Part shown: positions 1 through 64,000 of the stretch, in pieces
Layout of the letters: every line of letters begins with the position of its first letter
Numbering within the stretch: position 1 is the first letter of the stretch
Assembly: GCA_023229865.1 (NCBI GenBank)
Contig: JALNYL010000001.1
Location: 23,008-87,007 of the forward strand
DNA from: Minisyncoccota bacterium
Lineage (GTDB): Bacteria > Patescibacteriota > Minisyncoccia > Phycocordibacterales > UBA1550
Direction: 5' to 3'
Length of the DNA stretch: 64,000 bases
Position numbers and translations under genes: made by a program
Notes under the pieces: model-generated
Databases searched by the model: none
What the model was told of the DNA's origin: nothing
What the model saw: only the letters and a program-made list of their open reading frames with translations

Positions 1-376
1 CGGCTCACGCTCAACAATCGTCACTGCAATCGTATGCTCACCCGCACGCGCCACGGAAACGCTCTTCATGCGCGGAAATGTTTCGAGGAGCATCCCTTCT
101 GTTTCTCTTTTTGGATAGAGGTAACTGTTGTTGCGTGCGTACACAAAAAAATAATTCCCTTCAAGTTTTTGTCGCACAAGCGAGCGTACGAGATCGGCCG
201 TACCCGCATCGGTCCCGGTAACATTTATCTGATTGATCTGCCACTTTTTATTATGAGAGACTCCACCACCTGCAACAAAAAAGAGAAACGAAAGAACGCC
301 GAGAATAATCGCGACTCGGAGCCATGCCCCAAAATCCTCTCGAACGCGGCTGATTGTATGAGAGAGTCGTTCCATC
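1..376 (-). CDS. ftsQ: Cell division protein FtsQ/DivIB-like, N-terminal part (runs off left edge)
   Basis: ATG at 376 on minus strand, open to window edge. Translation MERLSHTISRVREDFGAWLRVAIILGVLSFLFFVAGG...WQINQINVTGTDAGTADLVRSLVRQKLEGNYFFV: TM helix then POTRA-like segment. Not in ORF track because it is truncated at the edge. Confidence 0.45.
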
Positions 377-400
377 TAATAGTTTTGCAAACAAAAAGTG

Positions 401-1666
401 CTACCCGATTCTTTCTTTTCCTCCCATGTAAGGACGGAGGACTTCAGGGATGATGATGCTGCCGTCTGCCTGCTGGAAGTTTTCAACAAGAGGAACGAGG
501 ATACGCGGAGACGCGATGGCAGTGTTGTTGAGAGAGTGCGCAAAACGCATCTTTCCTTCAGCATCCTTATAACGAATATTCAAACGACGTGTCTGGAAGT
601 CATGGAAATACGAAGCTGAGTGTGTCTCGCGGTAGGTGTTTTGTGAAGGAACCCATGCCTCGATGTCATACTTCTTGACCTGCCCAAGTCCGAGGTCGCC
701 ACCGCAGTTCAACACTACGTGGTATGGAATACCAAGCTTCTGCATGAGCTTCTCAGAGTTATTGGTGAGGTACTCATGGAACTTCACACTTTCTTCGTGG
801 CTTGCCTCACAGAGAATCACCTGCTCCCATTTAAAGAACTCGTGCACGCGGATGAGACCCTTGGTATCCTTGCTGTGACTTCCCGCCTCGCGACGAAATG
901 CTGATGAGAATGAAATGTATTTTTTAGGAAGTTCTGATGCATTCAAAATTTCATCCATGTGATAGCCCATCGTTGCGACCTCTGCTGTCCCGGCAAGGAA
1001 ATCGCCGTCTTGTGTCTTATAGAGATCTTCTTCTCCTTGTGGGAGGAATCCGGTCCCCGTGAGTGGTGCGCGGCGGACGAGTGATGGGACGATCATTGGC
1101 TCAAAACCTTCGGCAGTGAGCTCATTGAGAACAAACTGGGAAAGCGCGAACACGAGACGTGCGCCGTCGCCCTTCAAAACATAGCCACGAAAACCTGCGA
1201 CTTTTGTCCCGCGCTCGAAGTCTGCCATCCCATGCTTTTCAAAAAGCTCGATGTGATCCTTGGGGGTAAAATCAAATGTTGGAATCGTGCCCCATGTGCG
1301 TACCTCGACATTGTCCGAGTCCTCTTTGCCCTCAGGCACTGACATGTCAGGAATATTTGGCACCTGGACCATGAGCCCATACCAAGTTTTCATTATCTCT
1401 GCGAGCTCTTCTTCTTTCTTTCCGAGAATTTCTTTTGCAGACTTTGATTCGTTGATGAGTTTTTCACGCTCTTCAGGGTTGGTAGCGCGAGGCACCGCTT
1501 GTGCGATTTCGTTCTGCTTGGTGCGCATTGCCTCTACTTCTGCGAGGAGGACACGACGAGTGTCGTCTGCCGCCAAAAGCTCGGCAACGTCAAAAGCAAC
1601 GTTTTTCTTTTCTGCCGCGCTTTTTACGAGCTCAGCGTTCTCTCGAATGAATTTAATGTCTAACAT
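401..1666 (-). CDS. serS: Seryl-tRNA synthetase
   Basis: MLDIKFIRENAELV... N-terminal coiled coil plus class II aaRS core motifs. Start refined to ATG at 1666 inside the longer ORF 401..1741. Confidence 0.9.
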   Translation of the reverse strand: MLDIKFIRENAELVKSAAEKKNVAFDVAELLAADDTRRVLLAEVEAMRTKQNEIAQAVPRATNPEEREKLINESKSAKEILGKKEEELAEIMKTWYGLMVQVPNIPDMSVPEGKEDSDNVEVRTWGTIPTFDFTPKDHIELFEKHGMADFERGTKVAGFRGYVLKGDGARLVFALSQFVLNELTAEGFEPMIVPSLVRRAPLTGTGFLPQGEEDLYKTQDGDFLAGTAEVATMGYHMDEILNASELPKKYISFSSAFRREAGSHSKDTKGLIRVHEFFKWEQVILCEASHEESVKFHEYLTNNSEKLMQKLGIPYHVVLNCGGDLGLGQVKKYDIEAWVPSQNTYRETHSASYFHDFQTRRLNIRYKDAEGKMRFAHSLNNTAIASPRILVPLVENFQQADGSIIIPEVLRPYMGGKERIG

Positions 1667-1726
1667 AGTACTGGAAGTATACCTCAGCAGCGACCAAAAA
1701 TAAAGTATGATAGAATATACAGAATT

Positions 1727-2602
1727 ATGAGTAGCGCACATTCATATACTATTAGTACACTCTCAAAGGATGAATTCCCTCCTGCGCTTCTTGAGATTCC
1801 ACAGCCTCCCAAGAATCTTTTTGTGGCCGGAGAACTTCCTGACCCTACTCAGTTTTATTACCTCGCCGTCGTTGGCTCACGCAAATACACCAACTACGGT
1901 CGTGAAGCTGTCGAGCGTATCATCGCAGGTCTCACTGGTTATCCTATTTGTATCGTCTCGGGGCTCGCCATGGGTATCGACGGTATCGCACATCGTGCAG
2001 CACTCGATGCAGGACTTCCGACGGTCGCAGTCCCTGGCTCAGGACTCGACCCGGCGGTCATCTATCCCCGCACGCATGTAAACCTCGCACGCGAGATAGT
2101 CGCAAACGGTGGCGCACTACTCTCTGAATACGAACCAGACTTCCGCGCGACTACGTGGAGCTTCCCACAGCGCAACAGAATAATGGCGGGCCTTTGCCAA
2201 GGAGTACTCGTTGTTGAGGCCGAAGAAAAGTCTGGCACACTCATTACTGCGCGCCTCGCCACCGAGTACAGTAGAAATGTATTCACGGTTCCTGGTCCCA
2301 TTTTCTCCGCAACGTCAAAAGGTACCAACAGTCTCTTGCGACAAGGCGCGGCCCCTATCACGTGTGCGAAGGATTTGCTTGAGGAGATTGGTTTCGTCGA
2401 GCAATCTTTCGGCACGCTCGATCTCACTATGTACACACCAGAGGAACAAGCGGTGCTCATACTATTAGATGAGCCACGCGAACGCGAAGAGATTATTGCA
2501 TCGATCGATGCGCCTTCCGCCGACACACTTTCAGTCTTAACCGTCCTCGAAATCAAGGGCGTGATTCAGGAGCGTTTGGGGAAAATTGAGCGCGCAAAAT
2601 AG
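1727..2602 (+). CDS. dprA: DNA processing protein A (DprA/Smf)
   Basis: Rossmann-like DprA core: VVGSRKYTNYGREAV..IVSGLAMGIDGIAHRAAL..LVVEAEEKSGTLITARLA. C-terminal winged-helix-like tail. Confidence 0.85.
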   Translation: MSSAHSYTISTLSKDEFPPALLEIPQPPKNLFVAGELPDPTQFYYLAVVGSRKYTNYGREAVERIIAGLTGYPICIVSGLAMGIDGIAHRAALDAGLPTVAVPGSGLDPAVIYPRTHVNLAREIVANGGALLSEYEPDFRATTWSFPQRNRIMAGLCQGVLVVEAEEKSGTLITARLATEYSRNVFTVPGPIFSATSKGTNSLLRQGAAPITCAKDLLEEIGFVEQSFGTLDLTMYTPEEQAVLILLDEPREREEIIASIDAPSADTLSVLTVLEIKGVIQERLGKIERAK

Positions 2603-2701
2603 GCATACTAAAACTTGACAAAGCACAGTATAAGTGCTATCCTGTAACGGAATCGCAGTAACTTACTGTGAATGTCATTGAACCTTCATAAGGAGCAGAA
2701 A

Positions 2702-2893
2702 ATGAACCGTTTCGGAAAGTTTCTTTTGTCCCTCGTTCTCGTCATTGCCTTGATTCTGGTGGCTGTTACATACGCCCCCAGCACAAAAGCAATGGTGCTG
2801 ATAATCATCGCAGGAACTATCCTTCTGGCCTCTGCGGCCGCATGGATGGACGTCGCAATGGCACTCAAGAAAGAACGAGACCGGCCATACTGA
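2702..2893 (+). CDS. Small membrane protein (hypothetical)
   Basis: RBS AAGGAG 7 nt upstream of ATG 2702. Two predicted TM helices (FLLSLVLVIALILVAV.., IIIAGTILLASAAAW). Confidence 0.45.
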   Translation: MNRFGKFLLSLVLVIALILVAVTYAPSTKAMVLIIIAGTILLASAAAWMDVAMALKKERDRPY

Positions 2894-3001
2894 CCAACAT
2901 CAGTTACCCAACAAACCCCTTTGTAAGACGAAAGTCTACAGAGGGGTTTTTCTTTATCCCCATTTGCAAAAATAATCACTCTATAGTACTAATTAGTTTC
3001 A

Positions 3002-5209
3002 ATGGCAACCAAATCATACAAACTCCTCATTGTCGAGTCACCGTCAAAAGCGAAGACTATTGGGAAATATTTGGGCGATGAATACGTCGTGAAGGCATCT
3101 GTTGGACACATCCGCGACCTTCCTAAGAGCAACAAACAAGCTATCGATATTCCCGGTGGCTTTATTCCATTTTACGAAATCTCAAAAGGTAAGGCTGATG
3201 TCGTGCATGAGATTGACTCGCTCGCAAAGAAAGCAAGTGAGGTGCTTCTTGCAACCGACCCCGACCGTGAAGGAGAAGCTATCGCATGGCACATCAAAGA
3301 AGCCTGTAAGCTCAAAAACCCGAAGCGTGTTACGTATCACGAAATCACCAAGAGCGCTATCGAAGAAGCCATCGCGCATCCACGTGATATTGATGCCAAC
3401 CTCGTGAAAGCACAGGAGGCTCGTCGCGTACTCGACAGACTCGTAGGATACGATCTCTCGGGACTCATTTGGAAAAAAGTTCGCTATGGACTTTCGGCTG
3501 GTCGTGTACAGTCCCCTGCTCTCCGTATCATCATGGAGCGTGAGCGTGAGATCCGCGCATTTGTACCTGAGGCATACTGGTCACTTACGGCAAAGGTCAA
3601 AACAAAGGGTGGCGCAGAACTCGAGCTCGCCTGCACCGAGGAGCCTCGTGATGAGTCAATTGTAAAAAACATTTTGAAGATTGGTCGCGAGAATCAATGG
3701 GTTGTGCGCGAAGTAAAAGAAAGTGAAGTAGGCCGCTCACCAAAGGCGCCGTTCATCACGTCTACTCTCCAGCAAGCTGGTTCATCTCGCTTTGGCTTCG
3801 CACCATCACGTACGATGGGTATCGCTCAAAAGCTCTACGAAAAAGGTTTCATCACCTATATGCGTACGGACAGTACTACCCTTTCAAAGGATGCGACCGG
3901 AGCAATCCTCTCTGAAATATCAAAGCGCTACGGACCACAGTCTGTAGAGGCTCGCGTATACAAGACGAAGAGCAAGAATGCGCAGGAAGCGCACGAAGCT
4001 ATTCGTCCTACCGATATGAGTCAGGATAATCTCGGTATGAATCCCGAGGAGCAAAAGCTCTATCGTCTCATCTGGGCACGTACTATCGCATCACAAATGG
4101 TTGATGCTCGTCTCGCAAGAACGACGGTCCTCGCAAACGTCCGTGAGAATTTGATACCTAATTTTTCTGTGACCGGCTCACGTGTCATTACTCCTGGCTG
4201 GCTCGCAGCTGACCCTGACTCACGTGGTGAGGATGTTGAGCTCCCCAAAGTTACTGAGGGTGAATCGCTCATTCTCCTCTCACTTGATGACGAGGCGAAG
4301 TTTACCGAGCCACCTGCTCGCTACTCAGAAGCAGGGCTCATTAAGGAGCTTGAGAAGCGCGACATCGGTCGTCCATCTACCTACGCATCCATCATTAAAA
4401 CTATCCAAGACCGTGGCTATGTGACCAAAGACGGCAAAGCTCTCAAACCTACCGACACGGGCGACGTGGTGAGCTCGTTCCTCGAAGAACATTTTGCAAA
4501 TTATATTTCTGACACCTTCACCGCAGAGATGGAAAACAAGCTCGACGATATCGCAAACGGCGACCGCGAGTACGTGAAAGTGCTCAAAGAATTTTACGGA
4601 CCATTCACCAAAGATCTCAAGGCAAAAGATAAGCTCGACAAGCAGACGACTCTTGGCGACGCAGACCCACAGCACAAGTGTCCAAAGTGTAACAGCTCGA
4701 TGGTTATCAAACTTTCAAAGAACGGGAAATTCCTTTCGTGCAAAAACTATCCTGATTGTGACGGCGCACGAATGATTGACGGCACCGAGCTTGCAGGCCC
4801 GCGCGACACAGGAGAGCTTTGCCCTAAGTGTGGCAAATCAAATCTCTTCGAACGTGACGGACGATTCGGAAGATTCATCGCCTGTGGAGCTTACCCAAAG
4901 TGTAAGTTTATTAAAAAAGACGAGACCGCAGCGCTCCTCAATCACACAGGTGTCCCCTGCCCTATGTGCAAAAAAGGATTTATGACTGAGCGCAAAGGCC
5001 GCTTCGGCGTCTTTTATAGTTGCACGAGCTACCCCGACTGCAAGAATGCAATCAAGGCAAGACCAACTGGCAACTACTGCAAGTATCCAAAACTCGAAGG
5101 CGGCGAGTGTGGCGCACTCATGATGGATGGCACGAAAACTATCCCCGAAAGATGTAGTAATAAACTTTGTCCAAATCATAATCCGCATAAACTAGAGAAG
5201 GCAAAGTAA
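3002..5209 (+). CDS. topA: DNA topoisomerase I with C-terminal zinc-ribbon repeats
   Basis: MATKSYKLLIVESPSKAKTIGKYLG Toprim start, catalytic Tyr region, four C-terminal CxxC...CxxC zinc ribbons. Confidence 0.95.
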   Translation: MATKSYKLLIVESPSKAKTIGKYLGDEYVVKASVGHIRDLPKSNKQAIDIPGGFIPFYEISKGKADVVHEIDSLAKKASEVLLATDPDREGEAIAWHIKEACKLKNPKRVTYHEITKSAIEEAIAHPRDIDANLVKAQEARRVLDRLVGYDLSGLIWKKVRYGLSAGRVQSPALRIIMEREREIRAFVPEAYWSLTAKVKTKGGAELELACTEEPRDESIVKNILKIGRENQWVVREVKESEVGRSPKAPFITSTLQQAGSSRFGFAPSRTMGIAQKLYEKGFITYMRTDSTTLSKDATGAILSEISKRYGPQSVEARVYKTKSKNAQEAHEAIRPTDMSQDNLGMNPEEQKLYRLIWARTIASQMVDARLARTTVLANVRENLIPNFSVTGSRVITPGWLAADPDSRGEDVELPKVTEGESLILLSLDDEAKFTEPPARYSEAGLIKELEKRDIGRPSTYASIIKTIQDRGYVTKDGKALKPTDTGDVVSSFLEEHFANYISDTFTAEMENKLDDIANGDREYVKVLKEFYGPFTKDLKAKDKLDKQTTLGDADPQHKCPKCNSSMVIKLSKNGKFLSCKNYPDCDGARMIDGTELAGPRDTGELCPKCGKSNLFERDGRFGRFIACGAYPKCKFIKKDETAALLNHTGVPCPMCKKGFMTERKGRFGVFYSCTSYPDCKNAIKARPTGNYCKYPKLEGGECGALMMDGTKTIPERCSNKLCPNHNPHKLEKAK

Positions 5210-5220
5210 GTAGCCCGAAT

Positions 5221-5248
5221 AAAAAAAGCCGCACATGTGCGGCTTTTT
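5221..5248. terminator. Bidirectional rho-independent terminator between topA and convergent small gene
   Basis: aaaaaaagccgcacatgtgcggcttttt: GC stem flanked by A-run and T-run. Confidence 0.6.
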
Positions 5249-5267
5249 GTTTGGCAGGCTTCTCTGC

Positions 5268-5516
5268 CTACTCATCCTTGTTGTTGACACGAGTGACTTC
5301 GACACGCGCAACATCCACGATCTCCTCACCGCAAGAGTTGCAGTACCGGGTCCGCACATATTCATGCGGGCCCTGATTACTGATTTCGAAGCGCGGATCC
5401 ACCTCGGATTTCCAGCTACCGCATTTCTTGCAGCGGAAGTTCGCAAGCAGATAGCGGACGCCGGCGGCCAAACCCAGGAGTACGACGAGAACATAGAAAT
5501 AACCATCGTAATTCAT
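5268..5516 (-). CDS. Membrane-anchored zinc-ribbon protein (hypothetical)
   Basis: RBS GAGGAG upstream of ATG 5516. N-terminal TM. CKKCG...CNSCG four-Cys ribbon. Confidence 0.55.
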   Translation of the reverse strand: MNYDGYFYVLVVLLGLAAGVRYLLANFRCKKCGSWKSEVDPRFEISNQGPHEYVRTRYCNSCGEEIVDVARVEVTRVNNKDE

Positions 5517-5659
5517 AACTAATCTCCTCTAAAAGGTTCAAAATTACTGCTAAATCGATTAAACCATAAATATTTAAAAATGTAAAATAGTAAGTTTGAC
5601 GAATCGACTCAAAAAGGATAGTCTTCCCTCAGACACATTTCTTTTTTGAGGAGGCAACT

Positions 5660-5944
5660 ATGTTCGAAATGGCCGTTGTAATTGTTTTGGTTTGTGTCGT
5701 TTCTTTTTTCGTCGCGATTGGTATTGTAATGCTGCATAAAATCTGGACACCCGACCCAGTAGCATCAGCACGTTATCAACAACTTAAGGAGCTTGCCCGT
5801 AAGGCAAACAAAGGTGACACTGAAGCAATCAAAGACTGCCAAAGCAATACAGATATCAAAGTCGGCAAGTTCTGGCGCCCATGGGGGTACCAAAAACATT
5901 ATTCCGTGCACCCCACTGCTCTTTATGCATGTTTCCAAATTTGA
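5660..5944 (+). CDS. Small membrane protein (hypothetical)
   Basis: RBS GAGGAGG upstream. N-terminal TM (VVIVLVCVVSFFVAIGIVML). Confidence 0.5.
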   Translation: MFEMAVVIVLVCVVSFFVAIGIVMLHKIWTPDPVASARYQQLKELARKANKGDTEAIKDCQSNTDIKVGKFWRPWGYQKHYSVHPTALYACFQI

Positions 5945-5950
5945 TTAACT

Positions 5951-5990
5951 CGCTCCATTTGCGCCCCGCGCAAATGGAGCGTTTGCTTTT
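5951..5990 (+). terminator. Rho-independent terminator
   Basis: cgctccatttgcgc-cccg-cgcaaatggagcg followed by tttgctttt. Confidence 0.6.
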
Positions 5991-6011
5991 CAAGCGCTCT
6001 TCCCATAATAT

Positions 6012-7505
6012 GTGAATATGACTCACCCTTCATATCCAACCGTAGAAGAAATCATCAAGCTCATGAAGGAGCCAAGCAAGGCTGACCGCGAGCTTGTTCA
6101 AAAGGCTTACGCGTTTGCAGAAAAAGCTCACGAAGGACAGAAGCGCTACTCGGGTGAACCCTATTTCAATCACGTCGCACACGTAGGTGCAAATCTCGCA
6201 GGTATTCATGTTGATGCGGCGACTGTTGCTGCTGGTATCCTCCACGACACGATAGAAGACGCAGGTGTGACTGCGGAAACAATGGAGAAAGAATTTGGTA
6301 AGGAAGTCCTCACGCTCGTCGAGGGTGTGACCAAGCTCGGCAAGCTCCGCTATCACGGCGTAGAGCGACACGTAGAAAGTTTGCGTAAGTTTTTCATCGC
6401 AATGTCACACGACATCCGCGTACTCTTGATCAAGCTCGCTGACCGCCTCCATAATATCCAAACACTCGAACACGTCCCCGAGGCAAAGCGCGCGCGCATC
6501 GCACTTGAAACACTCGAGATCCACGCGCGCCTCGCTGATCGTTTCGGTATGGGAAAATGGAAAGCCGTCTTCGAAGACGCTGCGTTCCCTTACGCATACC
6601 CAAAGGAACACACGCAGGTACTTTCTATCATCAAGCACAAGCGCATCACTGATGAAAAATATGCGGAAAAGATTCACCGCTCAATCCAAAAAGAGCTTGC
6701 AGAAAACGGCCTCAAGCATGCCCGCGTGGACTTCCGTGTAAAAAATCTTTTCAGTCTCTGGAAGAAACTCGCGCGCAAAGACATGGACCCCGACAAAGTG
6801 TACGACATCCTCGCGGTGCGTGTTATCGTCGAGACTGTTGAAGATTGCTATCGAGCACTGGGCGTGATCCACAAACACTGGAGACCCGTCTCAGGACGTA
6901 TCAAGGACTACATCGCAATCCCAAAAAACAACGGTTACCGCTCCCTCCACACTACGATTTTCCGTGGCGATGGCGGTATTATCGAAGTACAGATTCGTAC
7001 CAAAGAAATGCACGAAGAGGCACAGTACGGTATCGCTTCACACCTCGCCTACAAAGAAAAAGGTGGCAGTATCCCTCTCGAGACCGACAAAAAGCTTGCG
7101 TGGGTTAAAGAGCTCGCAAAATGGCAAAAAGAAGTTGCGGGGTCTGAGGAATTTATGGAGAACCTCAAGATGGACTTCTTTAAGAATCGCGTGTTCGTCT
7201 ACACACCAAAAGGCGACGTTATCGACCTTCCTGAAGAATCAAGTGCAATCGACTTTGCGTATGCCATCCACTCAAACATCGGCAATCACCTCTCGGGCGC
7301 AAAGGTAAATGGCAAACTTGTGTCGATTGAAACCAAGCTCAAGAGCGGCGACATTGTAGAAATCGAAACAAAAGAAAGTGCGTGCCCAAAGCGTAAGTGG
7401 CTCGAACACGCGAAGACCACGCTCGCTAAGAGACACATCCGCACCTACCTCGAAAAAACGAGTTCGATCGGGACCCTCGCACAAAAGTTTTTCGGAGGGA
7501 ATTAA
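6012..7505 (+). CDS. rel: Short bifunctional (p)ppGpp synthetase/hydrolase (HD + RelA/SpoT synthetase + TGS, no ACT domain)
   Basis: HD motif FNHVAHV..ILHDTIED. Synthetase region DILAVRVIVETVEDCY..YRSLHTTIF. TGS VFVYTPKGDVIDLP. Confidence 0.9.
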   Translation: MNMTHPSYPTVEEIIKLMKEPSKADRELVQKAYAFAEKAHEGQKRYSGEPYFNHVAHVGANLAGIHVDAATVAAGILHDTIEDAGVTAETMEKEFGKEVLTLVEGVTKLGKLRYHGVERHVESLRKFFIAMSHDIRVLLIKLADRLHNIQTLEHVPEAKRARIALETLEIHARLADRFGMGKWKAVFEDAAFPYAYPKEHTQVLSIIKHKRITDEKYAEKIHRSIQKELAENGLKHARVDFRVKNLFSLWKKLARKDMDPDKVYDILAVRVIVETVEDCYRALGVIHKHWRPVSGRIKDYIAIPKNNGYRSLHTTIFRGDGGIIEVQIRTKEMHEEAQYGIASHLAYKEKGGSIPLETDKKLAWVKELAKWQKEVAGSEEFMENLKMDFFKNRVFVYTPKGDVIDLPEESSAIDFAYAIHSNIGNHLSGAKVNGKLVSIETKLKSGDIVEIETKESACPKRKWLEHAKTTLAKRHIRTYLEKTSSIGTLAQKFFGGN

Positions 7506-7518
7506 ACACATAACAAAA

Positions 7519-7550
7519 AGGGCGCATCGCGAAGCGACGCGCCCTTTTGG
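7519..7550. terminator. Terminator hairpin shared by rel (+) and parB (-)
   Basis: aaaaagggcgcatcgcgaagcgacgcgcccttttgg. Confidence 0.55.
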
Positions 7551-7559
7551 GTTACCCTA

Positions 7560-8567
7560 CTAAATCGAGAAATTCTTTACGTTGTAAATATCCTCATCAG
7601 GATCCTGCTCCATCGCCTTCTCCTCTCCTGCCTCTGCGAGTTCTCCTGGTTGCGCCTCTCGCGCTGCCTCAGCAACCGTCTCCCCAAGTGGTGGCACCGC
7701 AACAGCGGACGCTGTGGTCTGCATTTCTGCATGCAAACGCTTCATGAAGTTGCGCACGTCATCATTTGAGAAAAAGTCGATAACAATCTTTCCACCGACT
7801 TCACGCTTTTCAATCTGCACACGTGTACCAAGGCGCTCAGTGAGCTCAGCCTCAAACTCAAGAATTTCAGGGTCGAAACCACGATCGGGCTTGCGTACCT
7901 TTTCAACTGCAATACGTCGTGCGATGCGCTCTGCTTCGCGAACATTGAGCTTCTTGAAAATGATTTCCTTAAAAAGTGTGCTTTGCTCCTCTGCGCGACC
8001 CGAAAGCATGAGGAGGGGGCGTGTGTGACCCTCGGTGATTTTGCGTTCAGCGAGCGCTGTCTGCATTTCCTCAGGAAGGGCGAGGAGACGAAGTGTATTT
8101 GAAACATACTCACGGCTCTTGCCTACCTTTGCCGCGATCTGCACATGCTTGAAACCAAAATCATCTGCAAGACGCTGAAATGCCTTTGCGCGATCGATAG
8201 GGTTCAAGTCCTCACGCTGGAGGTTCTCAATGATTGCGAGCTCGAGCTTCATTCTATCTTCTTCCTCCTTTCCTTCTTCGCCAATGCGAATGAGTACAGG
8301 GACTTGAGAAAGCCCAGCAATCTTTGAAGCACGGAGGCGACGTTCTCCTGCGATGAGCTCGTACTCTACGGCGAGTCCACCTTCTGGCTTTTCAATCTCA
8401 CGACGTGTTACGACGAGTGGCTGAAGGATACCGTACTGCTTGATCGAGTCTGCGAGGTCACGAAGTTTGTATTCATCAAATTCCTTACGCGGTTGAAATG
8501 GGTTTGCTTTAATCTTTTCTGTTTCGATCCAGAAGATTGCGTTTTGGTACATTTGATGATTTGCCAT
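7560..8567 (-). CDS. parB: Chromosome partitioning protein ParB/Spo0J
   Basis: ParB box LIAGERRLRASKIAG, HTH region, C-terminal acidic tail. Start refined to ATG 8567 (MANHQMYQNAIFWIE). Confidence 0.85.
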   Translation of the reverse strand: MANHQMYQNAIFWIETEKIKANPFQPRKEFDEYKLRDLADSIKQYGILQPLVVTRREIEKPEGGLAVEYELIAGERRLRASKIAGLSQVPVLIRIGEEGKEEEDRMKLELAIIENLQREDLNPIDRAKAFQRLADDFGFKHVQIAAKVGKSREYVSNTLRLLALPEEMQTALAERKITEGHTRPLLMLSGRAEEQSTLFKEIIFKKLNVREAERIARRIAVEKVRKPDRGFDPEILEFEAELTERLGTRVQIEKREVGGKIVIDFFSNDDVRNFMKRLHAEMQTTASAVAVPPLGETVAEAAREAQPGELAEAGEEKAMEQDPDEDIYNVKNFSI

Positions 8568-8674
8568 GAGTGTAAAAGTTAAATTCGTATGGGCACATCT
8601 TATCACAAGTTGCGCGTACTGCAAAAATGCTGTCTCTTGATAAAAAACTGTGATACCATTGGGTTACAACCAAC

Positions 8675-8896
8675 ATGTCACTAGAAAAATTTAAACCAGT
8701 TTATGATATGACGCCACAAGAGATTGAGGAACAAAAACGTGATGCAATCTTAAAACAAGAAGAAATTTTAAAGAAGGTTGCCGACAGGCAGTCGGGCGAC
8801 AAAACCCAAAACGATAATTTCGTAATTACTCCGCTCATGCGCAAAGAAGCGGAGGTTCGCGAAGAGCTCCTTAGGAAAACGCTTCCTGAGGATTAG
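8675..8896 (+). CDS. Hypothetical small charged protein
   Basis: ORF only. No convincing RBS. Confidence 0.3.
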   Translation: MSLEKFKPVYDMTPQEIEEQKRDAILKQEEILKKVADRQSGDKTQNDNFVITPLMRKEAEVREELLRKTLPED

Positions 8897-8982
8897 TATT
8901 CCTCAAACACCACATACTATTGCTTTTTGCATCAAAATGTGCTATAGTATTTGCAGTTGATCATTACAGAAGGAGGTATATC

Positions 8983-9342
8983 GTGCATGATATTTTCAAG
9001 CTTGCAACATTAACCGCAAGCAGGGCCCGCTCAGCTGGTGTGCGCCCAAATCAAATTGTGCGCACGGTGTGTACAGAAAATGATGTTCTTGAGAGTGAAC
9101 TCGACGAGGTTAAAAAACTTGTACTTTCCGAATGCGGGAGAAGGAGTGGCCAAGTTCGCAGAAAGAAAGCCGTGCAAAGACAAATGAGTCTTTTGAACGA
9201 GCCTGCAACAGACAATACTATCGAGAAAGCCCCCGCGCAACAGTTGGAACTTTTCCTCGGTCGCCCGTATGAGCAAATTCGTCAAGACGCAGAGAACCAC
9301 GAAGCATCCCTGTGCTCTGGCCTCCCCGAAGAAGATCGCTGA
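8983..9342 (+). CDS. Hypothetical protein
   Basis: GTG start 6 nt after AGGAGG (8971-8976). ORF track gives longer 8920 ATG without RBS. Confidence 0.4.
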   Translation: MHDIFKLATLTASRARSAGVRPNQIVRTVCTENDVLESELDEVKKLVLSECGRRSGQVRRKKAVQRQMSLLNEPATDNTIEKAPAQQLELFLGRPYEQIRQDAENHEASLCSGLPEEDR

Positions 9343-9348
9343 TGATCC

Positions 9349-9386
9349 ACTCCCCTCACCGACTCGGTGCGGGGAGTTTTATTTTG
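9349..9386 (+). terminator. Rho-independent terminator
   Basis: actcccc tcaccga c tcggtg c ggggagt tttatttt. Confidence 0.6.
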
Positions 9387-9479
9387 CACCCCCGGACATC
9401 TAGTGTTACTATGAAGCCATAGACAAAAGCGTAAGAAAAATAAATTCCTACGTCATAAAATAGTACGCCACAAAATCAA

Positions 9480-9722
9480 ATGACAACAATGACAACATTT
9501 TTAGGGTTCGGACTCGTATGGTGGACGGGGATCATTGGAGGATTTATTTTCCTCCTTCTCGTCGGCACTGCGTGGATCAAACAATACAACTACAATCTTT
9601 TTATGAAGTTCCAGGTCCCTTTCACCCCATTCCACCACTGGTTTGGTTGGCTCGCATTTGGAATGCTTCTTGTTCATTTTATCCTCGCGCTCTTCAGCTC
9701 TGTCTTTTATGTCTATTTCTAA
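9480..9722 (+). CDS. Two-TM membrane protein with conserved His in helices (possible heme/ferric-reductase-like stub)
   Basis: Two hydrophobic helices. FTPFHHWFGWLAFGMLLVHF. Its 3' end overlaps the open frame of the downstream FNR-like gene. Confidence 0.45.
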   Translation: MTTMTTFLGFGLVWWTGIIGGFIFLLLVGTAWIKQYNYNLFMKFQVPFTPFHHWFGWLAFGMLLVHFILALFSSVFYVYF

Positions 9723-10431
9723 AACAATAAAACACTGGTTCGCAGAAGCGCCACATTTCGAAGGGACGATTGTTGATACTGAGCGTATTGGGTCTCGTAT
9801 TCAAAAAGTAACCATCGCACTCCCTGAGCCAGTCGAAACACCATTCCCTATTGGAAGCTACGTTCAACCGATGACATGGGGGTGTGTACCGCGCGCATAC
9901 TCAGTAGCGCTCGCCGATAAACAATCTTTCACCCTCCTCGTGAGCTTTTCGGGTGGCGGCTGTGGCTCACGTTTTTTCCGTGATGCACAAGATGGCGACA
10001 AGGTGGTTTGCTATGGACCTTATGATGACTTCCCTTATCGTTACCGCACAGGCCGTTCAAAAGTATTTTTTGCAACATCGACAGGAGTCGCGCCCTTTCG
10101 CCGCATGATAGATGAGGCAATAGGAGAAGGTGTCGACGTGGCGCTCTATCTCGGCTCACCAAAGGAGGGGGACGTCGCTTTTAAGGCAGAGCTTGAGGAG
10201 CTTTCGCGCAATAATCCTTCATTCACCTTTTGCCCAACACTTTCAAATCCCGACCCTGACTGGAAGGGCGCGCACGGGTACGTGACCGACCACATCACGC
10301 AAAACCCCGACCTTATGCGTAAGAGCGATGTTTACATTTGCGGGATCCCCCCGATGACCATGGGGGTACTCGCCGCCCTTGAGAAAGTCGGTGTCCCTGA
10401 AAAGCAGATCTTTGTGCAAAAGTTTGGATAA
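9709..10431 (+). CDS. FNR-family FAD/NAD(P)-binding oxidoreductase
   Basis: RAYSVA (RxYS FAD motif), GTGVAPF (NAD(P) motif), C-terminal ICGIPPM. Frame is open upstream to at least 9643. Confidence 0.75.
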   Translation: MSISKTIKHWFAEAPHFEGTIVDTERIGSRIQKVTIALPEPVETPFPIGSYVQPMTWGCVPRAYSVALADKQSFTLLVSFSGGGCGSRFFRDAQDGDKVVCYGPYDDFPYRYRTGRSKVFFATSTGVAPFRRMIDEAIGEGVDVALYLGSPKEGDVAFKAELEELSRNNPSFTFCPTLSNPDPDWKGAHGYVTDHITQNPDLMRKSDVYICGIPPMTMGVLAALEKVGVPEKQIFVQKFG

Positions 10432-10469
10432 ACGTTATAATTTATAAATATCAATTAATACATACTATT

Positions 10470-10940
10470 ATGGGAACACAAGAAGAAGTAATAAACAGAG
10501 GATTGGGAGAAGTACGAAGATATGGAGTCGTAGTGCTTCTTGCACTTCTTCTCTTGAATGGTGTCGTCTTGTGGGCACTCCACTGGGTAGAGAGCAATGA
10601 CCTTCGCACCGAACTCAGCAATTACGCTGCGACGCTCCCCGTCCCTGACATTACCAAGCCAGAACAAACTATAAATCTCCCCGAAGATATCATCGCGCTC
10701 CGAACACAGGGAGAAACTCGTGTTGGTTTTTACGAAACATCTATTGGTGACCAAGATTTTCTTGTTTACTCTGATCCCAACAAGCACTACGTTCTCATGA
10801 AGTCAGAATCAGGGATTCAGCGCGAGACGCGAAGTTTTGCATTTGCTCTCGCAGGGCTCTACCTTGGTGAACTCGTTTTCCTCCTGGGTTGGTGGTTCTT
10901 TATCCGCACAAAAGTTCGCGAAATGTTTGAAGCAATATAA
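10470..10940 (+). CDS. Membrane protein, N- and C-terminal TM helices (hypothetical)
   Basis: ORF with TM at 18-40 and C-terminal LAGLYLGELVFLLGWWFFI. Confidence 0.5.
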   Translation: MGTQEEVINRGLGEVRRYGVVVLLALLLLNGVVLWALHWVESNDLRTELSNYAATLPVPDITKPEQTINLPEDIIALRTQGETRVGFYETSIGDQDFLVYSDPNKHYVLMKSESGIQRETRSFAFALAGLYLGELVFLLGWWFFIRTKVREMFEAI

Positions 10941-10942
10941 TC

Positions 10943-11482
10943 ATGATTTCCTTTCTTTCAAAAAATATTCAGAAATTTCTCGTATTCTTTTTTACGGCTA
11001 TTTCGCTTATTTTGGTTGTGATGGGCGTCTCTCGCATCAAGAAGCCAGTAGTGACCGCTGAGGTGCCACAGCCTGCACCGCAGGCCCCCGTAGACACTCA
11101 GGGAGCGACCACAATCGCAGGAGATAACTACCAAACTCCATGGGGTAGCGCACTTGCTTCGGTGACCGTAAAAGACGGAAAAGTGATCGCCGTTAAAATG
11201 CCTTCTATCCCACCCTCTCCTCCTTCTGTGTACGCAGAGCCATTCCTTGTAGACCAAGCTCTCAAGGCGGGCGGTGCCAATATCCAGGGTGTTTCAGGGG
11301 CGACCTACACAAGCCTCGCTTTCAAATCGTCTCTTGAAAGTGCTATCGCAAAAGCAGCAGCCCAGGGGCAAACCATCACCCCCAATACAACTACTAGTGC
11401 CCAAACAGCAGGAGCAGTAAAACCTTCTGTTCCCCGCCAATACCGTGATGATGACGAAGGAGAGAATGAGTGGGATGATTAA
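10943..11482 (+). CDS. Membrane-anchored FMN-binding-domain protein (RnfG/NqrC-type FMN_bind), acidic C-tail
   Basis: N-terminal TM. FMN_bind signature ANIQGVSGATYTSLAFKSSLESAI (flavinylation site S-G-A-T). C-terminal RQYRDDDEGENEWDD. Confidence 0.75.
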   Translation: MISFLSKNIQKFLVFFFTAISLILVVMGVSRIKKPVVTAEVPQPAPQAPVDTQGATTIAGDNYQTPWGSALASVTVKDGKVIAVKMPSIPPSPPSVYAEPFLVDQALKAGGANIQGVSGATYTSLAFKSSLESAIAKAAAQGQTITPNTTTSAQTAGAVKPSVPRQYRDDDEGENEWDD

Positions 11483-11559
11483 TGGTGTGAAAGATTTTAG
11501 GACTTCTGCCGTCTTCAATATGGTAAGCCTTTAAAATCTTAATTAATTCAAATTTAACA

Positions 11560-12573
11560 ATGGCATCTTTCCAAAAAAACTTACAGAAATTCTTCGTATA
11601 TTTTTTCACGGGTATTTCTGTGATTATTGTAGTGCTCGGTATTCAGCGTGTTAAACATAGCGACACGCTCGGCACAACCGCGGCTCCTGACGAAGGAGAG
11701 ACTGGGAAGATAGCAAATGGAACAACTCCTTCAAAAACAAGAGTCGCTGGCGCACAAGAGACAATAAGCGCAAACGGCAAAACATTTCAAACCCCTTGGG
11801 GCAATCTCTCGACGCTCATTAAGGTACAAAATGGCAAAATTGTTTCAGTGGAGATCCCTCAGCTCCCCGACTCTCCTCCTTCTCTCGAAGCAAAGAATTA
11901 TCTCATCGATCAGGTTTTGCGTAGTGGAGATGCAAACATTCAGGGTGTTTCAGGAGCGACGATTACAAGCCGCGCATTTAAAGCATCTCTCGAAAGTGCT
12001 TTGGCTCTCGCTGCAACTCAAGGAGGAACAACGACGACAAACACTGCAGCCGCAACTACCGCCACTACCGCAACAAACACAGGAGCTTCAACTCCTGCAC
12101 CAGCTGCAGCAACAACAGTAGCGCAAACAACCACTAACACTACGGGAGTATCAGGTACCTTCACCGGTAACGCATACCAGACTCCGTGGGGCAACGCTGT
12201 CGCGTCGGTGACCTTCACAAATGGCAAGATTACTGCCGTCACAATGCCACAGGTTCCAAACTCACCTCCTTCTGTTCAGGCGAAACAATATCTTATTGAC
12301 CAAGCTCTCGCCGCAGGAAGTGCCAACATCCAGGGGGTATCAGGAGCGACCTACGCAAGTATCGCCTTCAAGTCATCTCTCGAAAGTGCTATCTCGAAGG
12401 CAAGCGCTCAGGGAACCGTATCCGCACCAACACCAAGCGCAGTAGGGACAGCTACACAGCAACCCGCAAAGCCATCAATCTCTCGCACATACCGTGACGA
12501 TGACGAGTACGAAGACGAGGGTCACGACGATGAGCGCGATGAATGGGATGACGATGATGAGTGGGACGACTAA
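11560..12573 (+). CDS. Membrane-anchored protein with two tandem FMN-binding domains (PplA-like), acidic C-tail
   Basis: Two copies of QTPWGN...ANIQGVSGAT(I/Y)(T/A)S...KSSLESA separated by T/A-rich linker. C-terminal RTYRDDDEYEDEGHDDERDEWDDDDEWDD. Confidence 0.75.
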   Translation: MASFQKNLQKFFVYFFTGISVIIVVLGIQRVKHSDTLGTTAAPDEGETGKIANGTTPSKTRVAGAQETISANGKTFQTPWGNLSTLIKVQNGKIVSVEIPQLPDSPPSLEAKNYLIDQVLRSGDANIQGVSGATITSRAFKASLESALALAATQGGTTTTNTAAATTATTATNTGASTPAPAAATTVAQTTTNTTGVSGTFTGNAYQTPWGNAVASVTFTNGKITAVTMPQVPNSPPSVQAKQYLIDQALAAGSANIQGVSGATYASIAFKSSLESAISKASAQGTVSAPTPSAVGTATQQPAKPSISRTYRDDDEYEDEGHDDERDEWDDDDEWDD

Positions 12574-12579
12574 TTACGT

Positions 12580-13503
12580 ATGACAGAACATCGCGTGTTT
12601 CATTCAATGGGGATTCCCGTCCATATCACTATGGTCGGGTTTTCCGCTCAAGACGCCAACCAAGCAACACAAAAAGCGGAAACAATATTTAAAGAATATG
12701 ACTTGCGCTTCAGTCGCTTCAAACCAGAGAGCGAACTCATGGGACTCAATACTAGTAATGGCGCATGGCACAAGGTTTCTGTTGACCTCTTTCGTGTGAT
12801 CAAACGTTGCGTAGCGCTCGCTGCGGAGACTGACGGAGCATTTGACCCATCAGTGGGCGGTGTCCTTGCCTCTTATGGCTACGGACTTCCTGAGCACTTC
12901 GTCCTTCGTGAGCCGATCGCCACATATCGCGACCTTGCGTTTAATGATCGCGAACTCCTCATCCGCCTCGAGCCAGGACAGATCCTTGAGCCTGCTTGCG
13001 TAGTAAAAGGTATGGCGATCGATGTCGCAGGAAAAGCTGTTTTGGAAATGACCGATATCAAGAAGCAGGGGTTTATGATAAATGCAGGGGGAGATATTTT
13101 TACCGCAGGAATTTTTGAAAACAACACTCCCTGGAACATCGCCGTACAGTCACCAGAAAATCCAAACGCGATTGTCGCTGCGGTCGCTCTCCAAAATAGA
13201 GGTATGGCGACATCAGGGACATATCAGACCGGCGGAGAGCACAAAGGGAAGAAGTGGCAACACCTCGTAAATATGAAGTCCCCAGAGAGTGCCCCAGAAA
13301 TCACGAGTGCAACGGTCGTTGCAACGACTTGCGAACAAGCCGATACTGAAGCATCCCTTGCGATACTTTTGTCAAAGACTGATGCTATTGCTCGTCTTGA
13401 ACGTAGTGGACTTCCCTACTTTCTCATCGACAACAAAGGGATGGTACACAAAAATGCAGCGTTTGCAGCGCTCGAAGTTCCTATCGAAAGTGTGATGGAG
13501 TAA
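12580..13503 (+). CDS. apbE: FAD:protein FMN transferase (ApbE family)
   Basis: ApbE family fold motifs (DLRFSRFKPESEL, GAFDPSVGG, INAGGDIF, ATSGTYQ). Confidence 0.85.
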   Translation: MTEHRVFHSMGIPVHITMVGFSAQDANQATQKAETIFKEYDLRFSRFKPESELMGLNTSNGAWHKVSVDLFRVIKRCVALAAETDGAFDPSVGGVLASYGYGLPEHFVLREPIATYRDLAFNDRELLIRLEPGQILEPACVVKGMAIDVAGKAVLEMTDIKKQGFMINAGGDIFTAGIFENNTPWNIAVQSPENPNAIVAAVALQNRGMATSGTYQTGGEHKGKKWQHLVNMKSPESAPEITSATVVATTCEQADTEASLAILLSKTDAIARLERSGLPYFLIDNKGMVHKNAAFAALEVPIESVME

Positions 13504-13505
13504 AA

Positions 13506-13537
13506 AGAAAAAACCGCTCGATGTCGAGCGGTTTTTA
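13506..13537. terminator. Bidirectional terminator
   Basis: aaaaaaccgctcgatgtcgagcggttttt. Confidence 0.65.
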
Positions 13538-13554
13538 GTTTGAAGCAGTGAGGC

Positions 13555-13726
13555 TTACGGGTCCATTTCTTTGAACTCCTTTTTCGCTTCATCGGGATAT
13601 TGGGCACGGACACCGTCGCGGACAGCTGCCAGTGCGGCACGCAGTGCGCAAATGAAATCACCTCCATAACCCAAGATACCGATGATGAGACTTCGCAAAA
13701 CACCCTTACGGTTGCGGATTCCCATG
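13555..13726 (-). CDS. Small hypothetical protein (57 aa), below ORF-track cutoff
   Basis: Strong RBS GGAGGAGG 5 nt upstream of ATG 13726. MGIRNRKGVLRSLIIGILGYGGDFICALRAALAAVRDGVRAQYPDEAKKEFKEMDP. Convergent with apbE, sharing the terminator. Confidence 0.35.
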
Positions 13727-13842
13727 ACTTCCTCCTCCTTGTAATGTACCTAAAGGCAATATGACACAGACTCGAAAATTTTGCAAATATCCTTGATATT
13801 ACTGCCTTTGCGAAGGGCGGTCCTTCGCAAGACCCTAATTCA

Positions 13843-14103
13843 CTACTTCTTTTCAGGGGCGCGAACGATGTACATCGTTACCACAACCACAATCGCAGTC
13901 AAAATCGTCGCGTATAAAAACTTTGCGAAAATACCGTTTGCGCTCGTAAGCGGGTAGAAATAATCAATGAGTGCTTTGATGGCTTCGTTCCACGCGAGAC
14001 CGACGACGATACCGAGGCCACCCGCGATGTAGGTCATCGAGCGTTCGCGGACTTCGTGCGTTATCTTCTCCCCTTCGGTTTTAAGTTCATTAAGTGGGTC
14101 CAT
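13843..14103 (-). CDS. Small membrane protein (hypothetical)
   Basis: ORF with two TM helices. ATGA overlap with upstream HAD gene stop region. Confidence 0.5.
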   Translation of the reverse strand: MDPLNELKTEGEKITHEVRERSMTYIAGGLGIVVGLAWNEAIKALIDYFYPLTSANGIFAKFLYATILTAIVVVVTMYIVRAPEKK

Positions 14104-14107
14104 AATT

Positions 14108-14830
14108 TTAATTTGTTTCTTTTGTGTTAAGTTTATGAATTACGTCTTTGCGCTCTATGACTGCTTCCCATCCTTCCTTCATTGCATGGTCATAAAGTTT
14201 TTTATTAGGATTGAAACAAATCGGCCGCTCAACGATTTCAAGCATCGAAATATCTCCTTCTGTATCACCAACACCCACTGAGCCTTCGAGTGTGAGACCT
14301 TCTTTCTCACACGCACGACGAACGATATTTGCCTTGAGTGCAATGACTGGCTCGTCGACAATATTTCCCGTGAGAAGACCTTGCTCGTCAGTCTCGTAAA
14401 TCCTCCCGTACGTCTTATCAAAACCAACATCATTACAGAAAAAATCGAGCGTTGTCTTTGGCGACTGCGAGATAGCGAGGAGAAAGTAGCCATCTTTCTT
14501 GAGCTCCTTGATGAGCTCCTCGGTGTATTTGTATGTGCGGTGGCGATATCGAGCCACCACGAGCTCAGAGGCACGCTGGAGCTCTGTGTAGGGCATACCT
14601 TTGATGTTTTGCACAAACACCTTCACGACAGCCATAATATACGACTCATAATCCCCTTTGCGCTCAAGCCACTCAACCTTCTCGTCTTCATAATCCTGGC
14701 GTACCGACAAAGGGAAAAGTCCGAGCTCGATAAGCATTTCTACCAGCTCAATAAGGAGCGACGAGCGGAAAATAGTGCCGTCGATGTCGAAAATAGCGAC
14801 CTTGCGAAGTGTTTTTGTGGATTCAGTCAT
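14108..14830 (-). CDS. HAD-superfamily hydrolase (HAD-IB / phosphoserine-phosphatase-like)
   Basis: Motif I FDIDGT, C-terminal GDTEGD motif. Confidence 0.75.
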   Translation of the reverse strand: MTESTKTLRKVAIFDIDGTIFRSSLLIELVEMLIELGLFPLSVRQDYEDEKVEWLERKGDYESYIMAVVKVFVQNIKGMPYTELQRASELVVARYRHRTYKYTEELIKELKKDGYFLLAISQSPKTTLDFFCNDVGFDKTYGRIYETDEQGLLTGNIVDEPVIALKANIVRRACEKEGLTLEGSVGVGDTEGDISMLEIVERPICFNPNKKLYDHAMKEGWEAVIERKDVIHKLNTKETN

Positions 14831-14862
14831 ACGACCATTGTAGCAGAATTTCTAGCATGACA

Positions 14863-14900
14863 AAAATTAAAACCCGCAGCATTGCGGGTTTTAATTTTTT
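14863..14900. terminator. Bidirectional terminator
   Basis: aaaattaaaacccgcagcattgcgggttttaattttttt. Confidence 0.6.
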
Positions 14901-15278
14901 TTACATCATATCGTCCGAATCAGTATTCTCACGCATAACATCTTCATCACCAGAGTCAGGGAGCTCCTCGTCGGGAGCGTACTCATCGCGTGCGCGGAAT
15001 CGGTCTACAAGCTCAAAATCATGCTCTTCGTCCTGCGTAGCTGCATCATCGTATACGAGTGCGAGGTTTTCGTTTTCAAAACGCTCAAAGAATTCCTCCC
15101 AATCCATTTCCTCCATATTTGAATCATTGGGGTCAAATGAGATATGAAGCATATCAGCACTTTCTTCCCCACTTTCCTCGACAGCCCCTTTAAGAACCGC
15201 AGGGACGCCACCGCGCTCTTCTATCCAACCGCGGATTTCATCGTTATCAATTGTGTATGTTATTGCCATAGTGCTCAT
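14901..15278 (-). CDS. Acidic hypothetical protein
   Basis: ORF, highly acidic C-half (EEMDWEEFFERFENE...). Confidence 0.45.
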   Translation of the reverse strand: MSTMAITYTIDNDEIRGWIEERGGVPAVLKGAVEESGEESADMLHISFDPNDSNMEEMDWEEFFERFENENLALVYDDAATQDEEHDFELVDRFRARDEYAPDEELPDSGDEDVMRENTDSDDMM

Positions 15279-15395
15279 TATAATAGCAAACCATCTATTA
15301 TTTTCAAAGAAGAAAAGGGGTTAACAAAAAAGTAGTAATAAGAGTGCGGTCGCACTTTTATTACTACTATTATTTTTATTCGAGGGGAGAGAAAC

Positions 15396-15428
15396 AAAAA
15401 AACCGCCTTCGTTGCCGAAGGCGGTTTA
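15396..15428 (-). terminator. Terminator
   Basis: aaaaaaaccgccttcgttgccgaaggcggttt. Preceded by a second 17-bp stem hairpin at 15335-15374. Confidence 0.55.
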
Positions 15429-15432
15429 TAAA

Positions 15433-16026
15433 TCAATGAGCAGAATTGCTCACTTCGTGGAATGCAGTAAAGTCGAGCTCGCCAGCCACACCCTCCCTGC
15501 GAAACTCTTCAGTGACAGCATCACAGAGCGCTGAGAAGAACCCTTTTATTGCGCGGATACTTGCCACGGTAGAGCGTTTGCGAGAATTAGGATCAGTCGC
15601 AAAGAGTTCGAGGACTTCACTGATAGACAGGATATCTTCATATGACTCAAGCCCTTTATAAATTTTCGGGTGGCATCGTATGAGGCTATAAAACCAGAGC
15701 GCGGCATCGGAACCGTTCAAGACCTGCACCGTGTGAGGGTTGATGCTGTCGCTCTGTGAATAATACAGATTTTCAACAATATCCCTGCAAAGTGCTGAAG
15801 CTTGAGAAAATACTCCGCAATAATTCGATGGGAGCTTCTTCTTTTTAAGAACAAGTTCGAGTCCTAGAGCGGCCTGGTATGCAATGGCCGCAAATCGTAA
15901 ACATTGATGCTGCAACACAAACGGTTGCATCTTTATGCTCATGATTGCCTCCATTTCAATTGACCTGCCAGGGTGAAAACAACAACATTCTTTTCCAATG
16001 CTACGTGAAAATTCCTCAATAATCAA
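15433..16026 (-). CDS. Hypothetical protein
   Basis: ORF only. Start uncertain (alternative internal Met at 15954). Confidence 0.45.
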   Translation of the reverse strand: MIIEEFSRSIGKECCCFHPGRSIEMEAIMSIKMQPFVLQHQCLRFAAIAYQAALGLELVLKKKKLPSNYCGVFSQASALCRDIVENLYYSQSDSINPHTVQVLNGSDAALWFYSLIRCHPKIYKGLESYEDILSISEVLELFATDPNSRKRSTVASIRAIKGFFSALCDAVTEEFRREGVAGELDFTAFHEVSNSAH

Positions 16027-16043
16027 GGTGTAGACAAAAGAAA

Positions 16044-16074
16044 AAACGCTTCGCCGGGGCCGGCAAAGCGTTTA
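16044..16074 (-). terminator. Terminator
   Basis: aacgcttcgccggggccggcaaagcgtt. Confidence 0.45.
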
Positions 16075-16089
16075 TGAAGGTTGTGTCGG

Positions 16090-16512
16090 TCACTCTTTCG
16101 GCGGAGGGAAAAGTGATTTGATCCCCCAGCGCGAGAAACTCGCCCGCACAACACGATACAAGAAATACAGAGCGATGACGACGTTGCACCAGAGTGCAAC
16201 AGTGACAAACCCTTTGATCATCAGGCCCAGACACGAGAGCGCGAACATTATCAGCCATGCGGCATCAAAGAGTAGCTCGGATGTTTTCGTCTGCGACAAA
16301 GGTCGTTCTTCTCTTTTTACGCGATGTGCCACGGTGTAGAGCCACATCACGAAGCCGAGGAGCATCATTTCGCCATCAAGACTTTTCGTCCCTTCGTAGC
16401 GAAGAGCAACCGCGAGCTCGAAAACAAGAATGACCACAAAGAGCGCAATCAAACTTCCCGCAATAATGATATTGATCAAGTCGCGTTGTTTTCTTTTGGA
16501 ATCGGGGCTCAT
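16090..16512 (-). CDS. Membrane protein, paralog A of tandem pair
   Basis: Basic N-terminus then TM helices. Similar layout and local sequence to upstream paralog. Confidence 0.5.
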   Translation of the reverse strand: MSPDSKRKQRDLINIIIAGSLIALFVVILVFELAVALRYEGTKSLDGEMMLLGFVMWLYTVAHRVKREERPLSQTKTSELLFDAAWLIMFALSCLGLMIKGFVTVALWCNVVIALYFLYRVVRASFSRWGIKSLFPPPKE

Positions 16513-16982
16513 GATGCACCTCTTGTGGGTGGTTCGATTTTGTCAGGACAGTCTGCGTCAGTACGCACTTTTTTCCTACTACGTCGCTCCTGCAAAACAA
16601 CATCGAGGAGCCAGCGAAACAAGATCAGGACATTGGCCCAGAGAACGGGTTGAGGGACTGGTTCCCAAAATGCTCCGAACAGCGAGACAAGAAACAGAGT
16701 AAAACAGATTAATCCATCAAGCTGTCCTAACGGCGTCGAGGGTGAACCACGAGGATTGAGCCCCACCATCATTGACGCCCAGATACTAACGGAAACAAGG
16801 GTCCCCCCAGCAAGCACCGCAACCACCACCGCGACAACCTTGAGGAAGTGCGGTAGGTCAGGCACAATCGCCGCGAGCAACTCGAGAATAAAGAGTACGA
16901 TGATGACGTCGCGGATAATCAGAAACGAGAGACGCTTGTGCAAAGGTATCTTATCCTTTTTAGACGGATATCTGTTTTTCAT
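16509..16982 (-). CDS. Membrane protein, paralog B of tandem pair
   Basis: RBS GGAGGG upstream of ATG 16982. Stop overlaps start of paralog A (ATGA). Confidence 0.5.
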   Translation of the reverse strand: MKNRYPSKKDKIPLHKRLSFLIIRDVIIVLFILELLAAIVPDLPHFLKVVAVVVAVLAGGTLVSVSIWASMMVGLNPRGSPSTPLGQLDGLICFTLFLVSLFGAFWEPVPQPVLWANVLILFRWLLDVVLQERRSRKKVRTDADCPDKIEPPTRGAS

Positions 16983-17084
16983 AACAAACCCTCCTATAGA
17001 TTTAGACGATGATGAGCCCTCAAAATTCAAAGAGCCAACCTTTGTTCATACTGCCTCTTTGAGTATTTTTTGTCAATTTACACA

Positions 17085-17128
17085 AAACCACCCCCGAGAA
17101 TTCAGCGAATTCTCGGGGGTGGTTTTTA
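17085..17128 (-). terminator. Terminator
   Basis: aaaccacccccgagaattcagcgaattctcgggggtggttttt. Confidence 0.6.
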
Positions 17129-17137
17129 TCCTCGTCT

Positions 17138-18124
17138 TTATTTAAACGTCATTACTCCAGCCACTGGGTCGACATCCATGCCGCTTGGAGTCTCTGTTTC
17201 GATTATGAGTTCTCCCCTGCCGGTGAAATGATATTTCGTCGCACCACGAAGCGCACTCGTAAACTCCCCTTCCTTTGAGTCCACGCATGCCATCATGGTC
17301 GAGATCATCCCCGCACCAAAAGTAATTGTGTCGCCTTTGGCCACATACGGCCCGCCAACATTGTTACAATCAGTCGACGCAGAGAAAGCCTGTGGGCCAA
17401 ACGTAACCTCAAAGCGCGCTGAATCAACGGGCTTCACTTCTGCCCCATTGCTGTACGTCGTCTTTATCCAGTGCCATTTCTGCATACCGAGTGACATTCT
17501 CGCAGGGTCAGCCTCGCCAGGGAAATCCTGCTCAACGATACCAAACTGCATTGTCTTGGGGTCGAGGAGGAGCCAATTGCTCTTGCCGAGAGATGGACGT
17601 GTGGTAAAAGGTTCACCCGGATTCCTTACTGCATAATTTACAACAATGACATTTCCATTACCCATATGCATCGTCTGAGGAGCGATGCGGTCACCGAGGA
17701 GAAACGCATCATTTGTCCCTACGTACCCCTTTTCAGTATTGAGCGCAGCCACGACATAGTAGAAAGTTCCGCTTCCACCCGTCTCTTGAGAGATGAGGAA
17801 AGCCACGTCCTCACGACCGTCAGCATTGAAATCATGAAGAACTTCATTACCAAAGTAGCGCGTAATAATCTTTGAAGCTGAGCCTGGGGCTGCTTCCCCT
17901 TCTGCGACACCATCCTTTAGTGTCACGAGCGCACCATTTACTTTGTATGTTGCATCTTTCTCACTCGTGATCATTCCCACAGACTCAACAGTGTTTGCGG
18001 GTGGAAGTACGGTTGCTCCTCTTTTCCAAATATTCTGTGATGGGCAAAAAACAACATAGATACAAAAAATCGCTACCGCGACAGCCCCCAACCCCGCTAA
18101 ACTCCAAATTATTTTCTTATTCAT
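17138..18124 (-). CDS. Secreted protein with C-terminal META/HslJ-like domain
   Basis: Signal peptide/TM MNKKIIWSLAGLGAVAVAIF. C-terminal FSASTDCNNVGGPYVAKGDTITFGAGMISTMMAC. Confidence 0.55.
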   Translation of the reverse strand: MNKKIIWSLAGLGAVAVAIFCIYVVFCPSQNIWKRGATVLPPANTVESVGMITSEKDATYKVNGALVTLKDGVAEGEAAPGSASKIITRYFGNEVLHDFNADGREDVAFLISQETGGSGTFYYVVAALNTEKGYVGTNDAFLLGDRIAPQTMHMGNGNVIVVNYAVRNPGEPFTTRPSLGKSNWLLLDPKTMQFGIVEQDFPGEADPARMSLGMQKWHWIKTTYSNGAEVKPVDSARFEVTFGPQAFSASTDCNNVGGPYVAKGDTITFGAGMISTMMACVDSKEGEFTSALRGATKYHFTGRGELIIETETPSGMDVDPVAGVMTFK

Positions 18125-18156
18125 ATTGAGAATATTATACCGTACGTCAGAACAAA

Positions 18157-18726
18157 CTAAAACACTCTACCGCTTTTCTTGAGCTCTTTGCGGAGTGAGA
18201 GGTAGTTAGGAATTGCTTGTGCAACAAGGTTCCAGAACTTATGTGAATGGTTGAACTCCTTGAGATGGCAGAGCTCGTGCACGATGATGTAATCAGCGAG
18301 CTCGGGGGGCAGGAGGGCTATCCTGTAGTTGAAATTAAGATTGCCTTTGCGTGAGCAGCTTCCCCACCGTGTCTTCTGATTTTTGATATTTATCTTGTTG
18401 TAGCTGAAGTTGTAAAACGTATTGAAATACTCCAAGCGCGCTCGTGCTTGCACGAGCGCGCGCTCCTTGTACTCTGCGTATTCCTTCGAGCTCCCCTTCT
18501 TCACAAATACTGCACCTGAAAAACTTTTGAAGTGCTCGAGCTTCTCAATGATCCACTGCGATTTCTGGAGGATATATTTCTCAATCATTCCCTCCCCGAT
18601 CCCACGTGGCGCCGTCACCACAAAAGCCCCATCGCAATATATTGCGAGTCGTAACCTCTTCGCCCGCGCACGCACCTTGAGCGTATAAGGGACTTTCTGC
18701 TTTTGAAGTTCAATGTGCTTTAGCAC
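18157..18726 (-). CDS. YgjP/DUF45-like M48-type metal-dependent hydrolase
   Basis: Zinc motif HELCHL near C-terminus. N-terminal region typical of DUF45. Confidence 0.7.
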   Translation of the reverse strand: MLKHIELQKQKVPYTLKVRARAKRLRLAIYCDGAFVVTAPRGIGEGMIEKYILQKSQWIIEKLEHFKSFSGAVFVKKGSSKEYAEYKERALVQARARLEYFNTFYNFSYNKINIKNQKTRWGSCSRKGNLNFNYRIALLPPELADYIIVHELCHLKEFNHSHKFWNLVAQAIPNYLSLRKELKKSGRVF

Positions 18727-18735
18727 GGAATTTAT

Positions 18736-18939
18736 TTATAAACCTGACCACTCCTTTTCACATTGCGCACAACGCTGGTTACCAGTATGTTCAAAAATCT
18801 CAGTAAATTTGTTTGGTTGGTATATTTTATCATCCTCATCCCAAAAAAATTCATCATCAATAATTGTCTCCACTAATTTACGCTCACTGCCACAAAATTG
18901 ACACGCATATTTAGGAAATATATTTATTTGATTATCCAT
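18736..18939 (-). CDS. Small zinc-ribbon protein (hypothetical)
   Basis: CQFCG...CAQCE. AT-rich codon usage like the neighbouring islet genes. Confidence 0.4.
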   Translation of the reverse strand: MDNQINIFPKYACQFCGSERKLVETIIDDEFFWDEDDKIYQPNKFTEIFEHTGNQRCAQCEKEWSGL

Positions 18940-18973
18940 ACCTGATCCTTGATCAAATACAAAAGAAAGTCAA

Positions 18974-19741
18974 CTACACAAGGCGGTACTTTCCTGCATC
19001 AATAAATTCAAGATAGTTCTTGTCTCTCAAAAACTGTAATTGCTGTCTAATTTTTGGCTTAATGTTTTTATTTTCAGGATGAATGACAGATAAATTTTTT
19101 TCAAAATTATACACGTCTTGCAATGTGAACTCCTTCTTATTCAATGAATCAATACAATTCATTATGTCCAAAATCCATCCTTTTGCATCGCTCTTTTTAA
19201 TCTGTTTCAAAAAGACAGTCTTTTGCCATTTTTCTAGTACTTCTTTCTTGCTAAGTTCTTTTCCGTTTTCAATATAAAAAATCTGCCCTGCTTTTGGTAT
19301 TTTTGAAAACAAAATATTTGAACCAACCCAGCCAGCTCGTCTTGCACTTTCTGCTAGTGGTTTTCTTTCTTCAATAATTTCTGATACAAAAAAGTGTTTT
19401 GGAACAACGAAAAAATCATTTACTTTCCAGTCTTCAACCAAATAGCCCATAAAAAAGAAATTTGGTTTTTGCGGTGAATTAATTCTCTTCACCATTTGAG
19501 AATATGCACCAGCAGAAACTTTGTTTCCCATTTTTCCCTTTTTAGATTTTAACTCAAAATCTTCTGCACATTTTTTACAATAAAAATCAGCAACAGGCTT
19601 ATTGTTTTCGTAGTCAGAAACACCATAGCCACAACTCGGGCAATATATTTCATTAAGCACCCATTTTTCAGTCAGAACTCGAGCCTTTTGCGAGTTGCTT
19701 ACGTAAGCATCAGCTATCTTTGTAACAAAATTTAAGTTCAT
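18974..19741 (-). CDS. DpnI-family methylation-dependent type IIM restriction endonuclease (cleaves Gm6ATC in characterised members)
   Basis: Strong recalled similarity to S. pneumoniae DpnI over full length (SNSQKARVLTE, YCPSCG, NKPVADFYCKKCAEDFELKSKKG, PNFFF, RRAGWVGSNI, C-terminal winged helix IRQQLQFLRDK). Start refined to ATG 19741 (255 aa). Low GC. Confidence 0.8.
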   Translation of the reverse strand: MNLNFVTKIADAYVSNSQKARVLTEKWVLNEIYCPSCGYGVSDYENNKPVADFYCKKCAEDFELKSKKGKMGNKVSAGAYSQMVKRINSPQKPNFFFMGYLVEDWKVNDFFVVPKHFFVSEIIEERKPLAESARRAGWVGSNILFSKIPKAGQIFYIENGKELSKKEVLEKWQKTVFLKQIKKSDAKGWILDIMNCIDSLNKKEFTLQDVYNFEKNLSVIHPENKNIKPKIRQQLQFLRDKNYLEFIDAGKYRLV

Positions 19742-19982
19742 AAATATCAGAAAGTATACCACGCACAGAAGATTTTGAACTACACCCAAGGCAGAAAATC
19801 CCACCTTAGAATGGGGTTTTCTAAAGTTGTGAGCCTAATCGAGATGCGACCCAAGGATACATTACCCTGTAAGGCTTATTTTAGCTCTTTCTGTCCCGTT
19901 AATCGACCCTTCTCGAGAGTTTGTAACAGTTAGCCAAACATGAATTCCGAGCTATGAAAGACATTTAAATAATGAAGATCTT

Positions 19983-21476
19983 CTATCTCTTTTGGAGTGG
20001 ATTTAATATCTCTATGCATCTTTCTAAAATTTCAGGATTATTCACTATAATTATCTTAAGTTCTTTTCGCACTCTTGTTATAGCTTGAAAAAGCATTTTA
20101 TGCGGCAAATAAGGACCATTTGTAGTGTGAGTTAGTTCACCTGTTTCTTTATATACAAATTTTTCTCCCACAATTACTACAACTTTATCAAATTCTTGTC
20201 CTATAACACCATGTGCATTCGCTGAAGAGTTAGTGTGTATATTGTATGTTTCATATATTGAGCTTCCATGCAACTGTTCTGTGTAATTTATATATACCCA
20301 CCGTTCATCTTCAAGATTCTTTACATAACCACCAACGCAATTCATATTTTCAAAATACTGTATCGTGACATTTTTATATGCCCTTTGAGATTTGTTTTCT
20401 TTTTTATTAACAAATCTTTTTATAAAAGAAGAAATTTCTTTATTCGTTCTTATATTTTCAGATAGCTCGAAATGATTTTTTATCCCCTCAAATAATTCTG
20501 CGGCAGATCTGTTACCATGCTTACCATCTATAAGACTTAGCGTTTGGGTTTTGTCGTAACTAAATAAGTAATTGAATTTTTCTTTATTATTTATAATTAC
20601 AGTCAATTGTATTGAACGAATTCTTTGGGCTTCATCAAATATTATTAAACTGTAGCTGTCTTTAACCCTTTGTTCTGTAAATTCGCTTATCGAAATTAAA
20701 TCAAAATTATGCACATCCCTTAACTTTACTTGTCCTAGATTTAATTTTCCGCAATGAACAATCAGTACTTTATTGTGATTAGATATTATTTCCTTTGCTA
20801 TATCATACACAAGTAATGTTTTTCCTGTTCCTGCTTTTCCAGAGATAGCACAAGGGCCAAATTCATTTTTCGCCATTATCTCCAGTATAGATTTCTTAAT
20901 CTTTACTTGATGATCGGTCAAAAAATATTCACCTTTTATAAACTTATCAGTACTATTGAAAGGCGACACAAGAAATTCAGATGGATCAAATAGTGAATCC
21001 AAATTCTCTTTTGTAGGGGAATCCGTCAACAAAACTTCTAGTAAGTCTTTTACTTCTAACTCACTTAGCTCTTTCTTTTCATTAAGAATATATAGTTTAT
21101 CTTCGTTTGATTGATAAGTGATGTTATAAATTTTATCTTTTCCAAGAGAATCAAGATAGTATTTATTTTGTGTTAACTGTTTCTTTATATTTTCTTCACT
21201 TGCGCCAGATTTTAATTCAATATTAATAACCGAATTTTTTGTGATTCTCAGTAAATCAAACTCTTTGGATATCTGCGGTATTTTATATCCAATATAATAC
21301 CCATCAAAGATATTTGGACTTTGATATTCTCCAAACAACTTTTCTATGAATTTCGATAGATCTTCTATTTCATTATCTTCAAGATTTACGTTTAGGTATT
21401 CTAAATACTTCTTAAATAATTCATCAGATAGATTATTTTTCGATTCTAATATTGATAATAAGTTTGTAAAGTTCAT
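19983..21476 (-). CDS. NERD / PD-(D/E)xK nuclease domain fused to P-loop ATPase (DUF2075/Schlafen-like helicase-type)
   Basis: N-terminal EFDLLRITKNSVINIELKSG (NERD-like D...E-x-K). Walker A SGKAGTGKT, Walker B LIIFDEAQR. Very AT-rich. Confidence 0.7.
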   Translation of the reverse strand: MNFTNLLSILESKNNLSDELFKKYLEYLNVNLEDNEIEDLSKFIEKLFGEYQSPNIFDGYYIGYKIPQISKEFDLLRITKNSVINIELKSGASEENIKKQLTQNKYYLDSLGKDKIYNITYQSNEDKLYILNEKKELSELEVKDLLEVLLTDSPTKENLDSLFDPSEFLVSPFNSTDKFIKGEYFLTDHQVKIKKSILEIMAKNEFGPCAISGKAGTGKTLLVYDIAKEIISNHNKVLIVHCGKLNLGQVKLRDVHNFDLISISEFTEQRVKDSYSLIIFDEAQRIRSIQLTVIINNKEKFNYLFSYDKTQTLSLIDGKHGNRSAAELFEGIKNHFELSENIRTNKEISSFIKRFVNKKENKSQRAYKNVTIQYFENMNCVGGYVKNLEDERWVYINYTEQLHGSSIYETYNIHTNSSANAHGVIGQEFDKVVVIVGEKFVYKETGELTHTTNGPYLPHKMLFQAITRVRKELKIIIVNNPEILERCIEILNPLQKR

Positions 21477-21564
21477 AAATCAATAATAACAAACACGCCT
21501 CAAAAGTAACTTTTTCTTAGTCTTAGATTCGAGCCTTCTCGAGTGCTCGAACCAGCTCTCTTTG

Positions 21565-21636
21565 TGACCTTACGGAGAATCGAACTCCGATTACAGGAAT
21601 GAGAATCCTGTGTCCTAGCCGTTAGACGATAAGGCC
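21565..21636 (-). tRNA. tRNA-Glu (anticodon CUC)
   Basis: Minus strand GGCCTTATCGTCTAACGGCTAGGACACAGGATTCTCATTCCTGTAATCGGAGTTCGATTCTCCGTAAGGTCA. Cloverleaf with anticodon loop TTCTCAT, T-loop TTCGATT. CCA not encoded. Confidence 0.8.
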
Positions 21637-21720
21637 TTTATATTTCTTCAATTTCAAAGCGCCCTTTGGCGCTTGTTTAATACTGTAGCACATTTTCTGG
21701 TATTTTGCCAATAGCCCCAC

Positions 21721-22125
21721 CTACTCAGCCTTAATTTGGAAATTGTACATCCCCATTGAGCAGACTCCTTGAATCTTTTCGCCGGGTTTTGGTGTCCCCA
21801 AATCAATAATCTCTTCCTGTGTTGGCGCAAGGACCTTCTGAAAGCCGATAGAGCGCACCACAAGAGATGCTGAGCAGTCATAGGTGCCACTCGTCTTCAC
21901 GATGAGCTTGGTCGGGATATCAGGCTTTATAGAAGATAGTTTTGGGAAGTACCCGCCCTTTGCCGCGAGCGTCACATATTGCACACCGTCTCTCATTTCC
22001 GTGTTTTGCGTTTGGGCGACCTCCGTATTCCCCAGCGAAGCCTCGGGAGTTTTTGTCACAAAATATAATGCTCCGCCGACAATCGCGATACTGAGCACCA
22101 CTGATATGAAAGTATTCTTTTGCAT
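21721..22125 (-). CDS. Secreted cupredoxin-like (Cupredoxin_1-type) metal-binding domain protein
   Basis: Signal/TM MQKNTFISVVLSIAIVGGALYF. C-terminal ...GVCSMGMYNFQIKAE and YDCSAS. Start refined to ATG 22125. Confidence 0.4.
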   Translation of the reverse strand: MQKNTFISVVLSIAIVGGALYFVTKTPEASLGNTEVAQTQNTEMRDGVQYVTLAAKGGYFPKLSSIKPDIPTKLIVKTSGTYDCSASLVVRSIGFQKVLAPTQEEIIDLGTPKPGEKIQGVCSMGMYNFQIKAE

Positions 22126-22127
22126 AT

Positions 22128-22934
22128 TTATATATTGAAAAGTGGATCGATGAGACCTAGGCCCACAAGCCCTGCAAGGAGCGCAAATGAACCGAGCCCA
22201 ATCACGACCACGCCGACCGACTTGAAGAAGAGTGGCGCATGCTTCGACTGTGCGAATGTAACCGAGCCAAACGACAATACGAGAAGCACAGGGAGAGTCC
22301 CGAGAGCAAACGAAAGCATAATGAGGAATCCTGACACAAACGAACCACTCGAGAGCGCAGCAACTTGCATCGATTGCGTAAATCCACACGGAAGGAAGAA
22401 TGTCCCCACACCGATAATGAGTGGCGCAAATACTTGATGCTCAACTTTTTTGAAATAATCAAATATTCCTGCAGGAAGTTTGACCGCACGCTTGTTGAGT
22501 ACGCCGACAAGATTGAGCCCGAGGATAATCATCACGAGTGAGGCGACAATCCCGAGCACTGCACCAAGGGTGAAGCTCACACCAATAGCCCCACCGAGCG
22601 CACCGAGTAGCCCTCCAAGGAACGCGAAGCCGCCAAGGCGCCCCATATGAAAAAGATAAAATGGCTTCCTGTTGTCCTTGTCATCCTCAGCAACCTGAGC
22701 AGAAAGCGAGAGGACAAGCCCGCCCACTACCGCGAGACAGCTCGAGACCGAGGCCACGAGGCCTACGATGAAGCTGGTTGCGGGTGTCGCAGGGCCACCA
22801 AGTCCGAGATTCAATATGCCCGACTTTTGCACAATGAAAAATAGTGCGAGAAACGCAAGACCAATAGGGATAGCCTGCCAGATGACATCACTACTCGACT
22901 TTTCATTCTCTCCCTGAAGTTTTGTATTTTTCAT
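22128..22934 (-). CDS. Polytopic membrane protein, DsbD_2/CcdA-like (putative thiol-disulfide or metal transport partner)
   Basis: About 7 TM helices, Gly-rich. Membrane-embedded Cys in SSCLAVVGG and FFLPCGF. Confidence 0.4.
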   Translation of the reverse strand: MKNTKLQGENEKSSSDVIWQAIPIGLAFLALFFIVQKSGILNLGLGGPATPATSFIVGLVASVSSCLAVVGGLVLSLSAQVAEDDKDNRKPFYLFHMGRLGGFAFLGGLLGALGGAIGVSFTLGAVLGIVASLVMIILGLNLVGVLNKRAVKLPAGIFDYFKKVEHQVFAPLIIGVGTFFLPCGFTQSMQVAALSSGSFVSGFLIMLSFALGTLPVLLVLSFGSVTFAQSKHAPLFFKSVGVVVIGLGSFALLAGLVGLGLIDPLFNI

Positions 22935-23035
22935 ATTAGATTTTTACTCTCTTTGCACGCCCAATTTCTGGGCCAGCGTTTGGCGCAAGCCAAACGCTGG
23001 AGTCATTCAATATTCCACATTCCAGATTCTATATC

Positions 23036-24331
23036 CTACCCGCGTGCCTTCCACTCCTCCTCCTGTCGCACAAGAAGCTCGCTCGCGCGTTGTGGCTCCG
23101 CCATTACCTCCTCCACAATACGCTCCATACGCATACCCTGTGAGCCCTTTACGAGCACGATGTCCCCTTCTTTAAGAAGTCCTTCGAGGGTCTTGCCTGC
23201 TTCTTTTGAATTATCAAACTCCAAAATATTTCTCTCATCCATGTCGTTTCCGAGCGCGCCTTCGACGATATATCTTGCGCGAGGACCAACGGCAATAATA
23301 ATATCAGCGAAACTTCCCGCCTGACTTCCGAGCTTCTTGTGTTCGTCGATTGTGTATTTACCGAGCTCGAGCATATCACCAAGCACCACAATGCGACGAC
23401 CCTTGGTCTTGATACCGCGGAGTGCCTCCACAGCGGCTTCTGCAGCTACTGGAGAAGCATTGTAGGTGTCATCAATGAGCGTTGCCCCACGAAGCGCGGG
23501 GATGAGACGCATACGTCCAGAAGGTCCCTGATGTGCCGCGAGACGACCGAGAATATCGATGATATTGAGCTTGAGGTATGCTCCCGTCGCGATGGCTGCA
23601 AGTGCGCTATACACCGGCTGTACGCCGAGTACGCCACGGAGCGCTACAGGGAAAACATTGCCATCATACTCGAGCTTAAACGTAGTCCCTACGGGCACAC
23701 CACTCTCGTAGGCAGTTTGAATATTGGTAGCACAAAACATCGCACCGCTATTTAGCCCATAGGTAAGCGACTTGGCTTTTGTCTTTTCGCGGAGTGCGAG
23801 CACGCGCTCGTCGTCGGCGTTTACAATGAGCACACCCGTATTGCGAAGCGCCTTCACGAGGTTTGCCTTTTCTTCAAAGAGTTCGTCAGGAGATTTGAAA
23901 AATTCTACGTGCACAGGGACCTCACTGAAACGTGTGACAACCGCGATATCAGGAGTGATGAGTGATGTCGCGCGCGAGATGTCACCGGGCTTACTAGCGC
24001 CGATTTCGAGCACAAGCCACTTTGGGTAGTGCATGCGGGTCGCGACAAGCAAGAACCCTTTGATAATATTTTTGAGCCAGAGGAAAGGATTTGACCAGCC
24101 ATTTTCACAGTTCAAAATTGTCAGCGGAAGCCCGATCTCGCTATTGAAACTCTTTACGCTTTTGCGCGCAACGAGTGTCTCCCCTACAACCGTAAAAATA
24201 GCGTCCTTGGTCGAGGTCTTGCCGACATTGCCCGTCACGGCAATAACCTTTGGTTTGTACTTCTTGAGCACGAGACGCGCCTCGGCTTCGAGAATGACGG
24301 TGATGATGTTTTTTATAATATTTTTGAGCAT
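23036..24331 (-). CDS. murF: Mur ligase, UDP-MurNAc-tripeptide--D-Ala-D-Ala ligase-like
   Basis: P-loop VIAVTGNVGKTSTKD. Mur ligase middle and C-terminal domains. Downstream of ftsI in the dcw cluster. Confidence 0.7.
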   Translation of the reverse strand: MLKNIIKNIITVILEAEARLVLKKYKPKVIAVTGNVGKTSTKDAIFTVVGETLVARKSVKSFNSEIGLPLTILNCENGWSNPFLWLKNIIKGFLLVATRMHYPKWLVLEIGASKPGDISRATSLITPDIAVVTRFSEVPVHVEFFKSPDELFEEKANLVKALRNTGVLIVNADDERVLALREKTKAKSLTYGLNSGAMFCATNIQTAYESGVPVGTTFKLEYDGNVFPVALRGVLGVQPVYSALAAIATGAYLKLNIIDILGRLAAHQGPSGRMRLIPALRGATLIDDTYNASPVAAEAAVEALRGIKTKGRRIVVLGDMLELGKYTIDEHKKLGSQAGSFADIIIAVGPRARYIVEGALGNDMDERNILEFDNSKEAGKTLEGLLKEGDIVLVKGSQGMRMERIVEEVMAEPQRASELLVRQEEEWKARG

Positions 24332-24455
24332 GGCTGATTTGTTAATAACGAAAATTTATTTTAATTCACCACCCAGTTAAATCCTGCTTCGCAGGAATTT
24401 CCTTACGGAAATTATTTAACCGGGTAGATAATCTAATGTCGCTGCGCTCGTTATC

Positions 24456-26171
24456 TTATCTATCGGGCGGTATTTCATAATAGTTTAACAAAAATTTTGT
24501 GATTTGCATAAACGGCTCCGACAACGTATGCGAAGCGTATGCCTCACCACGAGGATTTTTGAGCGTGATGAGCACAATAAATTTTGGATCATACGATGGG
24601 AAGTATCCAAAGAATGTGTGAAGGTAGTCCGTCTTTGAATACGCACCATCTTCCACGAGCTGTGCGGTACCTGTCTTTGCGGCGATACTGTAGTGCTCCA
24701 TCTTGAGCGTGCCGCCCATGAGCGCCTTGTCCACTACGGTCGTGAGCATGCGCGTAATCTCTTCTGATGTTTCTTTTTTGATCACGCGACGTTCTTCTGT
24801 CGGCACAAACTCGCGCGGAAGGCCGAGACTGTACTCGGTGCTCTTGACCACATGAGGAGAAACGAGCGTGCCACCATTAGCAAGGACTGAGAGTGCGCGA
24901 ATCGTCGCAATCGGTGTCATTGAAATACCTTGTCCAAACGATGCGGTCGCGTATTCAATATCGCGCGTGCTCTCGAGGTTGCGGATGTCGCCAACGCTTT
25001 CGTTGGGCAGGTCAATCCCCGTCTCTTCGCCAACACCAAACGCTTTAAAATAATCTCGGAAACGATCTTTTCCCAAACGCTCCATAACAAACATTGTCCC
25101 CGTGTTGAGCGACTGATTGAGGATCTCCTGCATGGGCACAATACCACGCGCCTTGCCGTCGTAGTTGGAAATGCGCTTCGTGTTTACAACACGATAACCC
25201 TTATCGTCGTATGTCGTGCTTGCTGTGATTACTCCTGCATCAATACCAGCCGCAACCGTGAGTGGCTTGATAATCGAACCCATTTCATACACGCCATCAA
25301 CGAGAGGATTTGCAAACACGCTTTGATTTTTCTCTTTCGAAAAATTGTTGGGATCAAAGGTAGGCATCGTCGCCATCGCGTAGATCTCGCCTGTCTTTGG
25401 GTTCATGATGATACCGCTCGCGCTCGCTGCGCTATATTTCTCGAGGATGTCTTTTTCAAGCGTACGCTCAAGAAATCCCTGCACCGTCGGCTCAATCGTA
25501 GTAAGGAGATCGCCCTCGCGCTCACGGTCGAAGAGGATGGCAGCGCCTGGTTTCAAAAAGAGGTCCGCAAAAAAACTCGAGGACTCGCTATTGCCCGAAC
25601 GCGCGAGTGTCTCATCATAATAACGCTCGAGGCCATAGCGACCGACGAGCGCGGCCCCCGAGTCCCCGCCCTGACTCACGAAACCGAGCACCTGCGCAGC
25701 TGCGCGACCACCAGGATAAAATCGCTTTTTGTCTTTTTGTAAAATCACCGCCTTCTCGCCGAGTGCGCGGATCCCCTCGACGTCTTTCTCGGACAAGTGT
25801 TTTGCCACTTCCTCGTACTGATCCCCTTTACGCCCCATACGCGCAATCAAGTCCGCACGATCAAATTTCACAAACTCGAGAAGTTTGTCGGCGAGGGCGG
25901 CTTTGTCAGCGACTTTAGTAGGGTCGACGGCGAGCGTGTAGTCGGGCACTACGGTCGCTGCAGAAATCTTGCGTCCTGACTTTTCTTCAAAAAATATTGT
26001 GCCACGGTCAAAGTTGCCGAGATTAGCAACAAGGTACTTTGATTCCGCGCGGGCTTTGTAGTATTCGCCTTTTGCGATTTGGATATAACCAAGTTTTGCA
26101 ATCAAAAGGAGTGCTATCAAGAGCACTCCTATATTGATAAACCATATGTTCTTTAAAAAACGACTCTTCAT
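24456..26171 (-). CDS. ftsI: Penicillin-binding protein (class B transpeptidase), divisome-type
   Basis: N-terminal TM. SxxK (SIIKP), SxN (SLN), KTGTA. Sits in dcw context after ftsL. Confidence 0.85.
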   Translation of the reverse strand: MKSRFLKNIWFINIGVLLIALLLIAKLGYIQIAKGEYYKARAESKYLVANLGNFDRGTIFFEEKSGRKISAATVVPDYTLAVDPTKVADKAALADKLLEFVKFDRADLIARMGRKGDQYEEVAKHLSEKDVEGIRALGEKAVILQKDKKRFYPGGRAAAQVLGFVSQGGDSGAALVGRYGLERYYDETLARSGNSESSSFFADLFLKPGAAILFDREREGDLLTTIEPTVQGFLERTLEKDILEKYSAASASGIIMNPKTGEIYAMATMPTFDPNNFSKEKNQSVFANPLVDGVYEMGSIIKPLTVAAGIDAGVITASTTYDDKGYRVVNTKRISNYDGKARGIVPMQEILNQSLNTGTMFVMERLGKDRFRDYFKAFGVGEETGIDLPNESVGDIRNLESTRDIEYATASFGQGISMTPIATIRALSVLANGGTLVSPHVVKSTEYSLGLPREFVPTEERRVIKKETSEEITRMLTTVVDKALMGGTLKMEHYSIAAKTGTAQLVEDGAYSKTDYLHTFFGYFPSYDPKFIVLITLKNPRGEAYASHTLSEPFMQITKFLLNYYEIPPDR

Positions 26172-26176
26172 ACTGC

Positions 26177-26482
26177 CTAGCGTGCCATCGAAAGTTTAGA
26201 TCCAGTCTCTCCAGTGAATTTTGCATTTACCTCCTTGAAGCCAAGGTTCTTTGCGTATGCGAGCGTAACCGCATTTGACTGTGCCAAGTAATCTGCCTCA
26301 AGTGTCCCTGCGGTACTTGCGAGCTCGTGTGCAGTACGGTTCATGTTGTTGCGATCCACCACCGCAACCGTGAGCGTGAGCACTGAGTACAAATAGAACA
26401 CCGCAACAAGCCCAAGAAGTGAAGCTAGGGCCCAAAAGATTTTTCTTTCAATATTGCTGAGGTCGAGTGTTTTTGTTGTCAT
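26177..26482 (-). CDS. ftsL: FtsL-like bitopic cell division protein
   Basis: Single TM then short coiled segment. Position between rsmH and ftsI. Confidence 0.5.
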   Translation of the reverse strand: MTTKTLDLSNIERKIFWALASLLGLVAVFYLYSVLTLTVAVVDRNNMNRTAHELASTAGTLEADYLAQSNAVTLAYAKNLGFKEVNAKFTGETGSKLSMAR

Positions 26483-26493
26483 AATGGTGGTTG

Positions 26494-27381
26494 TTAATTT
26501 TTAATGATAATTCTTAGTTTTGAACTTCTTGATTTTGGATTCTCTTTTACTTCACTATCACTTGGCACAATTGGTTTTTTGGTAACGAGGGTTCCTTCTC
26601 CCTCTTGTGCTTTTTGTCTAAAAAATTCTTTTACGATGCGGTCTTCGAGACTATGAAATGAGATGACCGCCATCCTTCCTCCTGGAGCGAGGTGTGCAAA
26701 CCCTTTTGCGAGGCCTTCGCGGAGGGCTCCGAGCTCGTCGTTGACCGCGATGCGGAGCGCTTGGAAAGTCTTTGTCGCAGGATGAATCTTGCTAAAACCA
26801 AACTTGGGAACACACTGCTTTACAATCTCGGCGAGTTGACCAGATGTTTCGATAGGCTCTATCTCACGAGCTTCTACAATAGCCTTGGCGATGCGGCGGG
26901 AGTAGCGTTCCTCGCCGTAGCCGTAGATAATGTCCGCGATACTCTCTTCCGCCCATTCGTTTACAATCTCGCGTGCGGTGAGGCCTTCTCCTGACGAACG
27001 AAAGGTCATGAGGAGCGGTTCGTCGCGCATAAACGAGAAACCACGTGGTGCGACCTCAAGCTGGCGATTTGAGAGACCAATGTCGAGCAAGATAGCATCT
27101 ACGCTCTCTACATTTGCCCCTGCGAGGACAGTATCGATATTGCGGAAGTTGTCACACACAAAGAGTTTCTTGCAAGGAAGATCTTTCAAGCGCTCTTCTG
27201 CGATTGTAAGAGAATCTTGATCAGCATCAGTGCCAACAAAGAATCCTGTCTTCCCTATTTTTTCGCAAAGAATACGGCTGTGTCCACCGAGACCAACGGT
27301 CCCTTCAAACACGGTCGCTCCCTCATTGAGTGCGAGTCCATCTGTTGCTTCATGTAAAAGAACTGAGATATGACGGTCCAT
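26494..27381 (-). CDS. rsmH: 16S rRNA (cytosine1402-N4)-methyltransferase
   Basis: MDRHISVLLHEA..EGTVGLGGHS, SAM-binding and MraW fold motifs. Confidence 0.9.
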   Translation of the reverse strand: MDRHISVLLHEATDGLALNEGATVFEGTVGLGGHSRILCEKIGKTGFFVGTDADQDSLTIAEERLKDLPCKKLFVCDNFRNIDTVLAGANVESVDAILLDIGLSNRQLEVAPRGFSFMRDEPLLMTFRSSGEGLTAREIVNEWAEESIADIIYGYGEERYSRRIAKAIVEAREIEPIETSGQLAEIVKQCVPKFGFSKIHPATKTFQALRIAVNDELGALREGLAKGFAHLAPGGRMAVISFHSLEDRIVKEFFRQKAQEGEGTLVTKKPIVPSDSEVKENPKSRSSKLRIIIKN

Positions 27382-27383
27382 AA

Positions 27384-27818
27384 TTAGATAACGCCAATCT
27401 CACCAAGCTTCTCTGCAAGCGCGTCTGCACCCTTTTGAATGCGTGCCTTGTATCCACGCCATACCTTTTCATCCCAGAGCTCAACACGTGTAGATACTCC
27501 TACGACGGCGACTTGAGTCTTTAAGTCTGCAAAATCTTTCAAAAAATCTGGAACAAGGATACGACCAATACTGTCGACATCTGTCTCAACGGCACCCGCG
27601 AGCATAAAGCGACCAAATCCACGCGTGTCCGCCTGTCCCATAGGAAGTCCCGCAAGCTTCTCTGCAACCTTCTCCCACTCTTTCATTGGATAGACGAAGA
27701 GGCAGTTGTCGAGACCATGCGTGATGACCACCTTCTTACCAAGCTCCTTGCGGAACTTGGCAGGAAGCGCGATGCGCTTCTTTGGATCAAGGGTGTGAAT
27801 GTGTTCGCCGATAAGCAT
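27384..27818 (-). CDS. mraZ: Transcriptional regulator MraZ
   Basis: Two duplicated halves with RIALPAKFR and RILVPDFL. Confidence 0.9.
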   Translation of the reverse strand: MLIGEHIHTLDPKKRIALPAKFRKELGKKVVITHGLDNCLFVYPMKEWEKVAEKLAGLPMGQADTRGFGRFMLAGAVETDVDSIGRILVPDFLKDFADLKTQVAVVGVSTRVELWDEKVWRGYKARIQKGADALAEKLGEIGVI

Positions 27819-27874
27819 AGTTTGTTTTCGTGAGACGAAGTGGCAAATCTGTTATTTATGGCCAAATATCAGAT

Positions 27875-27925
27875 TTACCACTTCATCCCACTTGTCTACA
27901 TTATATTACACTTCGCCCCACTGTA
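27875..27925 (-). promoter_or_regulatory. Putative mra promoter with phased MraZ-box direct repeats
   Basis: Minus strand reads GTGGG-N5-GTGTA-ATATAATGTAG-ACAA-GTGGG-N5-GTGGT. Four (G)TGGG-like boxes on 10-bp phasing with a TATAAT between them, about 60-110 nt upstream of mraZ ATG. Confidence 0.4.
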
Positions 27926-28092
27926 CAACACTTTATGCCAATAGTTATCCACAAGTGAGTGAGTGGAATAAAAAGCTCGCTTTTTGATTCCCGAGCGAAC
28001 GAAGTGGATATTGTACCCAGTTATATCCACAACTTTATTTTTTCGAACAAAGAAAAAACCCAGCATTCACTGGGCTTAAATGGAAATTGTTT

Positions 28093-28401
28093 TTAGTCGT
28101 TTTTTAAAGAGAGAGAAACGATGAGTGAGGGGTTCTTGTCCTTGAGGCAAACGATGAATTCCTCAAGACATTGGTATACGGAAGTTGGGGCCTCTTCATC
28201 CATATGAGCCGGGCCAAGTTCCATGACTGCTTTTTCAGCAAGCTTGAGCAAACGCTCATGCGTCTTCGTCATCTGATTCTCGTTTACACAGGACACAATG
28301 TCCGGCCTCACGAGGATGTCGAGCACATGCTTCCATGTGATTCGCGGAGACGAACCAGGCAAGAGCGGAGTCAGCATACTAGTAGCAACACGAGGTTTCA
28401 T
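28093..28401 (-). CDS. Hypothetical protein
   Basis: ORF only. Confidence 0.35.
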   Translation of the reverse strand: MKPRVATSMLTPLLPGSSPRITWKHVLDILVRPDIVSCVNENQMTKTHERLLKLAEKAVMELGPAHMDEEAPTSVYQCLEEFIVCLKDKNPSLIVSLSLKND

Positions 28402-28499
28402 AACCTTTTCTCCTTTAAAGAGACTTCAGAACATAAGAGGGTAAATTTATCCCCCTCTTCCAATAAAGACACTACCATTTCCATCGGAAAACGCAACCC

Positions 28500-28540
28500 A
28501 AAAAGAAAGAGGCCACTCGCGAACGAGTGACCTCTGGTGT
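28500..28540 (-). terminator. Terminator on minus strand, 110 nt downstream of nearest minus-strand stop
   Basis: Minus strand gaggtcactcg-ttcg-cgagtggcctc followed by tttctttttggg. Confidence 0.45.
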
Positions 28541-28650
28541 AAAACCCTCAACCGGCGAACCCACGGCATATTGGGAACTGCTCATAGAAATGGTGGCGGA
28601 ATTCTTAAACGTTGGCCACGCTATGACAGTTTTGTTCTTGAAGCAACTTG

Positions 28651-28917
28651 CTAAACTTCTGGGGCGGAACCCCAGCCATAGCAATCCTTGAAAGCTTTTT
28701 GAACTTGGTAGTAGCGACTCTTAACAGCTGGGGACAAACGCTGGTTACCAAAAACACAACGATTTTCCCTGTCTGCTTTGCACAAAAATTCTTCGCGATG
28801 AATTTGATCATAGAGCGCTCGGAACAAAGGTGCAACAGCAGGGTCAGCTTCGGAGAGCTCTTTGATTTTTTTCAGAAAATCTTCGAACTCGAAGTAATTG
28901 AAAAGGACTTTTCCCAT
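28651..28917 (-). CDS. Hypothetical small Cys-containing protein
   Basis: RBS AGGAAGGTG upstream of ATG 28917. MGKVLFNYFEFEDFLKKIKELSE... Confidence 0.45.
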   Translation of the reverse strand: MGKVLFNYFEFEDFLKKIKELSEADPAVAPLFRALYDQIHREEFLCKADRENRCVFGNQRLSPAVKSRYYQVQKAFKDCYGWGSAPEV

Positions 28918-28987
28918 GGCACACCTTCCTTTCAAAGGTTATCTAAAGCAAGTATAACACAACCAATATTTTTGTCAATACCAGTGA

Positions 28988-30463
28988 CTACTGGTTCGAC
29001 TCAGGGCGCATCGTAGGGAAAAGCACCACTTCGCGGATATTGCGCGTATTGGTGAGGAGCATTACTACACGGTCGATACCGATACCGACGCCACCTGCTG
29101 GAGGAAGGCCGTATTCGATAGCCTCGAGATAATCTTCGTCTGAGGGAGACACGTCTCCTTCTCCGCCCTTCTTCTTAACATCCTGCTCCTCATAACGAGC
29201 TTTCTGCTCGAGAGGATCATTGAGTTCTGAGAAAGCGTTTACCATCTCAATACCACCGACAACAAGCTGGAAGCGATCGATAAGTGTAGGATCCTTCTCT
29301 TGCTTCTTTGCAAAAGGAGAAAATCCTGCTGGGTAGTCGATAATGAACGTCGGCTGAATCATCTTTGGACGGCAAGTCTTTTTGTAAACGTTGTCCATGA
29401 TCTTCTCGATAGAGTCATGAGGTTCTACACGCACACCCGCACGCTCTGCGGCGAGCTTCCAATCGTCGCGTGACATTGTCTCTGGGCTCTCGAGTCCAGC
29501 ATAACGCTTAAACAAATCGAGGAATGAAGTCACGGTGAACTTCTTTGAGAAATCGATAATGTCGTCTCCTGAAGCAACGAGGGCTTTTTTATTTACATTC
29601 TTCACGAGCGTCTTCATAAGCTTTTCTACGAAAGCCATCTGCGATGCGCATGTCTCGTATGCAGCATAAAACTCGAGCATGGTGAACTCTGGGTTGTGTG
29701 TTGCGTCGATTCCTTCATTGCGGAAATTGCGACCGAGCTCGTATACACGAGGGAAACCACCAACGAGAAGTTTCTTGAGATAAAGCTCAGGAGCAATACG
29801 GAGACTGAGGTCGATATCGAGCGCGTTGTGGTGCGTATTGAAAGGCTCAGCGAGTGCGCCTCCTGCGAGTGACTGAAGAAGTGGAGTTTCTACTTCGAGG
29901 TAATCAGCGGCATTCAAGAACGCACGAATCTCAGTAATGATCTTTGAGCGGAGCTTGAAGCGAGCGCGCACTTCCTCGGACATAATCATGTCCAAGTAGC
30001 GCTTGCGGAAACGCTCTTCAACATCCTGGAGACCGCTCCACATATCAGGAAGCGGACGAAGGCTCTTTGTAAGCATCTTCCAATCCTTGATCTCGAGGGT
30101 GCGCTCCTTACGCTTGGTCATAAAGAGTGTACCCGTACACTCAATAAAGTCACCGATGTCTACCGTGTCTTGGAAAAGCGCAAAAAGCTTTTCGTCCATT
30201 TCATCACGCTTGAGGAATCCCTGAATGGTTGCCTCCTCATCGCGAAGGTTGAAAAACGCGAGCGCGCCCTGACCACGAATAGCCATCACACGACCCACAA
30301 GCGTAATCTTCTTGTGATCTTTTGAAAGCTTGGCAAATGACGCAAGAGCATCCGCAACAGAAAGCGAACGCTTTGTGGCGATCGGATATGCAAGCATTCC
30401 GTTTTCTTTGAGAAGCTCAAGCTTCTTTAGTCGCTCTGCGCGAACTTCTTCGAGTGAAGCCAT
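28988..30463 (-). CDS. lysS: Lysyl-tRNA synthetase (class II)
   Basis: OB-fold anticodon-binding N-domain. Class II motifs (FRNEG, GGGIGIDRL). Confidence 0.9.
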   Translation of the reverse strand: MASLEEVRAERLKKLELLKENGMLAYPIATKRSLSVADALASFAKLSKDHKKITLVGRVMAIRGQGALAFFNLRDEEATIQGFLKRDEMDEKLFALFQDTVDIGDFIECTGTLFMTKRKERTLEIKDWKMLTKSLRPLPDMWSGLQDVEERFRKRYLDMIMSEEVRARFKLRSKIITEIRAFLNAADYLEVETPLLQSLAGGALAEPFNTHHNALDIDLSLRIAPELYLKKLLVGGFPRVYELGRNFRNEGIDATHNPEFTMLEFYAAYETCASQMAFVEKLMKTLVKNVNKKALVASGDDIIDFSKKFTVTSFLDLFKRYAGLESPETMSRDDWKLAAERAGVRVEPHDSIEKIMDNVYKKTCRPKMIQPTFIIDYPAGFSPFAKKQEKDPTLIDRFQLVVGGIEMVNAFSELNDPLEQKARYEEQDVKKKGGEGDVSPSDEDYLEAIEYGLPPAGGVGIGIDRVVMLLTNTRNIREVVLFPTMRPESNQ

Positions 30464-30580
30464 AAGAATAAGTTAAAAGTTTATAAGGTTTTTAAAGTTC
30501 ATAAAGTAATATGAGTATATAAAGTATCAGCATTGCTTCCACTTTTAACTTTATAAACTTTACGAACTTTCAACTAGTTT

Positions 30581-31048
30581 CTATTCAACGTTGACGATGG
30601 TGCAAGAAACCATTCCAAGAGGAGTTTCAAAGGTAACTTTCTCACCTTTGTTCTTACCCATAAGTGCCTCACCGAGAGGAGACTTATTTGAGATCTTTCC
30701 TTCCTTTGTGTTTGCTTCTTCTGAGCCAACAATCTGGTAACGCTTTTCGGTCTTCTCTCCCTGCTTTACGCAAACAACAGTTGAACCAATGTTTACCATT
30801 CCACCCTTAGACTTTTCAGTGATAACGGCGTGCTTGATCATCTGCTCAAGCTTTGAAACACGGTCTTCGGTCTCTGCCTGATTCTGGCGCGCTTCGTGGT
30901 ACTCTGCGTTTTCCGAGAGGTCACCAAGGCCCTTTGCAAACTCAAGCTGTTCCGCAATTTCCTTGCGGCGCACGCTCTTCAAGTAATCTAACTCTTTTGT
31001 TAATTCCTCAAATTTCTCCTTGCTTAAATATTCTTTTTCTTCTGACAT
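30581..31048 (-). CDS. greA: Transcription elongation factor GreA
   Basis: N-terminal coiled coil with acidic tip, C-terminal FKBP-like domain. Confidence 0.9.
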   Translation of the reverse strand: MSEEKEYLSKEKFEELTKELDYLKSVRRKEIAEQLEFAKGLGDLSENAEYHEARQNQAETEDRVSKLEQMIKHAVITEKSKGGMVNIGSTVVCVKQGEKTEKRYQIVGSEEANTKEGKISNKSPLGEALMGKNKGEKVTFETPLGMVSCTIVNVE

Positions 31049-31093
31049 ATGAGTGCTATTCTACCTGTTTAAGCGCAGAAAGTCAATTTATCC

Positions 31094-31897
31094 TTATTTT
31101 ACTTGGCTAATTTCGGCTTCAAGGGCTGCAACCTGCTCTTTTGCGAATGCGATGTTTTCTTCTTTGTGAGGGAATAATTCCTTTGCTTCATCTGTATAAA
31201 ACTCATGGTTTGAGAGGAATGCAATCTGCCCCTTCGCCCAAACAAGCTGGTCTTCGACTGACGGGGTGTCGGTGTTTTTGATCTCCTTGAGAAGCGCCTG
31301 TGCAGTAGCCCAATATTGCTCGCTCGGCTGTCCAAGAGCAGAGAGATCGGCATCGGCAATAACCTGCGTAAGATATTCCTCGGTCGCCGATTGCTTCATC
31401 ACGCCTCCTTCAAAAGAGACGGTGGTGGCAAGCTCCATCTTTTCAACTTTTTCAATATCAGAATTACTAAACACTCCCGTCTTCCCCATTTCTTCTCTTG
31501 TCATGCGAGCACTCGTGCGTTCGTTCTCTCCGCTTCCTAAATCTTGTTCGAGGTCGTGGCCTGCGGCAGCGATCTCTGCGAGTTCTACCTCACTCATAAA
31601 AATCTTGCCATGCTTGGCAGCGAGCTCTGCAATCTTTTGAGCAGCCTCGCGAGCGTTTTGTGTGTGAACGAGATTGTGATAGAACTTTGGGTTTTCTCCG
31701 TCGTTCGCCCCTGTGCCATACTTTTTCTCCACAAGAGAAAGCATTTGTTCGACGACCACGCGCACAGCCTCTTTGCGCTCAAGAGTTTCTTCTTTTTTCT
31801 CTGTCTCTGGCTCGTTATCAAATCCAAAGGAAATAATCGACTTCGGGATCTTCCCCCAGAAACCGCTCGCGTCCCCTATTTGTTCCATCTTTCCCAT
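31094..31897 (-). CDS. HD-domain-like phosphohydrolase (hypothetical)
   Basis: YHNLVH...AAAGHDLEQ His/Asp pattern. Otherwise unassigned. Confidence 0.4.
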   Translation of the reverse strand: MGKMEQIGDASGFWGKIPKSIISFGFDNEPETEKKEETLERKEAVRVVVEQMLSLVEKKYGTGANDGENPKFYHNLVHTQNAREAAQKIAELAAKHGKIFMSEVELAEIAAAGHDLEQDLGSGENERTSARMTREEMGKTGVFSNSDIEKVEKMELATTVSFEGGVMKQSATEEYLTQVIADADLSALGQPSEQYWATAQALLKEIKNTDTPSVEDQLVWAKGQIAFLSNHEFYTDEAKELFPHKEENIAFAKEQVAALEAEISQVK

Positions 31898-31924
31898 ATT
31901 GTTTTCAGTATACTCTTTTTGTGA

Positions 31925-33667
31925 TTATTTCAAATACTCGGGCGTGTTTTGATACATCCAATCAAAGAGTTGGCGCATCACGTACACACCACCGATCGTG
32001 TTGTCGTGCGGACCACGCTCCATCACCACGGCAAACGCGTAACGAGGTTTTTCATAAGGGAAAAATCCTACAACCCACGAGTTGATGTATTTTTTGCCCG
32101 CGTCGATTTCCGCGGTACCTGTCTTGCCCGCTACGGTCACATAGCCGACACCGAGCCCCGACACTGTCCCCTCGCGCACTGCCTGGCGCATACCCTCACG
32201 CGCGACCTGAAGATACGAAGATGGGATATCGATTTTCGATGTAGCAAAATCTTGGACAGGATCTTTGAGAAGGTGTGGGGTCACAAGAGTGCCGTCGTTT
32301 GCAATTGAAGCAACGCCGCGAACCGCCTGGAGGAGTGTCGACTGGAAACCATACTGACCGATCACCGTGTGATAGGTGTCTCCGAGACGCCAATCCCCGT
32401 CTTCAAACATTTTCTTTTTCCACTCAGGACTCGGAATCGTACCCGCTTTTTCGTCAGTAATATCTATCCCCGTAATAGAACCGAAGCCAAACATACGTGC
32501 GTACTTGCCGATGTTTTCGATGCCGATACCTTTTTGATTTTCAAAACCACCACCGATTTCGTAGAAATATACGTCTGATGAAACCGCGATCGCGCGACGC
32601 ATATCTACCCAGCCATGCGCCTTCCAGTCGTTGAATACTGATTTGATGTTGGGATAATAAGGGTGCTGAATAGAGATGGAGCCGGTACTCAAAATCTGCT
32701 TTTCAGTAGTGATGACCCCTTCTGCAAGACCCGCAATCGCCATAAATGGCTTAATGATAGATCCCGGTGTGTATACTCCCGATACTGCGCGGTCGAGAAA
32801 TACCGCACGCTTGTCGAGGTTATAACTCTGAATGAGCTTTTTATTTTTACCCTCAGAAAGCACGGCGCTCTCGTACTCAGGGTAGCTCGTCATCGCAAGG
32901 AGCTCCCCTGTCTCTATGTCCATAAGCGCTCCTGCTCCTGCCATATAGCCAAAGTCGTTTGCGGTCGCGCGAATGGTTGTGTGGAGTTTCTCCTGTACCC
33001 GCGCATCAATGCCGAGTGTGAGAGCTGCACCATTTTGTGGCTCTTCGACAATACTCCCTTCGCGTGTCTTGCCGAGCGCATCGGTCTCTACAATCTGAAG
33101 ACCATTTTCTCCCGAAAGGAGTTCGTTGTAGTGCTCCTCGATACCGTCCTTGCCGACAAATAATTCTTGATAGTAGCGACCCTTGGTATCGCGCTTTGGA
33201 TAACTCACATACCCAAGTGTGTGCCCAAACCCTGGGGCGGAAATATACGAACGATGCGGAAATGGCATTGCCTCGGTCGTCGTACTCGTCTCAGACATAA
33301 TGAGCGCTATGCGCGCTGCTTCGTCGTCAAAAGAGTTCCATGCGAGTGGGACTTTGTTGCGATCATAGACAACGCCACGCATCGCAAAAAGTGGCTTGTG
33401 ATCGAGGCGATTGTTCTCACTCTTTTTTAAATACTCTTCCCCGTGCACAATCTGAAGACTCGTAATTTTAACAATGAAAATAATTGCGACAATAGAAAAA
33501 GCGGCAAACACTCCCCAGATTGCCCCGCGACTAATCGGCTTTTCGATACGGCCTTCAAACTGATCTCTGTCGAAGCCGGGGAGATTTTTTGAATCGAGAA
33601 AAATCTCGTCGGGATCGATATCGCGCGAGAGTTGTTTTAAAAATTTTGAAGAGACTCGTTTGGACAT
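31925..33667 (-). CDS. mrdA: Penicillin-binding protein 2 (elongasome transpeptidase)
   Basis: N-terminal TM. SIIKP (SxxK), KTGTAE. Immediately downstream of mreB-mreC-mreD-like genes. Confidence 0.8.
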   Translation of the reverse strand: MSKRVSSKFLKQLSRDIDPDEIFLDSKNLPGFDRDQFEGRIEKPISRGAIWGVFAAFSIVAIIFIVKITSLQIVHGEEYLKKSENNRLDHKPLFAMRGVVYDRNKVPLAWNSFDDEAARIALIMSETSTTTEAMPFPHRSYISAPGFGHTLGYVSYPKRDTKGRYYQELFVGKDGIEEHYNELLSGENGLQIVETDALGKTREGSIVEEPQNGAALTLGIDARVQEKLHTTIRATANDFGYMAGAGALMDIETGELLAMTSYPEYESAVLSEGKNKKLIQSYNLDKRAVFLDRAVSGVYTPGSIIKPFMAIAGLAEGVITTEKQILSTGSISIQHPYYPNIKSVFNDWKAHGWVDMRRAIAVSSDVYFYEIGGGFENQKGIGIENIGKYARMFGFGSITGIDITDEKAGTIPSPEWKKKMFEDGDWRLGDTYHTVIGQYGFQSTLLQAVRGVASIANDGTLVTPHLLKDPVQDFATSKIDIPSSYLQVAREGMRQAVREGTVSGLGVGYVTVAGKTGTAEIDAGKKYINSWVVGFFPYEKPRYAFAVVMERGPHDNTIGGVYVMRQLFDWMYQNTPEYLK

Positions 33668-33675
33668 GACGATTG

Positions 33676-33951
33676 TTAGCGAACAATCTTTTTCATATAA
33701 ACCCCAGCGAAAAAGATTGCGATAGAAACAAGGAAGCCAAGCGCTCCCTTAAAAGAAAGCGTCGGTGCTCCATAAAGAATGTCGACCAAAGCCCCAAGTG
33801 CGATGACTTCATAATACGGCGCAAAACAAAAAGCTCCGACAAGTCCAACAACAACCATCGCCCACCATGGCATATAAAAAACAACACCGAGGAGCACGAG
33901 GGTAAAAATGATACGCTTCTTAGTCATACTATTATGAACGCTTATCCACAA
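33676..33951 (-). CDS. Small polytopic membrane protein in mreD position (MreD-like?)
   Basis: Three TM helices. Position between mreC and PBP2 only; shorter than typical MreD. Confidence 0.35.
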   Translation of the reverse strand: MWISVHNSMTKKRIIFTLVLLGVVFYMPWWAMVVVGLVGAFCFAPYYEVIALGALVDILYGAPTLSFKGALGFLVSIAIFFAGVYMKKIVR

Positions 33952-34735
33952 TAATCTCTACAGAATGAATCTCTGTGATATTGAATGGGACGCGGAAAAA
34001 TATACGCTTAAAAGGTTCTGCTGGCTTTTCCTCGACGACTGAAATCGTCCCTAAAATAAGATTTCCTTTTGTAGAAACAATAGTGTCCCCGATGGCGACA
34101 AGACTATCCTGAGGAACCTTTGCTTCAAAATTGCCCATACCGCGACCGAGCGCGTTTGCAGGAACATAGTGTGGACCAACAAGAACAGCGCGTTCACTTC
34201 CTGGAGAAGAAAAGAGTTTGATTTTTGAAGAGTTTGAAGATACTTCAATAATCTCACCAATGACTCCCGAGCCTGCATATACCACAACATTACCAAGAAT
34301 GATTCCTTCTTCTGCTCCTGCATCCACCACAACCGTATCGTAGGGAGACTGACCATGATCAACAACCACTTCAGCAACAACACGATCATCGCCTCGCACG
34401 CGACCAAGTGATTCTTCGAGCTTGGTAACTTTTTCTGCAAGGAGATTTCTGTCGAGCACCTGTGCCTCTACGCGCGCGAGCTCAGCAGAAAGCATCGCAT
34501 TCTCGCGAATAAGACGTTCCTTGTCACGAAAATTTGTCGCGAAAGAATTCCACGCATTTGTAGTCGCGCCGCCAAAACCCCAAACGCCCGTGGCGACCAT
34601 GTACACACCTTCGGTGACGGTGCTTCTCGCAGGGGTGTATAAAAGCGCAAAAGCGCTAGCGCCAATAAGGACCGCGAGCGCAATGTTTTTTCGATTTAAA
34701 AAACCGTCGCGAGAATTATTTTGGTGGTATAACAT
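33932..34735 (-). CDS. mreC: Rod shape-determining protein MreC
   Basis: TM, coiled coil (LSAELARVEAQVLDRNLLAEKV), two beta-barrel-like domains. Start chosen at ATG 34735 (overlaps mreB stop by 20 nt); alternative starts possible. Confidence 0.7.
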   Translation of the reverse strand: MLYHQNNSRDGFLNRKNIALAVLIGASAFALLYTPARSTVTEGVYMVATGVWGFGGATTNAWNSFATNFRDKERLIRENAMLSAELARVEAQVLDRNLLAEKVTKLEESLGRVRGDDRVVAEVVVDHGQSPYDTVVVDAGAEEGIILGNVVVYAGSGVIGEIIEVSSNSSKIKLFSSPGSERAVLVGPHYVPANALGRGMGNFEAKVPQDSLVAIGDTIVSTKGNLILGTISVVEEKPAEPFKRIFFRVPFNITEIHSVEIIVDKRS

Positions 34736-35765
34736 TTTCGTGTTCAATAAGAACCTCCTTGAATCCTTCCATATCTTCGAGAATAGCTCCTGCTCCACGC
34801 GCCACCGCAGTGAGTGGGTCGTTTGAAATATAAACGGGAACATGAAGCGTCTGCGAGAGAAGATCATCGAGACCACGAATGAGAGCACCACCACCCACAA
34901 GGATGATACCGCGGCTCATCACATCAGAGAGAACTTCTGGCGGTGTCGTCTCAATAACTTCTTTCACAGCATCAACAAGACCGACAATCGAACCACTCAT
35001 CGCTTCACGAATATCTGTGTCCGTGACCACCACCTCACGAGGAAGTCCCGTAACCAAATCGCGCCCGCGAATCACTGCTTCCATAGGACTTGCGCCTTTC
35101 TTTGCTGAACCGATAGCGATCTTCACACTCTCCGCGGTGCGCTCCCCCACGAGCACACGAAACTCATCGCGGATGTAGGTGATGATGTCGTTATTGAGAC
35201 GATCTCCCGCAATGTGAAGATTTCTTGAACGGACAATGCCACCAAGGGAAATCACCGCGATGTCAGTTGTTCCACCCCCGATGTCGATAATCATATTGCC
35301 TACAGGGTCCTTTACAGGAAGCTTGATACCGATAGCCGCTGCCATTGGCTCTTCGACAATGTGCACCTCGCGCGCGCCAGCGTTTTTTGCAGCGTCGTAT
35401 ACCGCACGTACTTCTACGTTGGTGATACCAGAAGGAACACCAATGACCACACGTGGACGTACGGTCTTCTTACTGACCTTGTTTGCCTTACTGATGAGGT
35501 ACGAAAGCATTTCTTCGGTCACTTCAAAGTTTGAAATAACACCATCGACGAGCGGGCGGATAGCCACCACGTGCCCTGGAGTACGGCCAAGCATTTGTTT
35601 TGCTTGCGTGCCGAGTGCGACGACTTGCCCTGTCTTTTGGTTTACCGCAACAACAGAAGGCTCGTTGATCACGATGCCGTGATCGCGCAAGTAAACAAGC
35701 GTGTTCGCAGTACCGAGGTCGATACCGATGTCATTAGAAAAAAGTTGGTAGAATTTATCAAACAT
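34716..35765 (-). CDS. mreB: Rod shape-determining protein MreB (actin homolog)
   Basis: DLGTANT, VVIGVP, DIGGGTTD actin-fold motifs. Confidence 0.9.
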   Translation of the reverse strand: MFDKFYQLFSNDIGIDLGTANTLVYLRDHGIVINEPSVVAVNQKTGQVVALGTQAKQMLGRTPGHVVAIRPLVDGVISNFEVTEEMLSYLISKANKVSKKTVRPRVVIGVPSGITNVEVRAVYDAAKNAGAREVHIVEEPMAAAIGIKLPVKDPVGNMIIDIGGGTTDIAVISLGGIVRSRNLHIAGDRLNNDIITYIRDEFRVLVGERTAESVKIAIGSAKKGASPMEAVIRGRDLVTGLPREVVVTDTDIREAMSGSIVGLVDAVKEVIETTPPEVLSDVMSRGIILVGGGALIRGLDDLLSQTLHVPVYISNDPLTAVARGAGAILEDMEGFKEVLIEHENVIPPK

Positions 35766-35769
35766 ATAA

Positions 35770-37032
35770 TTATTTCACCTTACACTGATTACACTGCTCG
35801 AGGAGCACCGCACGCTCAACCATAAACACTTCCCCTGTCGCACGATTCTTTATTTCAAAAGTCCCCGCCGCGAGAGTCTTTGCGGAAACAACGACACGAA
35901 GAGGAATACCGATGAGATCGCTCTCGGCAAACTTTTCTCCTGGGCGAAGTTCGCGGTCGTCCCAAAGTACCTCAACACCATCTCGCGTAAGTTCATCATA
36001 GAGCTTCTGTGCCTCCTCGCGAACGGTCTTGTCGTCTTTGTTGCCAAGCTCTACGAGGTGCACCGAGAATGGCGCTATCTCAGCAGGCCACACAAGACCA
36101 TTGTCATCACCATACACCTCAACGACCGTACCAAGGACGCGTCCGAGTCCGATGCCGTAGCAACCCATAACCACTGTTTGATCCTTCCCTTCTTCGTCTT
36201 TGTAGGAAAGATTGAATGGCGCAGAGTATTTTGTTTTGAGCTCAAAGATGTTACCCACTTCTACTGACGTCTCAGTACGCAAATCCTTACTCTGACACTG
36301 TGGACAAGCATTTCCTTGGTCCTCAATGATTTCTTTGTTTACGGCGAGATGACACTTGTCACAAATATAAATAAAATCTTCTCCTGCAGAAGTGATAGTC
36401 TGGAACTCGTGTGAGTACTTTGAAAAACTTCCACCTGATGCGTATGTGAGGAACGTTGTCGCCCCAATACCTACGCGTTCAAACACGCGCGTATACACCG
36501 CTTTCATCTTTTCATAAAACGCCACCATGTCTGCCTCATCACGGTGGAACGAGTACATGTCCTTCATAATGAACTCGCGACCACGGAGGATGCCCGACTT
36601 TGCGCGGAGCTCCATGCGGAATTTATTTTGAAACTGATACGTTGAAAAAGGAAGATCGCGATATGAAGAAATGAATTGCTTTGCGAGGGGCACCACAATC
36701 TCTTCATGTGTTGGGCCGAGCGCGTTCTCACGCCCTGATGTGTCAGTTATTTTATAAAGATCATCCATCGTGTCCCAGCGACCCGTCGTCTGCCAGTTTT
36801 CCTTTGGCTGAAGTGATGGCATCAAAATCTCCTGTCCGCCGACAGTGTTCATTTCTTCACGAATGATGTTTTCGATTTTCTTGAGGACACGGAGACCGAG
36901 TGGAAGGTAAGTGTAAACGCCCGCCTGAAGCTTGTCGACAAACCCTGCACGAATAAGGAGTTTCGCGTTCTTTGCTACCTCGTCTGAGGGAGCTTCTTTT
37001 TTGGTTCTGGTGAAGAGTTGGGATTGGCGCAT
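35770..37032 (-). CDS. proS: Prolyl-tRNA synthetase, short form lacking INS editing domain
   Basis: Class II motifs. C-terminal zinc-binding CDKC...CPQC. Start refined to ATG 37032. Confidence 0.8.
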   Translation of the reverse strand: MRQSQLFTRTKKEAPSDEVAKNAKLLIRAGFVDKLQAGVYTYLPLGLRVLKKIENIIREEMNTVGGQEILMPSLQPKENWQTTGRWDTMDDLYKITDTSGRENALGPTHEEIVVPLAKQFISSYRDLPFSTYQFQNKFRMELRAKSGILRGREFIMKDMYSFHRDEADMVAFYEKMKAVYTRVFERVGIGATTFLTYASGGSFSKYSHEFQTITSAGEDFIYICDKCHLAVNKEIIEDQGNACPQCQSKDLRTETSVEVGNIFELKTKYSAPFNLSYKDEEGKDQTVVMGCYGIGLGRVLGTVVEVYGDDNGLVWPAEIAPFSVHLVELGNKDDKTVREEAQKLYDELTRDGVEVLWDDRELRPGEKFAESDLIGIPLRVVVSAKTLAAGTFEIKNRATGEVFMVERAVLLEQCNQCKVK

Positions 37033-37265
37033 GATTGGTTTCTTGTCCTTGTATATTACCTTAAAAATCATAGAGCGCAAAATATAACTGGGTACAATAT
37101 TAGCTCCTCGGCTCAAAACCGAAAAAATGTCAATTTTTTTCGGTTTTTTCGCTCTACGTCGCTAATCGTTTGACTTTTTTCTGTCGATGTCCCATAATTG
37201 TACTAGTTTACAACTCAAGGGCTTCGGCCCTCTTTTTTAATGTTCTTTAGAAAGCGAGGTTCATT

Positions 37266-37751
37266 ATGGAGCACTTCAACGGAGGGACTATCGTCCTCTT
37301 TCTCCTCTTCATTGTCGCTGTTTTCGGTATTGTGTTTTTTGTGAGAAACAAAGACCGCATACCGAGGCCCGACAACTCACCACTCCTCAAAGTAAAGAGA
37401 GAATGGTGCAAGGCATGGGATGGAACCGTGGAGAAACAACAGGCAGAAAAAGAATGGGATGAACTCGGCGCGACAGAGATCAACAAAGCAACAACGCTTT
37501 CTGAACTCTGTAGTACTTGTGAACGCGTATTCTGGTATTCCTATCGCGGAAAATACAAAAAGAGGGAGAGCAAAATACTCCTCAAGGTTTACGAGATAAG
37601 AAAAAAGAGCTCAAAGATAAACTCGGCCAGGAGGACGCTCGGCGAGCGGAAGAATTCCGCAAAAACAGAGATCATCGTCACGCTCCTTACCCGCAGAAAC
37701 TCGAAAAAGGGAAACCGGCTGACAATGAGCCTCGCTTCCCAAAGTTTGTAA
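37266..37751 (+). CDS. Membrane-anchored basic hypothetical protein
   Basis: ORF, N-terminal TM, lysine/arginine-rich C-half. Confidence 0.4.
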   Translation: MEHFNGGTIVLFLLFIVAVFGIVFFVRNKDRIPRPDNSPLLKVKREWCKAWDGTVEKQQAEKEWDELGATEINKATTLSELCSTCERVFWYSYRGKYKKRESKILLKVYEIRKKSSKINSARRTLGERKNSAKTEIIVTLLTRRNSKKGNRLTMSLASQSL

Positions 37752-37789
37752 GAAAAGAAGTACAGAAGCCGTAATAACCACACAAAATC

Positions 37790-37822
37790 AAAGCCGCACG
37801 TTACCGTGCGGCTTTTCTTTTA
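37790..37822. terminator. Bidirectional terminator
   Basis: aaagccgcacgttaccgtgcggcttttctttt. Confidence 0.6.
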
Positions 37823-37840
37823 CTTTATTTCTTTTGTGCC

Positions 37841-38935
37841 TTACCCCTGAATAATCTTCATCACATCGTGGAATGTCACAAATACCATGAAGAGGATGAG
37901 GACAATGAAGCCGATACCGTTTGCGATGTTGGCGACTTCGGGCTTGATCGGCGAACGTTTAATCGCTTCAATAAGGAGGAAGAAAAGACGGCCTCCGTCG
38001 AGCGCTGGGAATGGGAGCAGGTTGATAATCGCGAGGTTGATCGAGATTATCGCCGTGAGCGAGATGAGGTGCGCAATACCGAGCGCTGATGCATCACTCA
38101 CGATCCCCACAATACCAACAGGTCCTGCGACGTCTTTAAAGTCCGCTTGCCCAATAAAAATATTTTTCAAAAAGTCGACGATACCAACCGCCATTCCTGC
38201 AGTCATTGATGCAGTAGTGAGGACCCCCGCATAAAGCGCTTCGTGAACAGGAAGCGTGAGTGTCCCCACACTATCCATCGAGACACCAATAGCGAGACGC
38301 CCATCTACGATCCCCTCTTTGGGTTCTACGGTAATCGTTTGAATCTTTTTGTCACGGAGATACGCGAGCGTAAACTCTTTATGTCCCGCGATAAACTTCT
38401 GCGTCGATTCTACGCGCGGAGTCTCAAGAACATCAGCTCCGCCATAAAGCGCAACAATAGTATCACCTCCCTTGAGGCCGACTTCTTCCGCGGGCGAACC
38501 AGGGAGAACCTGGGTAATCATCACGATTGGATCTTCTACGCGCGCGCCATACTTAGTATCATCGGCAGAAAACGGAAGTCCGATCATAAAGCCAACACTT
38601 ACAAGAAGCCATGCAAAAAGAAGGTTGAAAATAATACCCGCGCTCATGATCCACGCTTGGATGCCACGATTTTTACTCGTGAGGCTGCGTGACGAGTCCT
38701 TGCCCTTGAGTGATTCTTCGTCAGGGTTTTCGCCAAAGATTTTTACGAAACCACCAACAGGAAATGCGTTGAGTGAATACACCGTCTCCCCGATTTTCTT
38801 TTTCCAAAGTCGTGGGGGGAAACCGAGGCCAAACTCGTCGACCCGCACACCGGCCCGCTTTGCAGCAGTAAAATGCCCAAGCTCATGCACAAGGATGAGC
38901 GCTGCGAGGATTACGATAAATAAGATGATGTCCAT
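37841..38935 (-). CDS. rseP: Site-2 protease RseP (M50 zinc metalloprotease with PDZ)
   Basis: HELGHF, PDZ domain, LDGG motif near C-terminus. Confidence 0.85.
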   Translation of the reverse strand: MDIILFIVILAALILVHELGHFTAAKRAGVRVDEFGLGFPPRLWKKKIGETVYSLNAFPVGGFVKIFGENPDEESLKGKDSSRSLTSKNRGIQAWIMSAGIIFNLLFAWLLVSVGFMIGLPFSADDTKYGARVEDPIVMITQVLPGSPAEEVGLKGGDTIVALYGGADVLETPRVESTQKFIAGHKEFTLAYLRDKKIQTITVEPKEGIVDGRLAIGVSMDSVGTLTLPVHEALYAGVLTTASMTAGMAVGIVDFLKNIFIGQADFKDVAGPVGIVGIVSDASALGIAHLISLTAIISINLAIINLLPFPALDGGRLFFLLIEAIKRSPIKPEVANIANGIGFIVLILFMVFVTFHDVMKIIQG

Positions 38936-39039
38936 ATGTGTAGAATATAGAAGACAGGATTTAGAATTTAGAGTAAGGGAAATTATAACTTAGTACATAT
39001 CTTCCATATTCCAAATTCAATATCCTAAATTCCATCTCT

Positions 39040-39594
39040 TTACTCCCCCATTATTTCCTTATCCTTCTTTTCTCCGATAAGGCCGAGATTTGCATTTGTT
39101 TCATCAACAAGCTTCTGAAGAGTTTCGAGGGCGAGAGTCTTTTCATCTTCGCTCATACCACCGTCCTTCTCTGTTGCAATGATGTCATTCTTGGTATTTT
39201 CACGAACACCCTTGAACGACACGCGAGCATCTTCAACCTTGTCGCGCACAATCTTGGTGAAAGCGACACGGCGTTCTGTAGTAAGTGGTGGGAAAAATAC
39301 ACGGAGACCCTCTGCATCAGCAGAAACAGAGATACCAAGATTTGCTGCATTGATCGCTTTTTCAATTTCCTTGCCGTTTGATTTCTCCCAAGGCACAATG
39401 CGGAGCGTGCGGGCATCTTCGCTCGCAATAGTTGCTACGTGTTGAATCGCGAGTGATGCGCCGTATGATTCAATAAAAATACCATCAAGGATGGCGCTCG
39501 ATGCGCGACCGGTATGGATGGCCGAGAGCTCCTTTTGTAGACGCTCCGCAACCTCGCCTGCCTTCTTTTTAAACTCTGAAAAATCGTATGTCAT
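39040..39594 (-). CDS. frr: Ribosome recycling factor
   Basis: Full-length RRF signature (RTGRASSAILDGI...). Confidence 0.9.
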   Translation of the reverse strand: MTYDFSEFKKKAGEVAERLQKELSAIHTGRASSAILDGIFIESYGASLAIQHVATIASEDARTLRIVPWEKSNGKEIEKAINAANLGISVSADAEGLRVFFPPLTTERRVAFTKIVRDKVEDARVSFKGVRENTKNDIIATEKDGGMSEDEKTLALETLQKLVDETNANLGLIGEKKDKEIMGE

Positions 39595-39670
39595 ATGGGA
39601 AGATAGTAGCAGAAAAGAAGGATACGGGCAATGAAAAAACCTGGCGCCAAAGCACCAGGTTCAAAAGCAA

Positions 39671-39958
39671 TCAATAAGGGGCAAGATTGTGCATTGATTG
39701 AAGAAGAAGAAACGCCCCAATCAATCCCGAGATTATCGCAGCAGGATGCCCACGTTCGGCAAGTAGCGAACTAATCACCGCAGCAAAACCAGAGATAGCA
39801 ACACCGCTCCAATAAATAGGACGATAGGAAATCTCGGGGACATCCACGAAGAAATACAACGCCACTCCCGCGAATTGCACAACCAGGCAAACAATTAGAG
39901 CAATAGTGGCTCCCAATCCACGTTCCATTTCATCCTCCGTCAATAAGTTAAACAACAA
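39671..39958 (-). CDS. Small membrane protein (hypothetical)
   Basis: Three TM helices. Confidence 0.4.
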   Translation of the reverse strand: MLFNLLTEDEMERGLGATIALIVCLVVQFAGVALYFFVDVPEISYRPIYWSGVAISGFAAVISSLLAERGHPAAIISGLIGAFLLLQSMHNLAPY

Positions 39959-40006
39959 AAGTTACTGTTGGCACGATACCGCCATATCCACGAAATGTCA
40001 ACTTTA

Positions 40007-40702
40007 TTACAAAATTATTGCAATGTGTTCAAGGAGCATCTTTGGCGACGAGCCACGGTTGGCAAGATATGTTTTTGCTTGGAAAATCTCACGGAAGACG
40101 TTTGCGATTTTCTCGTCGCGATTGCCAGCCGTGCGCGTATAGAGAATACGCTCTACATGATCGAGCATTCGACGAAAGAGCTCGCGGTCTACCGTCTCGC
40201 CTGCTTTTTTCTCTGCCATCTTTTTTGCAATAGCAAAACGTCCTTCAAGGGTGCTGTCTAAAAATTTCTCTGCAAGGACGCGAGCCTCGTCCTCGGTATC
40301 CATCGACATATTTTGCACCACGAGTACACGGGAACGCAGCGTAGGAAGAAGCATTTCTGCGCGCGGAATAATGATGAAAAAGTGTGTGCCCTCTGTCGGC
40401 TCTTCAAATGTTTTAAGAAGGGCGTTCTGAGCTTCGGGCGTAAATGACTCCGTGCCAATAATAAAAATCTTCTTCCCATCAAACCCCGCACGCGTCTGAG
40501 CACTCTTGAGGTCATGCGCCTCATCAACACCGAGTGAATCATAATACTCGATGGTCACATCAGGATTGCCTTGTGCTTCGATATTCAAATGTTCACGAAT
40601 AGCCTCTACAAGAAGTGGTGCGATAGTGTCGTGCATTCCTTCGATCACATGCGCGTGATGGAGGTAGCCTGTTTTTTTGTAGTTTTCAAAAATATTATTC
40701 AT
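40007..40702 (-). CDS. holB: DNA polymerase III delta-prime-like clamp loader subunit
   Basis: AAA+ fold without Walker A lysine. SRC-like motif LLPTLRSRV. Confidence 0.55.
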   Translation of the reverse strand: MNNIFENYKKTGYLHHAHVIEGMHDTIAPLLVEAIREHLNIEAQGNPDVTIEYYDSLGVDEAHDLKSAQTRAGFDGKKIFIIGTESFTPEAQNALLKTFEEPTEGTHFFIIIPRAEMLLPTLRSRVLVVQNMSMDTEDEARVLAEKFLDSTLEGRFAIAKKMAEKKAGETVDRELFRRMLDHVERILYTRTAGNRDEKIANVFREIFQAKTYLANRGSSPKMLLEHIAIIL

Positions 40703-40767
40703 CTACTTTATAGACTTTTAACTTTCGACTTTCTGACTTGAGCCAAAAAATAATTACGTATTCGTGA

Positions 40768-41781
40768 TTATTTTTTGGCGAGGATACTTTTCTTATACGT
40801 ATCCAAGTGATCAAGTGCGATACCTGTCCCCTTCACCACACAGTAAAGCGCCTCCTCTGCGAGGACTGCTTTCACGCCCGTTTTCCTCTCCACGAGCTCA
40901 GGGAAATTGCGGAGCTGTGATGAGCCTCCGGTCATGATGATCCCCTGGTCAATAATATCCGCTGCGAGCTCTGGTGGAGTCTCTTGCAAAACATCCTTGA
41001 TAGCGCGCACCACTTCTTTGAGTTCGCGGTCGATAGCCTTCACGATTTCATTGGTCGTCACCTGAGCAGTACGAGGAAGCCCTGTCACATAGTCACGGCC
41101 CTTAATCGTAAGGAGGAGCTCATCATCAATAGGCACCGCTGAGCCGATGCGTACCTTAATTTCTTCTGCAGTGCGGTCACCAATAGCGAGATTGAAAGTC
41201 TTCTTGATGTGGTCCGCGATTGCGTGATCGATCTTGTTCCCTGCGCACTTTACTGAAGTCGAAGCAACAATACCTCCAAGAGAAATCACTGCGACGTCGG
41301 TCGTACCACCACCGATGTCCACCACCATGTGTCCGCGCGCTTCATAAATAGGAATACCCGCACCGATAGCCGCGAGAATAGGCTCCTTCACAACGTACAC
41401 GTTTTTTGCGCCTGCCTTAATCGTCGCTTCAATAACAGCACGACGTTCTGTCGAAGACACTCCTGCAGGCACCGAGACCATCACATCTGGTTTCAAAATA
41501 TTCCACTTACCAAGTGCCTTACCAATGTAGTAGCGAATCATCGCCTCTGTCACGCGATAGTCTGCGATCACCCCATCCTTCATCGGACGAAATGCCACAA
41601 TGTTGTCAGGTGTACGGCCAATCATTTGCTTTGCTTCGATTCCCACTGCAACGATGCGATTAGTCTGCTGATCCACGGCAACCACCGAAGGCTCATTGAG
41701 CACAATCCCTTCACCAGGAATATACACAAGCGTGTTTGCTGTGCCGAGGTCGATACCGATTTTTGTTACAAAAAATGACAT
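40768..41781 (-). CDS. Second MreB-family actin homolog (Mbl/MreBH-like paralog)
   Basis: DLGTANT, DIGGGTTD. About 45-50% identical by eye to mreB at 34716. Confidence 0.8.
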   Translation of the reverse strand: MSFFVTKIGIDLGTANTLVYIPGEGIVLNEPSVVAVDQQTNRIVAVGIEAKQMIGRTPDNIVAFRPMKDGVIADYRVTEAMIRYYIGKALGKWNILKPDVMVSVPAGVSSTERRAVIEATIKAGAKNVYVVKEPILAAIGAGIPIYEARGHMVVDIGGGTTDVAVISLGGIVASTSVKCAGNKIDHAIADHIKKTFNLAIGDRTAEEIKVRIGSAVPIDDELLLTIKGRDYVTGLPRTAQVTTNEIVKAIDRELKEVVRAIKDVLQETPPELAADIIDQGIIMTGGSSQLRNFPELVERKTGVKAVLAEEALYCVVKGTGIALDHLDTYKKSILAKK

Positions 41782-41785
41782 AATG

Positions 41786-43099
41786 TTAAGCGATTGATGG
41801 GGTTACTTCAGGGACGGTCTCTGCTCTTTCGATGTCGACACCGATAGCGCGCAAGCGGTTCTCAATATCCTCATACCCACGATCAATCGTAGTGTCCACA
41901 TTATGTATGACTGACTCACCTTTTGCAACCACCGCCGCAATGACGAATGCGAGGCCCGCACGGAGGTCGGGGCTCGTGAGTTTGCGTCCACGAAGCTCTG
42001 ACTTTCCACGCACGAGCACACGATGTGGATCCATCATGGTGATAGACGCGCCCATCGCGGCGAGTGACTCGGTGTAATTGAGGCGTCCTTCAAAAATAGT
42101 TTCAAAAACTTTACTCTCCCCTTCGGCTTGTGTGAGAAAAACGGTCATTGGCGCCTGGAGGTCTGTAGGGAAACCAGGATACTCATGCGTCTTGATATCA
42201 ACGGCCTTCAAATGCGATGAGGCACGCACGATGATTTCGCTTTTCTTCACTTCGATAGGCACACCTGCACTGCGAAGTGTCTCAATCGGAGACTCGAGAT
42301 GCACGGGATTGCAATTGGTGATGTGGAGCTCGCGCGCTGCGAGTGCGCCGAGGACAAGGAAGCTTCCCGCTTCAATACGATCAGGCATCGTCTTGTAAGG
42401 ATGCCCCTTGCCGGTCAAAAGCTTGCCGCCTTTGATAGTAATCGTCGGCGAGCCTGCGCCAGAAATCTTTGCACCGCATTTATTGAGGAACTGCGCGAGG
42501 TCAACAATCTCAGGCTCCATCGCGGCATTTTTGATCGTCGTCGTACCCTTTGCAAGGACTGCCGCCATCATAAATGTTTCCGTCACCGTCACGCTTTGAT
42601 TTTTAAGGAAAAACTCTGCACCCTTGAGTCCCCCTTTTGCCTCGACAACGTACCCTGTGTCACTCATGACAACTTTTGCTCCCATTTTTTCAAATCCATC
42701 CACAAAGAGATCGAGTGGACGCGCACCGATGACACAACCGCCAGGGTGAGGAAACGACACCTTCCCATAACGCGCAAGCACAGGCCCCGTGAGTACCACA
42801 GACGCACGCATACGCTTTGCAATACCAGGCGTGAGCTCTGTTGCAAAACCCCGTGTAGGAATCGTCACGGTGTATGTGCCCTTCTTTGTGTTCACCACGG
42901 AAGCCGACATGTCCTTCAAAAGATCGAACATGCGGAGCACGTCACTGATCTCAGGAATATTGGTGAGTGTGACCGTATCACGGAAAAGTACTGTCGCGGC
43001 GATAGCTTTGAGCGCGGCATTTTTTGCGCCAGTAACTTTCACCGTGCCACTCAATTTCCTCTCTCCTCCGAATCCCTTAATGACAAGTGTGTTGCTCAT
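41786..43099 (-). CDS. murA: UDP-N-acetylglucosamine 1-carboxyvinyltransferase
   Basis: KVTGAKNAALKAIAA, active-site Cys region. Start refined to ATG 43099. Confidence 0.9.
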   Translation of the reverse strand: MSNTLVIKGFGGERKLSGTVKVTGAKNAALKAIAATVLFRDTVTLTNIPEISDVLRMFDLLKDMSASVVNTKKGTYTVTIPTRGFATELTPGIAKRMRASVVLTGPVLARYGKVSFPHPGGCVIGARPLDLFVDGFEKMGAKVVMSDTGYVVEAKGGLKGAEFFLKNQSVTVTETFMMAAVLAKGTTTIKNAAMEPEIVDLAQFLNKCGAKISGAGSPTITIKGGKLLTGKGHPYKTMPDRIEAGSFLVLGALAARELHITNCNPVHLESPIETLRSAGVPIEVKKSEIIVRASSHLKAVDIKTHEYPGFPTDLQAPMTVFLTQAEGESKVFETIFEGRLNYTESLAAMGASITMMDPHRVLVRGKSELRGRKLTSPDLRAGLAFVIAAVVAKGESVIHNVDTTIDRGYEDIENRLRAIGVDIERAETVPEVTPSIA

Positions 43100-43208
43100 A
43101 AAATTAAAATAGTTGAATATGACACTCATATTACTACACCGGTTGGGCTTTGACCAAATGAATACATTGTGAGATAGTTAAACCAGAACATACCCAAAGG
43201 AGTTCCCT

Positions 43209-43415
43209 ATGAAAACGAACCTGAAGTACGCCATCCTTGCGTCACTTGTAGTGTTTCTCTTGGGGAATCCCTCGACAAACGCTTACGGGAAAACAGCGGA
43301 TATCACCGTCCACTTTCCACAAAGAGTGTCTCGCATGGTCGAGGTGACCGTCCAATGCCTTACTATCCCCTATACAAGGGAAGAAATAGTGACAAAGTGG
43401 GACACCTTGATTTGA
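43209..43415 (+). CDS. Small secreted hypothetical protein
   Basis: RBS AAAGGAG upstream. Signal peptide-like N-terminus. Confidence 0.35.
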   Translation: MKTNLKYAILASLVVFLLGNPSTNAYGKTADITVHFPQRVSRMVEVTVQCLTIPYTREEIVTKWDTLI

Positions 43416-43572
43416 TGGCGCTCGATATCAGTCGTATTGCCGACGAGAATATACCACCAGGGGTTTTTGAAATGAATCGCGTAAACGTCCAGTACTACGC
43501 GGACGAAGATTCCCCCCACGTCGACTGCATGCTTTTATTACTCGACAGTCCTCATGATACGCTACTAAAACC

Positions 43573-43600
43573 GCCCTCTCTGGGCGGTTTTTTCTTTTCC
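43573..43600 (+). terminator. Terminator-like hairpin upstream of priA
   Basis: aaaccgccctctctgggcggtttttt. Confidence 0.45.
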
Positions 43601-43624
43601 GCCTTTTCGCGTTACTATAAGAGT

Positions 43625-45535
43625 ATGCAGATCATCACCGTCGCCCCTATCGTTCGTGGAGCACTCCAGGGTGAGCTCACCTATTTTTCAAAAGACCCCA
43701 TTGCGACGGGAATGGTCGTCATCGTCCCTGTGCGCACACGCGAGGTGCCCGCTATTGTTCTCAGCTCAAAAGCGGTGAGCGATTCAAAGAGCACCCTCAA
43801 GTCATCTGAGTATGCGATTCGCAAAATCACGCGACCAAAACCCCACAGCGTTTGGCTGTCCCCCTTTTTGAGAGCGAGCGAAGAAACCGCCAATTATTCC
43901 GCACAAAAACTTGGTGAAGTGCTCCTTGCCATTACTCCAAAAACAATTCTCGATGCGCATCTCGAAGGAGAGCTTCCTGAATCAAAAAACACGGAGACCA
44001 GTAGTCGACCTGAAACACTCGCGATCCAGGGTGGCACTTCTGTACGCCTCGAAGCATATCAGCGCCTCGTACGTGAGTCATTCGTAAAAAATGAATCGGT
44101 TTTTGTTTGTGTGCCAACAGAAGAAGATGTGGTCAGGATTTCCACCGAACTCGGACGTGGCATCGAAGACTATACGTTTGCTTTTCACAGCAGTGTTACA
44201 AAAAAACGCACTCTGGAGCGTTGGGCAAAAGCAATCAAAGAAGAGCATGCCATCCTTGTGGTTGGCACCGCGCAATACCTCGCGCTCCCACGCCATTTCA
44301 AAACCATTGTACTTGACGAAGAACAATCGCACGCGTGGAAAATGATGGCGCGACCATTGCTCGATCTCCGTGTGTTTACGGAAGCCTACGCTCGCGAAAG
44401 CGGATCCACGCTCATCAGCGGTGCGCCGATTCTCCGCGCGGAAACTCATGCAAAAATCAACGAAAGAATGATTGGCGAATTTGGTCGCATCTCTCTCCGC
44501 TCACACACAGACACGGCGACGTTTCTCATCGATCCACGCAAGGAAGAAAAAGAAGTGCGAGAAGACACAGGCAGACGCGGGATGATTCTTTTCACCAAAG
44601 AGCTTCAGGAGCTTATTCAAAAAGCGATTGAAAATAACGAGCACATACTTCTCCTGACCGCACGCAAGGGCCTCGCACCCGTAACCACCTGCGGCGACTG
44701 TGGCACACTCATTCGCTGCCCTGAGTGCGACACTCCGCTCGTCATCCACAAAAAGGAATCGGGGAATCTCTACATCTGTCACGGATGCGGATTTATGCGC
44801 GTCCCTGAAAACAACGTGCACGAGACGTGCCCCAACTGTCATGGATGGAGGCTCCAAGGTGTCGGCATTGGCATCGACCTTATCGCCGAAGAAGCTACGA
44901 AGCTTTTCCCTGATGCTCCACGATTCGTCCTCGACAGCGAGCGCGCAAAGACACGCACGCAGGCAAAAAAAATCGTCACTCAATTTGAAAAATCTCAGGG
45001 CGGTATTTTGATCGCGACCCAAATGGCAATCCCCCTTCTCGCAAAAACAGATAACGTCGCTATCGTTTCTATCGACTCACTATTTGCAATCCCCGACATC
45101 AGAATGTCGGAGAGAATCTTTGCGCTCATCCTTGCCCTCCGCGAAAAAACAATGAAGACCCTCTTGGTACAGACACGCACGGATGATGTCAGTATTTTAG
45201 AACAAGCACTCGCGGGCAACCTCGTGGAGTTTACTGAAAACGAACTTGCGATTCGAAAAGCTTTTTCGTACCCACCATTTGGGGTCATTATTAAAATCAC
45301 ACTTCGTGGCAAAAAAGATGAAGTGCTTACAGAAATGTCCAACCTCAAATCATTTCTCGGAGATTACGCACCCATCGTCCCCGGCAATATGGCGCGTGAG
45401 CCGAAAAACATTTTCCGCATGCACATGATACTGAAGCTCGCCGCGGATAATTGGCCCAACAGCGACCTCCTCGCAAAACTCCGCGCACTCCCGATGCAGT
45501 TTACGATTGAAGTAAACCCCGATCATTTGCTCTGA
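43625..45535 (+). CDS. priA: Primosomal protein N' (PriA) homolog with degenerate Walker A
   Basis: Alignable to E. coli PriA from 3'BD through zinc-binding Cys cluster (CGDCGTLIRCPECD...CHGCG). Walker B DEEQ present. Walker A position reads QGGTSVRL instead of GSGKT. Start refined to ATG 43625. Confidence 0.75.
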   Translation: MQIITVAPIVRGALQGELTYFSKDPIATGMVVIVPVRTREVPAIVLSSKAVSDSKSTLKSSEYAIRKITRPKPHSVWLSPFLRASEETANYSAQKLGEVLLAITPKTILDAHLEGELPESKNTETSSRPETLAIQGGTSVRLEAYQRLVRESFVKNESVFVCVPTEEDVVRISTELGRGIEDYTFAFHSSVTKKRTLERWAKAIKEEHAILVVGTAQYLALPRHFKTIVLDEEQSHAWKMMARPLLDLRVFTEAYARESGSTLISGAPILRAETHAKINERMIGEFGRISLRSHTDTATFLIDPRKEEKEVREDTGRRGMILFTKELQELIQKAIENNEHILLLTARKGLAPVTTCGDCGTLIRCPECDTPLVIHKKESGNLYICHGCGFMRVPENNVHETCPNCHGWRLQGVGIGIDLIAEEATKLFPDAPRFVLDSERAKTRTQAKKIVTQFEKSQGGILIATQMAIPLLAKTDNVAIVSIDSLFAIPDIRMSERIFALILALREKTMKTLLVQTRTDDVSILEQALAGNLVEFTENELAIRKAFSYPPFGVIIKITLRGKKDEVLTEMSNLKSFLGDYAPIVPGNMAREPKNIFRMHMILKLAADNWPNSDLLAKLRALPMQFTIEVNPDHLL

Positions 45536-45576
45536 GAACCTATCATTTCAAAAACAGACCGAAATATGCTATCTTT

Positions 45577-46176
45577 TTGAATATGATAACGATTGTTCAA
45601 AAGGAGGATCCTGTTCTTCGCGGCGTGGCGCAAGAAGTCGGCGCAAAGGAATTTGGCACCCCAGGGCTCAAAAAAATTCTCAAGGACATGGCAGATGCTA
45701 TGGAAAAAGAAGAGGACGGTGTCGCTATCGCCGCTCCACAAATCGGTGTCCCTCTCCGCATTTTCGTCGTATCGCACCGCGCATTTGAATTTATGGACAG
45801 AGAAGAAAATGAGCACGATGAAGAAGAAGGAACTCATAATGGTGGCCATCCGAAAATAGAGCGCTCCAACATGGTATTCATCAACCCTGTCATCACCAAG
45901 CTCTCACGCAAAAAGATTTGGATGCCCGAAGGCTGTCTCTCGGTGCGCTGGCTCTATGGAGAGGTCGCTCGCTCTGAAAAGGCGACAGTACGTGCGCAAG
46001 ACGAAAACGGAAAAGTATTTACCTACGGCGGGAGTGGGCTCATGGCGCAGATCTTTCAACACGAGACTGATCACTTGAATGGCGCACTCTTCATCGACAC
46101 TGCGCGCAACATCGAAACCATGACCAAAGAAGATCAGGAACGTATGCGTCGCGGAGACGAAGGATACCATGACTAA
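45577..46176 (+). CDS. def: Peptide deformylase
   Basis: GIAAPQIG, EGCLS, QHETDHL motifs. Confidence 0.9.
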   Translation: MNMITIVQKEDPVLRGVAQEVGAKEFGTPGLKKILKDMADAMEKEEDGVAIAAPQIGVPLRIFVVSHRAFEFMDREENEHDEEEGTHNGGHPKIERSNMVFINPVITKLSRKKIWMPEGCLSVRWLYGEVARSEKATVRAQDENGKVFTYGGSGLMAQIFQHETDHLNGALFIDTARNIETMTKEDQERMRRGDEGYHD

Positions 46177-47041
46177 AGAATCACGCATCGCTTTTTGGGG
46201 CACATCACACATCTCCGTAATCGTCCTCGACGAAATGGCGCGCGAAGGGATGCTTCCCTCACTCATCGTCACCGCTCCCCCACGCCAAAAAGGCCGTGGA
46301 CTTGAAATGTCCCCAAGCGAAGTAAAGGTATGGGCAGACGCGCACGGTGTCCCCGCGCTCGAGCCCGAAGAAATTAAGTCGGAAGAATTTTTGAAAACAC
46401 TCGGTGCTAACTGGGACCTCTTTGTCATCGTCTCATATGGCAAAATCATCCCGCGCAATATTCTCGATCTTCCAAAGAACGGCACGCTCAATGTACACCC
46501 GTCGCTCTTGCCGAAGTTTCGCGGGGCGTCCCCTATTCAGTCTGCTATTTTAGAAGAAGCTCCCGTGGGAAAGCCTCATGACGCAGGTGTGACCATCATG
46601 CAAATCGACGAACAGGTCGATCACGGCCCTATCGTTGCGCAGGAGAAAATTTCAATATCAAACTGGCCACCAAAAGGAAGCGTGCTTGAAGAGACTCTTG
46701 GCGCCCTCGGTGCGAAGATCCTCGTCAAAACAATTCCTGAGTGGATTGCGGGTAATATTACTCCACGTGAACAAAATCACGATGAAGCCACATTTACAAA
46801 AAAGATTACCAAAGAAAGTGGGCTCGTAAGCCTCACCAACGACCCTGCTGATACATACCGCAAGGTCCAAGCGTTTGATGTGTGGCCACGTGTATACTTC
46901 ATGACAGAACGAGGAGAACGCACTGTCCGTGTCGTCATCACTGAGGCACACGTCGAAGGTAGCGTGCTCGTCATCGACCGCGTGATTCCTGAAGGGAAAA
47001 AGGAAATGGAGTATGAGGCATTTTTGAGAGGACAGAAGTAG
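46169..47041 (+). CDS. fmt: Methionyl-tRNA formyltransferase
   Basis: Formyltransferase SLLP motif, C-terminal domain. 8-nt overlap with def. Confidence 0.9.
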   Translation: MTKESRIAFWGTSHISVIVLDEMAREGMLPSLIVTAPPRQKGRGLEMSPSEVKVWADAHGVPALEPEEIKSEEFLKTLGANWDLFVIVSYGKIIPRNILDLPKNGTLNVHPSLLPKFRGASPIQSAILEEAPVGKPHDAGVTIMQIDEQVDHGPIVAQEKISISNWPPKGSVLEETLGALGAKILVKTIPEWIAGNITPREQNHDEATFTKKITKESGLVSLTNDPADTYRKVQAFDVWPRVYFMTERGERTVRVVITEAHVEGSVLVIDRVIPEGKKEMEYEAFLRGQK

Positions 47042-47062
47042 ACGCGAATTATTAAGAAAAGA

Positions 47063-47096
47063 AAAAAAACGGCATGATGAGCTCATGCCGTTTTAT
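47063..47096. terminator. Terminator hairpin (copy 1 of duplicated hairpin)
   Basis: aaaaaaaacggcatgatgagctcatgccgtttta. Confidence 0.55.
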
Positions 47097-47106
47097 GTTG
47101 ACTACT

Positions 47107-47394
47107 TTAAGCGCACACCTTTTCCCCGAGGGTCAGGATATTCTTTTCGAGCAGCTGCCGATGATGCTTCCGATCAGATACCGTCCTGATGAAATCAACC
47201 GCGTCCACAAGTGGTATGTCCAAATGTGTGGCGAGCTTTTCTGCATCGTTTTTGACGACAAGCGGAGAAACGAGTTCAAGATTCACCCCACTTCCTTCGC
47301 CAAAGAGCGGTATCTTAAAATCATGCACACTATCGGCGCACATCAAATACATCAATGCAATCTCTTGCAAGCGATTCCGAGACAATGAACTCAT
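47107..47394 (-). CDS. Hypothetical protein, paralog A (IPLFGEGSG family)
   Basis: RBS GGGAGGAAG upstream of ATG 47394. Shares IPLFGEGSG and AVDFI motifs with 47511..47861. Confidence 0.45.
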   Translation of the reverse strand: MSSLSRNRLQEIALMYLMCADSVHDFKIPLFGEGSGVNLELVSPLVVKNDAEKLATHLDIPLVDAVDFIRTVSDRKHHRQLLEKNILTLGEKVCA

Positions 47395-47464
47395 AGCTTC
47401 CTCCCTGTGGTTATTTACGGAGTATTTTCCCTTTTCAAAACTACCACTGAGTTGACGAAATGTC

Positions 47465-47499
47465 AAAAAAGAACGGCATGATTATCTCATGCCGTTTTA
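47465..47499. terminator. Terminator hairpin (copy 2)
   Basis: aaaaaagaacggcatgattatctcatgccgtttta. Near-identical to 47063-47096. Confidence 0.55.
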
Positions 47500-47510
47500 C
47501 GTATTGGTTT

Positions 47511-47861
47511 TTATCGAAAACGCCCTGGTCCTTCTTGCTTCTTGTGATCATCGATAAGCCTCTGGAGATGTTTCATGCTGCAAATCTTCTCAATAAAATC
47601 GACGGCTTCCTGATGTTCAATACGCAGACGCTCGGCAATTTTCTTTGCATCGCGATTGATTTTGTCCATCGACACGGGGGCACCATTTCCACCACTCCCC
47701 TCGCCAAACAAGGGTATTTCCAAACCCTCGATACTATCGCCGTACAGAAGAAACAGTAGGGCAATTTCTTTGTATCGATCGTATTCCCTCTGACGTTCCT
47801 CGGGTGACATCGGCATAACCCCACTGTGAATAGGTATTCCCATCGGTTTAATCTTTTGCAT
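47511..47861 (-). CDS. Hypothetical protein, paralog B (IPLFGEGSG family)
   Basis: RBS AGGAGG 5 nt upstream of ATG 47861. Confidence 0.45.
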   Translation of the reverse strand: MQKIKPMGIPIHSGVMPMSPEERQREYDRYKEIALLFLLYGDSIEGLEIPLFGEGSGGNGAPVSMDKINRDAKKIAERLRIEHQEAVDFIEKICSMKHLQRLIDDHKKQEGPGRFR

Positions 47862-47935
47862 GGTTTCCTCCTTTGTACGTTTTGAGAAGTATTTCTTCCT
47901 CAAAGCTACCACAACGAGCAGTAGCAGTCAAAAAC

Positions 47936-47975
47936 AAAAAAACCGGACACTGTCTCACGACATGGTCCGGTTTCC
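47936..47975 (-). terminator. Minus-strand terminator ending an unassigned transcription unit
   Basis: Minus strand ccggaccatgtcgtgagacagtgtccgg followed by ttttttt. Confidence 0.4.
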
Positions 47976-48196
47976 GTTGAAAGATTTTTTATCTCGCACA
48001 GGGAATTTTCTCTGGCTTTCTCCACATTTAACTATTCGTGCGCCTTCTGTGACGTCACGGTAGCATAAGGTTATAACCTTACGAGTAGATAGAACCCTCT
48101 TTCAACAACCTGCCGCTTCTTCTGCTTTCAAGGCGAAGCGCTACCCCGATTTAAAGAACTCGCATACAATCCTCTCCCTCTTGGCCGTTTTGGTAA

Positions 48197-48328
48197 TTAA
48201 TTCATTTCTTCGATTTCGTGCCGACGCTTACGCTCTTGCGAGGTTTCTCCAGCATGAATGAAGTCTCCCATTGCTTGCCCGATTATTCTCATCCAGCCGA
48301 AACACATACAGTGCAGTACTTTTACCAT
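48197..48328 (-). CDS. Possible small protein (43 aa) in long intergenic region
   Basis: RBS GGAGGAAAT before ATG 48328. Lies upstream (same strand) of the 47936-47975 terminator. Speculative. Confidence 0.2.
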   Translation of the reverse strand: MVKVLHCMCFGWMRIIGQAMGDFIHAGETSQERKRRHEIEEMN

Positions 48329-48467
48329 ATTTCCTCCTGAAAGTTTGAATCAAAATCTCAAAACATAGTAACATGTTGTCATAATTTGTCAATAGCAACA
48401 AAAATTCATTGTTTTCTCCCCTTTTTATGCTAAGGTTTGGTTAGAAACAACACAAAAGGAGAACAAA

Positions 48468-48782
48468 ATGGACCCCGTTGATGAAGCTTTTGCAAGAGAG
48501 CATGACCAGCAAATGAGATTTATTTTGATCGTTCTGCTGATTATTGGAGCAAACGCACACCTCGCAGAAGAAGGCATTTTCCGCGGGACGTTACATGTTA
48601 TTGCTTTCAATTTCAATGTCTTGTTGCTCTGGTTCTCGTTGTCCCAGAGAAAGATTCAAGGGTTGTATCAGAAAAATTTACAAAGAATAAAATCTTCTGA
48701 TACGCAAGGGGTCAAACACGACCGCAACCTTGCAATGGAATATGCGACTCGTGGAGAAGAATTTGACCCACGATGTAGCTAA
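48468..48782 (+). CDS. Hypothetical membrane protein
   Basis: RBS AAAGGAG upstream. Two TM helices. Confidence 0.4.
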   Translation: MDPVDEAFAREHDQQMRFILIVLLIIGANAHLAEEGIFRGTLHVIAFNFNVLLLWFSLSQRKIQGLYQKNLQRIKSSDTQGVKHDRNLAMEYATRGEEFDPRCS

Positions 48783-48785
48783 AAA

Positions 48786-48813
48786 CAAAAAGCGCCCAGT
48801 CGGGCGCTTTTTT
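48786..48813. terminator. Bidirectional terminator
   Basis: aaaaagcgcccagtcgggcgctttttt. Confidence 0.6.
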
Positions 48814-48834
48814 CTATTTCTCTTTTTGTTGTTT

Positions 48835-49497
48835 CTACTTCACCTCAATCTTCTCAATGATCATATCTTCCACAGGGCGGTCTTGCGCTCCTGTCTTAGT
48901 ATTTTCGATTGCAGTCACTACTTCCATTCCCGCCGTCACACGACCGAACGCAGTGTGCTTTGGATTAAGGAAGTTGTTGTCGGCAGTGTTGATAAAGAAC
49001 TGGCTGCCGTTAGTGTTGGGACCAGAGTTTGCCATCGAGATTGAACCGATGACGTTCTTGTTGTCGGCGCCAATCTCATCCGCAAACTGGTACCCAGGAC
49101 CGCCCGTCCCCCAGTACGCCTGCTTGGTCATATCTTTCGAAAGTGGATCACCACCCTGAATCATAAAACCTTTGATCACGCGGTGAAAACGTGTGCCGTT
49201 ATAAAATCCTTCGTTTGCAAGCTTCACGAAGTTTGCCACCGTGTTTGGCTTTGTGTCGGCAAAGAGCTCAATCGTGATTGCGCCCTTGTTGGTTGTCATT
49301 ACTACTGATGTCATAGGTTTCTTTGAATTAGTTTCTGATACTGTTTCTTTTGCTTTTGTTGTTGTCTCAGTGGTTGTCGTTGCGGTCGTGTTTGTGGGGG
49401 TTGTTGTCTCTGGTGCCTTTTTCGTCCCACCGACTACAACGATAAAAATAACAAACACTACGGCAACTACCGTAAAAATAATATTCTGTGTACTCAT
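48835..49497 (-). CDS. ppiB: Membrane-anchored cyclophilin-type peptidyl-prolyl isomerase
   Basis: N-terminal TM, T/E-rich linker, cyclophilin core (FHRVIKGFMIQGGDP, SMANSGPNTNGSQFFI). Confidence 0.85.
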   Translation of the reverse strand: MSTQNIIFTVVAVVFVIFIVVVGGTKKAPETTTPTNTTATTTTETTTKAKETVSETNSKKPMTSVVMTTNKGAITIELFADTKPNTVANFVKLANEGFYNGTRFHRVIKGFMIQGGDPLSKDMTKQAYWGTGGPGYQFADEIGADNKNVIGSISMANSGPNTNGSQFFINTADNNFLNPKHTAFGRVTAGMEVVTAIENTKTGAQDRPVEDMIIEKIEVK

Positions 49498-49514
49498 AGT
49501 TTTGTAATCAATAA

Positions 49515-49883
49515 TTATTCTTTACCAAAACGGAGCATATTTTTGATTGCTCCCGCTCCGCGACGGAAAAGGGTGCGCGTCTTGTCTTTGTCAGATGAAA
49601 GAACGCGAACGAGCTCGTTACGCATATCATCGATAGCTGCATACAAATCAGCCGTCTCTGATGTGGCACGGAAATGCTTTCCGCGAACAACAATGTTTGC
49701 TTCGGCACGGAAGACATCTCCTGAATGATGATGATTGGTAGTCTTACCAATCTCAACATCTACAACAGGATTTTCATTCTTATGTGCCAATGCAAACTTT
49801 TCAACACTCTTAATCTTCTCTTCTACGTATGCCTCAATGGCGCTGGTAAGTTCGATATTTGTTGTTGTAATTTTGATCTTCAT
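49515..49883 (-). CDS. hpf: Ribosome hibernation promoting factor (short HPF/RaiA)
   Basis: MKIKITTTNIELTSAIEAYVEEK... Start refined to ATG 49883. Confidence 0.8.
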   Translation of the reverse strand: MKIKITTTNIELTSAIEAYVEEKIKSVEKFALAHKNENPVVDVEIGKTTNHHHSGDVFRAEANIVVRGKHFRATSETADLYAAIDDMRNELVRVLSSDKDKTRTLFRRGAGAIKNMLRFGKE

Positions 49884-49892
49884 ACGTATATT

Positions 49893-49984
49893 ATATCGCC
49901 AAACGAGGAGCACTACAAGCATACGGGATGCTTACAGTGTCCGAGTGCCGTCGATATATGGTAATCCATATATCGCCAAACGAG
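49893..49984. repeat. Two 22-bp direct repeats (TATATCGCCAAACGAGGAGCAC) 70 bp apart upstream of hpf
   Basis: Copies at 49893-49914 and 49963-49984. On the hpf strand each reads ...TTGGCGATATA(AT)... giving -10-like boxes. Confidence 0.5.
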
Positions 49985-49996
49985 GAGCACCGCAAA

Positions 49997-50224
49997 CTAT
50001 TCCTTGTCTGGAATTGAAAACATTTTGCTTGGTGAATGATGCCCAGAAATAATGCGAATTTGCTTTGGTTTTATCCCGAAATGCTCAGCGATGATTTCGA
50101 GAACGCGTGTGTTTGCCCGATTCCCTTCTGCAGGCTCCTTTACTGACACCAAAAAAGAATCATCGCCGCTTTGCGTAAATGATTCCTTTTTTACATCTGC
50201 AGCGACGCGGACTCGGATATACAT
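49997..50224 (-). CDS. DUF167/YggU-family small protein
   Basis: MYIRVRVAADVKKESF..FLVSVKEPAEGNRAN. Start refined to ATG 50224. Confidence 0.55.
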   Translation of the reverse strand: MYIRVRVAADVKKESFTQSGDDSFLVSVKEPAEGNRANTRVLEIIAEHFGIKPKQIRIISGHHSPSKMFSIPDKE

Positions 50225-50357
50225 GGGGGTAGAATATTGAATATTGTATATTGAATATGGAATAATACAAAGACTCAAAACACAGAGCACGGGCAACGAA
50301 GTTGCCCGTGCTCTGTATCTATTCAACATTCGACATTCAAAATTCGATATTCAACCC

Positions 50358-51797
50358 TTAGATTTTCTCCACGAGGGTCATATTGGTTCCGCCGATGTGC
50401 CCAAACGGTACACCCGCAACGATAACCACCTTGTCCCCTTTCTTGGCAACCTTGTTCTTGAGAACAAACGCGCGTATCTCCTTGATTGCATCATCGAGGT
50501 TAACAATCTTTTCCACCTGTACAGGATAACAGCCAAACGAGAGCGCAACTTGTTCAATCACGTGGGCCTTTGAACTCATTACAAATATTGGTTGCTCTGG
50601 GCGATAACGAGAAATCATACGTGCCGTGAGGCCTGACTCTGTAAGTGCGATAATTGCCTTTGCCCCCACGGTCGAGGCTGTCCCTACTGCTGCAAACGTA
50701 ACCGCGTCTACAATATCACGATAACCATCATCTTCACCTTCGATTGCAAACATGTCACCATAGAGCGCGCTGTGGTGAGGATAATTTGCCTCCACTGAAC
50801 CAGCAACACGTGCCATCATCGTTACTGCCTCTACAGGGTACTCGCCAAGGGCTGACTCTTCTGAGAGCATCACCGCGTCCGCGCCATCAAGGATAGAGTT
50901 TGCAACATCAGAAACTTCTGCGCGCGTTGGCACAGGGGTCTTGATCATTGACTCCATCATTTGTGTTGCCACGATAACTGGCTTACCAAGCGCCTTACAC
51001 TTTGAGATGATCATCTTCTGAAGGAGAGGCACCTGCTCTGCGGGCACCTCCACGGCAAGGTCACCACGCGCAACCATCACGCCATCGGTCTCCATAATAA
51101 TCGCGTCAATATTTTCAATAGCCTCCTCTGTTTCAATCTTTGCAATGATCTTTGCGGTTGAGCCGTGCTTTGCGAGGATACGACGAAGCTCCACGATATC
51201 CGAAGGACGACGAACGAATGAGAGTGCGAAGAAATCAACTTTGTGCTTTACGCCAAAGAGCAAATCTTTTTTGTCTTTTGCGGTGAGGCAAGAAATCTTG
51301 AGTGATACACCAGGAAGGTTTACACCACGACGACCCTTAGTCTCGCCTCCAACAATCACGCGACACTTGATCTCATCGACGCCGTTGGTCGAAAGCACAA
51401 GGAGACTCTTCTTTCCGTCATCAAGAAGAATCGAGTCGCCCTTCTTAATTTCCTTTGGAAGTGCTGCGTAGTTTACATACGCCTTGGTCTCATCGCCCAC
51501 ACACGCTTTGGTTGTGAGGGTAAAAGGTGAACCCTTCTTGAGCATTACGCGCTCCTGGTAGAAATCCCCGATACGAATCTTTGGGCCAGAGAGGTCCTGA
51601 AGAATAGCGACAGGTGTCCCCATCTTCTCAGATACCGCGTGAATATTCTTTACGCGCACTTCGTGTTCCTCGTGTGATCCATGAGAGAAATTGAGGCGAC
51701 ATACGTTCATGCCTGCGTTTACAAGGTTTTCAAGCATTGGCTGGCTTTCCGAAGCGGGCCCAATGGTTGCTACAATTTTCGTCTTTTTCATTGTCAT
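50358..51797 (-). CDS. pyk: Pyruvate kinase
   Basis: KIVATIGPAS, MVARGDLGVE-type motifs. Full barrel and C-domain. Confidence 0.9.
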   Translation of the reverse strand: MTMKKTKIVATIGPASESQPMLENLVNAGMNVCRLNFSHGSHEEHEVRVKNIHAVSEKMGTPVAILQDLSGPKIRIGDFYQERVMLKKGSPFTLTTKACVGDETKAYVNYAALPKEIKKGDSILLDDGKKSLLVLSTNGVDEIKCRVIVGGETKGRRGVNLPGVSLKISCLTAKDKKDLLFGVKHKVDFFALSFVRRPSDIVELRRILAKHGSTAKIIAKIETEEAIENIDAIIMETDGVMVARGDLAVEVPAEQVPLLQKMIISKCKALGKPVIVATQMMESMIKTPVPTRAEVSDVANSILDGADAVMLSEESALGEYPVEAVTMMARVAGSVEANYPHHSALYGDMFAIEGEDDGYRDIVDAVTFAAVGTASTVGAKAIIALTESGLTARMISRYRPEQPIFVMSSKAHVIEQVALSFGCYPVQVEKIVNLDDAIKEIRAFVLKNKVAKKGDKVVIVAGVPFGHIGGTNMTLVEKI

Positions 51798-51883
51798 ATC
51801 GTGGTGATTGTTTTAAATTAGTGAGGACTCATCGTAGCAAAATTTTGCATTTTTTCCAAATCTTGGTATGATGACTTTCGTAT

Positions 51884-51950
51884 TCCGCGGTAGCTCAGTG
51901 GCAATAGAAATTAGCCAAGCGACTGTTTAACAGTCGCAAATGACGCCACC
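51884..51950 (+). pseudogene. Degenerate partial copy of tRNA-Asn (5' half through anticodon region), not foldable as tRNA
   Basis: TCCGCGGTAGCTCAGTGG and AAGCGACTGTT match the intact tRNA-Asn 95 bp downstream. D-arm is disrupted by insertion. No T-arm or acceptor 3' strand. Confidence 0.4.
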
Positions 51951-51978
51951 AAAGGATTGTTTAAAATAGTGCCCATAT

Positions 51979-52050
51979 TCCGCGGTAGCTCAGTGGTAGA
52001 GCAAGCGACTGTTAATCGCTTGGTCGTAGGTTCGATCCCTACCCGCGGAG
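51979..52050 (+). tRNA. tRNA-Asn (anticodon GUU)
   Basis: TCCGCGG-TA-GCTC-AGTGGTA-GAGC-A-AGCGA-CTGTTAA-TCGCT-TGGTC-GTAGG-TTCGATC-CCTAC-CCGCGGA-G. CCA not fully encoded. Confidence 0.85.
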
Positions 52051-52059
52051 CAATAAAAG

Positions 52060-52092
52060 AAAAGGCCCTCATCCTGAGGGTCTTTTCTTTTA
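52060..52092 (+). terminator. Terminator after tRNA-Asn
   Basis: aaaaggccctcatcctgagggtcttttctttt. Confidence 0.55.
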
Positions 52093-52102
52093 TCCTGCTT
52101 CC

Positions 52103-52212
52103 GCGAGTGTAGGGATCGAACCGTAGGCCCACCATTTTGGGGATGAGAGTAACCTCGAAGACCTACAAAATGGATGGTCTCGACCGCAGGGAGAGGCGAT
52201 CCCTACTCGCGC
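52103..52212. repeat. 110-nt element bounded by 15-bp inverted repeat (GCGAGTGTAGGGATCG/CGATCCCTACTCGCGC); contains inverted copy of tRNA-Asn T-arm/acceptor
   Basis: Minus strand carries TTCGATCCCTAC, 12/12 identical to the tRNA-Asn T-loop/stem, followed by an acceptor-like CGCGGA. Internal 8-bp pairing CCATTTTG/CAAAATGG. Confidence 0.45.
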
Positions 52213-52243
52213 AAATTTTGACCAAAACCCGCGGAGCTATCAC

Positions 52244-52277
52244 TTGACAATAACAGTATATGTGATATACTGTTATT
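52244..52277 (+). promoter_or_regulatory. Consensus-like sigma70 promoter overlapped by a 12-bp perfect inverted repeat (candidate operator)
   Basis: TTGACA (52244-52249), 16-nt spacer, TATACT (52266-52271). IR AATAACAGTATA-tgtga-TATACTGTTATT spans spacer and -10. A third tRNA-Asn 3'-end fragment ACCCGCGGAGC sits at 52227-52237 just upstream. Confidence 0.5.
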
Positions 52278-52340
52278 AGTTCTTTTCAGGTGCCTACTTT
52301 GTAGGTTAAAGATAATCAACCACTAAAGATTGGAGAAGCT

Positions 52341-52628
52341 ATGAATAGCGAGCAACTGAAGGCTCTGGCCCAAAAAGCCTTTGCACTAGTAACAGGAGTA
52401 AACCCCGACGAAGTTACTTTCAAGGAAGGGACTCTCTTTCATAAATGCAAATGGGAGCATGGGGACTGCTCCATCGAAGGCAATTTTTACCACCACCGTC
52501 ACCACGACAACAATAGCGGTGTGGTTTGCATTACGTCTGAACTTTCAGACGAAGAGCCGTTCTATCGCTTCCCCTTCTCGTGGCACCACCTCTGGGACAT
52601 CAACACTGATTCCCCGATCATCGTCTAG
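52341..52628 (+). CDS. Small His/Cys-rich hypothetical protein
   Basis: RBS GGAGAAG upstream. HKCKWEHGDC...FYHHRHHDNNSGVVC. Confidence 0.45.
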   Translation: MNSEQLKALAQKAFALVTGVNPDEVTFKEGTLFHKCKWEHGDCSIEGNFYHHRHHDNNSGVVCITSELSDEEPFYRFPFSWHHLWDINTDSPIIV

Positions 52629-52635
52629 TCGATTT

Positions 52636-52674
52636 AACCGCCGAAGCAAAAACTGCTTAGGCGGTTTTTGTTTT
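52636..52674 (+). terminator. Terminator
   Basis: aaccgccgaagcaaaaactgcttaggcggttttt. Confidence 0.55.
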
Positions 52675-52786
52675 TAGAGTTTTTAGCCACTAGCCTGCTC
52701 AATAATCACTTTCCGAACTTCATCCAATGTTCGGGGTAATATATACACATAATTTACAGGCTCCCCCTTCATGCTATAATTCCCCC

Positions 52787-52987
52787 ATGAAAAACCTACC
52801 CACCCGCGTATTCATTTATTCATCACTCGCTTTTGGTATTATTGGTATCACCATGATTTTTGTCGGAGGTCCTGATGGAAATAGTAACATCCATTTAATA
52901 GAGACGTTACGTCGATTTCTCCTCGCAACTGTTTGTATTATTTTGCCCTCATTCGCATTGAGCGTCGCTGAAAAATATCTGAAGTAA
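52787..52987 (+). CDS. Small membrane protein (hypothetical)
   Basis: Two TM helices. AT-rich. No RBS. Start uncertain (ORF opens at 52727). Confidence 0.3.
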   Translation: MKNLPTRVFIYSSLAFGIIGITMIFVGGPDGNSNIHLIETLRRFLLATVCIILPSFALSVAEKYLK

Positions 52988-53024
52988 AACTTCTAACATT
53001 TTTATTATTCACTGTATAGAAACT

Positions 53025-53489
53025 ATGATATTCCCCAAACTAAACGAAGCAACAAAACAATACTGGACTGAAAGTGATTTTCAAAAACTAGAGGAAGCAA
53101 CAACTATTCAGGAAGTATTTGCTGTAGCAAAAAGCGTTATTTTACGCATGCCCGATTCTCTTGCTCAGGTATGTGGACCAATCACAAACGGAGGAAAAGG
53201 ATCCGTCGAAAAAAACCTTGAGGAGCTCGACAAGGCGATTGACAAACTTCAAAAACAAGGGGTACTTATTTTTGACCAGATGCCGTTTGAGGAACCCTTT
53301 CGTAAAATTGCTTACAGAAAAACCTCAACACAACACCACGACGATGTTCTTAATCTTTTTTATGAACCCATTTTTAAATTAGGGAAAATAAAAACTTTTT
53401 ATTTTCTTCCAGGTTGGGAAGGTTCGAAAGGTGCAATATGGGAATACCACAAAGCAGAGGAGCTCGGAATAAAAATAGTGTTACTTTAA
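53025..53489 (+). CDS. DUF4406-like protein (nucleoside 2-deoxyribosyltransferase-like fold), phage-associated family
   Basis: QVCGPITNGGKGSV resembles the GPMTG motif of DUF4406. AT-rich codon usage. Confidence 0.4.
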   Translation: MIFPKLNEATKQYWTESDFQKLEEATTIQEVFAVAKSVILRMPDSLAQVCGPITNGGKGSVEKNLEELDKAIDKLQKQGVLIFDQMPFEEPFRKIAYRKTSTQHHDDVLNLFYEPIFKLGKIKTFYFLPGWEGSKGAIWEYHKAEELGIKIVLL

Positions 53490-53675
53490 AATCGTGGTTA
53501 TGCATTGTTTGCAATATATTAAATATTGCTGAAAATACCTAGAGTAAAATTGCTCACAACTCCCCCTTTGTACCTCAATAACGCACTTCGGAAACCTTGA
53601 CAAACCACTGAATCTGGGATAGTCTCAACCCCAGATTTTCTTTAGTTATTTAACAAAAACACAGGGAGAAATATT

Positions 53676-55106
53676 ATGCTTTCTACTGTTATACCTGCGA
53701 TCATTCTCGCATTACTTGCGGGACTTCTCGTGAAATACATTCTCGAGAAAAAAGGTGGCGAGGAACAAATCACCGCATTCGAACTCAAACTCGGCGCCGC
53801 TGTCATTGCTTTTATTGTGGCACCACTTGTGGGATACATCGGCTGGGAAGTCTCTCGTTCAAACCAAATCGTTTACAACGAATACTGGAATGGATGGGAA
53901 ATTGCCGCTGAGCGTAATGATGTCTCCTGCACAAGAGATGGTCCGTGTTATTGGGAATATGATTGCGACCCGTACCTCGTGTATGTGTCGCGGACATGCA
54001 CCCGGCCTGGCAAAAATGGTGGGACATACGAATGTGGCGGATACGAAACACGCTACCACAGTTGTCCTTATGTTACCGTTGAAACAACGTACAACGTACG
54101 CACAACTCTCGGTGGATACACTGTTGCCCCACACCGCTTCCCCGACGATCCGCAATCGCATCGCTGGAGAACTTCGAAAAGTATTCCTGACAGCACCATC
54201 AGCAATGCTGGCGTCGGGATTCCGAAATTCTGGAATGAAGTGTGGATGCGCATTGCTTCGGGGACACCCAACCCGGCAACCACCAGGAAGGAGTACAAAA
54301 ATTACATCCTCGCAAACGAAGGCACCATCCTCAAACAGCACTCGGCAAACATCGAGCATTACCTGAAGCAGGGTCTCCTGCCTCCGGTGACGGCTTCTGT
54401 TGTCGGGCTGTATGGGTCCAACAAGGTTTATTTCGTTGGACACCGTCCGGGGAATGCGACCGTGTGGCAAAGCACCCTGGAGCACCTCAATGCCGCTTTT
54501 GGTACTGAGCTTCAGGGCGACCTGCACGTCGTCATCGTTCAAAACGATGCAGTAAACGCGGACTACGATACTTACGTTTTAGCCCTCAAGGCATACTGGC
54601 AAGACAATAAAGTCTTCGGCAGGGATGCGTTCGGCAAAAACGGCGTAGCAGTAATCCTCGGAACAAACGACGGGAAGACGGTTGCATGGGCGCGTGCTTT
54701 TACGGGCATGCCCCGTGGCAACGAACACATGATTGTCGCTCTCGAAAGCGGCCTCAAGGGGCAGCTCCTCGATTCGACTATCGTACTCGGAACAATAACG
54801 CCGACCTCCGTGGTCAGCAAAAGTCCGAGTAGTGTTTCCCTTCGCATCACCAAAACCGACCGGACCGGAATCGTCCCCCGCATCATTTGGGGTGACGACG
54901 ACAAGTCGTTCCGCTTCGAGCGGATCGGCATGACCGGGAAGGGTTCTGGAAAAGGTAGTGGTTACTTGTATCTTTACGGCGAAATTCAGCCGACTGACAC
55001 GCAAAAGAAATGGATCGGATTTTTCGTCTTTTTATTTTCGTGCGTCTTCTGGTTTATCGCAGCAGCGCAAGACATTAGCAACACAAGGAAGTCGTCGCGG
55101 TACTAA
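53676..55106 (+). CDS. Membrane protein with N- and C-terminal TM helices and large Cys-rich extracytoplasmic domain (hypothetical)
   Basis: RBS GGGAGAAATATTATG. TM 5-25 and 445-465. Multiple Cys pairs (CTRDGPCYWEYDC, CTRPGKNGGTYECGG, SCPY). Confidence 0.55.
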   Translation: MLSTVIPAIILALLAGLLVKYILEKKGGEEQITAFELKLGAAVIAFIVAPLVGYIGWEVSRSNQIVYNEYWNGWEIAAERNDVSCTRDGPCYWEYDCDPYLVYVSRTCTRPGKNGGTYECGGYETRYHSCPYVTVETTYNVRTTLGGYTVAPHRFPDDPQSHRWRTSKSIPDSTISNAGVGIPKFWNEVWMRIASGTPNPATTRKEYKNYILANEGTILKQHSANIEHYLKQGLLPPVTASVVGLYGSNKVYFVGHRPGNATVWQSTLEHLNAAFGTELQGDLHVVIVQNDAVNADYDTYVLALKAYWQDNKVFGRDAFGKNGVAVILGTNDGKTVAWARAFTGMPRGNEHMIVALESGLKGQLLDSTIVLGTITPTSVVSKSPSSVSLRITKTDRTGIVPRIIWGDDDKSFRFERIGMTGKGSGKGSGYLYLYGEIQPTDTQKKWIGFFVFLFSCVFWFIAAAQDISNTRKSSRY

Positions 55107-55135
55107 TTGTTTCAACAACCACAAGGAGAGCAGTA

Positions 55136-55780
55136 ATGGAAAAAGCAAAATGGATTACCCCTGGTCGTGTCATCTTCGTGGCGCTGGTTGCCATTGGCAT
55201 CTGGGCGTACACGTACGCCAACGATCTGTGGAACACAGCAGTCCCCCACCAAACCGGCCTCAATGCGCAGTACAAGCAGAACCAAAGCTACCTTGCTGCG
55301 TACGAGTCTGGCTTCTTCGAAATGCTGGGTGTCGCAAACGTGAAGAGCGACAAGCTCAACAAAATTCTTCTTGATTCAGTCAAGGGGCGTTACGACGGCA
55401 ACTCTTCAGCAAAACCCGGGACAGGGATGCTGTTCTCGGCAATCGCGGAAGCGTACCCCGACCTTAAACAGTTGGATATCTACGACAAGGTCACCGACTA
55501 CATCGTTGCCCAGCGGGCAGGATATAACGGTCTGCAAGTCGCCTTGCTCTCCAGGATTCAATCTTTCGATACCTGGCGTCAAAGCAACCTTGTGCAAAGC
55601 CTGCTCATCAAGTATGTGCTCAATATCCCCAACAAGGATTTGATCGCGTGCGCGGGCCCGACTGACTGCAAGTACGGGGCAGAAGCTCTGGAGCGCATGC
55701 GCAACATCGTGCTCACCGAAGGCACCGAAAAGGCCTACGCAACGAGCAAGATGGCGCCACTCGTGGCTCCCAAAGACTGA
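55136..55780 (+). CDS. LemA-family protein
   Basis: N-terminal TM then LNAQYKQNQSYL...DSVKGRY, resembling the LemA core (..NQYQRR.DLIPNLV..VKGYA). Confidence 0.45.
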   Translation: MEKAKWITPGRVIFVALVAIGIWAYTYANDLWNTAVPHQTGLNAQYKQNQSYLAAYESGFFEMLGVANVKSDKLNKILLDSVKGRYDGNSSAKPGTGMLFSAIAEAYPDLKQLDIYDKVTDYIVAQRAGYNGLQVALLSRIQSFDTWRQSNLVQSLLIKYVLNIPNKDLIACAGPTDCKYGAEALERMRNIVLTEGTEKAYATSKMAPLVAPKD

Positions 55781-55795
55781 TCACACCTTGATCAC

Positions 55796-55830
55796 AAAGC
55801 CGGAAGGAATCCCCTTCCGGCTTTTTTATT
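55796..55830 (+). terminator. Terminator
   Basis: aaagccggaaggaatccccttccggctttttta. Confidence 0.6.
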
Positions 55831-55906
55831 TACAAATCAAACACTGGACATTCATTCCCCTCTGTGGCATTGTTGGACCAGTTGAACATTCAAAAAGGAG
55901 CAGACC

Positions 55907-56902
55907 ATGAAAGGACTCAGACTGAGCTCTCTCACGGGAGAGCTCAAAAAAGTTGCTGAAAAGTATCAAGGCAAACCAGCTGCGACAATAAAAAGCCCCA
56001 CGAAAAGAATCGACGAGTTCTGGAAAAAAGAAATGAGGAACAGGGCTGATTCAACTCGTTTCCATGATTACTATTCTCGCCTCCCCTTGCAAGCATTGAG
56101 CAAGTTTTCATTCGACGAACTCTGCAAATTAAATTATTCGACAATATTTTTTATGCACGAGACCGTCGGAAAACTCTTTGCGACAAAAGCTCGCTATGAG
56201 ATTGTTGAAAAAATCAAGAGCTCAATGTGGCGATGGGGCTCTGGTGCGTATGTGTGGAATGAGGTTGTAGATGCGTACGAACATATCCGTAACTTTGTTT
56301 TTCACGAAGACCCAAACTTCGAAATCAGGATCGACCATTCGACACATCACCACGAGTGCGGTTATGCGAAATACAGTCGCATATTCATCGATGGCGTCTT
56401 TGCCTCCCTGGTCTATTACAAAAAGAAACATGTGATGACCATTGGGTTCTCAATCACGGAAGGCCGACGAGTGCTCATACAGCAAGTGCAGTCAGCGGAG
56501 CGCTCAGGTAATAGATATCTCTATCGCCTCCCCGCCAACCGTATGGAATTTGTCATTGAGCTTTTTCAAAACAACTTTCCTGGGTACGGACTGTACGTAA
56601 TTGACGCAAAGTTTCTCCTTGGCAAAACGCTCCGAAGCTATCGCAACGCACTCGACCTCGCCAACATCCGTGCAACACGACTTCAGCAAGAAGCCGACTC
56701 TTGCACAGACTTCAAGAGGGCAGATGCATTGAAGAGGCTCACAAAAACAATAAGTGAGGTGCGACTGATCAAAGAACATATCAATCACCTCCGTGATGAC
56801 CAAGACCGTCTCGATGCATTCTACAGAAACACGGGTAGATTCAGACTTGATTCTGAAAAATTCATCGTAAATAATCTTGTTCACTATAAGGCAACCACCT
56901 AA
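55907..56902 (+). CDS. Hypothetical protein (331 aa)
   Basis: RBS AAAGGAG upstream. No recognisable domain. Confidence 0.5.
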   Translation: MKGLRLSSLTGELKKVAEKYQGKPAATIKSPTKRIDEFWKKEMRNRADSTRFHDYYSRLPLQALSKFSFDELCKLNYSTIFFMHETVGKLFATKARYEIVEKIKSSMWRWGSGAYVWNEVVDAYEHIRNFVFHEDPNFEIRIDHSTHHHECGYAKYSRIFIDGVFASLVYYKKKHVMTIGFSITEGRRVLIQQVQSAERSGNRYLYRLPANRMEFVIELFQNNFPGYGLYVIDAKFLLGKTLRSYRNALDLANIRATRLQQEADSCTDFKRADALKRLTKTISEVRLIKEHINHLRDDQDRLDAFYRNTGRFRLDSEKFIVNNLVHYKATT

Positions 56903-56940
56903 CCCGCCCCCAGCACAATGCTGGCGGGCGGTTTCTTATT
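56903..56940 (+). terminator. Terminator (copy 1 of repeated hairpin)
   Basis: cccgcccccagcacaatgctggcgggcggtttctt. Confidence 0.6.
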
Positions 56941-57028
56941 TAAATTATGATTGACTTTTTATAAGCTAAGAAGCATAGTGATTTTAGTTTGTTCCTATCA
57001 AAACTCGCTCACGCAAAAAGGAGGAATA

Positions 57029-57472
57029 ATGGAATCTAGTTCCTTGAACCAAATTGAGATTTTTGCCCGCATCGCCATGCAGGGATTTGAAACACAGATG
57101 CGCATCATCGATTGTCTCGAAAACGGAGCAACCAAGCAAGCATATATTGAAGAGCTTTATTGCAAGCTCGTCACTTTCTCCGAGGCAATCGAAAAGAACA
57201 AGGAGGTGCTTTTAGCTAATATTGAGGAGGAAGCAAATGCGAGTGCGAAACAATTAGATGCGATACGCAGTTTTCTCGACGAACTTGCGCGAGCATCTGA
57301 TGAACAATATGCAAAAGTATGCGCGAACGAAATGCGCAAGTCAGAAAAAAATACTCTGCACAATATTGGTACTGACGAATCAAAATTCTCGTCGACTATC
57401 ATACAACACTCTAATGCATTGAAAAAGGAGGTTGAGGGCCTCATCAAACAAGTCAACAATCTCCGTACATAA
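57029..57472 (+). CDS. Hypothetical coiled-coil-like protein (147 aa)
   Basis: RBS AAAGGAGG upstream of ATG 57029. ORF track start 56951 lacks RBS. Confidence 0.45.
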   Translation: MESSSLNQIEIFARIAMQGFETQMRIIDCLENGATKQAYIEELYCKLVTFSEAIEKNKEVLLANIEEEANASAKQLDAIRSFLDELARASDEQYAKVCANEMRKSEKNTLHNIGTDESKFSSTIIQHSNALKKEVEGLIKQVNNLRT

Positions 57473-57473
57473 A

Positions 57474-57512
57474 CCCCGCCCCCAGCACAATGCTGGCGGG
57501 CGGTTTCTTTTT
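57474..57512 (+). terminator. Terminator (copy 2, 34/34 identical core)
   Basis: cccgcccccagcacaatgctggcgggcggtttcttttt. Confidence 0.6.
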
Positions 57513-57517
57513 ACACG

Positions 57518-57546
57518 TTGACACCTCCTCTCCTCAGTGGTAGTTT
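57518..57546 (+). promoter_or_regulatory. Promoter P1 (copy 1 of repeated promoter module)
   Basis: TTGACA-17 nt-TAGTTT followed by conserved TAAAAAAG..GCAC...ACGGAGGC leader shared with 58747-58775. Confidence 0.5.
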
Positions 57547-57588
57547 TAAAAAAGTTGCACCTTATACAATACACAAACGGAGGCTGTT

Positions 57589-57882
57589 ATGGCGACCATT
57601 GATTTCGAATTACCGCAAAAGTTCATTGACCCAAAGAACAAGGAGCATATCAAACTTGTGGCGGAACGAATACAATCAATACGCCACGGATGTGCACATC
57701 GACCTTGCCCGCCGGAGATTCAAAAAGACGGTTCGGTTCATTTCCCTCTGACCAACAACCACTGGCTTTACCCACCCAATACCATTGGCGGTGTGAAGAA
57801 AAATCACTGGAAATTGCTCGGCAGATATGACACCGACGAAGAGCTTGCGCTCATCGTCAAAGCCCTTCAGCTCTGGCTCTAA
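57589..57882 (+). CDS. Hypothetical protein (97 aa)
   Basis: RBS ACGGAGGC upstream. Probably co-transcribed with 57909..58699. Confidence 0.45.
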   Translation: MATIDFELPQKFIDPKNKEHIKLVAERIQSIRHGCAHRPCPPEIQKDGSVHFPLTNNHWLYPPNTIGGVKKNHWKLLGRYDTDEELALIVKALQLWL

Positions 57883-57908
57883 TGTACCAACACAAAAGGA
57901 GGTCATCA

Positions 57909-58699
57909 TGGAAAACGAATTGAACCTGCAAGGGCTCACCAATCTACTTCTTGAGCCGTACAAACTCGTCACCCTTGAGCCTCAAAAACTCAGCGAGGAC
58001 GGGAAGACGGTAATCCTCGCCCCCAAGCGTGGCGACAAGAAGCTCGACGACGAATACATCGACACTGCGACTCTCCCCTTCATCAATCTGGGGGAAGCAG
58101 GCATCGACCCTGAGCAGTCCCAGCATCGTGTCTTCCAAGAAATCAGGGAGCTCCTCAAGGATCGCTTGTTCGTCATCGAACCGAAGTTTGAGTTTTGGGG
58201 ACTTTTCTACGCGATGCCATTCATCAAGGCCGCCCTCGAGTGCACGGTGATTCAACTCGAATTACAGAAAGGAAATTATTGGCTTCGCAAAAAGGAAACC
58301 CCTGAACAGCAAATCGATAATTTCCTGAGCAAATATCAGGCTGAACTTTCGATTAGCATCAAAGGTGGCGCAATCCCCGGACTCAATCTCTCGAGCAATA
58401 TTCGCGGATTCACCCTTGAAGTCATCGGCTTCATCATGCCCCCTGAACGCGTCTGGCAAGAAGACACGCTCAAGGTCGCTGCAATCGGCGCGGTTTTCAA
58501 CATCATCGCCACAAAGACGGGGCTCAAGGAAACCGAAACAGACTACAAGAAGTATCTCGAGGAAAACAGTCACAAATGGTGGTTCTCCTGGTGGAATCGC
58601 ACCCGACAATGGGAAGAAGAACTCTCCCAAAGGAAGGATGCGTTCGCAAAAAACCACAAGGAACTCAAGAGAATTCTTCTCGAGCTCCAATGTGCATAA
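57909..58699 (+). CDS. Hypothetical protein (263 aa)
   Basis: RBS AAAGGAGG upstream of ATG 57909. ORF track start 57827 overlaps the upstream gene. Confidence 0.5.
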
Positions 58700-58745
58700 C
58701 CCCCGCCCTGAGCGCATCGCGCTCAGGGCGGTTTTTCTTTTGCTC
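58700..58745 (+). terminator. Terminator
   Basis: ccgccctgagcgcatcgcgctcagggcggtttttctttt. Confidence 0.6.
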
Positions 58746-58746
58746 G

Positions 58747-58775
58747 TTGACACCCGCGCTGACGAGTGGTAGTTT
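58747..58775 (+). promoter_or_regulatory. Promoter P2 (copy 2 of repeated promoter module)
   Basis: CGTTGACACC-12 variable nt-TGGTAGTTTTAAAAAAG-..GCAC, same as P1. RBS ACGGAGGC. Confidence 0.5.
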
Positions 58776-58816
58776 TAAAAAAGCCGCACATCACAACCAC
58801 ACGAACGGAGGCAATA

Positions 58817-59056
58817 ATGCCACACGATCAAGTAGTCATCGAGGAGCTCGCCCGTAAGTATCTCACTATCCCCGAAGAGGAGGTGGTGCAAGAATATTTA
58901 CTCGATAATAGAACCAGCGATGCGAAGCGATGCCTTCTCGCCAAGATTGACCTACTCTGGGACAACAGAGACATGATCGACCGGGAAGCATTGCTCGTAT
59001 ATCAAAAGCTCGGTGTCAGACCCAGGGATTGCTTCTTGCAGCCCCATCCGCTCTAA
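58817..59056 (+). CDS. Hypothetical protein (80 aa)
   Basis: RBS ACGGAGGCAATAATG. ORF track start 58766 lies inside the promoter. Confidence 0.45.
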   Translation: MPHDQVVIEELARKYLTIPEEEVVQEYLLDNRTSDAKRCLLAKIDLLWDNRDMIDREALLVYQKLGVRPRDCFLQPHPL

Positions 59057-59062
59057 CGCGCA

Positions 59063-59099
59063 CCCCGCCAACAAAATTCGTTGGCGGGGTTTCCTTTTG
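59063..59099 (+). terminator. Terminator
   Basis: ccccgccaacaaaattcgttggcggggtttccttttg. Confidence 0.6.
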
Positions 59100-59113
59100 T
59101 GTATAATAGATAA

Positions 59114-59599
59114 ATGACAAATTCCATCCCCTTTGAACACGAGCGACGCTTTGTCCCCGACGCAAAAGTGCTTCCTTTTGATTACAAAAAGTACCCCATG
59201 AAATCAATCCTCCAGGGGTATCTCAAAGACGCCGCGGGAACTCGCCTCCGTGATGAATCAGACGAGGATGCCCACACCTATCTACAGACGAGGAAAACAG
59301 GATCAGGGGTTTCGCGCACTGAAGACGAACACGAAATCACCAAAGAAGAATTCGACACCATGTGGCACGACGTCGAGTGTTCTCTCTCGAAAAGTCGCTA
59401 TTTCATTACGTGGGACGACATCGATATTGAGTTTAATGTTTTTCATGGCGCACTCGATGGGTACATGCAAATCGAAGTCGAATTTGACTCACACGACGCC
59501 GCAGTAACCTTCACTCCCCCATCCTGGCTCGGGCGCGAAGTCACCGACGACAAATCGCACGGCAATTACGCACTCGCAAAACACGGCATACCAAAGTAG
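59114..59599 (+). CDS. CYTH-domain protein (CyaB/thiamine-triphosphatase-like triphosphate tunnel metalloenzyme)
   Basis: N-terminal FEHERRF (ExExK/R-type). YFITWDDIDIEFNVFHGALDGYMQIEVEF typical CYTH beta-strands. TATAAT 7 nt upstream of ATG. Confidence 0.6.
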   Translation: MTNSIPFEHERRFVPDAKVLPFDYKKYPMKSILQGYLKDAAGTRLRDESDEDAHTYLQTRKTGSGVSRTEDEHEITKEEFDTMWHDVECSLSKSRYFITWDDIDIEFNVFHGALDGYMQIEVEFDSHDAAVTFTPPSWLGREVTDDKSHGNYALAKHGIPK

Positions 59600-59702
59600 A
59601 AATTTACATCGCCCTCAAGGTCAAAGATGAGCAGAACTCAAGCTGTGGAAAACCTCCCACATATAATAGGTTGCATAGGTATGTGTGTGGTAAAATATAT
59701 CC

Positions 59703-60620
59703 ATGAAAAAAACAATTATTATATTAGCGGTTCTTGTTCTTGTTGGTATCGGTGCGTACTTTTTTATTAAAAATTCAACAAAGACCCCTGTTCCCGAAGT
59801 GCAGGCTCCTGTTACTACTACGACGACTACAAAGACCCCCGCACCACAGCCTGTCGTAAAAAAACCAGTTGTAGACACAACAAAAACAGTTCTTGGGACC
59901 TCGGTTGAAAAACGCGATATCACCGCGTATCACTACGGCACCGGAACTAAAGAACTTTTGTTTGTTGGTGGTATCCATGGTGGATACGAATGGAACACAT
60001 CACTCGTTGCTTATGAGCTTATGGACTACCTCGCGGCAACACCTACAGCGATCCCCTCAAACGTAAAAGTTACTGTCATCCCCGTATTAAACCCTGACGG
60101 GCTCAACAAGGTTGTTGGTACCCCTGGTCGTTTTACAAAAGCAGATGTATCAACTTCAAACGATATCGTTATCTCTGGTCGTTACAACGGAAACACTGTC
60201 GACCTCAATCGTAACTTTGATTGCGACTGGCAGACCAAAGGACTCTGGCAGACCACAAGCGTGAGTGGTGGCAGTGCGGCATTTTCTGAACCAGAAAGTC
60301 AGGCTATTAAGAATTACGTAGAAGCTCACAAGCCTACTGCTGTTGTTACTTGGTATAGCTCGGCTGGCGGAGTGTTCTCTTCTAGTTGTCACAACGGAGT
60401 TCTCCCAGAGACAAAAACGCTTACTAATATTTATGCAGCAGCATCCAAATATCCAGCGTATGAAAGTTTTGATTTCTACAGCATTACGGGAGATATGGTG
60501 AACTGGCTCGCGAAGAAAAACATTCCTGCGATTAGCGTGCTTCTCACCACACACCAGGACACTGAGTGGGATAAGAATCTCGCCGGCATCAAAGCTGTCC
60601 TCAACCACTACGCTCAATAA
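59703..60620 (+). CDS. Membrane-anchored M14-family zinc carboxypeptidase (gamma-D-Glu-DAP peptidase-like)
   Basis: TM, T-rich linker. Zn ligand region GGIHGGYEWNT, DLNRNF, SEPE. Confidence 0.75.
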   Translation: MKKTIIILAVLVLVGIGAYFFIKNSTKTPVPEVQAPVTTTTTTKTPAPQPVVKKPVVDTTKTVLGTSVEKRDITAYHYGTGTKELLFVGGIHGGYEWNTSLVAYELMDYLAATPTAIPSNVKVTVIPVLNPDGLNKVVGTPGRFTKADVSTSNDIVISGRYNGNTVDLNRNFDCDWQTKGLWQTTSVSGGSAAFSEPESQAIKNYVEAHKPTAVVTWYSSAGGVFSSSCHNGVLPETKTLTNIYAAASKYPAYESFDFYSITGDMVNWLAKKNIPAISVLLTTHQDTEWDKNLAGIKAVLNHYAQ

Positions 60621-61522
60621 TGAGACTGCGACAAAGTAAACAACTCCTATTGCTATTAATAGTCAGTGTTGTTGCTGTGCTTTCTGCTGTTGTGATGGTC
60701 ATTATTGTTTTTAGTAATAAAAAGACAGAAATAATAACTGAGCCAGCAAAAACAGTGACCACGGAGATTACGAAGTCTCCTGTCCACAAAATAATCGGCA
60801 AGACAGTAGAGGGAAGGAGTATTGATGCATATATATACGGAACGGGTAAAACTCATCTGATGTTTATTGGCGGAATCCATGGGGGATATGAGTGGAACAG
60901 CGTCCTTCTTGCATATCAATTTATTGATTACCTAAAAGCAAACCCCGAGATCATCCCCGAGAATATAACCGTTGCTATTATCCCTTCTGCAAATCCAGAC
61001 GGAATATATCGCGTCACGGGCACAAACGGGCGGTTTACTACAAACGACGTGACAACCGCTTCCCTTCCTGACGGGACAGGGAGATTTAATGCGCACGGTG
61101 TTGATCTTAATCGCAACTTTGATTGCAAGTGGAAACCAAAGAGTATGTGGGAGAGTAAGGTTGTAAGCGCTGGCACAAGCGCATTTTCAGAGCCAGAAGC
61201 GGTTGCTATTCGGGATTTTGTGAAGGAGTTCTCTCCTGCGGGCGCTGTTTTTTGGCATAGCAAATCAAATGCTGTTTATGCATCAGAATGCACAGATGGG
61301 ATTCTCCCAATCACTCTCAAGATTATGGATGTGTACTCCCGGGCGTCAGGGTATTCAGCAGTAAAATCATTTGATGCATACGAAATTTCTGGTGACGCAG
61401 AGGGCTGGCTCGCATCAATCAACATCCCCGCGATTACGGTTGAACTAAAAACTCACGAGACGGTCGAATGGGAGAAGAATTTGGCTGGATTTACAGCACT
61501 ACTGAGATACTACAGTATCTAA
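60620..61522 (+). CDS. Membrane-anchored M14-family zinc carboxypeptidase, tandem paralog
   Basis: GGIHGGYEWNS, DLNRNF, SEPE. Start overlaps upstream stop (TAATG). Confidence 0.75.
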   Translation: MRLRQSKQLLLLLIVSVVAVLSAVVMVIIVFSNKKTEIITEPAKTVTTEITKSPVHKIIGKTVEGRSIDAYIYGTGKTHLMFIGGIHGGYEWNSVLLAYQFIDYLKANPEIIPENITVAIIPSANPDGIYRVTGTNGRFTTNDVTTASLPDGTGRFNAHGVDLNRNFDCKWKPKSMWESKVVSAGTSAFSEPEAVAIRDFVKEFSPAGAVFWHSKSNAVYASECTDGILPITLKIMDVYSRASGYSAVKSFDAYEISGDAEGWLASINIPAITVELKTHETVEWEKNLAGFTALLRYYSI

Positions 61523-61649
61523 GTAGTACCAAGGGTGTCCATTATAATTCCAACCTCGCAAAAGAGGGCACGCAAAACTAATCGACGCAGACTTGTCAGT
61601 GGCGTTTTTGTGGTACAATTTATACATTAGTAATTTAGTAATTAAAACA

Positions 61650-62456
61650 ATGACCAAGAAAATTTTTGTGCCCGTGGTGGCACTCAGTTTGTTTGCCTTC
61701 TCAGGTTTTGCGTTTGCAATAAACGACACTTCAATAACAAATTCAGGGGTTGTGAATACTGCAGCGATTGCAAATTATTCAGAAGCTGAACTCGTAGCAC
61801 TCATCACAAAGCTCCAGAAGCAACTCGAGCTCGTACGCCAAAACACCGTTCAGTGCGTACTCGCAGAAGCCGACCTTTCTCTCGGTGACGGAGAAGACGC
61901 AACATCAAAAGAATACACAAAGAATCTCCAGGCGTTTCTTAAGGAAAAAGGATATTTCAAACTTGAGCCAACAGGATACTACGGCAAGGTTACGCGCGCT
62001 GCGCTCCAAAACTTCCAGCGCGAAAACGGCATCGAACAAACAGGTGAGCTCAACGCAACAACCCGAACATTTATTAAAAGTCTCAAGTGTCGCAAGGAAT
62101 TCTCAAATAAAAAATTTGAAGTGAAGCCAACTCCAATGCCAAGCGTAAAGGAAGTAAAGGAACCAACTTCAAGCGCTACTCCCGTGACAGCTATCTACGC
62201 AGCAACAAGTGGCAATATGGTAAAGTGGCAAACCACTGGATACTCAAAGAACGGTTACAAAATCGTGTACTCAAAGAATGCCAACCCAACCTACCCTACA
62301 CGTGAGGGCGATCAGTACATTTATTTGACGGACCCAAACGCCTACAATACCAAGCTTGAAGCGTTTGCAGGCACCGGAACCTACTACGTAAGAGTCTGTG
62401 AATACCTCGGCGGCTCATGCGGAATGTACTCAAACGAAGTTACGACTTCTCTGTAA
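61650..62456 (+). CDS. Secreted protein with PG_binding_1 peptidoglycan-binding domain
   Basis: Signal peptide MTKKIFVPVVALSLFAFSGFAFA. YTKNLQAFLKEKGY...GYYGKVTRAALQNFQRENGIEQTG. Start refined from 61593. Confidence 0.6.
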   Translation: MTKKIFVPVVALSLFAFSGFAFAINDTSITNSGVVNTAAIANYSEAELVALITKLQKQLELVRQNTVQCVLAEADLSLGDGEDATSKEYTKNLQAFLKEKGYFKLEPTGYYGKVTRAALQNFQRENGIEQTGELNATTRTFIKSLKCRKEFSNKKFEVKPTPMPSVKEVKEPTSSATPVTAIYAATSGNMVKWQTTGYSKNGYKIVYSKNANPTYPTREGDQYIYLTDPNAYNTKLEAFAGTGTYYVRVCEYLGGSCGMYSNEVTTSL

Positions 62457-62463
62457 AAAATCT

Positions 62464-62523
62464 CAGAACACAAAATAAAGAGGGCGACGCCGTACGGCGT
62501 CGCCCTCTTTATTTTGTGTTCTG
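62464..62523. terminator. Bidirectional terminator formed by 28-bp perfect palindrome
   Basis: cagaacacaaaataaagagggcgacgccg-tacg-cggcgtcgccctctttattttgtgttctg. Confidence 0.6.
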
Positions 62524-62527
62524 CTCC

Positions 62528-63124
62528 CTACTCCTTGTACATATAAATAGTAAAATCCCACGGGAGATAATTGGAGGCGACAGCCACGTGAGGCGAGATT
62601 GTCTTGCAGTACCTGACCACCTCATCCTTGTCATACGCAATAAATGTATCGTCTGAGGGGTGTGCAAGCTCATTGAGCATATTAAATGCAATGCCACACT
62701 TCGCATGGTCGTACATGGTTTTAATCGTATTGAAATAATGCGCCTTCGCATTAGGAATCGCAAAGCTCAGCACTCCCGAAGCAAGAATGTAGTCATATTT
62801 ACCCTCAAGAGTTTCTGCGTCACCACAAAGAAACAATGCGCTCGGGAAACGTTCACGCGCTCGCTCGATAAACGCAGGGACAATATCAATCCCCACGTAA
62901 TCAACGGGGGTACTTTTTGAAGCAAAAAATTTATACAAATCCCCCAGACCACAGCCAACATCAAGCACGCTCACATTCCGCTCGGGAATCATTTTAGCAA
63001 GCGCTTCGAAACGCACTGCTTGGGTATCAGCATCGGCCCAATGAACACTGCGCGGGTCATTACCAAACTCCGCAAGAGCTTTTTCGTAGAAACCAAGAAT
63101 CTTTTTTTTGTCATCGTGGTTCAT
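62528..63124 (-). CDS. Class I SAM-dependent methyltransferase
   Basis: Motif I VLDVGCGLGD. Small-molecule/ubiE-like size. Confidence 0.7.
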   Translation of the reverse strand: MNHDDKKKILGFYEKALAEFGNDPRSVHWADADTQAVRFEALAKMIPERNVSVLDVGCGLGDLYKFFASKSTPVDYVGIDIVPAFIERARERFPSALFLCGDAETLEGKYDYILASGVLSFAIPNAKAHYFNTIKTMYDHAKCGIAFNMLNELAHPSDDTFIAYDKDEVVRYCKTISPHVAVASNYLPWDFTIYMYKE

Positions 63125-63252
63125 ATATCTTAATGATACTCCTTATTTTAAAAAATACACAAAAAGAAAGGAAGTTATCCACCGTGCAAATATTTGATAA
63201 GGACGAGACGCCATGCTAGTCTTACAAAAGACATTTACCAAGGAGAAACGAA

Positions 63253-63510
63253 ATGGAAAAAGGATTTCGAGAGGTAGTATGCCCAGGCTCAACAGTACAG
63301 CGCTGTGGGCAAAAGATACGGTTAACCGTAACAAAAAAGGATTACAAAAAGGTAGTTGAGGTTCGTTGCCCAAAATGTGATGTGGTATTCCAGACAACAA
63401 TCCCCGAGCCAGCTCTCCGCTCGGGAGGAAAAGCATCATCCTTGTTCGACGAAAAAGACCCTTTTGGTTTCTTCAAAACAGCTGACGATATATTCAACGC
63501 CAAGAAGTAA
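63253..63510 (+). CDS. Zinc-ribbon hypothetical protein
   Basis: RBS AAGGAGAAACGAAATG. CPGS..C...CPKC. Confidence 0.45.
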   Translation: MEKGFREVVCPGSTVQRCGQKIRLTVTKKDYKKVVEVRCPKCDVVFQTTIPEPALRSGGKASSLFDEKDPFGFFKTADDIFNAKK

Positions 63511-63516
63511 CCCGTA

Positions 63517-63550
63517 CCGTCAACGATTTTTCGTTGGCGGTTTTTCTTTC
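63517..63550 (+). terminator. Terminator (related to hairpin at 59063)
   Basis: ccgtcaacgatttttcgttggcggtttttc. Confidence 0.55.
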
Positions 63551-63630
63551 CTATACAAACACTCAAAATTGTAGTAAATTCAAAAACAGGAACACACAGC
63601 ACATTACATCAATCACTCAAGGAGGTACGT

Positions 63631-64000
63631 ATGAACAACCAGCCACCCAAAAGTGTCATCCTGATTCGCCACGGAGAGTCCGAGTACAACTCGCTCGCCA
63701 GACGCAAAGAATCCGAGCCTCTTTTCCAAAAGCTCAAAGCGTCCTATGACCGCAGCCCCACCTCACGGAGGACTCGCGATCTCGCAGAAAAGCTTCAGAA
63801 AAAACTCACTGCACCATGGGGCGACCACAACATACCACTCACCCAAGAAGGTATGCGTCAGGCAAAAGTTACAGGAGAGAAACTCAGGAACACACTCGCG
63901 AGCACTGACGTCATCTTCGTCTCGCCCTACGTGCGCACACGAGACACTCTCGCACATATGATGGACGGCTGCCCAGAGCTCCGCTATGTGCCTGTCGTGG
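63631..64000 (+). CDS. Histidine phosphatase superfamily (PGAM-like) protein, runs off right edge
   Basis: RBS AAGGAGG upstream of ATG 63631. VILIRHGESEYN catalytic His motif. Not in ORF track because it is truncated at the edge. Confidence 0.6.
   Translation, partial: MNNQPPKSVILIRHGESEYNSLARRKESEPLFQKLKASYDRSPTSRRTRDLAEKLQKKLTAPWGDHNIPLTQEGMRQAKVTGEKLRNTLASTDVIFVSPYVRTRDTLAHMMDGCPELRYVPVV

Follow-up and report, generated by a model that had tools for sequence, protein, structure and literature searches.

The locus studied here raises the question of how genes suggestive of a transmembrane redox pathway would function in an ultra-small CPR/Paceibacteria bacterium, the more so since such bacteria are thought to lack electron-transport chains. 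In a window of 64,000 nt, i.e., the whole stretch of DNA that was analyzed, the original prediction had described a co-directional run of six ORFs. An ORF check confirmed these genes (A to F), all on the plus strand, at the same coordinates (Table 1), and they form a single operon bracketed by terminator-like hairpins. By RNA folding, the upstream hairpin had a dG of -22.2 kcal/mol (z -3.3) and was followed by UUUUAUUUU, while the downstream hairpin had a dG of -19.8 kcal/mol (z -5.9). The module end originally placed at 13537 takes in the latter hairpin, the ApbE gene itself stopping at 13503. Pfam searches assigned FMN_bind domains to D and E and an ApbE domain to F, in keeping with the proposed flavinylation-linked electron-transfer module. 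We suggest that the operon encodes a self-contained, quinone-independent electron chain running across the membrane from NAD(P)H via A to covalently bound FMN, a reading that we consider about evenly balanced between right and wrong.

Table 1. Coordinates of genes and other features of the six-gene operon
Feature	Position	Strand	Description
5' boundary	9349..9386	+	Terminator-like hairpin with U-run; closes the upstream unit
Gene A	9480..9722	+	80 aa, two membrane helices
His codons in TM2 of A	9633..9677	+	His52/His53 = 9633-9638, His66 = 9675-9677; proposed axial ligands of inner and outer haem
Gene B	9709..10431	+	240 aa, cytoplasmic FNR-family NAD(P)H oxidoreductase
Gene C	10470..10940	+	156 aa, accessory membrane protein
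Gene D	10943..11482	+	179 aa, TM anchor, one FMN_bind domain
Gene E	11560..12573	+	337 aa, paralogue of D, TM anchor and two FMN_bind domains
Gene F	12580..13503	+	307 aa, ApbE-type FAD:protein FMN transferase
3' boundary	13509..13536	.	Bidirectional terminator-like hairpin between ApbE and a convergent DUF5654 gene

The first two genes overlap, and it had been proposed that they do so by about 80 nt and might be a split gene, the product of a sequencing frameshift or a translationally coupled pair, a single frameshift being enough to join them into a NOX/ferric-reductase-like fusion. The B frame does reach ~66 nt upstream of its ATG, over A, and the ~80-nt figure holds for the longest open frame only (from a TTG at 9643). 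The ATG at 9709 was, however, the start kept in 108 B homologues of 238-243 aa, so the true overlap is 14 nt (ATG 9709 to TAA 9720-9722). Moreover, A and B were adjacent and never fused in about 40 related loci, with junctions ranging from an overlap of 11-14 nt to a spacer of up to ~30 nt, and A possesses two TM helices, not six. On the basis of these comparative data, of an identical junction in an independent assembly (L093) and of the finding that longer database entries, e.g., P0055, are upstream read-through of the wrong frame, we rejected the frameshifted fusion, whether as a sequencing error or as a pseudogene, the probability of which is negligible.

B itself matched Pfam NAD_binding_1 (8e-18) and FAD_binding_6 (4.7e-4), and its best PDB matches were the reductase domains of NqrF and BenC, whereas the nqrF model reached only 67 bits (cut-off 295). 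The FNR assignment thus stands, with the expected RAYS (9892-9903) and CGIPPM (10339-10356) motifs and a C-terminal QKFG, although the nucleotide-binding motif reads STGVAPF (10078-10098) and not the GTGxAPF given originally. Gene order was then compared across relatives, as had been advised. Among 29 metagenome loci found via the motif of A, B adjoined A in all 27 with downstream DNA, and 14 contained the full A-B-C-D(n)-F set; among loci found via B, the order A-B-[C]-D-F was kept in 12. This inseparability of A and B supports the earlier suggestion that electrons probably enter through the FNR and the His-bearing 2-TM protein. In two loci (L089/L090), a natural tandem 4-TM form of A is paired with an FNR alone (28% identity to B), and in two others (L091/L092) A is paired with FMN_bind and ApbE genes alone. 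Given that A pairs with either partner set, we regard it as the hub of the module.

In order to characterize A, we combined topology prediction with profile searches. Two TM segments were predicted, with both termini outside and a basic loop inside; the loop holds the only charges of the protein, all of them positive, and was therefore placed in the cytoplasm. A matched Ferric_reduct weakly (E 0.0016; 19 bits, under the 28-bit cut-off), as did all 15 family members scanned. The majority of the family's other weak matches, including the most frequent, were to the bis-His haem-b families Ni_hydr_CYTB, DUF4405 (PF14358; 5/15 members), Cytochrom_B561 and PepSY_TM, every one of these haem-family matches lying under the curated cut-offs. 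By these matches, A is similar to the helices that bind haem in domains of the ferric-reductase type, in line with the likeness originally raised. Its invariant columns are W15, G17, G21, K34, Q35, N37, H52, H53, G56, W57 and H66, among which His52 and His66 show i,i+14 spacing and have a small residue four positions further on (i+4; G56 and A70, respectively). The corresponding H-x3-(G/A)...H-x3-(G/A) pattern recurs in both repeats of the tandem, four-helix form (P0174), which lies next to an FNR and spans positions 1-107 of the 121-position Ferric_reduct profile.

From these features, we propose that A may be a half-size bis-His (haem b) cytochrome working as a homodimer. Alternatively, this small protein might do no more than anchor the FNR to the membrane or serve as its adaptor, its conserved histidines having another role, e.g., metal binding, and no electrons crossing via A. 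The sub-threshold matches would fit such an adaptor, as would a PDB search that found no sequence relative of A. For the tandem form, AF2 modeling gave a structure of low confidence (pLDDT 63). Haem supply is also uncertain, since electron-transport chains are generally missing from CPR bacteria (PMC7507113), and genes for haem, flavin transport or an acceptor were absent from the window. Against an adaptor stand the retention of the His pair and its i+4 small residues across the family and in both tandem halves, the convergence of nearly all weak matches on bis-His haem-b families in 15/15 members, and the precedent of FezC (PMC10979944), so that we consider this alternative improbable. The family is tiny and CPR-restricted, with five representatives among 1.84 billion cluster representatives.

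The remaining genes encode the accessory protein and the flavinylation components. C matched no Pfam family and is missing from some orthologous modules; its predicted layout is N-in, TM, an acidic, beta-rich ectodomain of ~80 aa, TM, C-in. D comprises an N-terminal TM anchor (one TM segment by topology prediction), a P/Q/T-rich linker, an FMN_bind domain (5e-5; 24.3 bits, over the 22-bit cut-off) and an acidic tail ending in EWDD. E is 61% identical to D and matched FMN_bind over two stretches (2.7e-14), which are separated by a Thr/Ala-rich linker and followed by an acidic tail; its relatives have two, three or four such domains. As predicted, all three domains carry SGAT, i.e., GVSGATYTS in D (predicted FMN-Thr121, codon 11303-11305) and GVSGATITS and GVSGATYAS in E (predicted FMN-Thr134, 11959-11961, and FMN-Thr264, 12349-12351). 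In D, ANIQGVSGATYTS was unchanged in 11 of 13 orthologues. In these domains, Gln replaces the canonical Asp of the D-x-x-[ST]-G-A-[ST] motif, a substitution that counts against the proposed mechanism. F matched Pfam ApbE at 6e-45 and ApbE structures in the PDB at 1e-21, with the alignment beginning at query residue 9.

We envisage the following mechanism. B, a soluble FNR-type flavoenzyme, would oxidize NAD(P)H in the cytoplasm and dock on the basic loop of A. Two copies of A, each a two-helix hairpin, would associate into a four-helix bundle, in which an inner haem b would be held by His52 and His52' and an outer haem b by His66 and His66', yielding a half-size, homodimeric version of the ferric-reductase/MsrQ/DUF4405 cytochrome type. 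The outer haem would pass electrons to the FMN groups that ApbE links covalently to the SGAT Thr residues, one in D and two in E. With their N-terminal helix tethers and flexible linkers, D and E would carry electrons onward from the membrane, candidate final acceptors being O2, Fe(III) and other oxidants. The FMN carriers were placed downstream of A because the tandem-A/FNR pair occurs without any FMN protein. Precedents exist in MsrQ-like clusters that combine apbE and FMN_bind with a PF00175 domain (PMC8238504), in the reduction of MsrQ by cytosolic Fre (PMC12525009) and in FezC, which is modeled to form DUF4405-like haem sites by homodimerization and behaves as a cytochrome (PMC10979944). 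For a fermentative CPR cell without a respiratory chain, the likely benefit would be NAD(P)+ regeneration and/or reductive metal acquisition.

Whether the FMN domains face outward or inward bears directly on this chain, and here the term extracytosolic in the original prediction went beyond the data. All 13 ApbE orthologues lack a signal peptide, lipobox and TM segment, and ApbE is accordingly predicted to be cytoplasmic, whereas in characterized extracytosolic flavinylation systems it is exported; cytosolic ApbEs are also known (PMC12052999). Furthermore, the anchor topology of D and E is ambiguous, given that positive charge is alike on both flanks. D and E might thus be membrane-tethered "swinging arms" that face the cytoplasm and are flavinylated by a cytoplasmic ApbE, with B as a Fre-like reductase of the tethered FMN. 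The FMN would then hand electrons to the inner haem in A, which would be their only carrier across the membrane. A basic cluster, R-(I/V/Y)-(K/R)-(K/R/T), conserved directly after the anchor helix of both proteins would agree with this arrangement, as would the use of FMN as a shuttle when E. coli Fre reduces MsrQ (PMC12525009). However, the FNR that accompanies tandem A without an FMN protein or ApbE presumably reduces A directly, and the strings of up to four FMN domains on Thr/Pro-rich linkers, with their acidic tails, look like envelope-spanning relays. Outward flavoproteins are further supported by the variable count of linker-borne FMN domains (1-5), by the closest solved relative, which is part of a multi-FMN protein located outside the cell (PMC10339131), by the outside location of FMN_bind in the characterized TM-anchored proteins NqrC, RnfG, PceC and NosR (PMC8238504, PMC5928378), by the clear N-in anchor predicted for the L092 orthologue of D, and by the conserved ectodomain of C. 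We tentatively favor outward-facing FMN domains, a cytoplasmic location being the less likely of the two.

The original prediction had also drawn a parallel with the Listeria FLEET system, in which electrons pass from Ndh2 via DMK to EetA/B and PplA, with FmnB. What the two share is generic, i.e., an ApbE/FmnB-type transferase, a two-FMN_bind protein and, on the reading proposed here, the use of both in extracellular electron transfer. The PplA model scored 13.6 bits on D (cut-off 325) and did not match E, which has a TM anchor instead of a lipobox. Ndh2, DmkA/B, EetA/B and FmnA-like genes were absent from the window and from every orthologous locus, the lack of quinone-linked partners having been noted from the outset, and electron entry would be through the FNR and a small cytochrome-like protein. 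A quinone-dependent chain of the Listeria type is thus essentially refuted.

In our reading, the closest systems are instead MsrQ-like flavinylation clusters, E. coli Fre-MsrQ and the homodimeric cytochrome FezC. MsrQ-like clusters (Meheust et al. 2021, PMC8238504; Huang et al. 2024, PMC10979944) resemble the operon, as read here, in having a haem membrane protein of the ferric-reductase type, in letting electrons enter from the cytosol through a PF00175 NAD-binding module and in adding apbE and an FMN_bind protein within one cluster, with a proposed flow from NAD(P)H via haems to covalent FMN. Those systems, known mostly from Actinobacteria, use a PF01794 protein with six TM helices that usually forms a fusion with the NAD-binding domain, whereas here an 80-aa, 2-TM protein under the PF01794 cut-off is served by an FNR on a separate gene, together with the extra protein C and an ApbE without export signal, in a CPR host, a group in which extracytosolic flavinylation is reported to be strikingly under-represented. 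E. coli Fre-MsrQ (PMC12525009) also pairs a soluble FNR-family reductase with a separate FRD-type membrane cytochrome, the two together carrying NAD(P)H electrons across the membrane. There, however, fre and msrQ are unlinked, and MsrQ, a protein with six TM helices, binds a single haem and a single non-covalent FMN and feeds the molybdoenzyme MsrP; here A and B are translationally coupled neighbors, MsrP is absent and the acceptors would be covalently flavinylated proteins. DUF4405 cytochromes and ferrosome FezC are, as A is proposed to be, small bis-His haem-b membrane proteins tied to apbE, with the FezC haem sites modeled via homodimerization (PMC10979944), although A falls under the DUF4405 cut-off and is coupled to an FNR.

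More distant likenesses were found in three further groups. NOX, FRE and STEAP proteins share two His spaced i,i+13/14 in a TM helix, a basic cytoplasmic loop before that helix and an FNR-fold dehydrogenase as donor, but are single polypeptides with six TM helices and FAD_binding_8/NAD_binding_6, in contrast to FAD_binding_6/NAD_binding_1 here. Na+-NQR (NqrF/NqrC/ApbE) resembles the operon in the FAD/NADH domains of NqrF, the NqrC/RnfG-type TM anchor and FMN_bind layout of D and the use of ApbE as a maturation factor, whereas NqrA, NqrB, NqrD and NqrE are absent here and B lacks a 2Fe-2S domain. Finally, although the Gln substitution, the acidic Trp-containing tails and the A/B partner set D and E apart from multi-flavinylated proteins such as Streptomyces azureus SaFMN3 (PDB 8P2A; PMC10339131, PMC8238504), in both, tandem FMN_bind domains of variable copy number with (S/T)GAT sites follow an N-terminal anchor, and domain 2 of E gave its best PDB match to 8P2A (SaFMN3-D2) at 1.6e-10.

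All six co-directional open reading frames of the original prediction were seen on the + strand, between positions 9480 and 13503 of the window. As they are flanked by terminator-like hairpins, the six genes, designated A to F, look like a single transcription unit. A search of the module leader against Rfam gave no match to a riboswitch or other RNA element. Pfam matches bore out the predicted FMN_bind domains (D and E) and ApbE domain (F), and SGAT-type sites are indeed present in all three FMN_bind domains, i.e., GVSGATYTS in D, and GVSGATITS and GVSGATYAS in E.

Features of the flavinylation module and of the low-GC island in the window, with profile matches (Pfam)
Feature	Position	Strand	Description
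5' terminator-like hairpin	9349-9377, then U-run		dG -22.2 kcal/mol, z -3.3
A	9480-9722	+	80 aa; Ferric_reduct weak match, E 0.0016, 19 bits vs cut-off 28
B	9709-10431 (frame open from 9643)	+	240 aa; NAD_binding_1 (PF00175) 8e-18, FAD_binding_6 4.7e-4
C	10470-10940	+	156 aa; no Pfam match
D	10943-11482	+	179 aa; FMN_bind 5e-5, over curated cut-off
E	11560-12573	+	337 aa; FMN_bind 2.7e-14, two stretches, over cut-off
F	12580-13503	+	307 aa; ApbE (PF02424) 6e-45, 154 bits
3' terminator-like hairpin	13509-13536		dG -19.8 kcal/mol, z -5.9
YgjP-like metallopeptidase	18157-18726	minus	low-GC island
DpnI-like methyl-directed restriction endonuclease	18974-19804	minus	low-GC island
SF1/Schlafen-like helicase	19983-21476	minus	low-GC island

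Twelve distinct loci were collected via the FNR-type reductase B at an identity of at least 45%, i.e., the window and the related loci L001, L003, L005, L006, L085-L088 and L094-L096. All 12 contain an FMN_bind protein, ApbE and a 77-82-aa A that lies directly upstream of B (the order differs in L001, being permuted to C-D-F-A-B), while C is found in nine. A scan of metagenome contigs at the DNA level, using the two most conserved peptide motifs of A, yielded 29 loci; B adjoins A in each of the 27 having DNA downstream of A, and the long loci show the order A-B-C-D(n)-F in 14 of 14 cases. The module is real and strongly conserved. A contig scan with the FNR alignment was set aside for lack of specificity: unrelated FNRs, from Acidobacteriota and other groups, made up 78 of the 80 loci, and the CPR loci that it returned (L034, L067, L074) have other contexts, e.g., Trx/TrxB. 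The neighbours of the module vary among genomes, several having two-component genes and some MsrA, MsrB or TrxB. L085, L086 and L091/L092 have genes for a response regulator and a HisKA kinase immediately upstream of the module; redox-repair genes lie near it in L085/L086 (MsrA) and in L001 (MsrB, DsbD and thioredoxin), and in L088 a TrxB-like gene is directly upstream of A. No account of this CPR module was found in the literature searched. The published flavinylation survey, in which CPR bacteria were strikingly under-represented for extracytosolic flavinylation, was filtered on signal peptides (PMC8238504), which may explain why the module was missed.

The overlap between A and B had been taken as a possible split gene, sequencing frameshift or case of translational coupling. 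In the window, the ATG of B at 9709 precedes the TAA of A at 9720-9722, giving a 14-nt overlap. B homologues form 108 clusters, nearly all of which are full-length (233-243 aa) with a start Met corresponding to ATG 9709; those with a source name all come from Parcubacteria-type CPR (Yonathbacteria, Paceibacterota, Minisyncoccia), and no fused A-B homologue was found among the 108. Related loci show either an 11-14 nt overlap or a 6-30 nt spacer between the two genes, and never a fusion. Given these separate cistrons in relatives, the wrong-frame reading that makes up the upstream part of the longer database entry P0055, and the identical junction in an independent assembly, the split-gene and sequencing-error readings are refuted, and translational coupling is the simple explanation of the overlap.

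B carries the motifs RAYS, STGVAPF and CGIPPM and is a generic FNR-fold reductase, related most closely, among solved structures, to the FAD/NADH domains of NqrF and benzoate dioxygenase reductase; it scored far under the cut-offs of all NCBIfam equivalog models. Its assignment as a siderophore-interacting protein was rejected, FAD_binding_9 matching at E 0.03 only. C, which is 100% identical to MCK9344532.1, has a predicted layout of cytoplasmic N-terminus, TM helix, acidic ectodomain of ~80 aa with a 4-strand sheet, second TM helix and cytoplasmic C-terminus. Neither conserved His residues nor relatives were detected for C, and it is dispensable in some modules. We treated it as a putative accessory protein. 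A role for C as haem-ligand partner of A was discarded, given that its TM helices have no conserved His and that some modules are without it. The C orthologues of distant modules (L085:6726-7214, L086:6729-7217, L095:5722-6243) have His-rich cytoplasmic N-termini, e.g., HKVLHHHHRHVLKHG, a composition that hints at metal binding.

The family of the small protein A is tiny and comprised 17 clusters in a word-indexed search and five members among 1.84 billion cluster representatives in an exhaustive HMMER search. Its true size may be somewhat above these counts, because gene callers sometimes miss A or take the wrong frame. At 6723-6995 of the Yonathbacteria contigs L003/L004 the public call for A is in the wrong frame, the true 80-aa gene having been recovered via a six-frame HMM search only. 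Protein databases probably under-count small hub genes of this kind.

The sequence of A contains two TM segments, along with two conserved His positions. Its charges are exclusively Lys/Arg and are confined to the inter-helix loop (KQYNxxxFMKxQ), an arrangement that puts the loop on the inner side and the two termini on the outer side; this topology is consistent with the short acidic linker between the repeats of P0174, a tandem form of A. The invariant columns of the family are W15, G17, G21, K34, Q35, N37, H52, H53, G56, W57 and H66. His52 and His66 each have a small residue at i+4 (G56, A70), and their 14-residue spacing puts them on the same helix face, ~21 Å apart along the helix. In P0174 (151 aa), a natural variant, two A units are joined head to tail to give four TM helices, and both repeats keep the exact pattern of A (H48/G52 and H62/A66; H115/G119 and H129/G133). 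The P0174 gene is followed, with an 8-nt overlap, by that of a 228-aa FNR that is 28% identical to B (E 2e-25), with no FMN_bind or ApbE gene nearby. The cluster of P0175, an 85-aa relative of A, has the order two-component system, FMN_bind, ApbE, A and lacks a neighbouring FNR. A thus accompanies the reductase, the flavinylation pair or the two together, as expected of a membrane link between them, and on these patterns is the hub of the module.

When 15 members of the A family were scanned singly against Pfam, all 15 gave weak matches to Ferric_reduct (best 3e-4, all under the curated cut-off), that of P0174 spanning profile positions 1-107 of 121. Weak matches were also obtained to Ni_hydr_CYTB (eight members), DUF4405 (five, best E 6e-4), Cytochrom_B561 (three) and PepSY_TM (one); five unrelated Pfam families were also matched by one to three members each, and every match was sub-cut-off. 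Ferric_reduct and the four families named with it are all bis-His haem-b membrane families, and probably belong to one Pfam clan of two-haem cytochromes. A PDB sequence search with the A profile returned only chance matches to ion channels. Bis-His haem b ligation in A is predicted from sequence patterns together with the weak profile matches, and A would then be a half-size member of the bis-His haem-b superfamily, of which two copies, or the tandem form, would bring together four helices and four His to hold two haem b groups, one inner and one outer. A precedent is FezC, which was modelled as a homodimer forming DUF4405-like haem sites and has been shown to be a cytochrome (PMC10979944).

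In both D and E, a TM helix at the N-terminus is combined with FMN_bind domains and low-complexity P/T/A/Q linkers, and the acidic tail of each ends in ...EWDD. The two are paralogues, with 61% identity over domain 2 of E, and this domain matches PDB 8P2A at 1.6e-10. The sites of the two proteins read Q-G-V-S-G-A-T, i.e., S-G-A-T three times with Gln in first position. The canonical ApbE substrate motif is D-x-x-[S/T]-G-A-[S/T], in which an Asp-to-Ala change is reported to have only minor effects (PMC12052999). The number of FMN_bind domains per module ranges from one to five. Modules encode either D alone or D plus an E-type protein with two, three or four domains; in the sister genome of L097, E has 576 aa and four domains. 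The tails of D and E (window 11440-11482 and 12490-12573) are strongly acidic and contain Trp (...YRDDDEGENEWDD and ...DEWDDDDEWDD). They are kept in the Yonath/Paceibacteria clade (L003, L005, L006, L097-L124), and distant orthologues end directly after the FMN_bind domain without such a tail; cation binding and docking are possibilities for their function.

F matches PDB ApbEs at 1e-21 in an alignment that starts at its residue 9, and no hydrophobic segment, signal peptide or lipobox was found in 13 of 13 F orthologues. Characterised extracytosolic flavinylation uses an exported, usually lipidated ApbE, and cytosolic ApbEs also exist (PMC12052999). The N-terminal TM helix that anchors D and E is uncleaved and carries 2-3 positive charges at either side; with the flanks balanced in this way, the positive-inside rule gives no topology call, the exception being the D orthologue of L092, which has a clear N-in anchor. 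The extracytosolic placement of the flavinylation module is a candidate reading. The main rival explanation keeps the same parts and puts the FMN domains of D and E in the cytoplasm, between B and A. It accords with the cytosolic type of F and has a precedent in Fre-MsrQ, where FMN shuttles from the reductase to the cytochrome (PMC12525009), whereas the Thr/Pro-rich linkers, the variable strings of FMN domains, the kinship to extracellular multi-FMN proteins, the C ectodomain and the apparent working of an A/FNR pair without any FMN protein argue for outward-facing domains. With the FMN domains on either side, we propose that A and B form a split, minimal NOX/FRE-like transmembrane reductase.

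Two ideas that could have reconciled the cytosolic type of F with outward-facing FMN domains were rejected. Stop-codon read-through from E into F, which would tether ApbE to E, was considered because the two genes share a frame at window 12571-12582, separated by TAA and two codons. The same holds for L006, and the frame relation is absent from L001, L003, L086-L088, L095 and L096; it is probably a coincidence. Tat export of pre-folded flavoproteins was dismissed, as the N-termini (e.g., MISFLSKNIQKF, MRWKKYLQN) have no twin-arginine motif.

The core idea of the original prediction, a flavinylation-linked conduit that electrons enter via the FNR and the His-bearing membrane stub, is upheld, but the proposed parallel with the Listeria FLEET system did not hold. 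D scored 13.6 bits against a cut-off of 325 for the PplA lipoprotein model NF041941 and E gave no match; PplA is a lipoprotein, whereas D and E have no lipobox Cys. No Pfam or NCBIfam assignment to Ndh2, DmkA/DmkB or EetA/EetB was found in the module, the 64-kb window or the orthologous loci. The module would work similarly to MsrQ-like clusters, which combine PF01794, PF00175, apbE and FMN_bind (PMC8238504), and to E. coli Fre-MsrQ. As in the former, a PF00175 donor (8e-18, in this case a separate protein adjoining A), apbE and FMN_bind occur in conserved linkage. MsrQ-like proteins, however, have six TM helices and two haem sites in one polypeptide and require PF01794, whereas A has two TM helices, needs a dimer or tandem for four helices and four His and falls below the PF01794 cut-off (19 vs 28 bits), so the module is not a formal member of this class. 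NOX/FRE enzymes differ in having fused FRD, FAD_binding_8 and NAD_binding_6 domains, the genes of the module being separate and B having FAD_binding_6/NAD_binding_1. Finally, the module is neither NQR nor RNF: B reached 67 bits against a cut-off of 295 for TIGR01941 (NqrF), RnfG models matched at E > 0.01 only, and no genes for NqrB/D/E-like (RnfD/A/E) membrane subunits are present.

With the FMN domains facing outward, electrons would pass from NAD(P)H to the flavin of B, from B to the two haems of an A dimer, first the inner and next the outer, and from there to covalent FMN on D and E and to some final acceptor. Neither acceptor nor transporter genes are linked to the module, and its neighbours vary, so any physiological role is putative: it may regenerate NAD(P)+, using O2, Fe(III) or organic oxidants for a sink, or serve to acquire iron reductively. 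We consider it rather unlikely that every element holds jointly, i.e., that A is a 'half' ferric-reductase-domain cytochrome that carries two haems as a homodimer, forms with the FNR the smallest known transmembrane NAD(P)H oxidoreductase and provides an extracellular electron sink for CPR bacteria, with relays flavinylated by cytoplasmic ApbE before or during export. If true, the last element would be a route undescribed for extracytosolic flavoproteins; the F protein without export signal raises the testable question of the site and the stage at which membrane-tethered flavoproteins acquire their FMN. CPR/Patescibacteria are regarded as fermenters in which electron-transport chains are ancestrally absent (PMC7507113), a picture that would be altered by a conserved 4-6-gene operon leading from NAD(P)H via a membrane cytochrome-like protein to tethered covalent flavins. 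Such an operon could allow quinone-free disposal of reducing equivalents, or the reduction of extracellular iron, oxygen or host-surface compounds. A would also serve as a minimal, easily expressed model of two-haem transmembrane electron transfer, and the 6-TM ferric-reductase domain could plausibly have been built from such units in evolution. The building blocks and logic of the module are already published; its new aspects are the proposed half-size cytochrome, an ApbE that has no export signal, and its presence in bacteria without electron-transport chains (PMC7507113).

The remainder of the window holds ordinary CPR housekeeping genes. A DUF5654 small membrane protein and a HAD-IB hydrolase (13843-14830, minus strand) are convergent to the module, and the pair also follows the module in the Yonathbacteria contigs L003/L004, an apparent case of conserved gene order in which a functional link is not evident. 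The low-GC island at 18100-21500 (GC 0.33-0.39 vs ~0.47 elsewhere) is probably a horizontally acquired defence island. At 21721-22934 (minus strand), open reading frames overlap, with a domain that is weakly cupredoxin-like at 21721-22389 and a DsbD_2 domain (membrane thiol-disulfide transporter) at 22128-22934; they may represent a single gene or a fused DsbD-cupredoxin, cf. a 335-aa protein in L034. Two full-length MreB paralogues are encoded on the minus strand at 34716-35765 and 40768-41781, with MreC in the same cell-wall/division neighbourhood.

Follow-up and report, generated by a model that had tools for sequence, protein, structure and literature searches.

Short GC-rich palindromes and composite repeats that lie between genes, among them REP/BIME, the Correia elements of Neisseria and MITEs, can terminate or start transcription. 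The locus examined here likewise has intergenic GC-rich palindromes and composites with regulatory activity, but its copies are few and local, terminal inverted repeats and target duplications are lacking, its promoter and terminator parts are separable, and its repeats are tied to changes in gene order. Phage genomes carry morons, transcription units in their own right that have been inserted among the phage genes (PMC3594210). Like morons, our units are single genes that bring a promoter and a factor-independent terminator of their own, that occur in some genomes and are missing from others with which these are otherwise collinear, and that differ from their neighbours in base composition and are unrelated to them in function. 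However, the island lies in a cellular chromosome with no surrounding prophage and no integrase, and its units share promoter and terminator copies and have been reordered as well as inserted. With integron cassette arrays it has in common co-oriented single genes that each precede a hairpin-forming repeat, many ORFans, and a content and order that vary between relatives; it differs in having no IntI integrase, attI site or common Pc promoter, in hairpins that are ordinary terminators with T-tracts and not attC sites, and in its five to eight units, each with its own promoter. As in tRNA-linked flexible genomic islands and plasticity zones, a tRNA gene lies alongside, the content varies between conserved flanks, and the DNA in between is heterogeneous in composition and enriched in ORFans, whereas here integrase and long att repeats are absent and a conserved backbone (g331, g147, g79 and CYTH) persists inside the island.

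The window, by which we mean the whole 64 kb stretch of chromosomal DNA analysed, comes from the MAG of a tiny uncultured bacterium, 'Candidatus Pacebacteria' (Patescibacteria), and was compared with 3-21 kb from each relative, all of these sequences being metagenome assemblies. The island lies between pyk and a tRNA-Asn gene on one side and two M14 peptidase genes on the other. The tRNA gene (51979-52051, forward strand; ARAGORN, Rfam tRNA 72 bits) forms the left edge and keeps its position in the relative L002, and the right-hand neighbours are cell-wall genes in a conserved block, which holds M14 peptidases and a PG-binding protein. The flanks (MurA to pyk on one side, the PG-binding gene to a His-phosphatase gene on the other) are collinear with L002 (~70% protein identity), whereas the island itself is not. 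Its transcription units all point the same way and mostly contain one gene; each has an intrinsic terminator and an extended -10 promoter of the sigma-70 type, except that the CYTH unit has no detectable terminator. The sequence-only reading had given every unit a promoter, ribosome-binding site and terminator; this does not hold for CYTH, which lacks a Shine-Dalgarno sequence as well. The unit proteins are mutually unrelated, the best array pair being no better than E = 0.2, and GC3 runs from 0.31 to 0.69 in the island versus 0.41-0.54 in core genes. A DpnI/helicase defence island is present elsewhere in the window.

Two terminators had been noted as identical, and the T1 copies at 56903-56937 (-23.3 kcal/mol, standing alone after g331) and 57475-57509 (also folding strongly), both on the forward strand, indeed agree at 35/35 positions, loop and internal C.C mismatch included, where shuffles give 0 expected matches; compared over 38 nt they agree at 37. 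Sequence identity ends at the hairpin edges. A T1-type variant (58702-58741, forward; -29.2 kcal/mol) keeps the outer stem CCCGCCC/GGGCGG with a different inner stem. The orthologous T1 copies after g331 differ between genomes at 4-6 of 35 positions, and since identity within the window exceeds this, recent copying is implied. In different genomes, T1 lies 3' of five unrelated genes (g331, g147, g78, g97 and DUF4406). A metagenome scan for T1, which missed known copies, returned one known copy and chance matches. Outer stems of the form CCCGCCC...GGGCGG have also arisen on their own in distant genomes (L004, L012), so that the resemblance within the T1 family may be partly convergent. The forward-strand terminators at 59062-59099 and, 3' of a zinc-ribbon gene, 63516-63550 share the 11-mer TTCGTTGGCGG, which bears out the kinship proposed for them; both fall into a second family, T2 (CCCCG(C/T)CAAC...GTTG(G/A)CGGGG), found after CYTH in L002, L028 and L027 and after zn85 in the window and L002. 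The hairpins fold strongly (-17.5 to -29.2 kcal/mol, z-scores -4.3 to -7.7), and the stems of ~20 further strong terminators in the window are unrelated to theirs. In the stretch 3' of CYTH (59597-59700), folding was no better than in shuffles, hence no terminator was detectable there.

The promoter blocks at 57516-57588 (nhmmer E = 1e-17) and 58745-58816 (E = 1e-14), both on the forward strand and previously taken for copies of one module, match the proposed pattern exactly, CGTTGACACC-N12-TGGTAGTTTTAAAAAAG-NN-GCAC...ACGGAGGC. In the first copy, this P1 module comprises a -35 TTGACA, a TGG-TAGTTT extended -10, a leader and GGAGG; the P1 leader holds a conserved AG(T/C)(T/C)GNAC box. The window has three occurrences of the combination TTGACA-N17-TAGTTT, where 0.08 would be expected. 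The third copy (47401-47467; E = 7e-12), which drives the small gene s96 (47107-47397), lies 10 kb from the others on the reverse strand, beyond the range that the sequence-only reading had given. The copies agree at spacer and leader positions without known constraint, and the two intergenic blocks of terminator, promoter and leader (~120 nt) are ~78% identical. The P1 family drives at least six unrelated genes, namely g97, g79 and s96 in the window, g331, g78 and g147 in L002, and a 187-aa gene in L034. In two places, at 47.4 kb and ahead of g331 in L002, other terminators precede it. A search of ~300 kb of more distant Paceibacteria loci gave no match to P1. With P1 absent there and the other window terminators unrelated, the modules do not count as generic signals in the DNA compared. 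In summary, P1, T1 and T2 are small local repeat families copied between units.

All genes of the array lie on the forward strand. The membrane-protein genes g476 and g214 (53676-55780) form a two-gene unit with TM segments, its own promoter (53650) and a terminator (55796-55830). They match PHROG 2087 (3e-18) and 1383 (3e-16), have a distant homologous pair on the IMG/VR contig L025, and are an insertion relative to L024, in which DUF4406 immediately precedes g331. The g331 gene (55907-56902; 331 aa) belongs to a conserved, widespread cellular Patescibacteria family with at least 126 full-length homologues; its AF2 model (pLDDT 94.6) has a coiled-coil hairpin, and weak Foldseek matches to GNAT acetyltransferases hint at a GNAT-like core in the predicted fold. 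Its promoter (55845-55873; TGGACA-N17-CATTGT, TG at -15/-14) is followed by a conserved leader, AGTTGAACATTCAAAAAGGAGC, which is orthologous in L002, L024, L028 and L034; the promoter matches P1 weakly (E = 0.012). The g147 gene (57029-57472) has orthologues in L002 (E = 1e-18) and L034 (9e-32) and probably encodes a fast-evolving, helical, cytosolic protein, for which family searches gave no match; its promoter (56951-56979; TTGACT-N17-CATAGT) is not of the P1 type and is orthologous to that upstream of g147 in L034. The small protein g97 (57589-57882), first in the g97-g263 operon, has only three homologues among 5.8 billion proteins, and its gene stands before g331 in L028 and directly before CYTH in L027. 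The ORFan g263 (57908-58699; one homologue only, predicted structure pLDDT 31) has a hypervariable patch at aa 95-117, a dN/dS of 0.23 and a dS of 0.30 versus 0.01-0.03 in flanking genes; such local divergence of the allele, when the flanks of the strains are 99% identical, is compatible with allelic exchange. The small protein g79 (58817-59056), of 79 and not 80 aa as first read, belongs to a rare family (eight relatives among 1.84 billion representatives; dN/dS 0.03), with an orthologue before CYTH in L034. For g263, g97 and g79, relatives are few or absent, yet all three are under purifying selection.

NeuTTM (NE1496) of Nitrosomonas europaea is a CYTH-superfamily inorganic triphosphatase (PMC3440374), and the last gene of the array (59114-59599; phrog_6660 1e-29) is, by sequence comparison, homologous to it and predicted to encode a triphosphatase-like enzyme. 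The 161-aa protein is of comparable length and aligns over residues 31-155 with the solved structures PDB 2FBL/3TYP (E = 1e-17). It has the N-terminal E-x-E-x-(K/R) motif (E8-x-E10-x-R12), but with Arg as the fifth residue and not Lys, and, unlike NeuTTM, it is missed by the Pfam CYTH model and probably has a leaderless mRNA. The latter had been suggested before, and the start fits it: a TATAAT -10 box (59102-59107) lies 6 nt upstream of the ATG and is identical in L023, and L034 has TATATT 8 nt before the ATG; in L002, L028 and L027, there is a leader with a Shine-Dalgarno sequence. The earlier view that the proteins match no family does not hold for CYTH or g331.

We recovered seven arrangements of the locus, and both gene content and order in the window differ from those in all six others. 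The window and L023 read DUF4406-g476-g214-g331-g147-g97-g263-g79-CYTH-M14ab; L024, g86-DUF4406-g331-other; L028, g86-g97-g331-g78-M14ab-DUF4406-CYTH; L002, GNAT-g331-g78-g147-M14ab-DUF4406-CYTH; L034, g331-51aa-AAA_33-g147-187aa-g79-CYTH-PGb; and L027, 88aa-g97-CYTH. In L026, g97 has unrelated neighbours, of which two are on the opposite strand; wherever more than one island gene is present, these are all on the same strand. The modules of a gene can differ from genome to genome: g147 is under P1 in L002 but under a promoter of its own in the window and in L034, g79 has P1 and T2 in the window and other signals in L034, and the T1 subtype of g78 in L002 differs from that in L028. The reuse of modules around unrelated genes was correctly seen, the same modules serving different genes and orthologues carrying different modules. 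Direct module repeats flank variable units (T1-[g147]-T1 and T1/P1-[g97-g263]-T1/P1), and the g147 unit of L002 has the 17-nt repeat GTGGGCGGTTTTTGTTT on both sides, with an empty site in L028. As for the variable accessory locus that had been proposed, content and order do vary, but g331 (with its GNAT-like core), g147, g79 and CYTH are a backbone kept across the clade, to which g476-g214, g97 and g263 are lineage-restricted additions.

With moderate confidence, we read the locus as a plastic island of small genes in which the promoter and terminator modules have been copied and act as recombination joints, at which units may come, go, be replaced or change order. From the anatomy of the junctions, we infer that homologous recombination between module copies is the cause, which could act either by looping out of a unit followed by its Campbell-type re-insertion or by double crossover with DNA acquired from related strains; an incoming gene would then arrive between ready-made expression signals. 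Assembly by module recombination, as the sequence-only reading had it, fits this anatomy, though neither an event nor a circular intermediate was observed. The genomes compared are 20-35% diverged, with breakpoints not mappable to the base, and the g331-T1-g147 junction of the window is known from one assembly alone, L001 breaking inside T1. Counting against such recombination, the T1 identity does not reach beyond the hairpin of 35-38 nt, a short length for RecA-type exchange. The locus thus points to a simple recombination route for gene swapping, not to a new molecular machine.

It is unlikely that the locus is what remains of a prophage or of an integrative island at tRNA-Asn, its units being early genes of the phage or morons, and the shared signals repeated ones belonging to the phage. 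The island does adjoin the tRNA, whose first 19 nt are duplicated 95 nt upstream, its GC3 is heterogeneous, g476, g214 and CYTH have PHROG matches, and the g476/g214 pair has a homologue on an IMG/VR contig. However, integrase, terminase, capsid and tail genes are all absent from 46 to 64 kb, the locus DNA has no match in phage or plasmid collections and g476 none in phage records by tblastn, g331 is a widespread cellular family, and g331, g147, g79, CYTH and DUF4406 remain in the same chromosomal neighbourhood down to 64% g331 identity. The lack of an integrase or other recombinase, both in 46-64 kb and among the called genes of L002, also makes it extremely improbable that T1 is the site of a site-specific recombinase in an integron-like array: the co-oriented single genes, the hairpin after each and the variable content and order would suit this, whereas the T-tracts, the absence of attC-type core sites and the promoter of every unit would not. 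That the terminator-promoter block is a non-autonomous, MITE- or Correia-like element invading intergenic sites while the genes stay put is quite doubtful. It would account for the ~120-nt composite near unrelated genes and for the distant P1 copy on the opposite strand, but not for the permuted gene order, and the handful of copies lack terminal inverted repeats or target-site duplications, with T1 alone after g331 and P1 after other terminators.

The array genes form no single functional system. The signalling or defence system that had been entertained, co-regulated through the common promoter with CYTH as effector or signal generator, has little probability, even if the leader box could mean co-regulation and the hypervariable patch of g263 and the defence island elsewhere in the window would suit it. 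PADLOC gave no matches, the set of genes is not conserved, with g263 and g97 being near-ORFans, the other array genes occur in 0/17 of the more distant g331 loci, and CYTH has its own TATAAT promoter and adjoins DUF4406 in relatives. We consider it very improbable that the shared signals are simply the organism's optimal promoter and terminator, alike by convergence: P1 does fit a sigma-70 extended -10 promoter and the outer stems recur in distant genomes, yet the copies also agree in the T1 loop and mismatch and at unconstrained P1 positions, and the other strong terminators and promoters of the window are unrelated. Tandem duplication of whole units, with coding parts diverged beyond recognition and signals conserved, is quite doubtful for the array itself, in which the highly conserved g331 and g147 share a 35/35 terminator without similarity in sequence or length, no protein pair is better than the E value given above, identity stops at the hairpin edges, and orthologues carry different modules in different genomes. 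It is exactly what is seen in a second mini-array (47107-47932, reverse strand), where the small genes s96 and s116 are paralogues (44% identity, E = 5e-19), each with a P1-type promoter (besides the third P1 copy, a weak match at 47932-47867) and a near-identical terminator (47062-47098 and 47466-47502).

The plus strand of the window between 55.8 and 59.6 kb carries six genes, named here, except for the last, by the length of their proteins: g331 (55907-56902), g147 (57029-57472), g97 (57589-57882), g263 (57908-58699), g79 (58817-59056) and a 161-aa gene, CYTH (59114-59599). The only operon among them is g97-g263. A sequence-only reading had assigned every unit its own promoter, ribosome-binding site and terminator, and this holds for g331, g147, g97-g263 and g79 but not for CYTH, which has no Shine-Dalgarno sequence or recognisable terminator; it had also given g79 80 residues, where there are 79. 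The two identical terminators that it reported are present (CCCGCCCCCAGCACAATGCTGGCGGGCGGTTTCTT at 56903 and 57475, a 35/35 match, where shuffled sequences are expected to give none), as are the two copies of a promoter (CGTTGACACC-N12-TGGTAGTTTTAAAAAAG-NN-GCAC...ACGGAGGC, at 57516 and 58745), and both entire intergenic blocks, comprising terminator, promoter, leader and Shine-Dalgarno sequence, are ~78% identical across ~120 nt. Every hairpin folds much better than its shuffles (-17.5 to -29.2 kcal/mol). The motif TTGACA-N17-TAGTTT occurs three times in the window versus 0.08 expected, the third copy being on the minus strand (47466-47438). The window holds two copies of the terminator family T1 (plus two variants) and three to five copies of the promoter-and-leader family P1, all inside two small-gene islands. 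Neither TIR nor TSD was seen around the modules within the 64-kb window, and the intergenic modules contain no Rfam family.

The second of these islands is a mini-array on the minus strand (47062-47932), between fmt and the PPIase gene. Its two genes, s96 and s116, encode paralogues of 96 and 116 aa that are 44% identical, and both are preceded by a P1-type promoter and followed by a terminator of nearly the same sequence (AAAACGGCATGA..TCATGCCGTTTT). L002, a contig from a related species, is also different at this site.

To recover the loci of relatives, we anchored on homologues of g331, g97 and g263; every sequence is a metagenome assembly. In the window, the order is tRNA-Asn, g95, g86, DUF4406, g476, g214, g331, g147, g97, g263, g79, CYTH, the M14 peptidase genes M14a and M14b, and PGb, a PG-binding gene. 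The same species (L023) has g147, g97, g263, g79, CYTH, M14a. At 78% g331 identity (L024), the order is g86, DUF4406, g331 and a different gene; at 73% (L028), it is g86, g97, g331, g78, M14a, M14b, DUF4406, CYTH, PGb. In L002, whose g331 is 70% identical, the flanks are collinear with the window and the island is not: tRNA-Asn, a minus-strand membrane gene, GNAT, g331, g78, g147, M14a, M14b, DUF4406, CYTH, PGb. At 64% (L034), we found g331, a 51-aa gene, an AAA_33 kinase gene, g147, a 187-aa gene, g79, CYTH, PGb, and L027 has an 88-aa gene, g97, CYTH. In the seventh context, L026, g97 has unrelated neighbours, two of which are on the other strand; in the other gene orders, the single-gene units are all on the same strand. 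Since these seven contexts differ in gene content and order, single genes vary in presence and relative position, coming, going and swapping order around a recurring backbone of g331 ... g147 ... g79 - CYTH, and the variable locus suspected from the sequence is borne out by the comparison. Three units sit between genes that are adjacent in a relative: g476-g214 between DUF4406 and g331 (adjacent in L024), g263...g79 between g97 and CYTH (adjacent in L027), and the g147 unit of L002 between g78 and M14a (adjacent in L028).

We then compared the placement of the modules with that of the genes. Close copies of T1 (CCCGCCCCCAGCAC-NNN-GCTGGYGGGCGGTTT) follow g331 and g147 in the window, g147 in L023, g331 and g78 in L002, g97 in L027, and g331 in L028 and L034, while a T1 subtype (CCACCCACC) follows DUF4406 in L002 and L028 and g78 in L028. 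P1 (nhmmer, E 1e-7 to 1e-17) stands upstream of g97, g79 and s96 in the window, of g331, g78 and g147 in L002, of g78 in L028 and of the 187-aa gene in L034. The same gene can be fitted with different signals: g147 has a promoter of its own (TTGACTTTTT...GCATAGTG) in the window and L034 and P1 in L002, g79 has P1 and the second terminator family, T2, in the window and others in L034, and the T1 subtype of g78 differs between L002 and L028. T2 follows CYTH in L002, L028 and L027, and in the window lies upstream of it, after g79. From this placement, the modules appear to travel independently of the genes. The two T1 copies within the window are identical, versus differences at 4-6/35 positions between orthologous g331 T1 copies of different genomes, and the window pair looks like the product of recent copying.

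In the DNA examined, the modules are not generic signals: the stems of ~20 other strong terminators in the window are unrelated, and an nhmmer search with P1 in ~300 kb of distant loci gave no match. When metagenomes were scanned with a degenerate T1 pattern, one known copy, belonging to the L002 organism, came back alongside four chance matches on contigs of 55-72% GC; with other known copies missed, the scan is a poor guide to distribution. At the 17 more distant g331 loci, promoters and terminators are unrelated to those of the window and g331 is still monocistronic; a scan of a genome collection with the g331 profile gave only relatives of <=51% identity, none with the modules. Distant Paceibacteria loci around g331 homologues (L004, L008 and L016) have repeated terminator or intergenic modules specific to their own lineages (L008 11073-12740 and 8082/9137, L004 9108/9828, L016 13778/14632), among them a 45-nt block with three copies in L008 and a 32-nt terminator with two copies at 100% identity; hence, module reuse may be general in these genomes.

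The junctions suggest how units could be exchanged. Direct module repeats bracket the variable units of the window, as T1-[promoter-g147]-T1 and T1/P1-[g97-g263]-T1/P1. The two terminators that flank the g147 unit of L002 have a 17-mer in common (GTGGGCGGTTTTTGTTT); L028 has the matching empty site, and its downstream sequence (AGTTCGCAATCATAGACAC) is the same. In L027, the T-tract of the g97 terminator runs straight into the CYTH -10 box (TTTCTTTTTGTGTATAAT); between g97 and that box, the window has g263, T1, P1, g79 and T2, ending in TTTCCTTTTGTGTATAAT. Units would enter and leave via recombination between module copies, and a Campbell-type insertion would leave one repeat on either side of the unit. 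The junction anatomy is the pattern expected of such recombination, and from it we infer the step itself; at 20-35% divergence of the compared genomes, breakpoints are not placeable to the base. Other signs of exchange are found in composition and divergence. GC3 ranges from 0.31 to 0.69 in the island versus 0.41-0.54 in core genes, and dS between the window and L023 is 0.01-0.03 in flanking genes, 0.30 in g263 and 0.20 in g79. Within g263, a patch at aa 95-117 (58193-58293) has 29 differences in 100 nt between the two, which fits an imported divergent allele or local diversification of a hypervariable patch. A DGR origin of this patch was rejected, as the substitutions show no adenine bias. 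A further sign of exchange is that L023 and L002, from two related species, share one sample (ERZ27247363).

The repeated, identical signals call for an explanation, and several known ones were weighed. Convergence on optimal signals cannot give the identity seen, which extends to loops, spacers and leaders. Duplication of whole units followed by divergence accounts for the s96/s116 pair and does not explain the array, where unrelated genes carry a 35/35 identical terminator; paralogy among the unit proteins was rejected, no resemblance being found between any of the six. A MITE-like composite element is unlikely in view of T1 and P1 occurring apart and of the reordered genes. A prophage or integrative island at tRNA-Asn would agree with the position next to a tRNA gene, with a 19-nt repeat of its 5' end and with PHROG matches for g476, g214 and CYTH. 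Against it, there are no integrase or structural genes between 46 and 64 kb and no phage matches, the backbone is kept in place across the clade, and the 19-nt copies are just 95 nt apart, upstream of the tRNA, with no att at both ends. The possibility of a dedicated defence or signalling system, raised by the sequence-only reading, found no support: none of the six array proteins matches a PADLOC model at E < 0.01, and no other island gene accompanies g331 at 17 more distant loci.

An integron-like site-specific system is superficially similar; however, it lacks its recombinase and attC features here. Pfam, NCBIfam and PHROG searches covering every gene in the 46-64 kb interval, together with the genes called on L002, turned up no IntI-type or other recombinase. 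The hairpins are GC stems of nearly perfect pairing that run into T-tracts, whereas attC sites are imperfect palindromes with R''/L''-L'/R' core sites. The array is chromosomal and, in place of promoterless cassettes, has units that are each predicted to be self-expressing from a -35/-10 promoter of their own. The array resembles phage morons (PMC3594210) in that its units look autonomous, with g331, g147, g97-g263 and g79 each having a predicted -35/-10 promoter, a GGAGG and a hairpin with a T-tract, and in that units are inserted between genes adjacent in related genomes. It differs from them in being chromosomal with conserved flanks and in having no phage hallmark genes or matches to phage records. 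The closest kind is probably a flexible island grown by moron-like accretion, in which, distinctively, the expression signals themselves appear to be the repeated, exchangeable element. A literature search on comparable arrays in Patescibacteria found nothing relevant. We put forward, as a speculative and rather improbable extension, an integrase-free cassette system in Patescibacteria, in which portable promoter-terminator modules would supply both expression signals and recombination homology, and single genes would be captured, excised and reshuffled at dedicated islands. The captured genes would include ORFans, acquired through uptake of DNA from relatives living alongside.

The tiny genomes of Patescibacteria (CPR) are rich in uncharacterised lineage-specific genes, and little is understood of the ways in which new genes are acquired and expressed there. 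The locus offers a concrete, testable picture of a chromosomal hotspot, with no integrase or phage seen, in which single-gene units would come, go and change order, each already equipped with an interchangeable promoter and terminator. Should module exchange prove both real and general, it would account for the immediate expression of ORFans, make repeated terminator and promoter modules a signature for finding hotspots in metagenomes, and provide natural portable expression parts for organisms not yet engineerable. If it is not general, what remains is a flexible island, documented in detail, whose conserved backbone (g331, g147, g79 and CYTH) is of unknown function.

The array proteins had been described as belonging to no recognised family, which stands for g147, g97, g263 and g79 but not for CYTH, which matches a solved protein, or for g331, for which at least 126 full-length homologues were found. 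In Pfam, NCBIfam, PHROG and PADLOC scans of the six proteins, the sole match was a PHROG match of CYTH, with none for g331, g147, g97, g263 and g79, and no membrane segments were found in the six. The g331 homologues are nearly all from Patescibacteria and have strongly conserved motifs, and its AlphaFold model is confident (pLDDT 94.6). In fold searches (PDB and BFVD), a core of ~70 residues aligns weakly with GNAT acetyltransferases (E ~0.04, TM-score 0.15-0.29), and a profile search against PDB sequences gave coiled-coil noise only. One homologue (39% identity) lies at NZ_CP178609.1, 91282-112193, in a 468-kb record titled 'Herbaspirillum huttiense HhutSZ1 plasmid unnamed'; this locus has a GC of 0.55, and its neighbours are mainly uncharacterised proteins and AAA and T2SSE-type ATPases. 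Either the g331 family is not confined to Patescibacteria or this replicon merits a second look. The fast-evolving g147 has orthologues in L002 and L034, g97 has three homologues, and g79 has eight relatives in 1.84 billion representatives. An ORFan, g263 has one homologue in 5.8 billion proteins, a predicted structure of pLDDT 31 (from a two-sequence alignment) and no match in a viral-contig scan. Against L023 (96% nt identity), dN/dS is 0.23 for g263 and 0.03 for g79, and therefore both are real genes.

The identification of the last gene as a CYTH enzyme was supported by phmmer against the PDB, where residues 31-155 match 2FBL and 3TYP (E = 1.2e-17), both structures of NE1496, the CYTH triphosphatase of N. 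europaea (PMC3440374). The family hallmark is an N-terminal ExExK (PMC8233210); here, the N-terminus reads F-E8-H-E10-R-R12, an ExExR with both glutamates kept and Arg in place of Lys, and the L002 orthologue has the identical motif. Pfam CYTH (PF01928) did not match the window protein or two orthologues even at E <= 10. The proposal that CYTH may be leaderless agrees with a TATAAT ending 6 nt upstream of the ATG and no Shine-Dalgarno sequence, an arrangement also present in L023; L034 has TATATT 8 nt upstream, and L002, L028 and L027 have a leader with a Shine-Dalgarno sequence instead. M14a also looks leaderless in the window (59665-59705) and in L002 (11990-12010), with a -10 box (TGgTAAAAT or TATAAT) 6 nt from the ATG and no Shine-Dalgarno sequence.

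Several leaders have features of their own. That of g331 (AGTTGAACATTCAAAAAGGAG, 55879-55898) is orthologous in L002, L024, L028 and L034 and includes a palindrome, TTGAAcaTTCAA, which appears operator-like because it is conserved across species between the -10 box and the Shine-Dalgarno sequence; the AGTTGAACATTCAA palindrome is a candidate regulator site. The P1 leaders have a related AG(T/C)(T/C)GNAC box. In both L024 and L034, g331 has a 51-aa gene downstream of it, and this gene is preceded by a conserved leader of ~90 nt (TAGATTCATAGCGA...GGCGGAACAAAC..., at 2450-2560 and 1200-1310, respectively), absent from the window, which could be a cis-regulatory RNA.

The gene content of the window is that of a bacterial chromosome, with MurA, PriA, def, fmt, PPIase, HPF, pyruvate kinase and tRNA-Asn, as well as two M14 peptidases, a PG-binding protein, a methyltransferase and a histidine phosphatase. 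Proteins identical to g331 and g263 are recorded as M0P64_00495 and M0P64_00510 on a 151-kb contig from a 'Candidatus Pacebacteria bacterium' MAG; phage and plasmid collections gave no DNA match when searched with the locus by blastn. The 5' 19 nt of tRNA-Asn (TTCCGCGGTAGCTCAGTGG) are duplicated 95 nt upstream (within 51884-51997), with a diverged anticodon-arm copy between the two repeats; it is not present in L002 and could reflect either an att-like scar or partial tandem duplication of the tRNA 5' end. Just past tRNA-Asn, a conserved non-coding stretch (52090-52235; 8584-8730 in L002) has a minus-strand T-arm-like GGTTCGATCCCTAC; ARAGORN, including its intron mode, called no tRNA there, and Rfam gave no match. 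The membrane proteins g476 and g214 (53676-55780) match PHROGs 2087 and 1383 ('virion structural protein'), and an adjacent pair distantly homologous to them occurs on a 108-kb IMG/VR contig (6508-8531). The pair is missing between DUF4406 and g331 in L024, and tblastn of g476 against phages gave no match. Elsewhere in the window, a low-GC stretch (0.33-0.39; 18157-21476) adjoins tRNA-Glu (21564-21636) and carries genes for a restriction enzyme that resembles the methyl-directed DpnI (Pfam DpnI, 9e-73) and for an SF1/Schlafen-type helicase; it is probably an acquired defence island.
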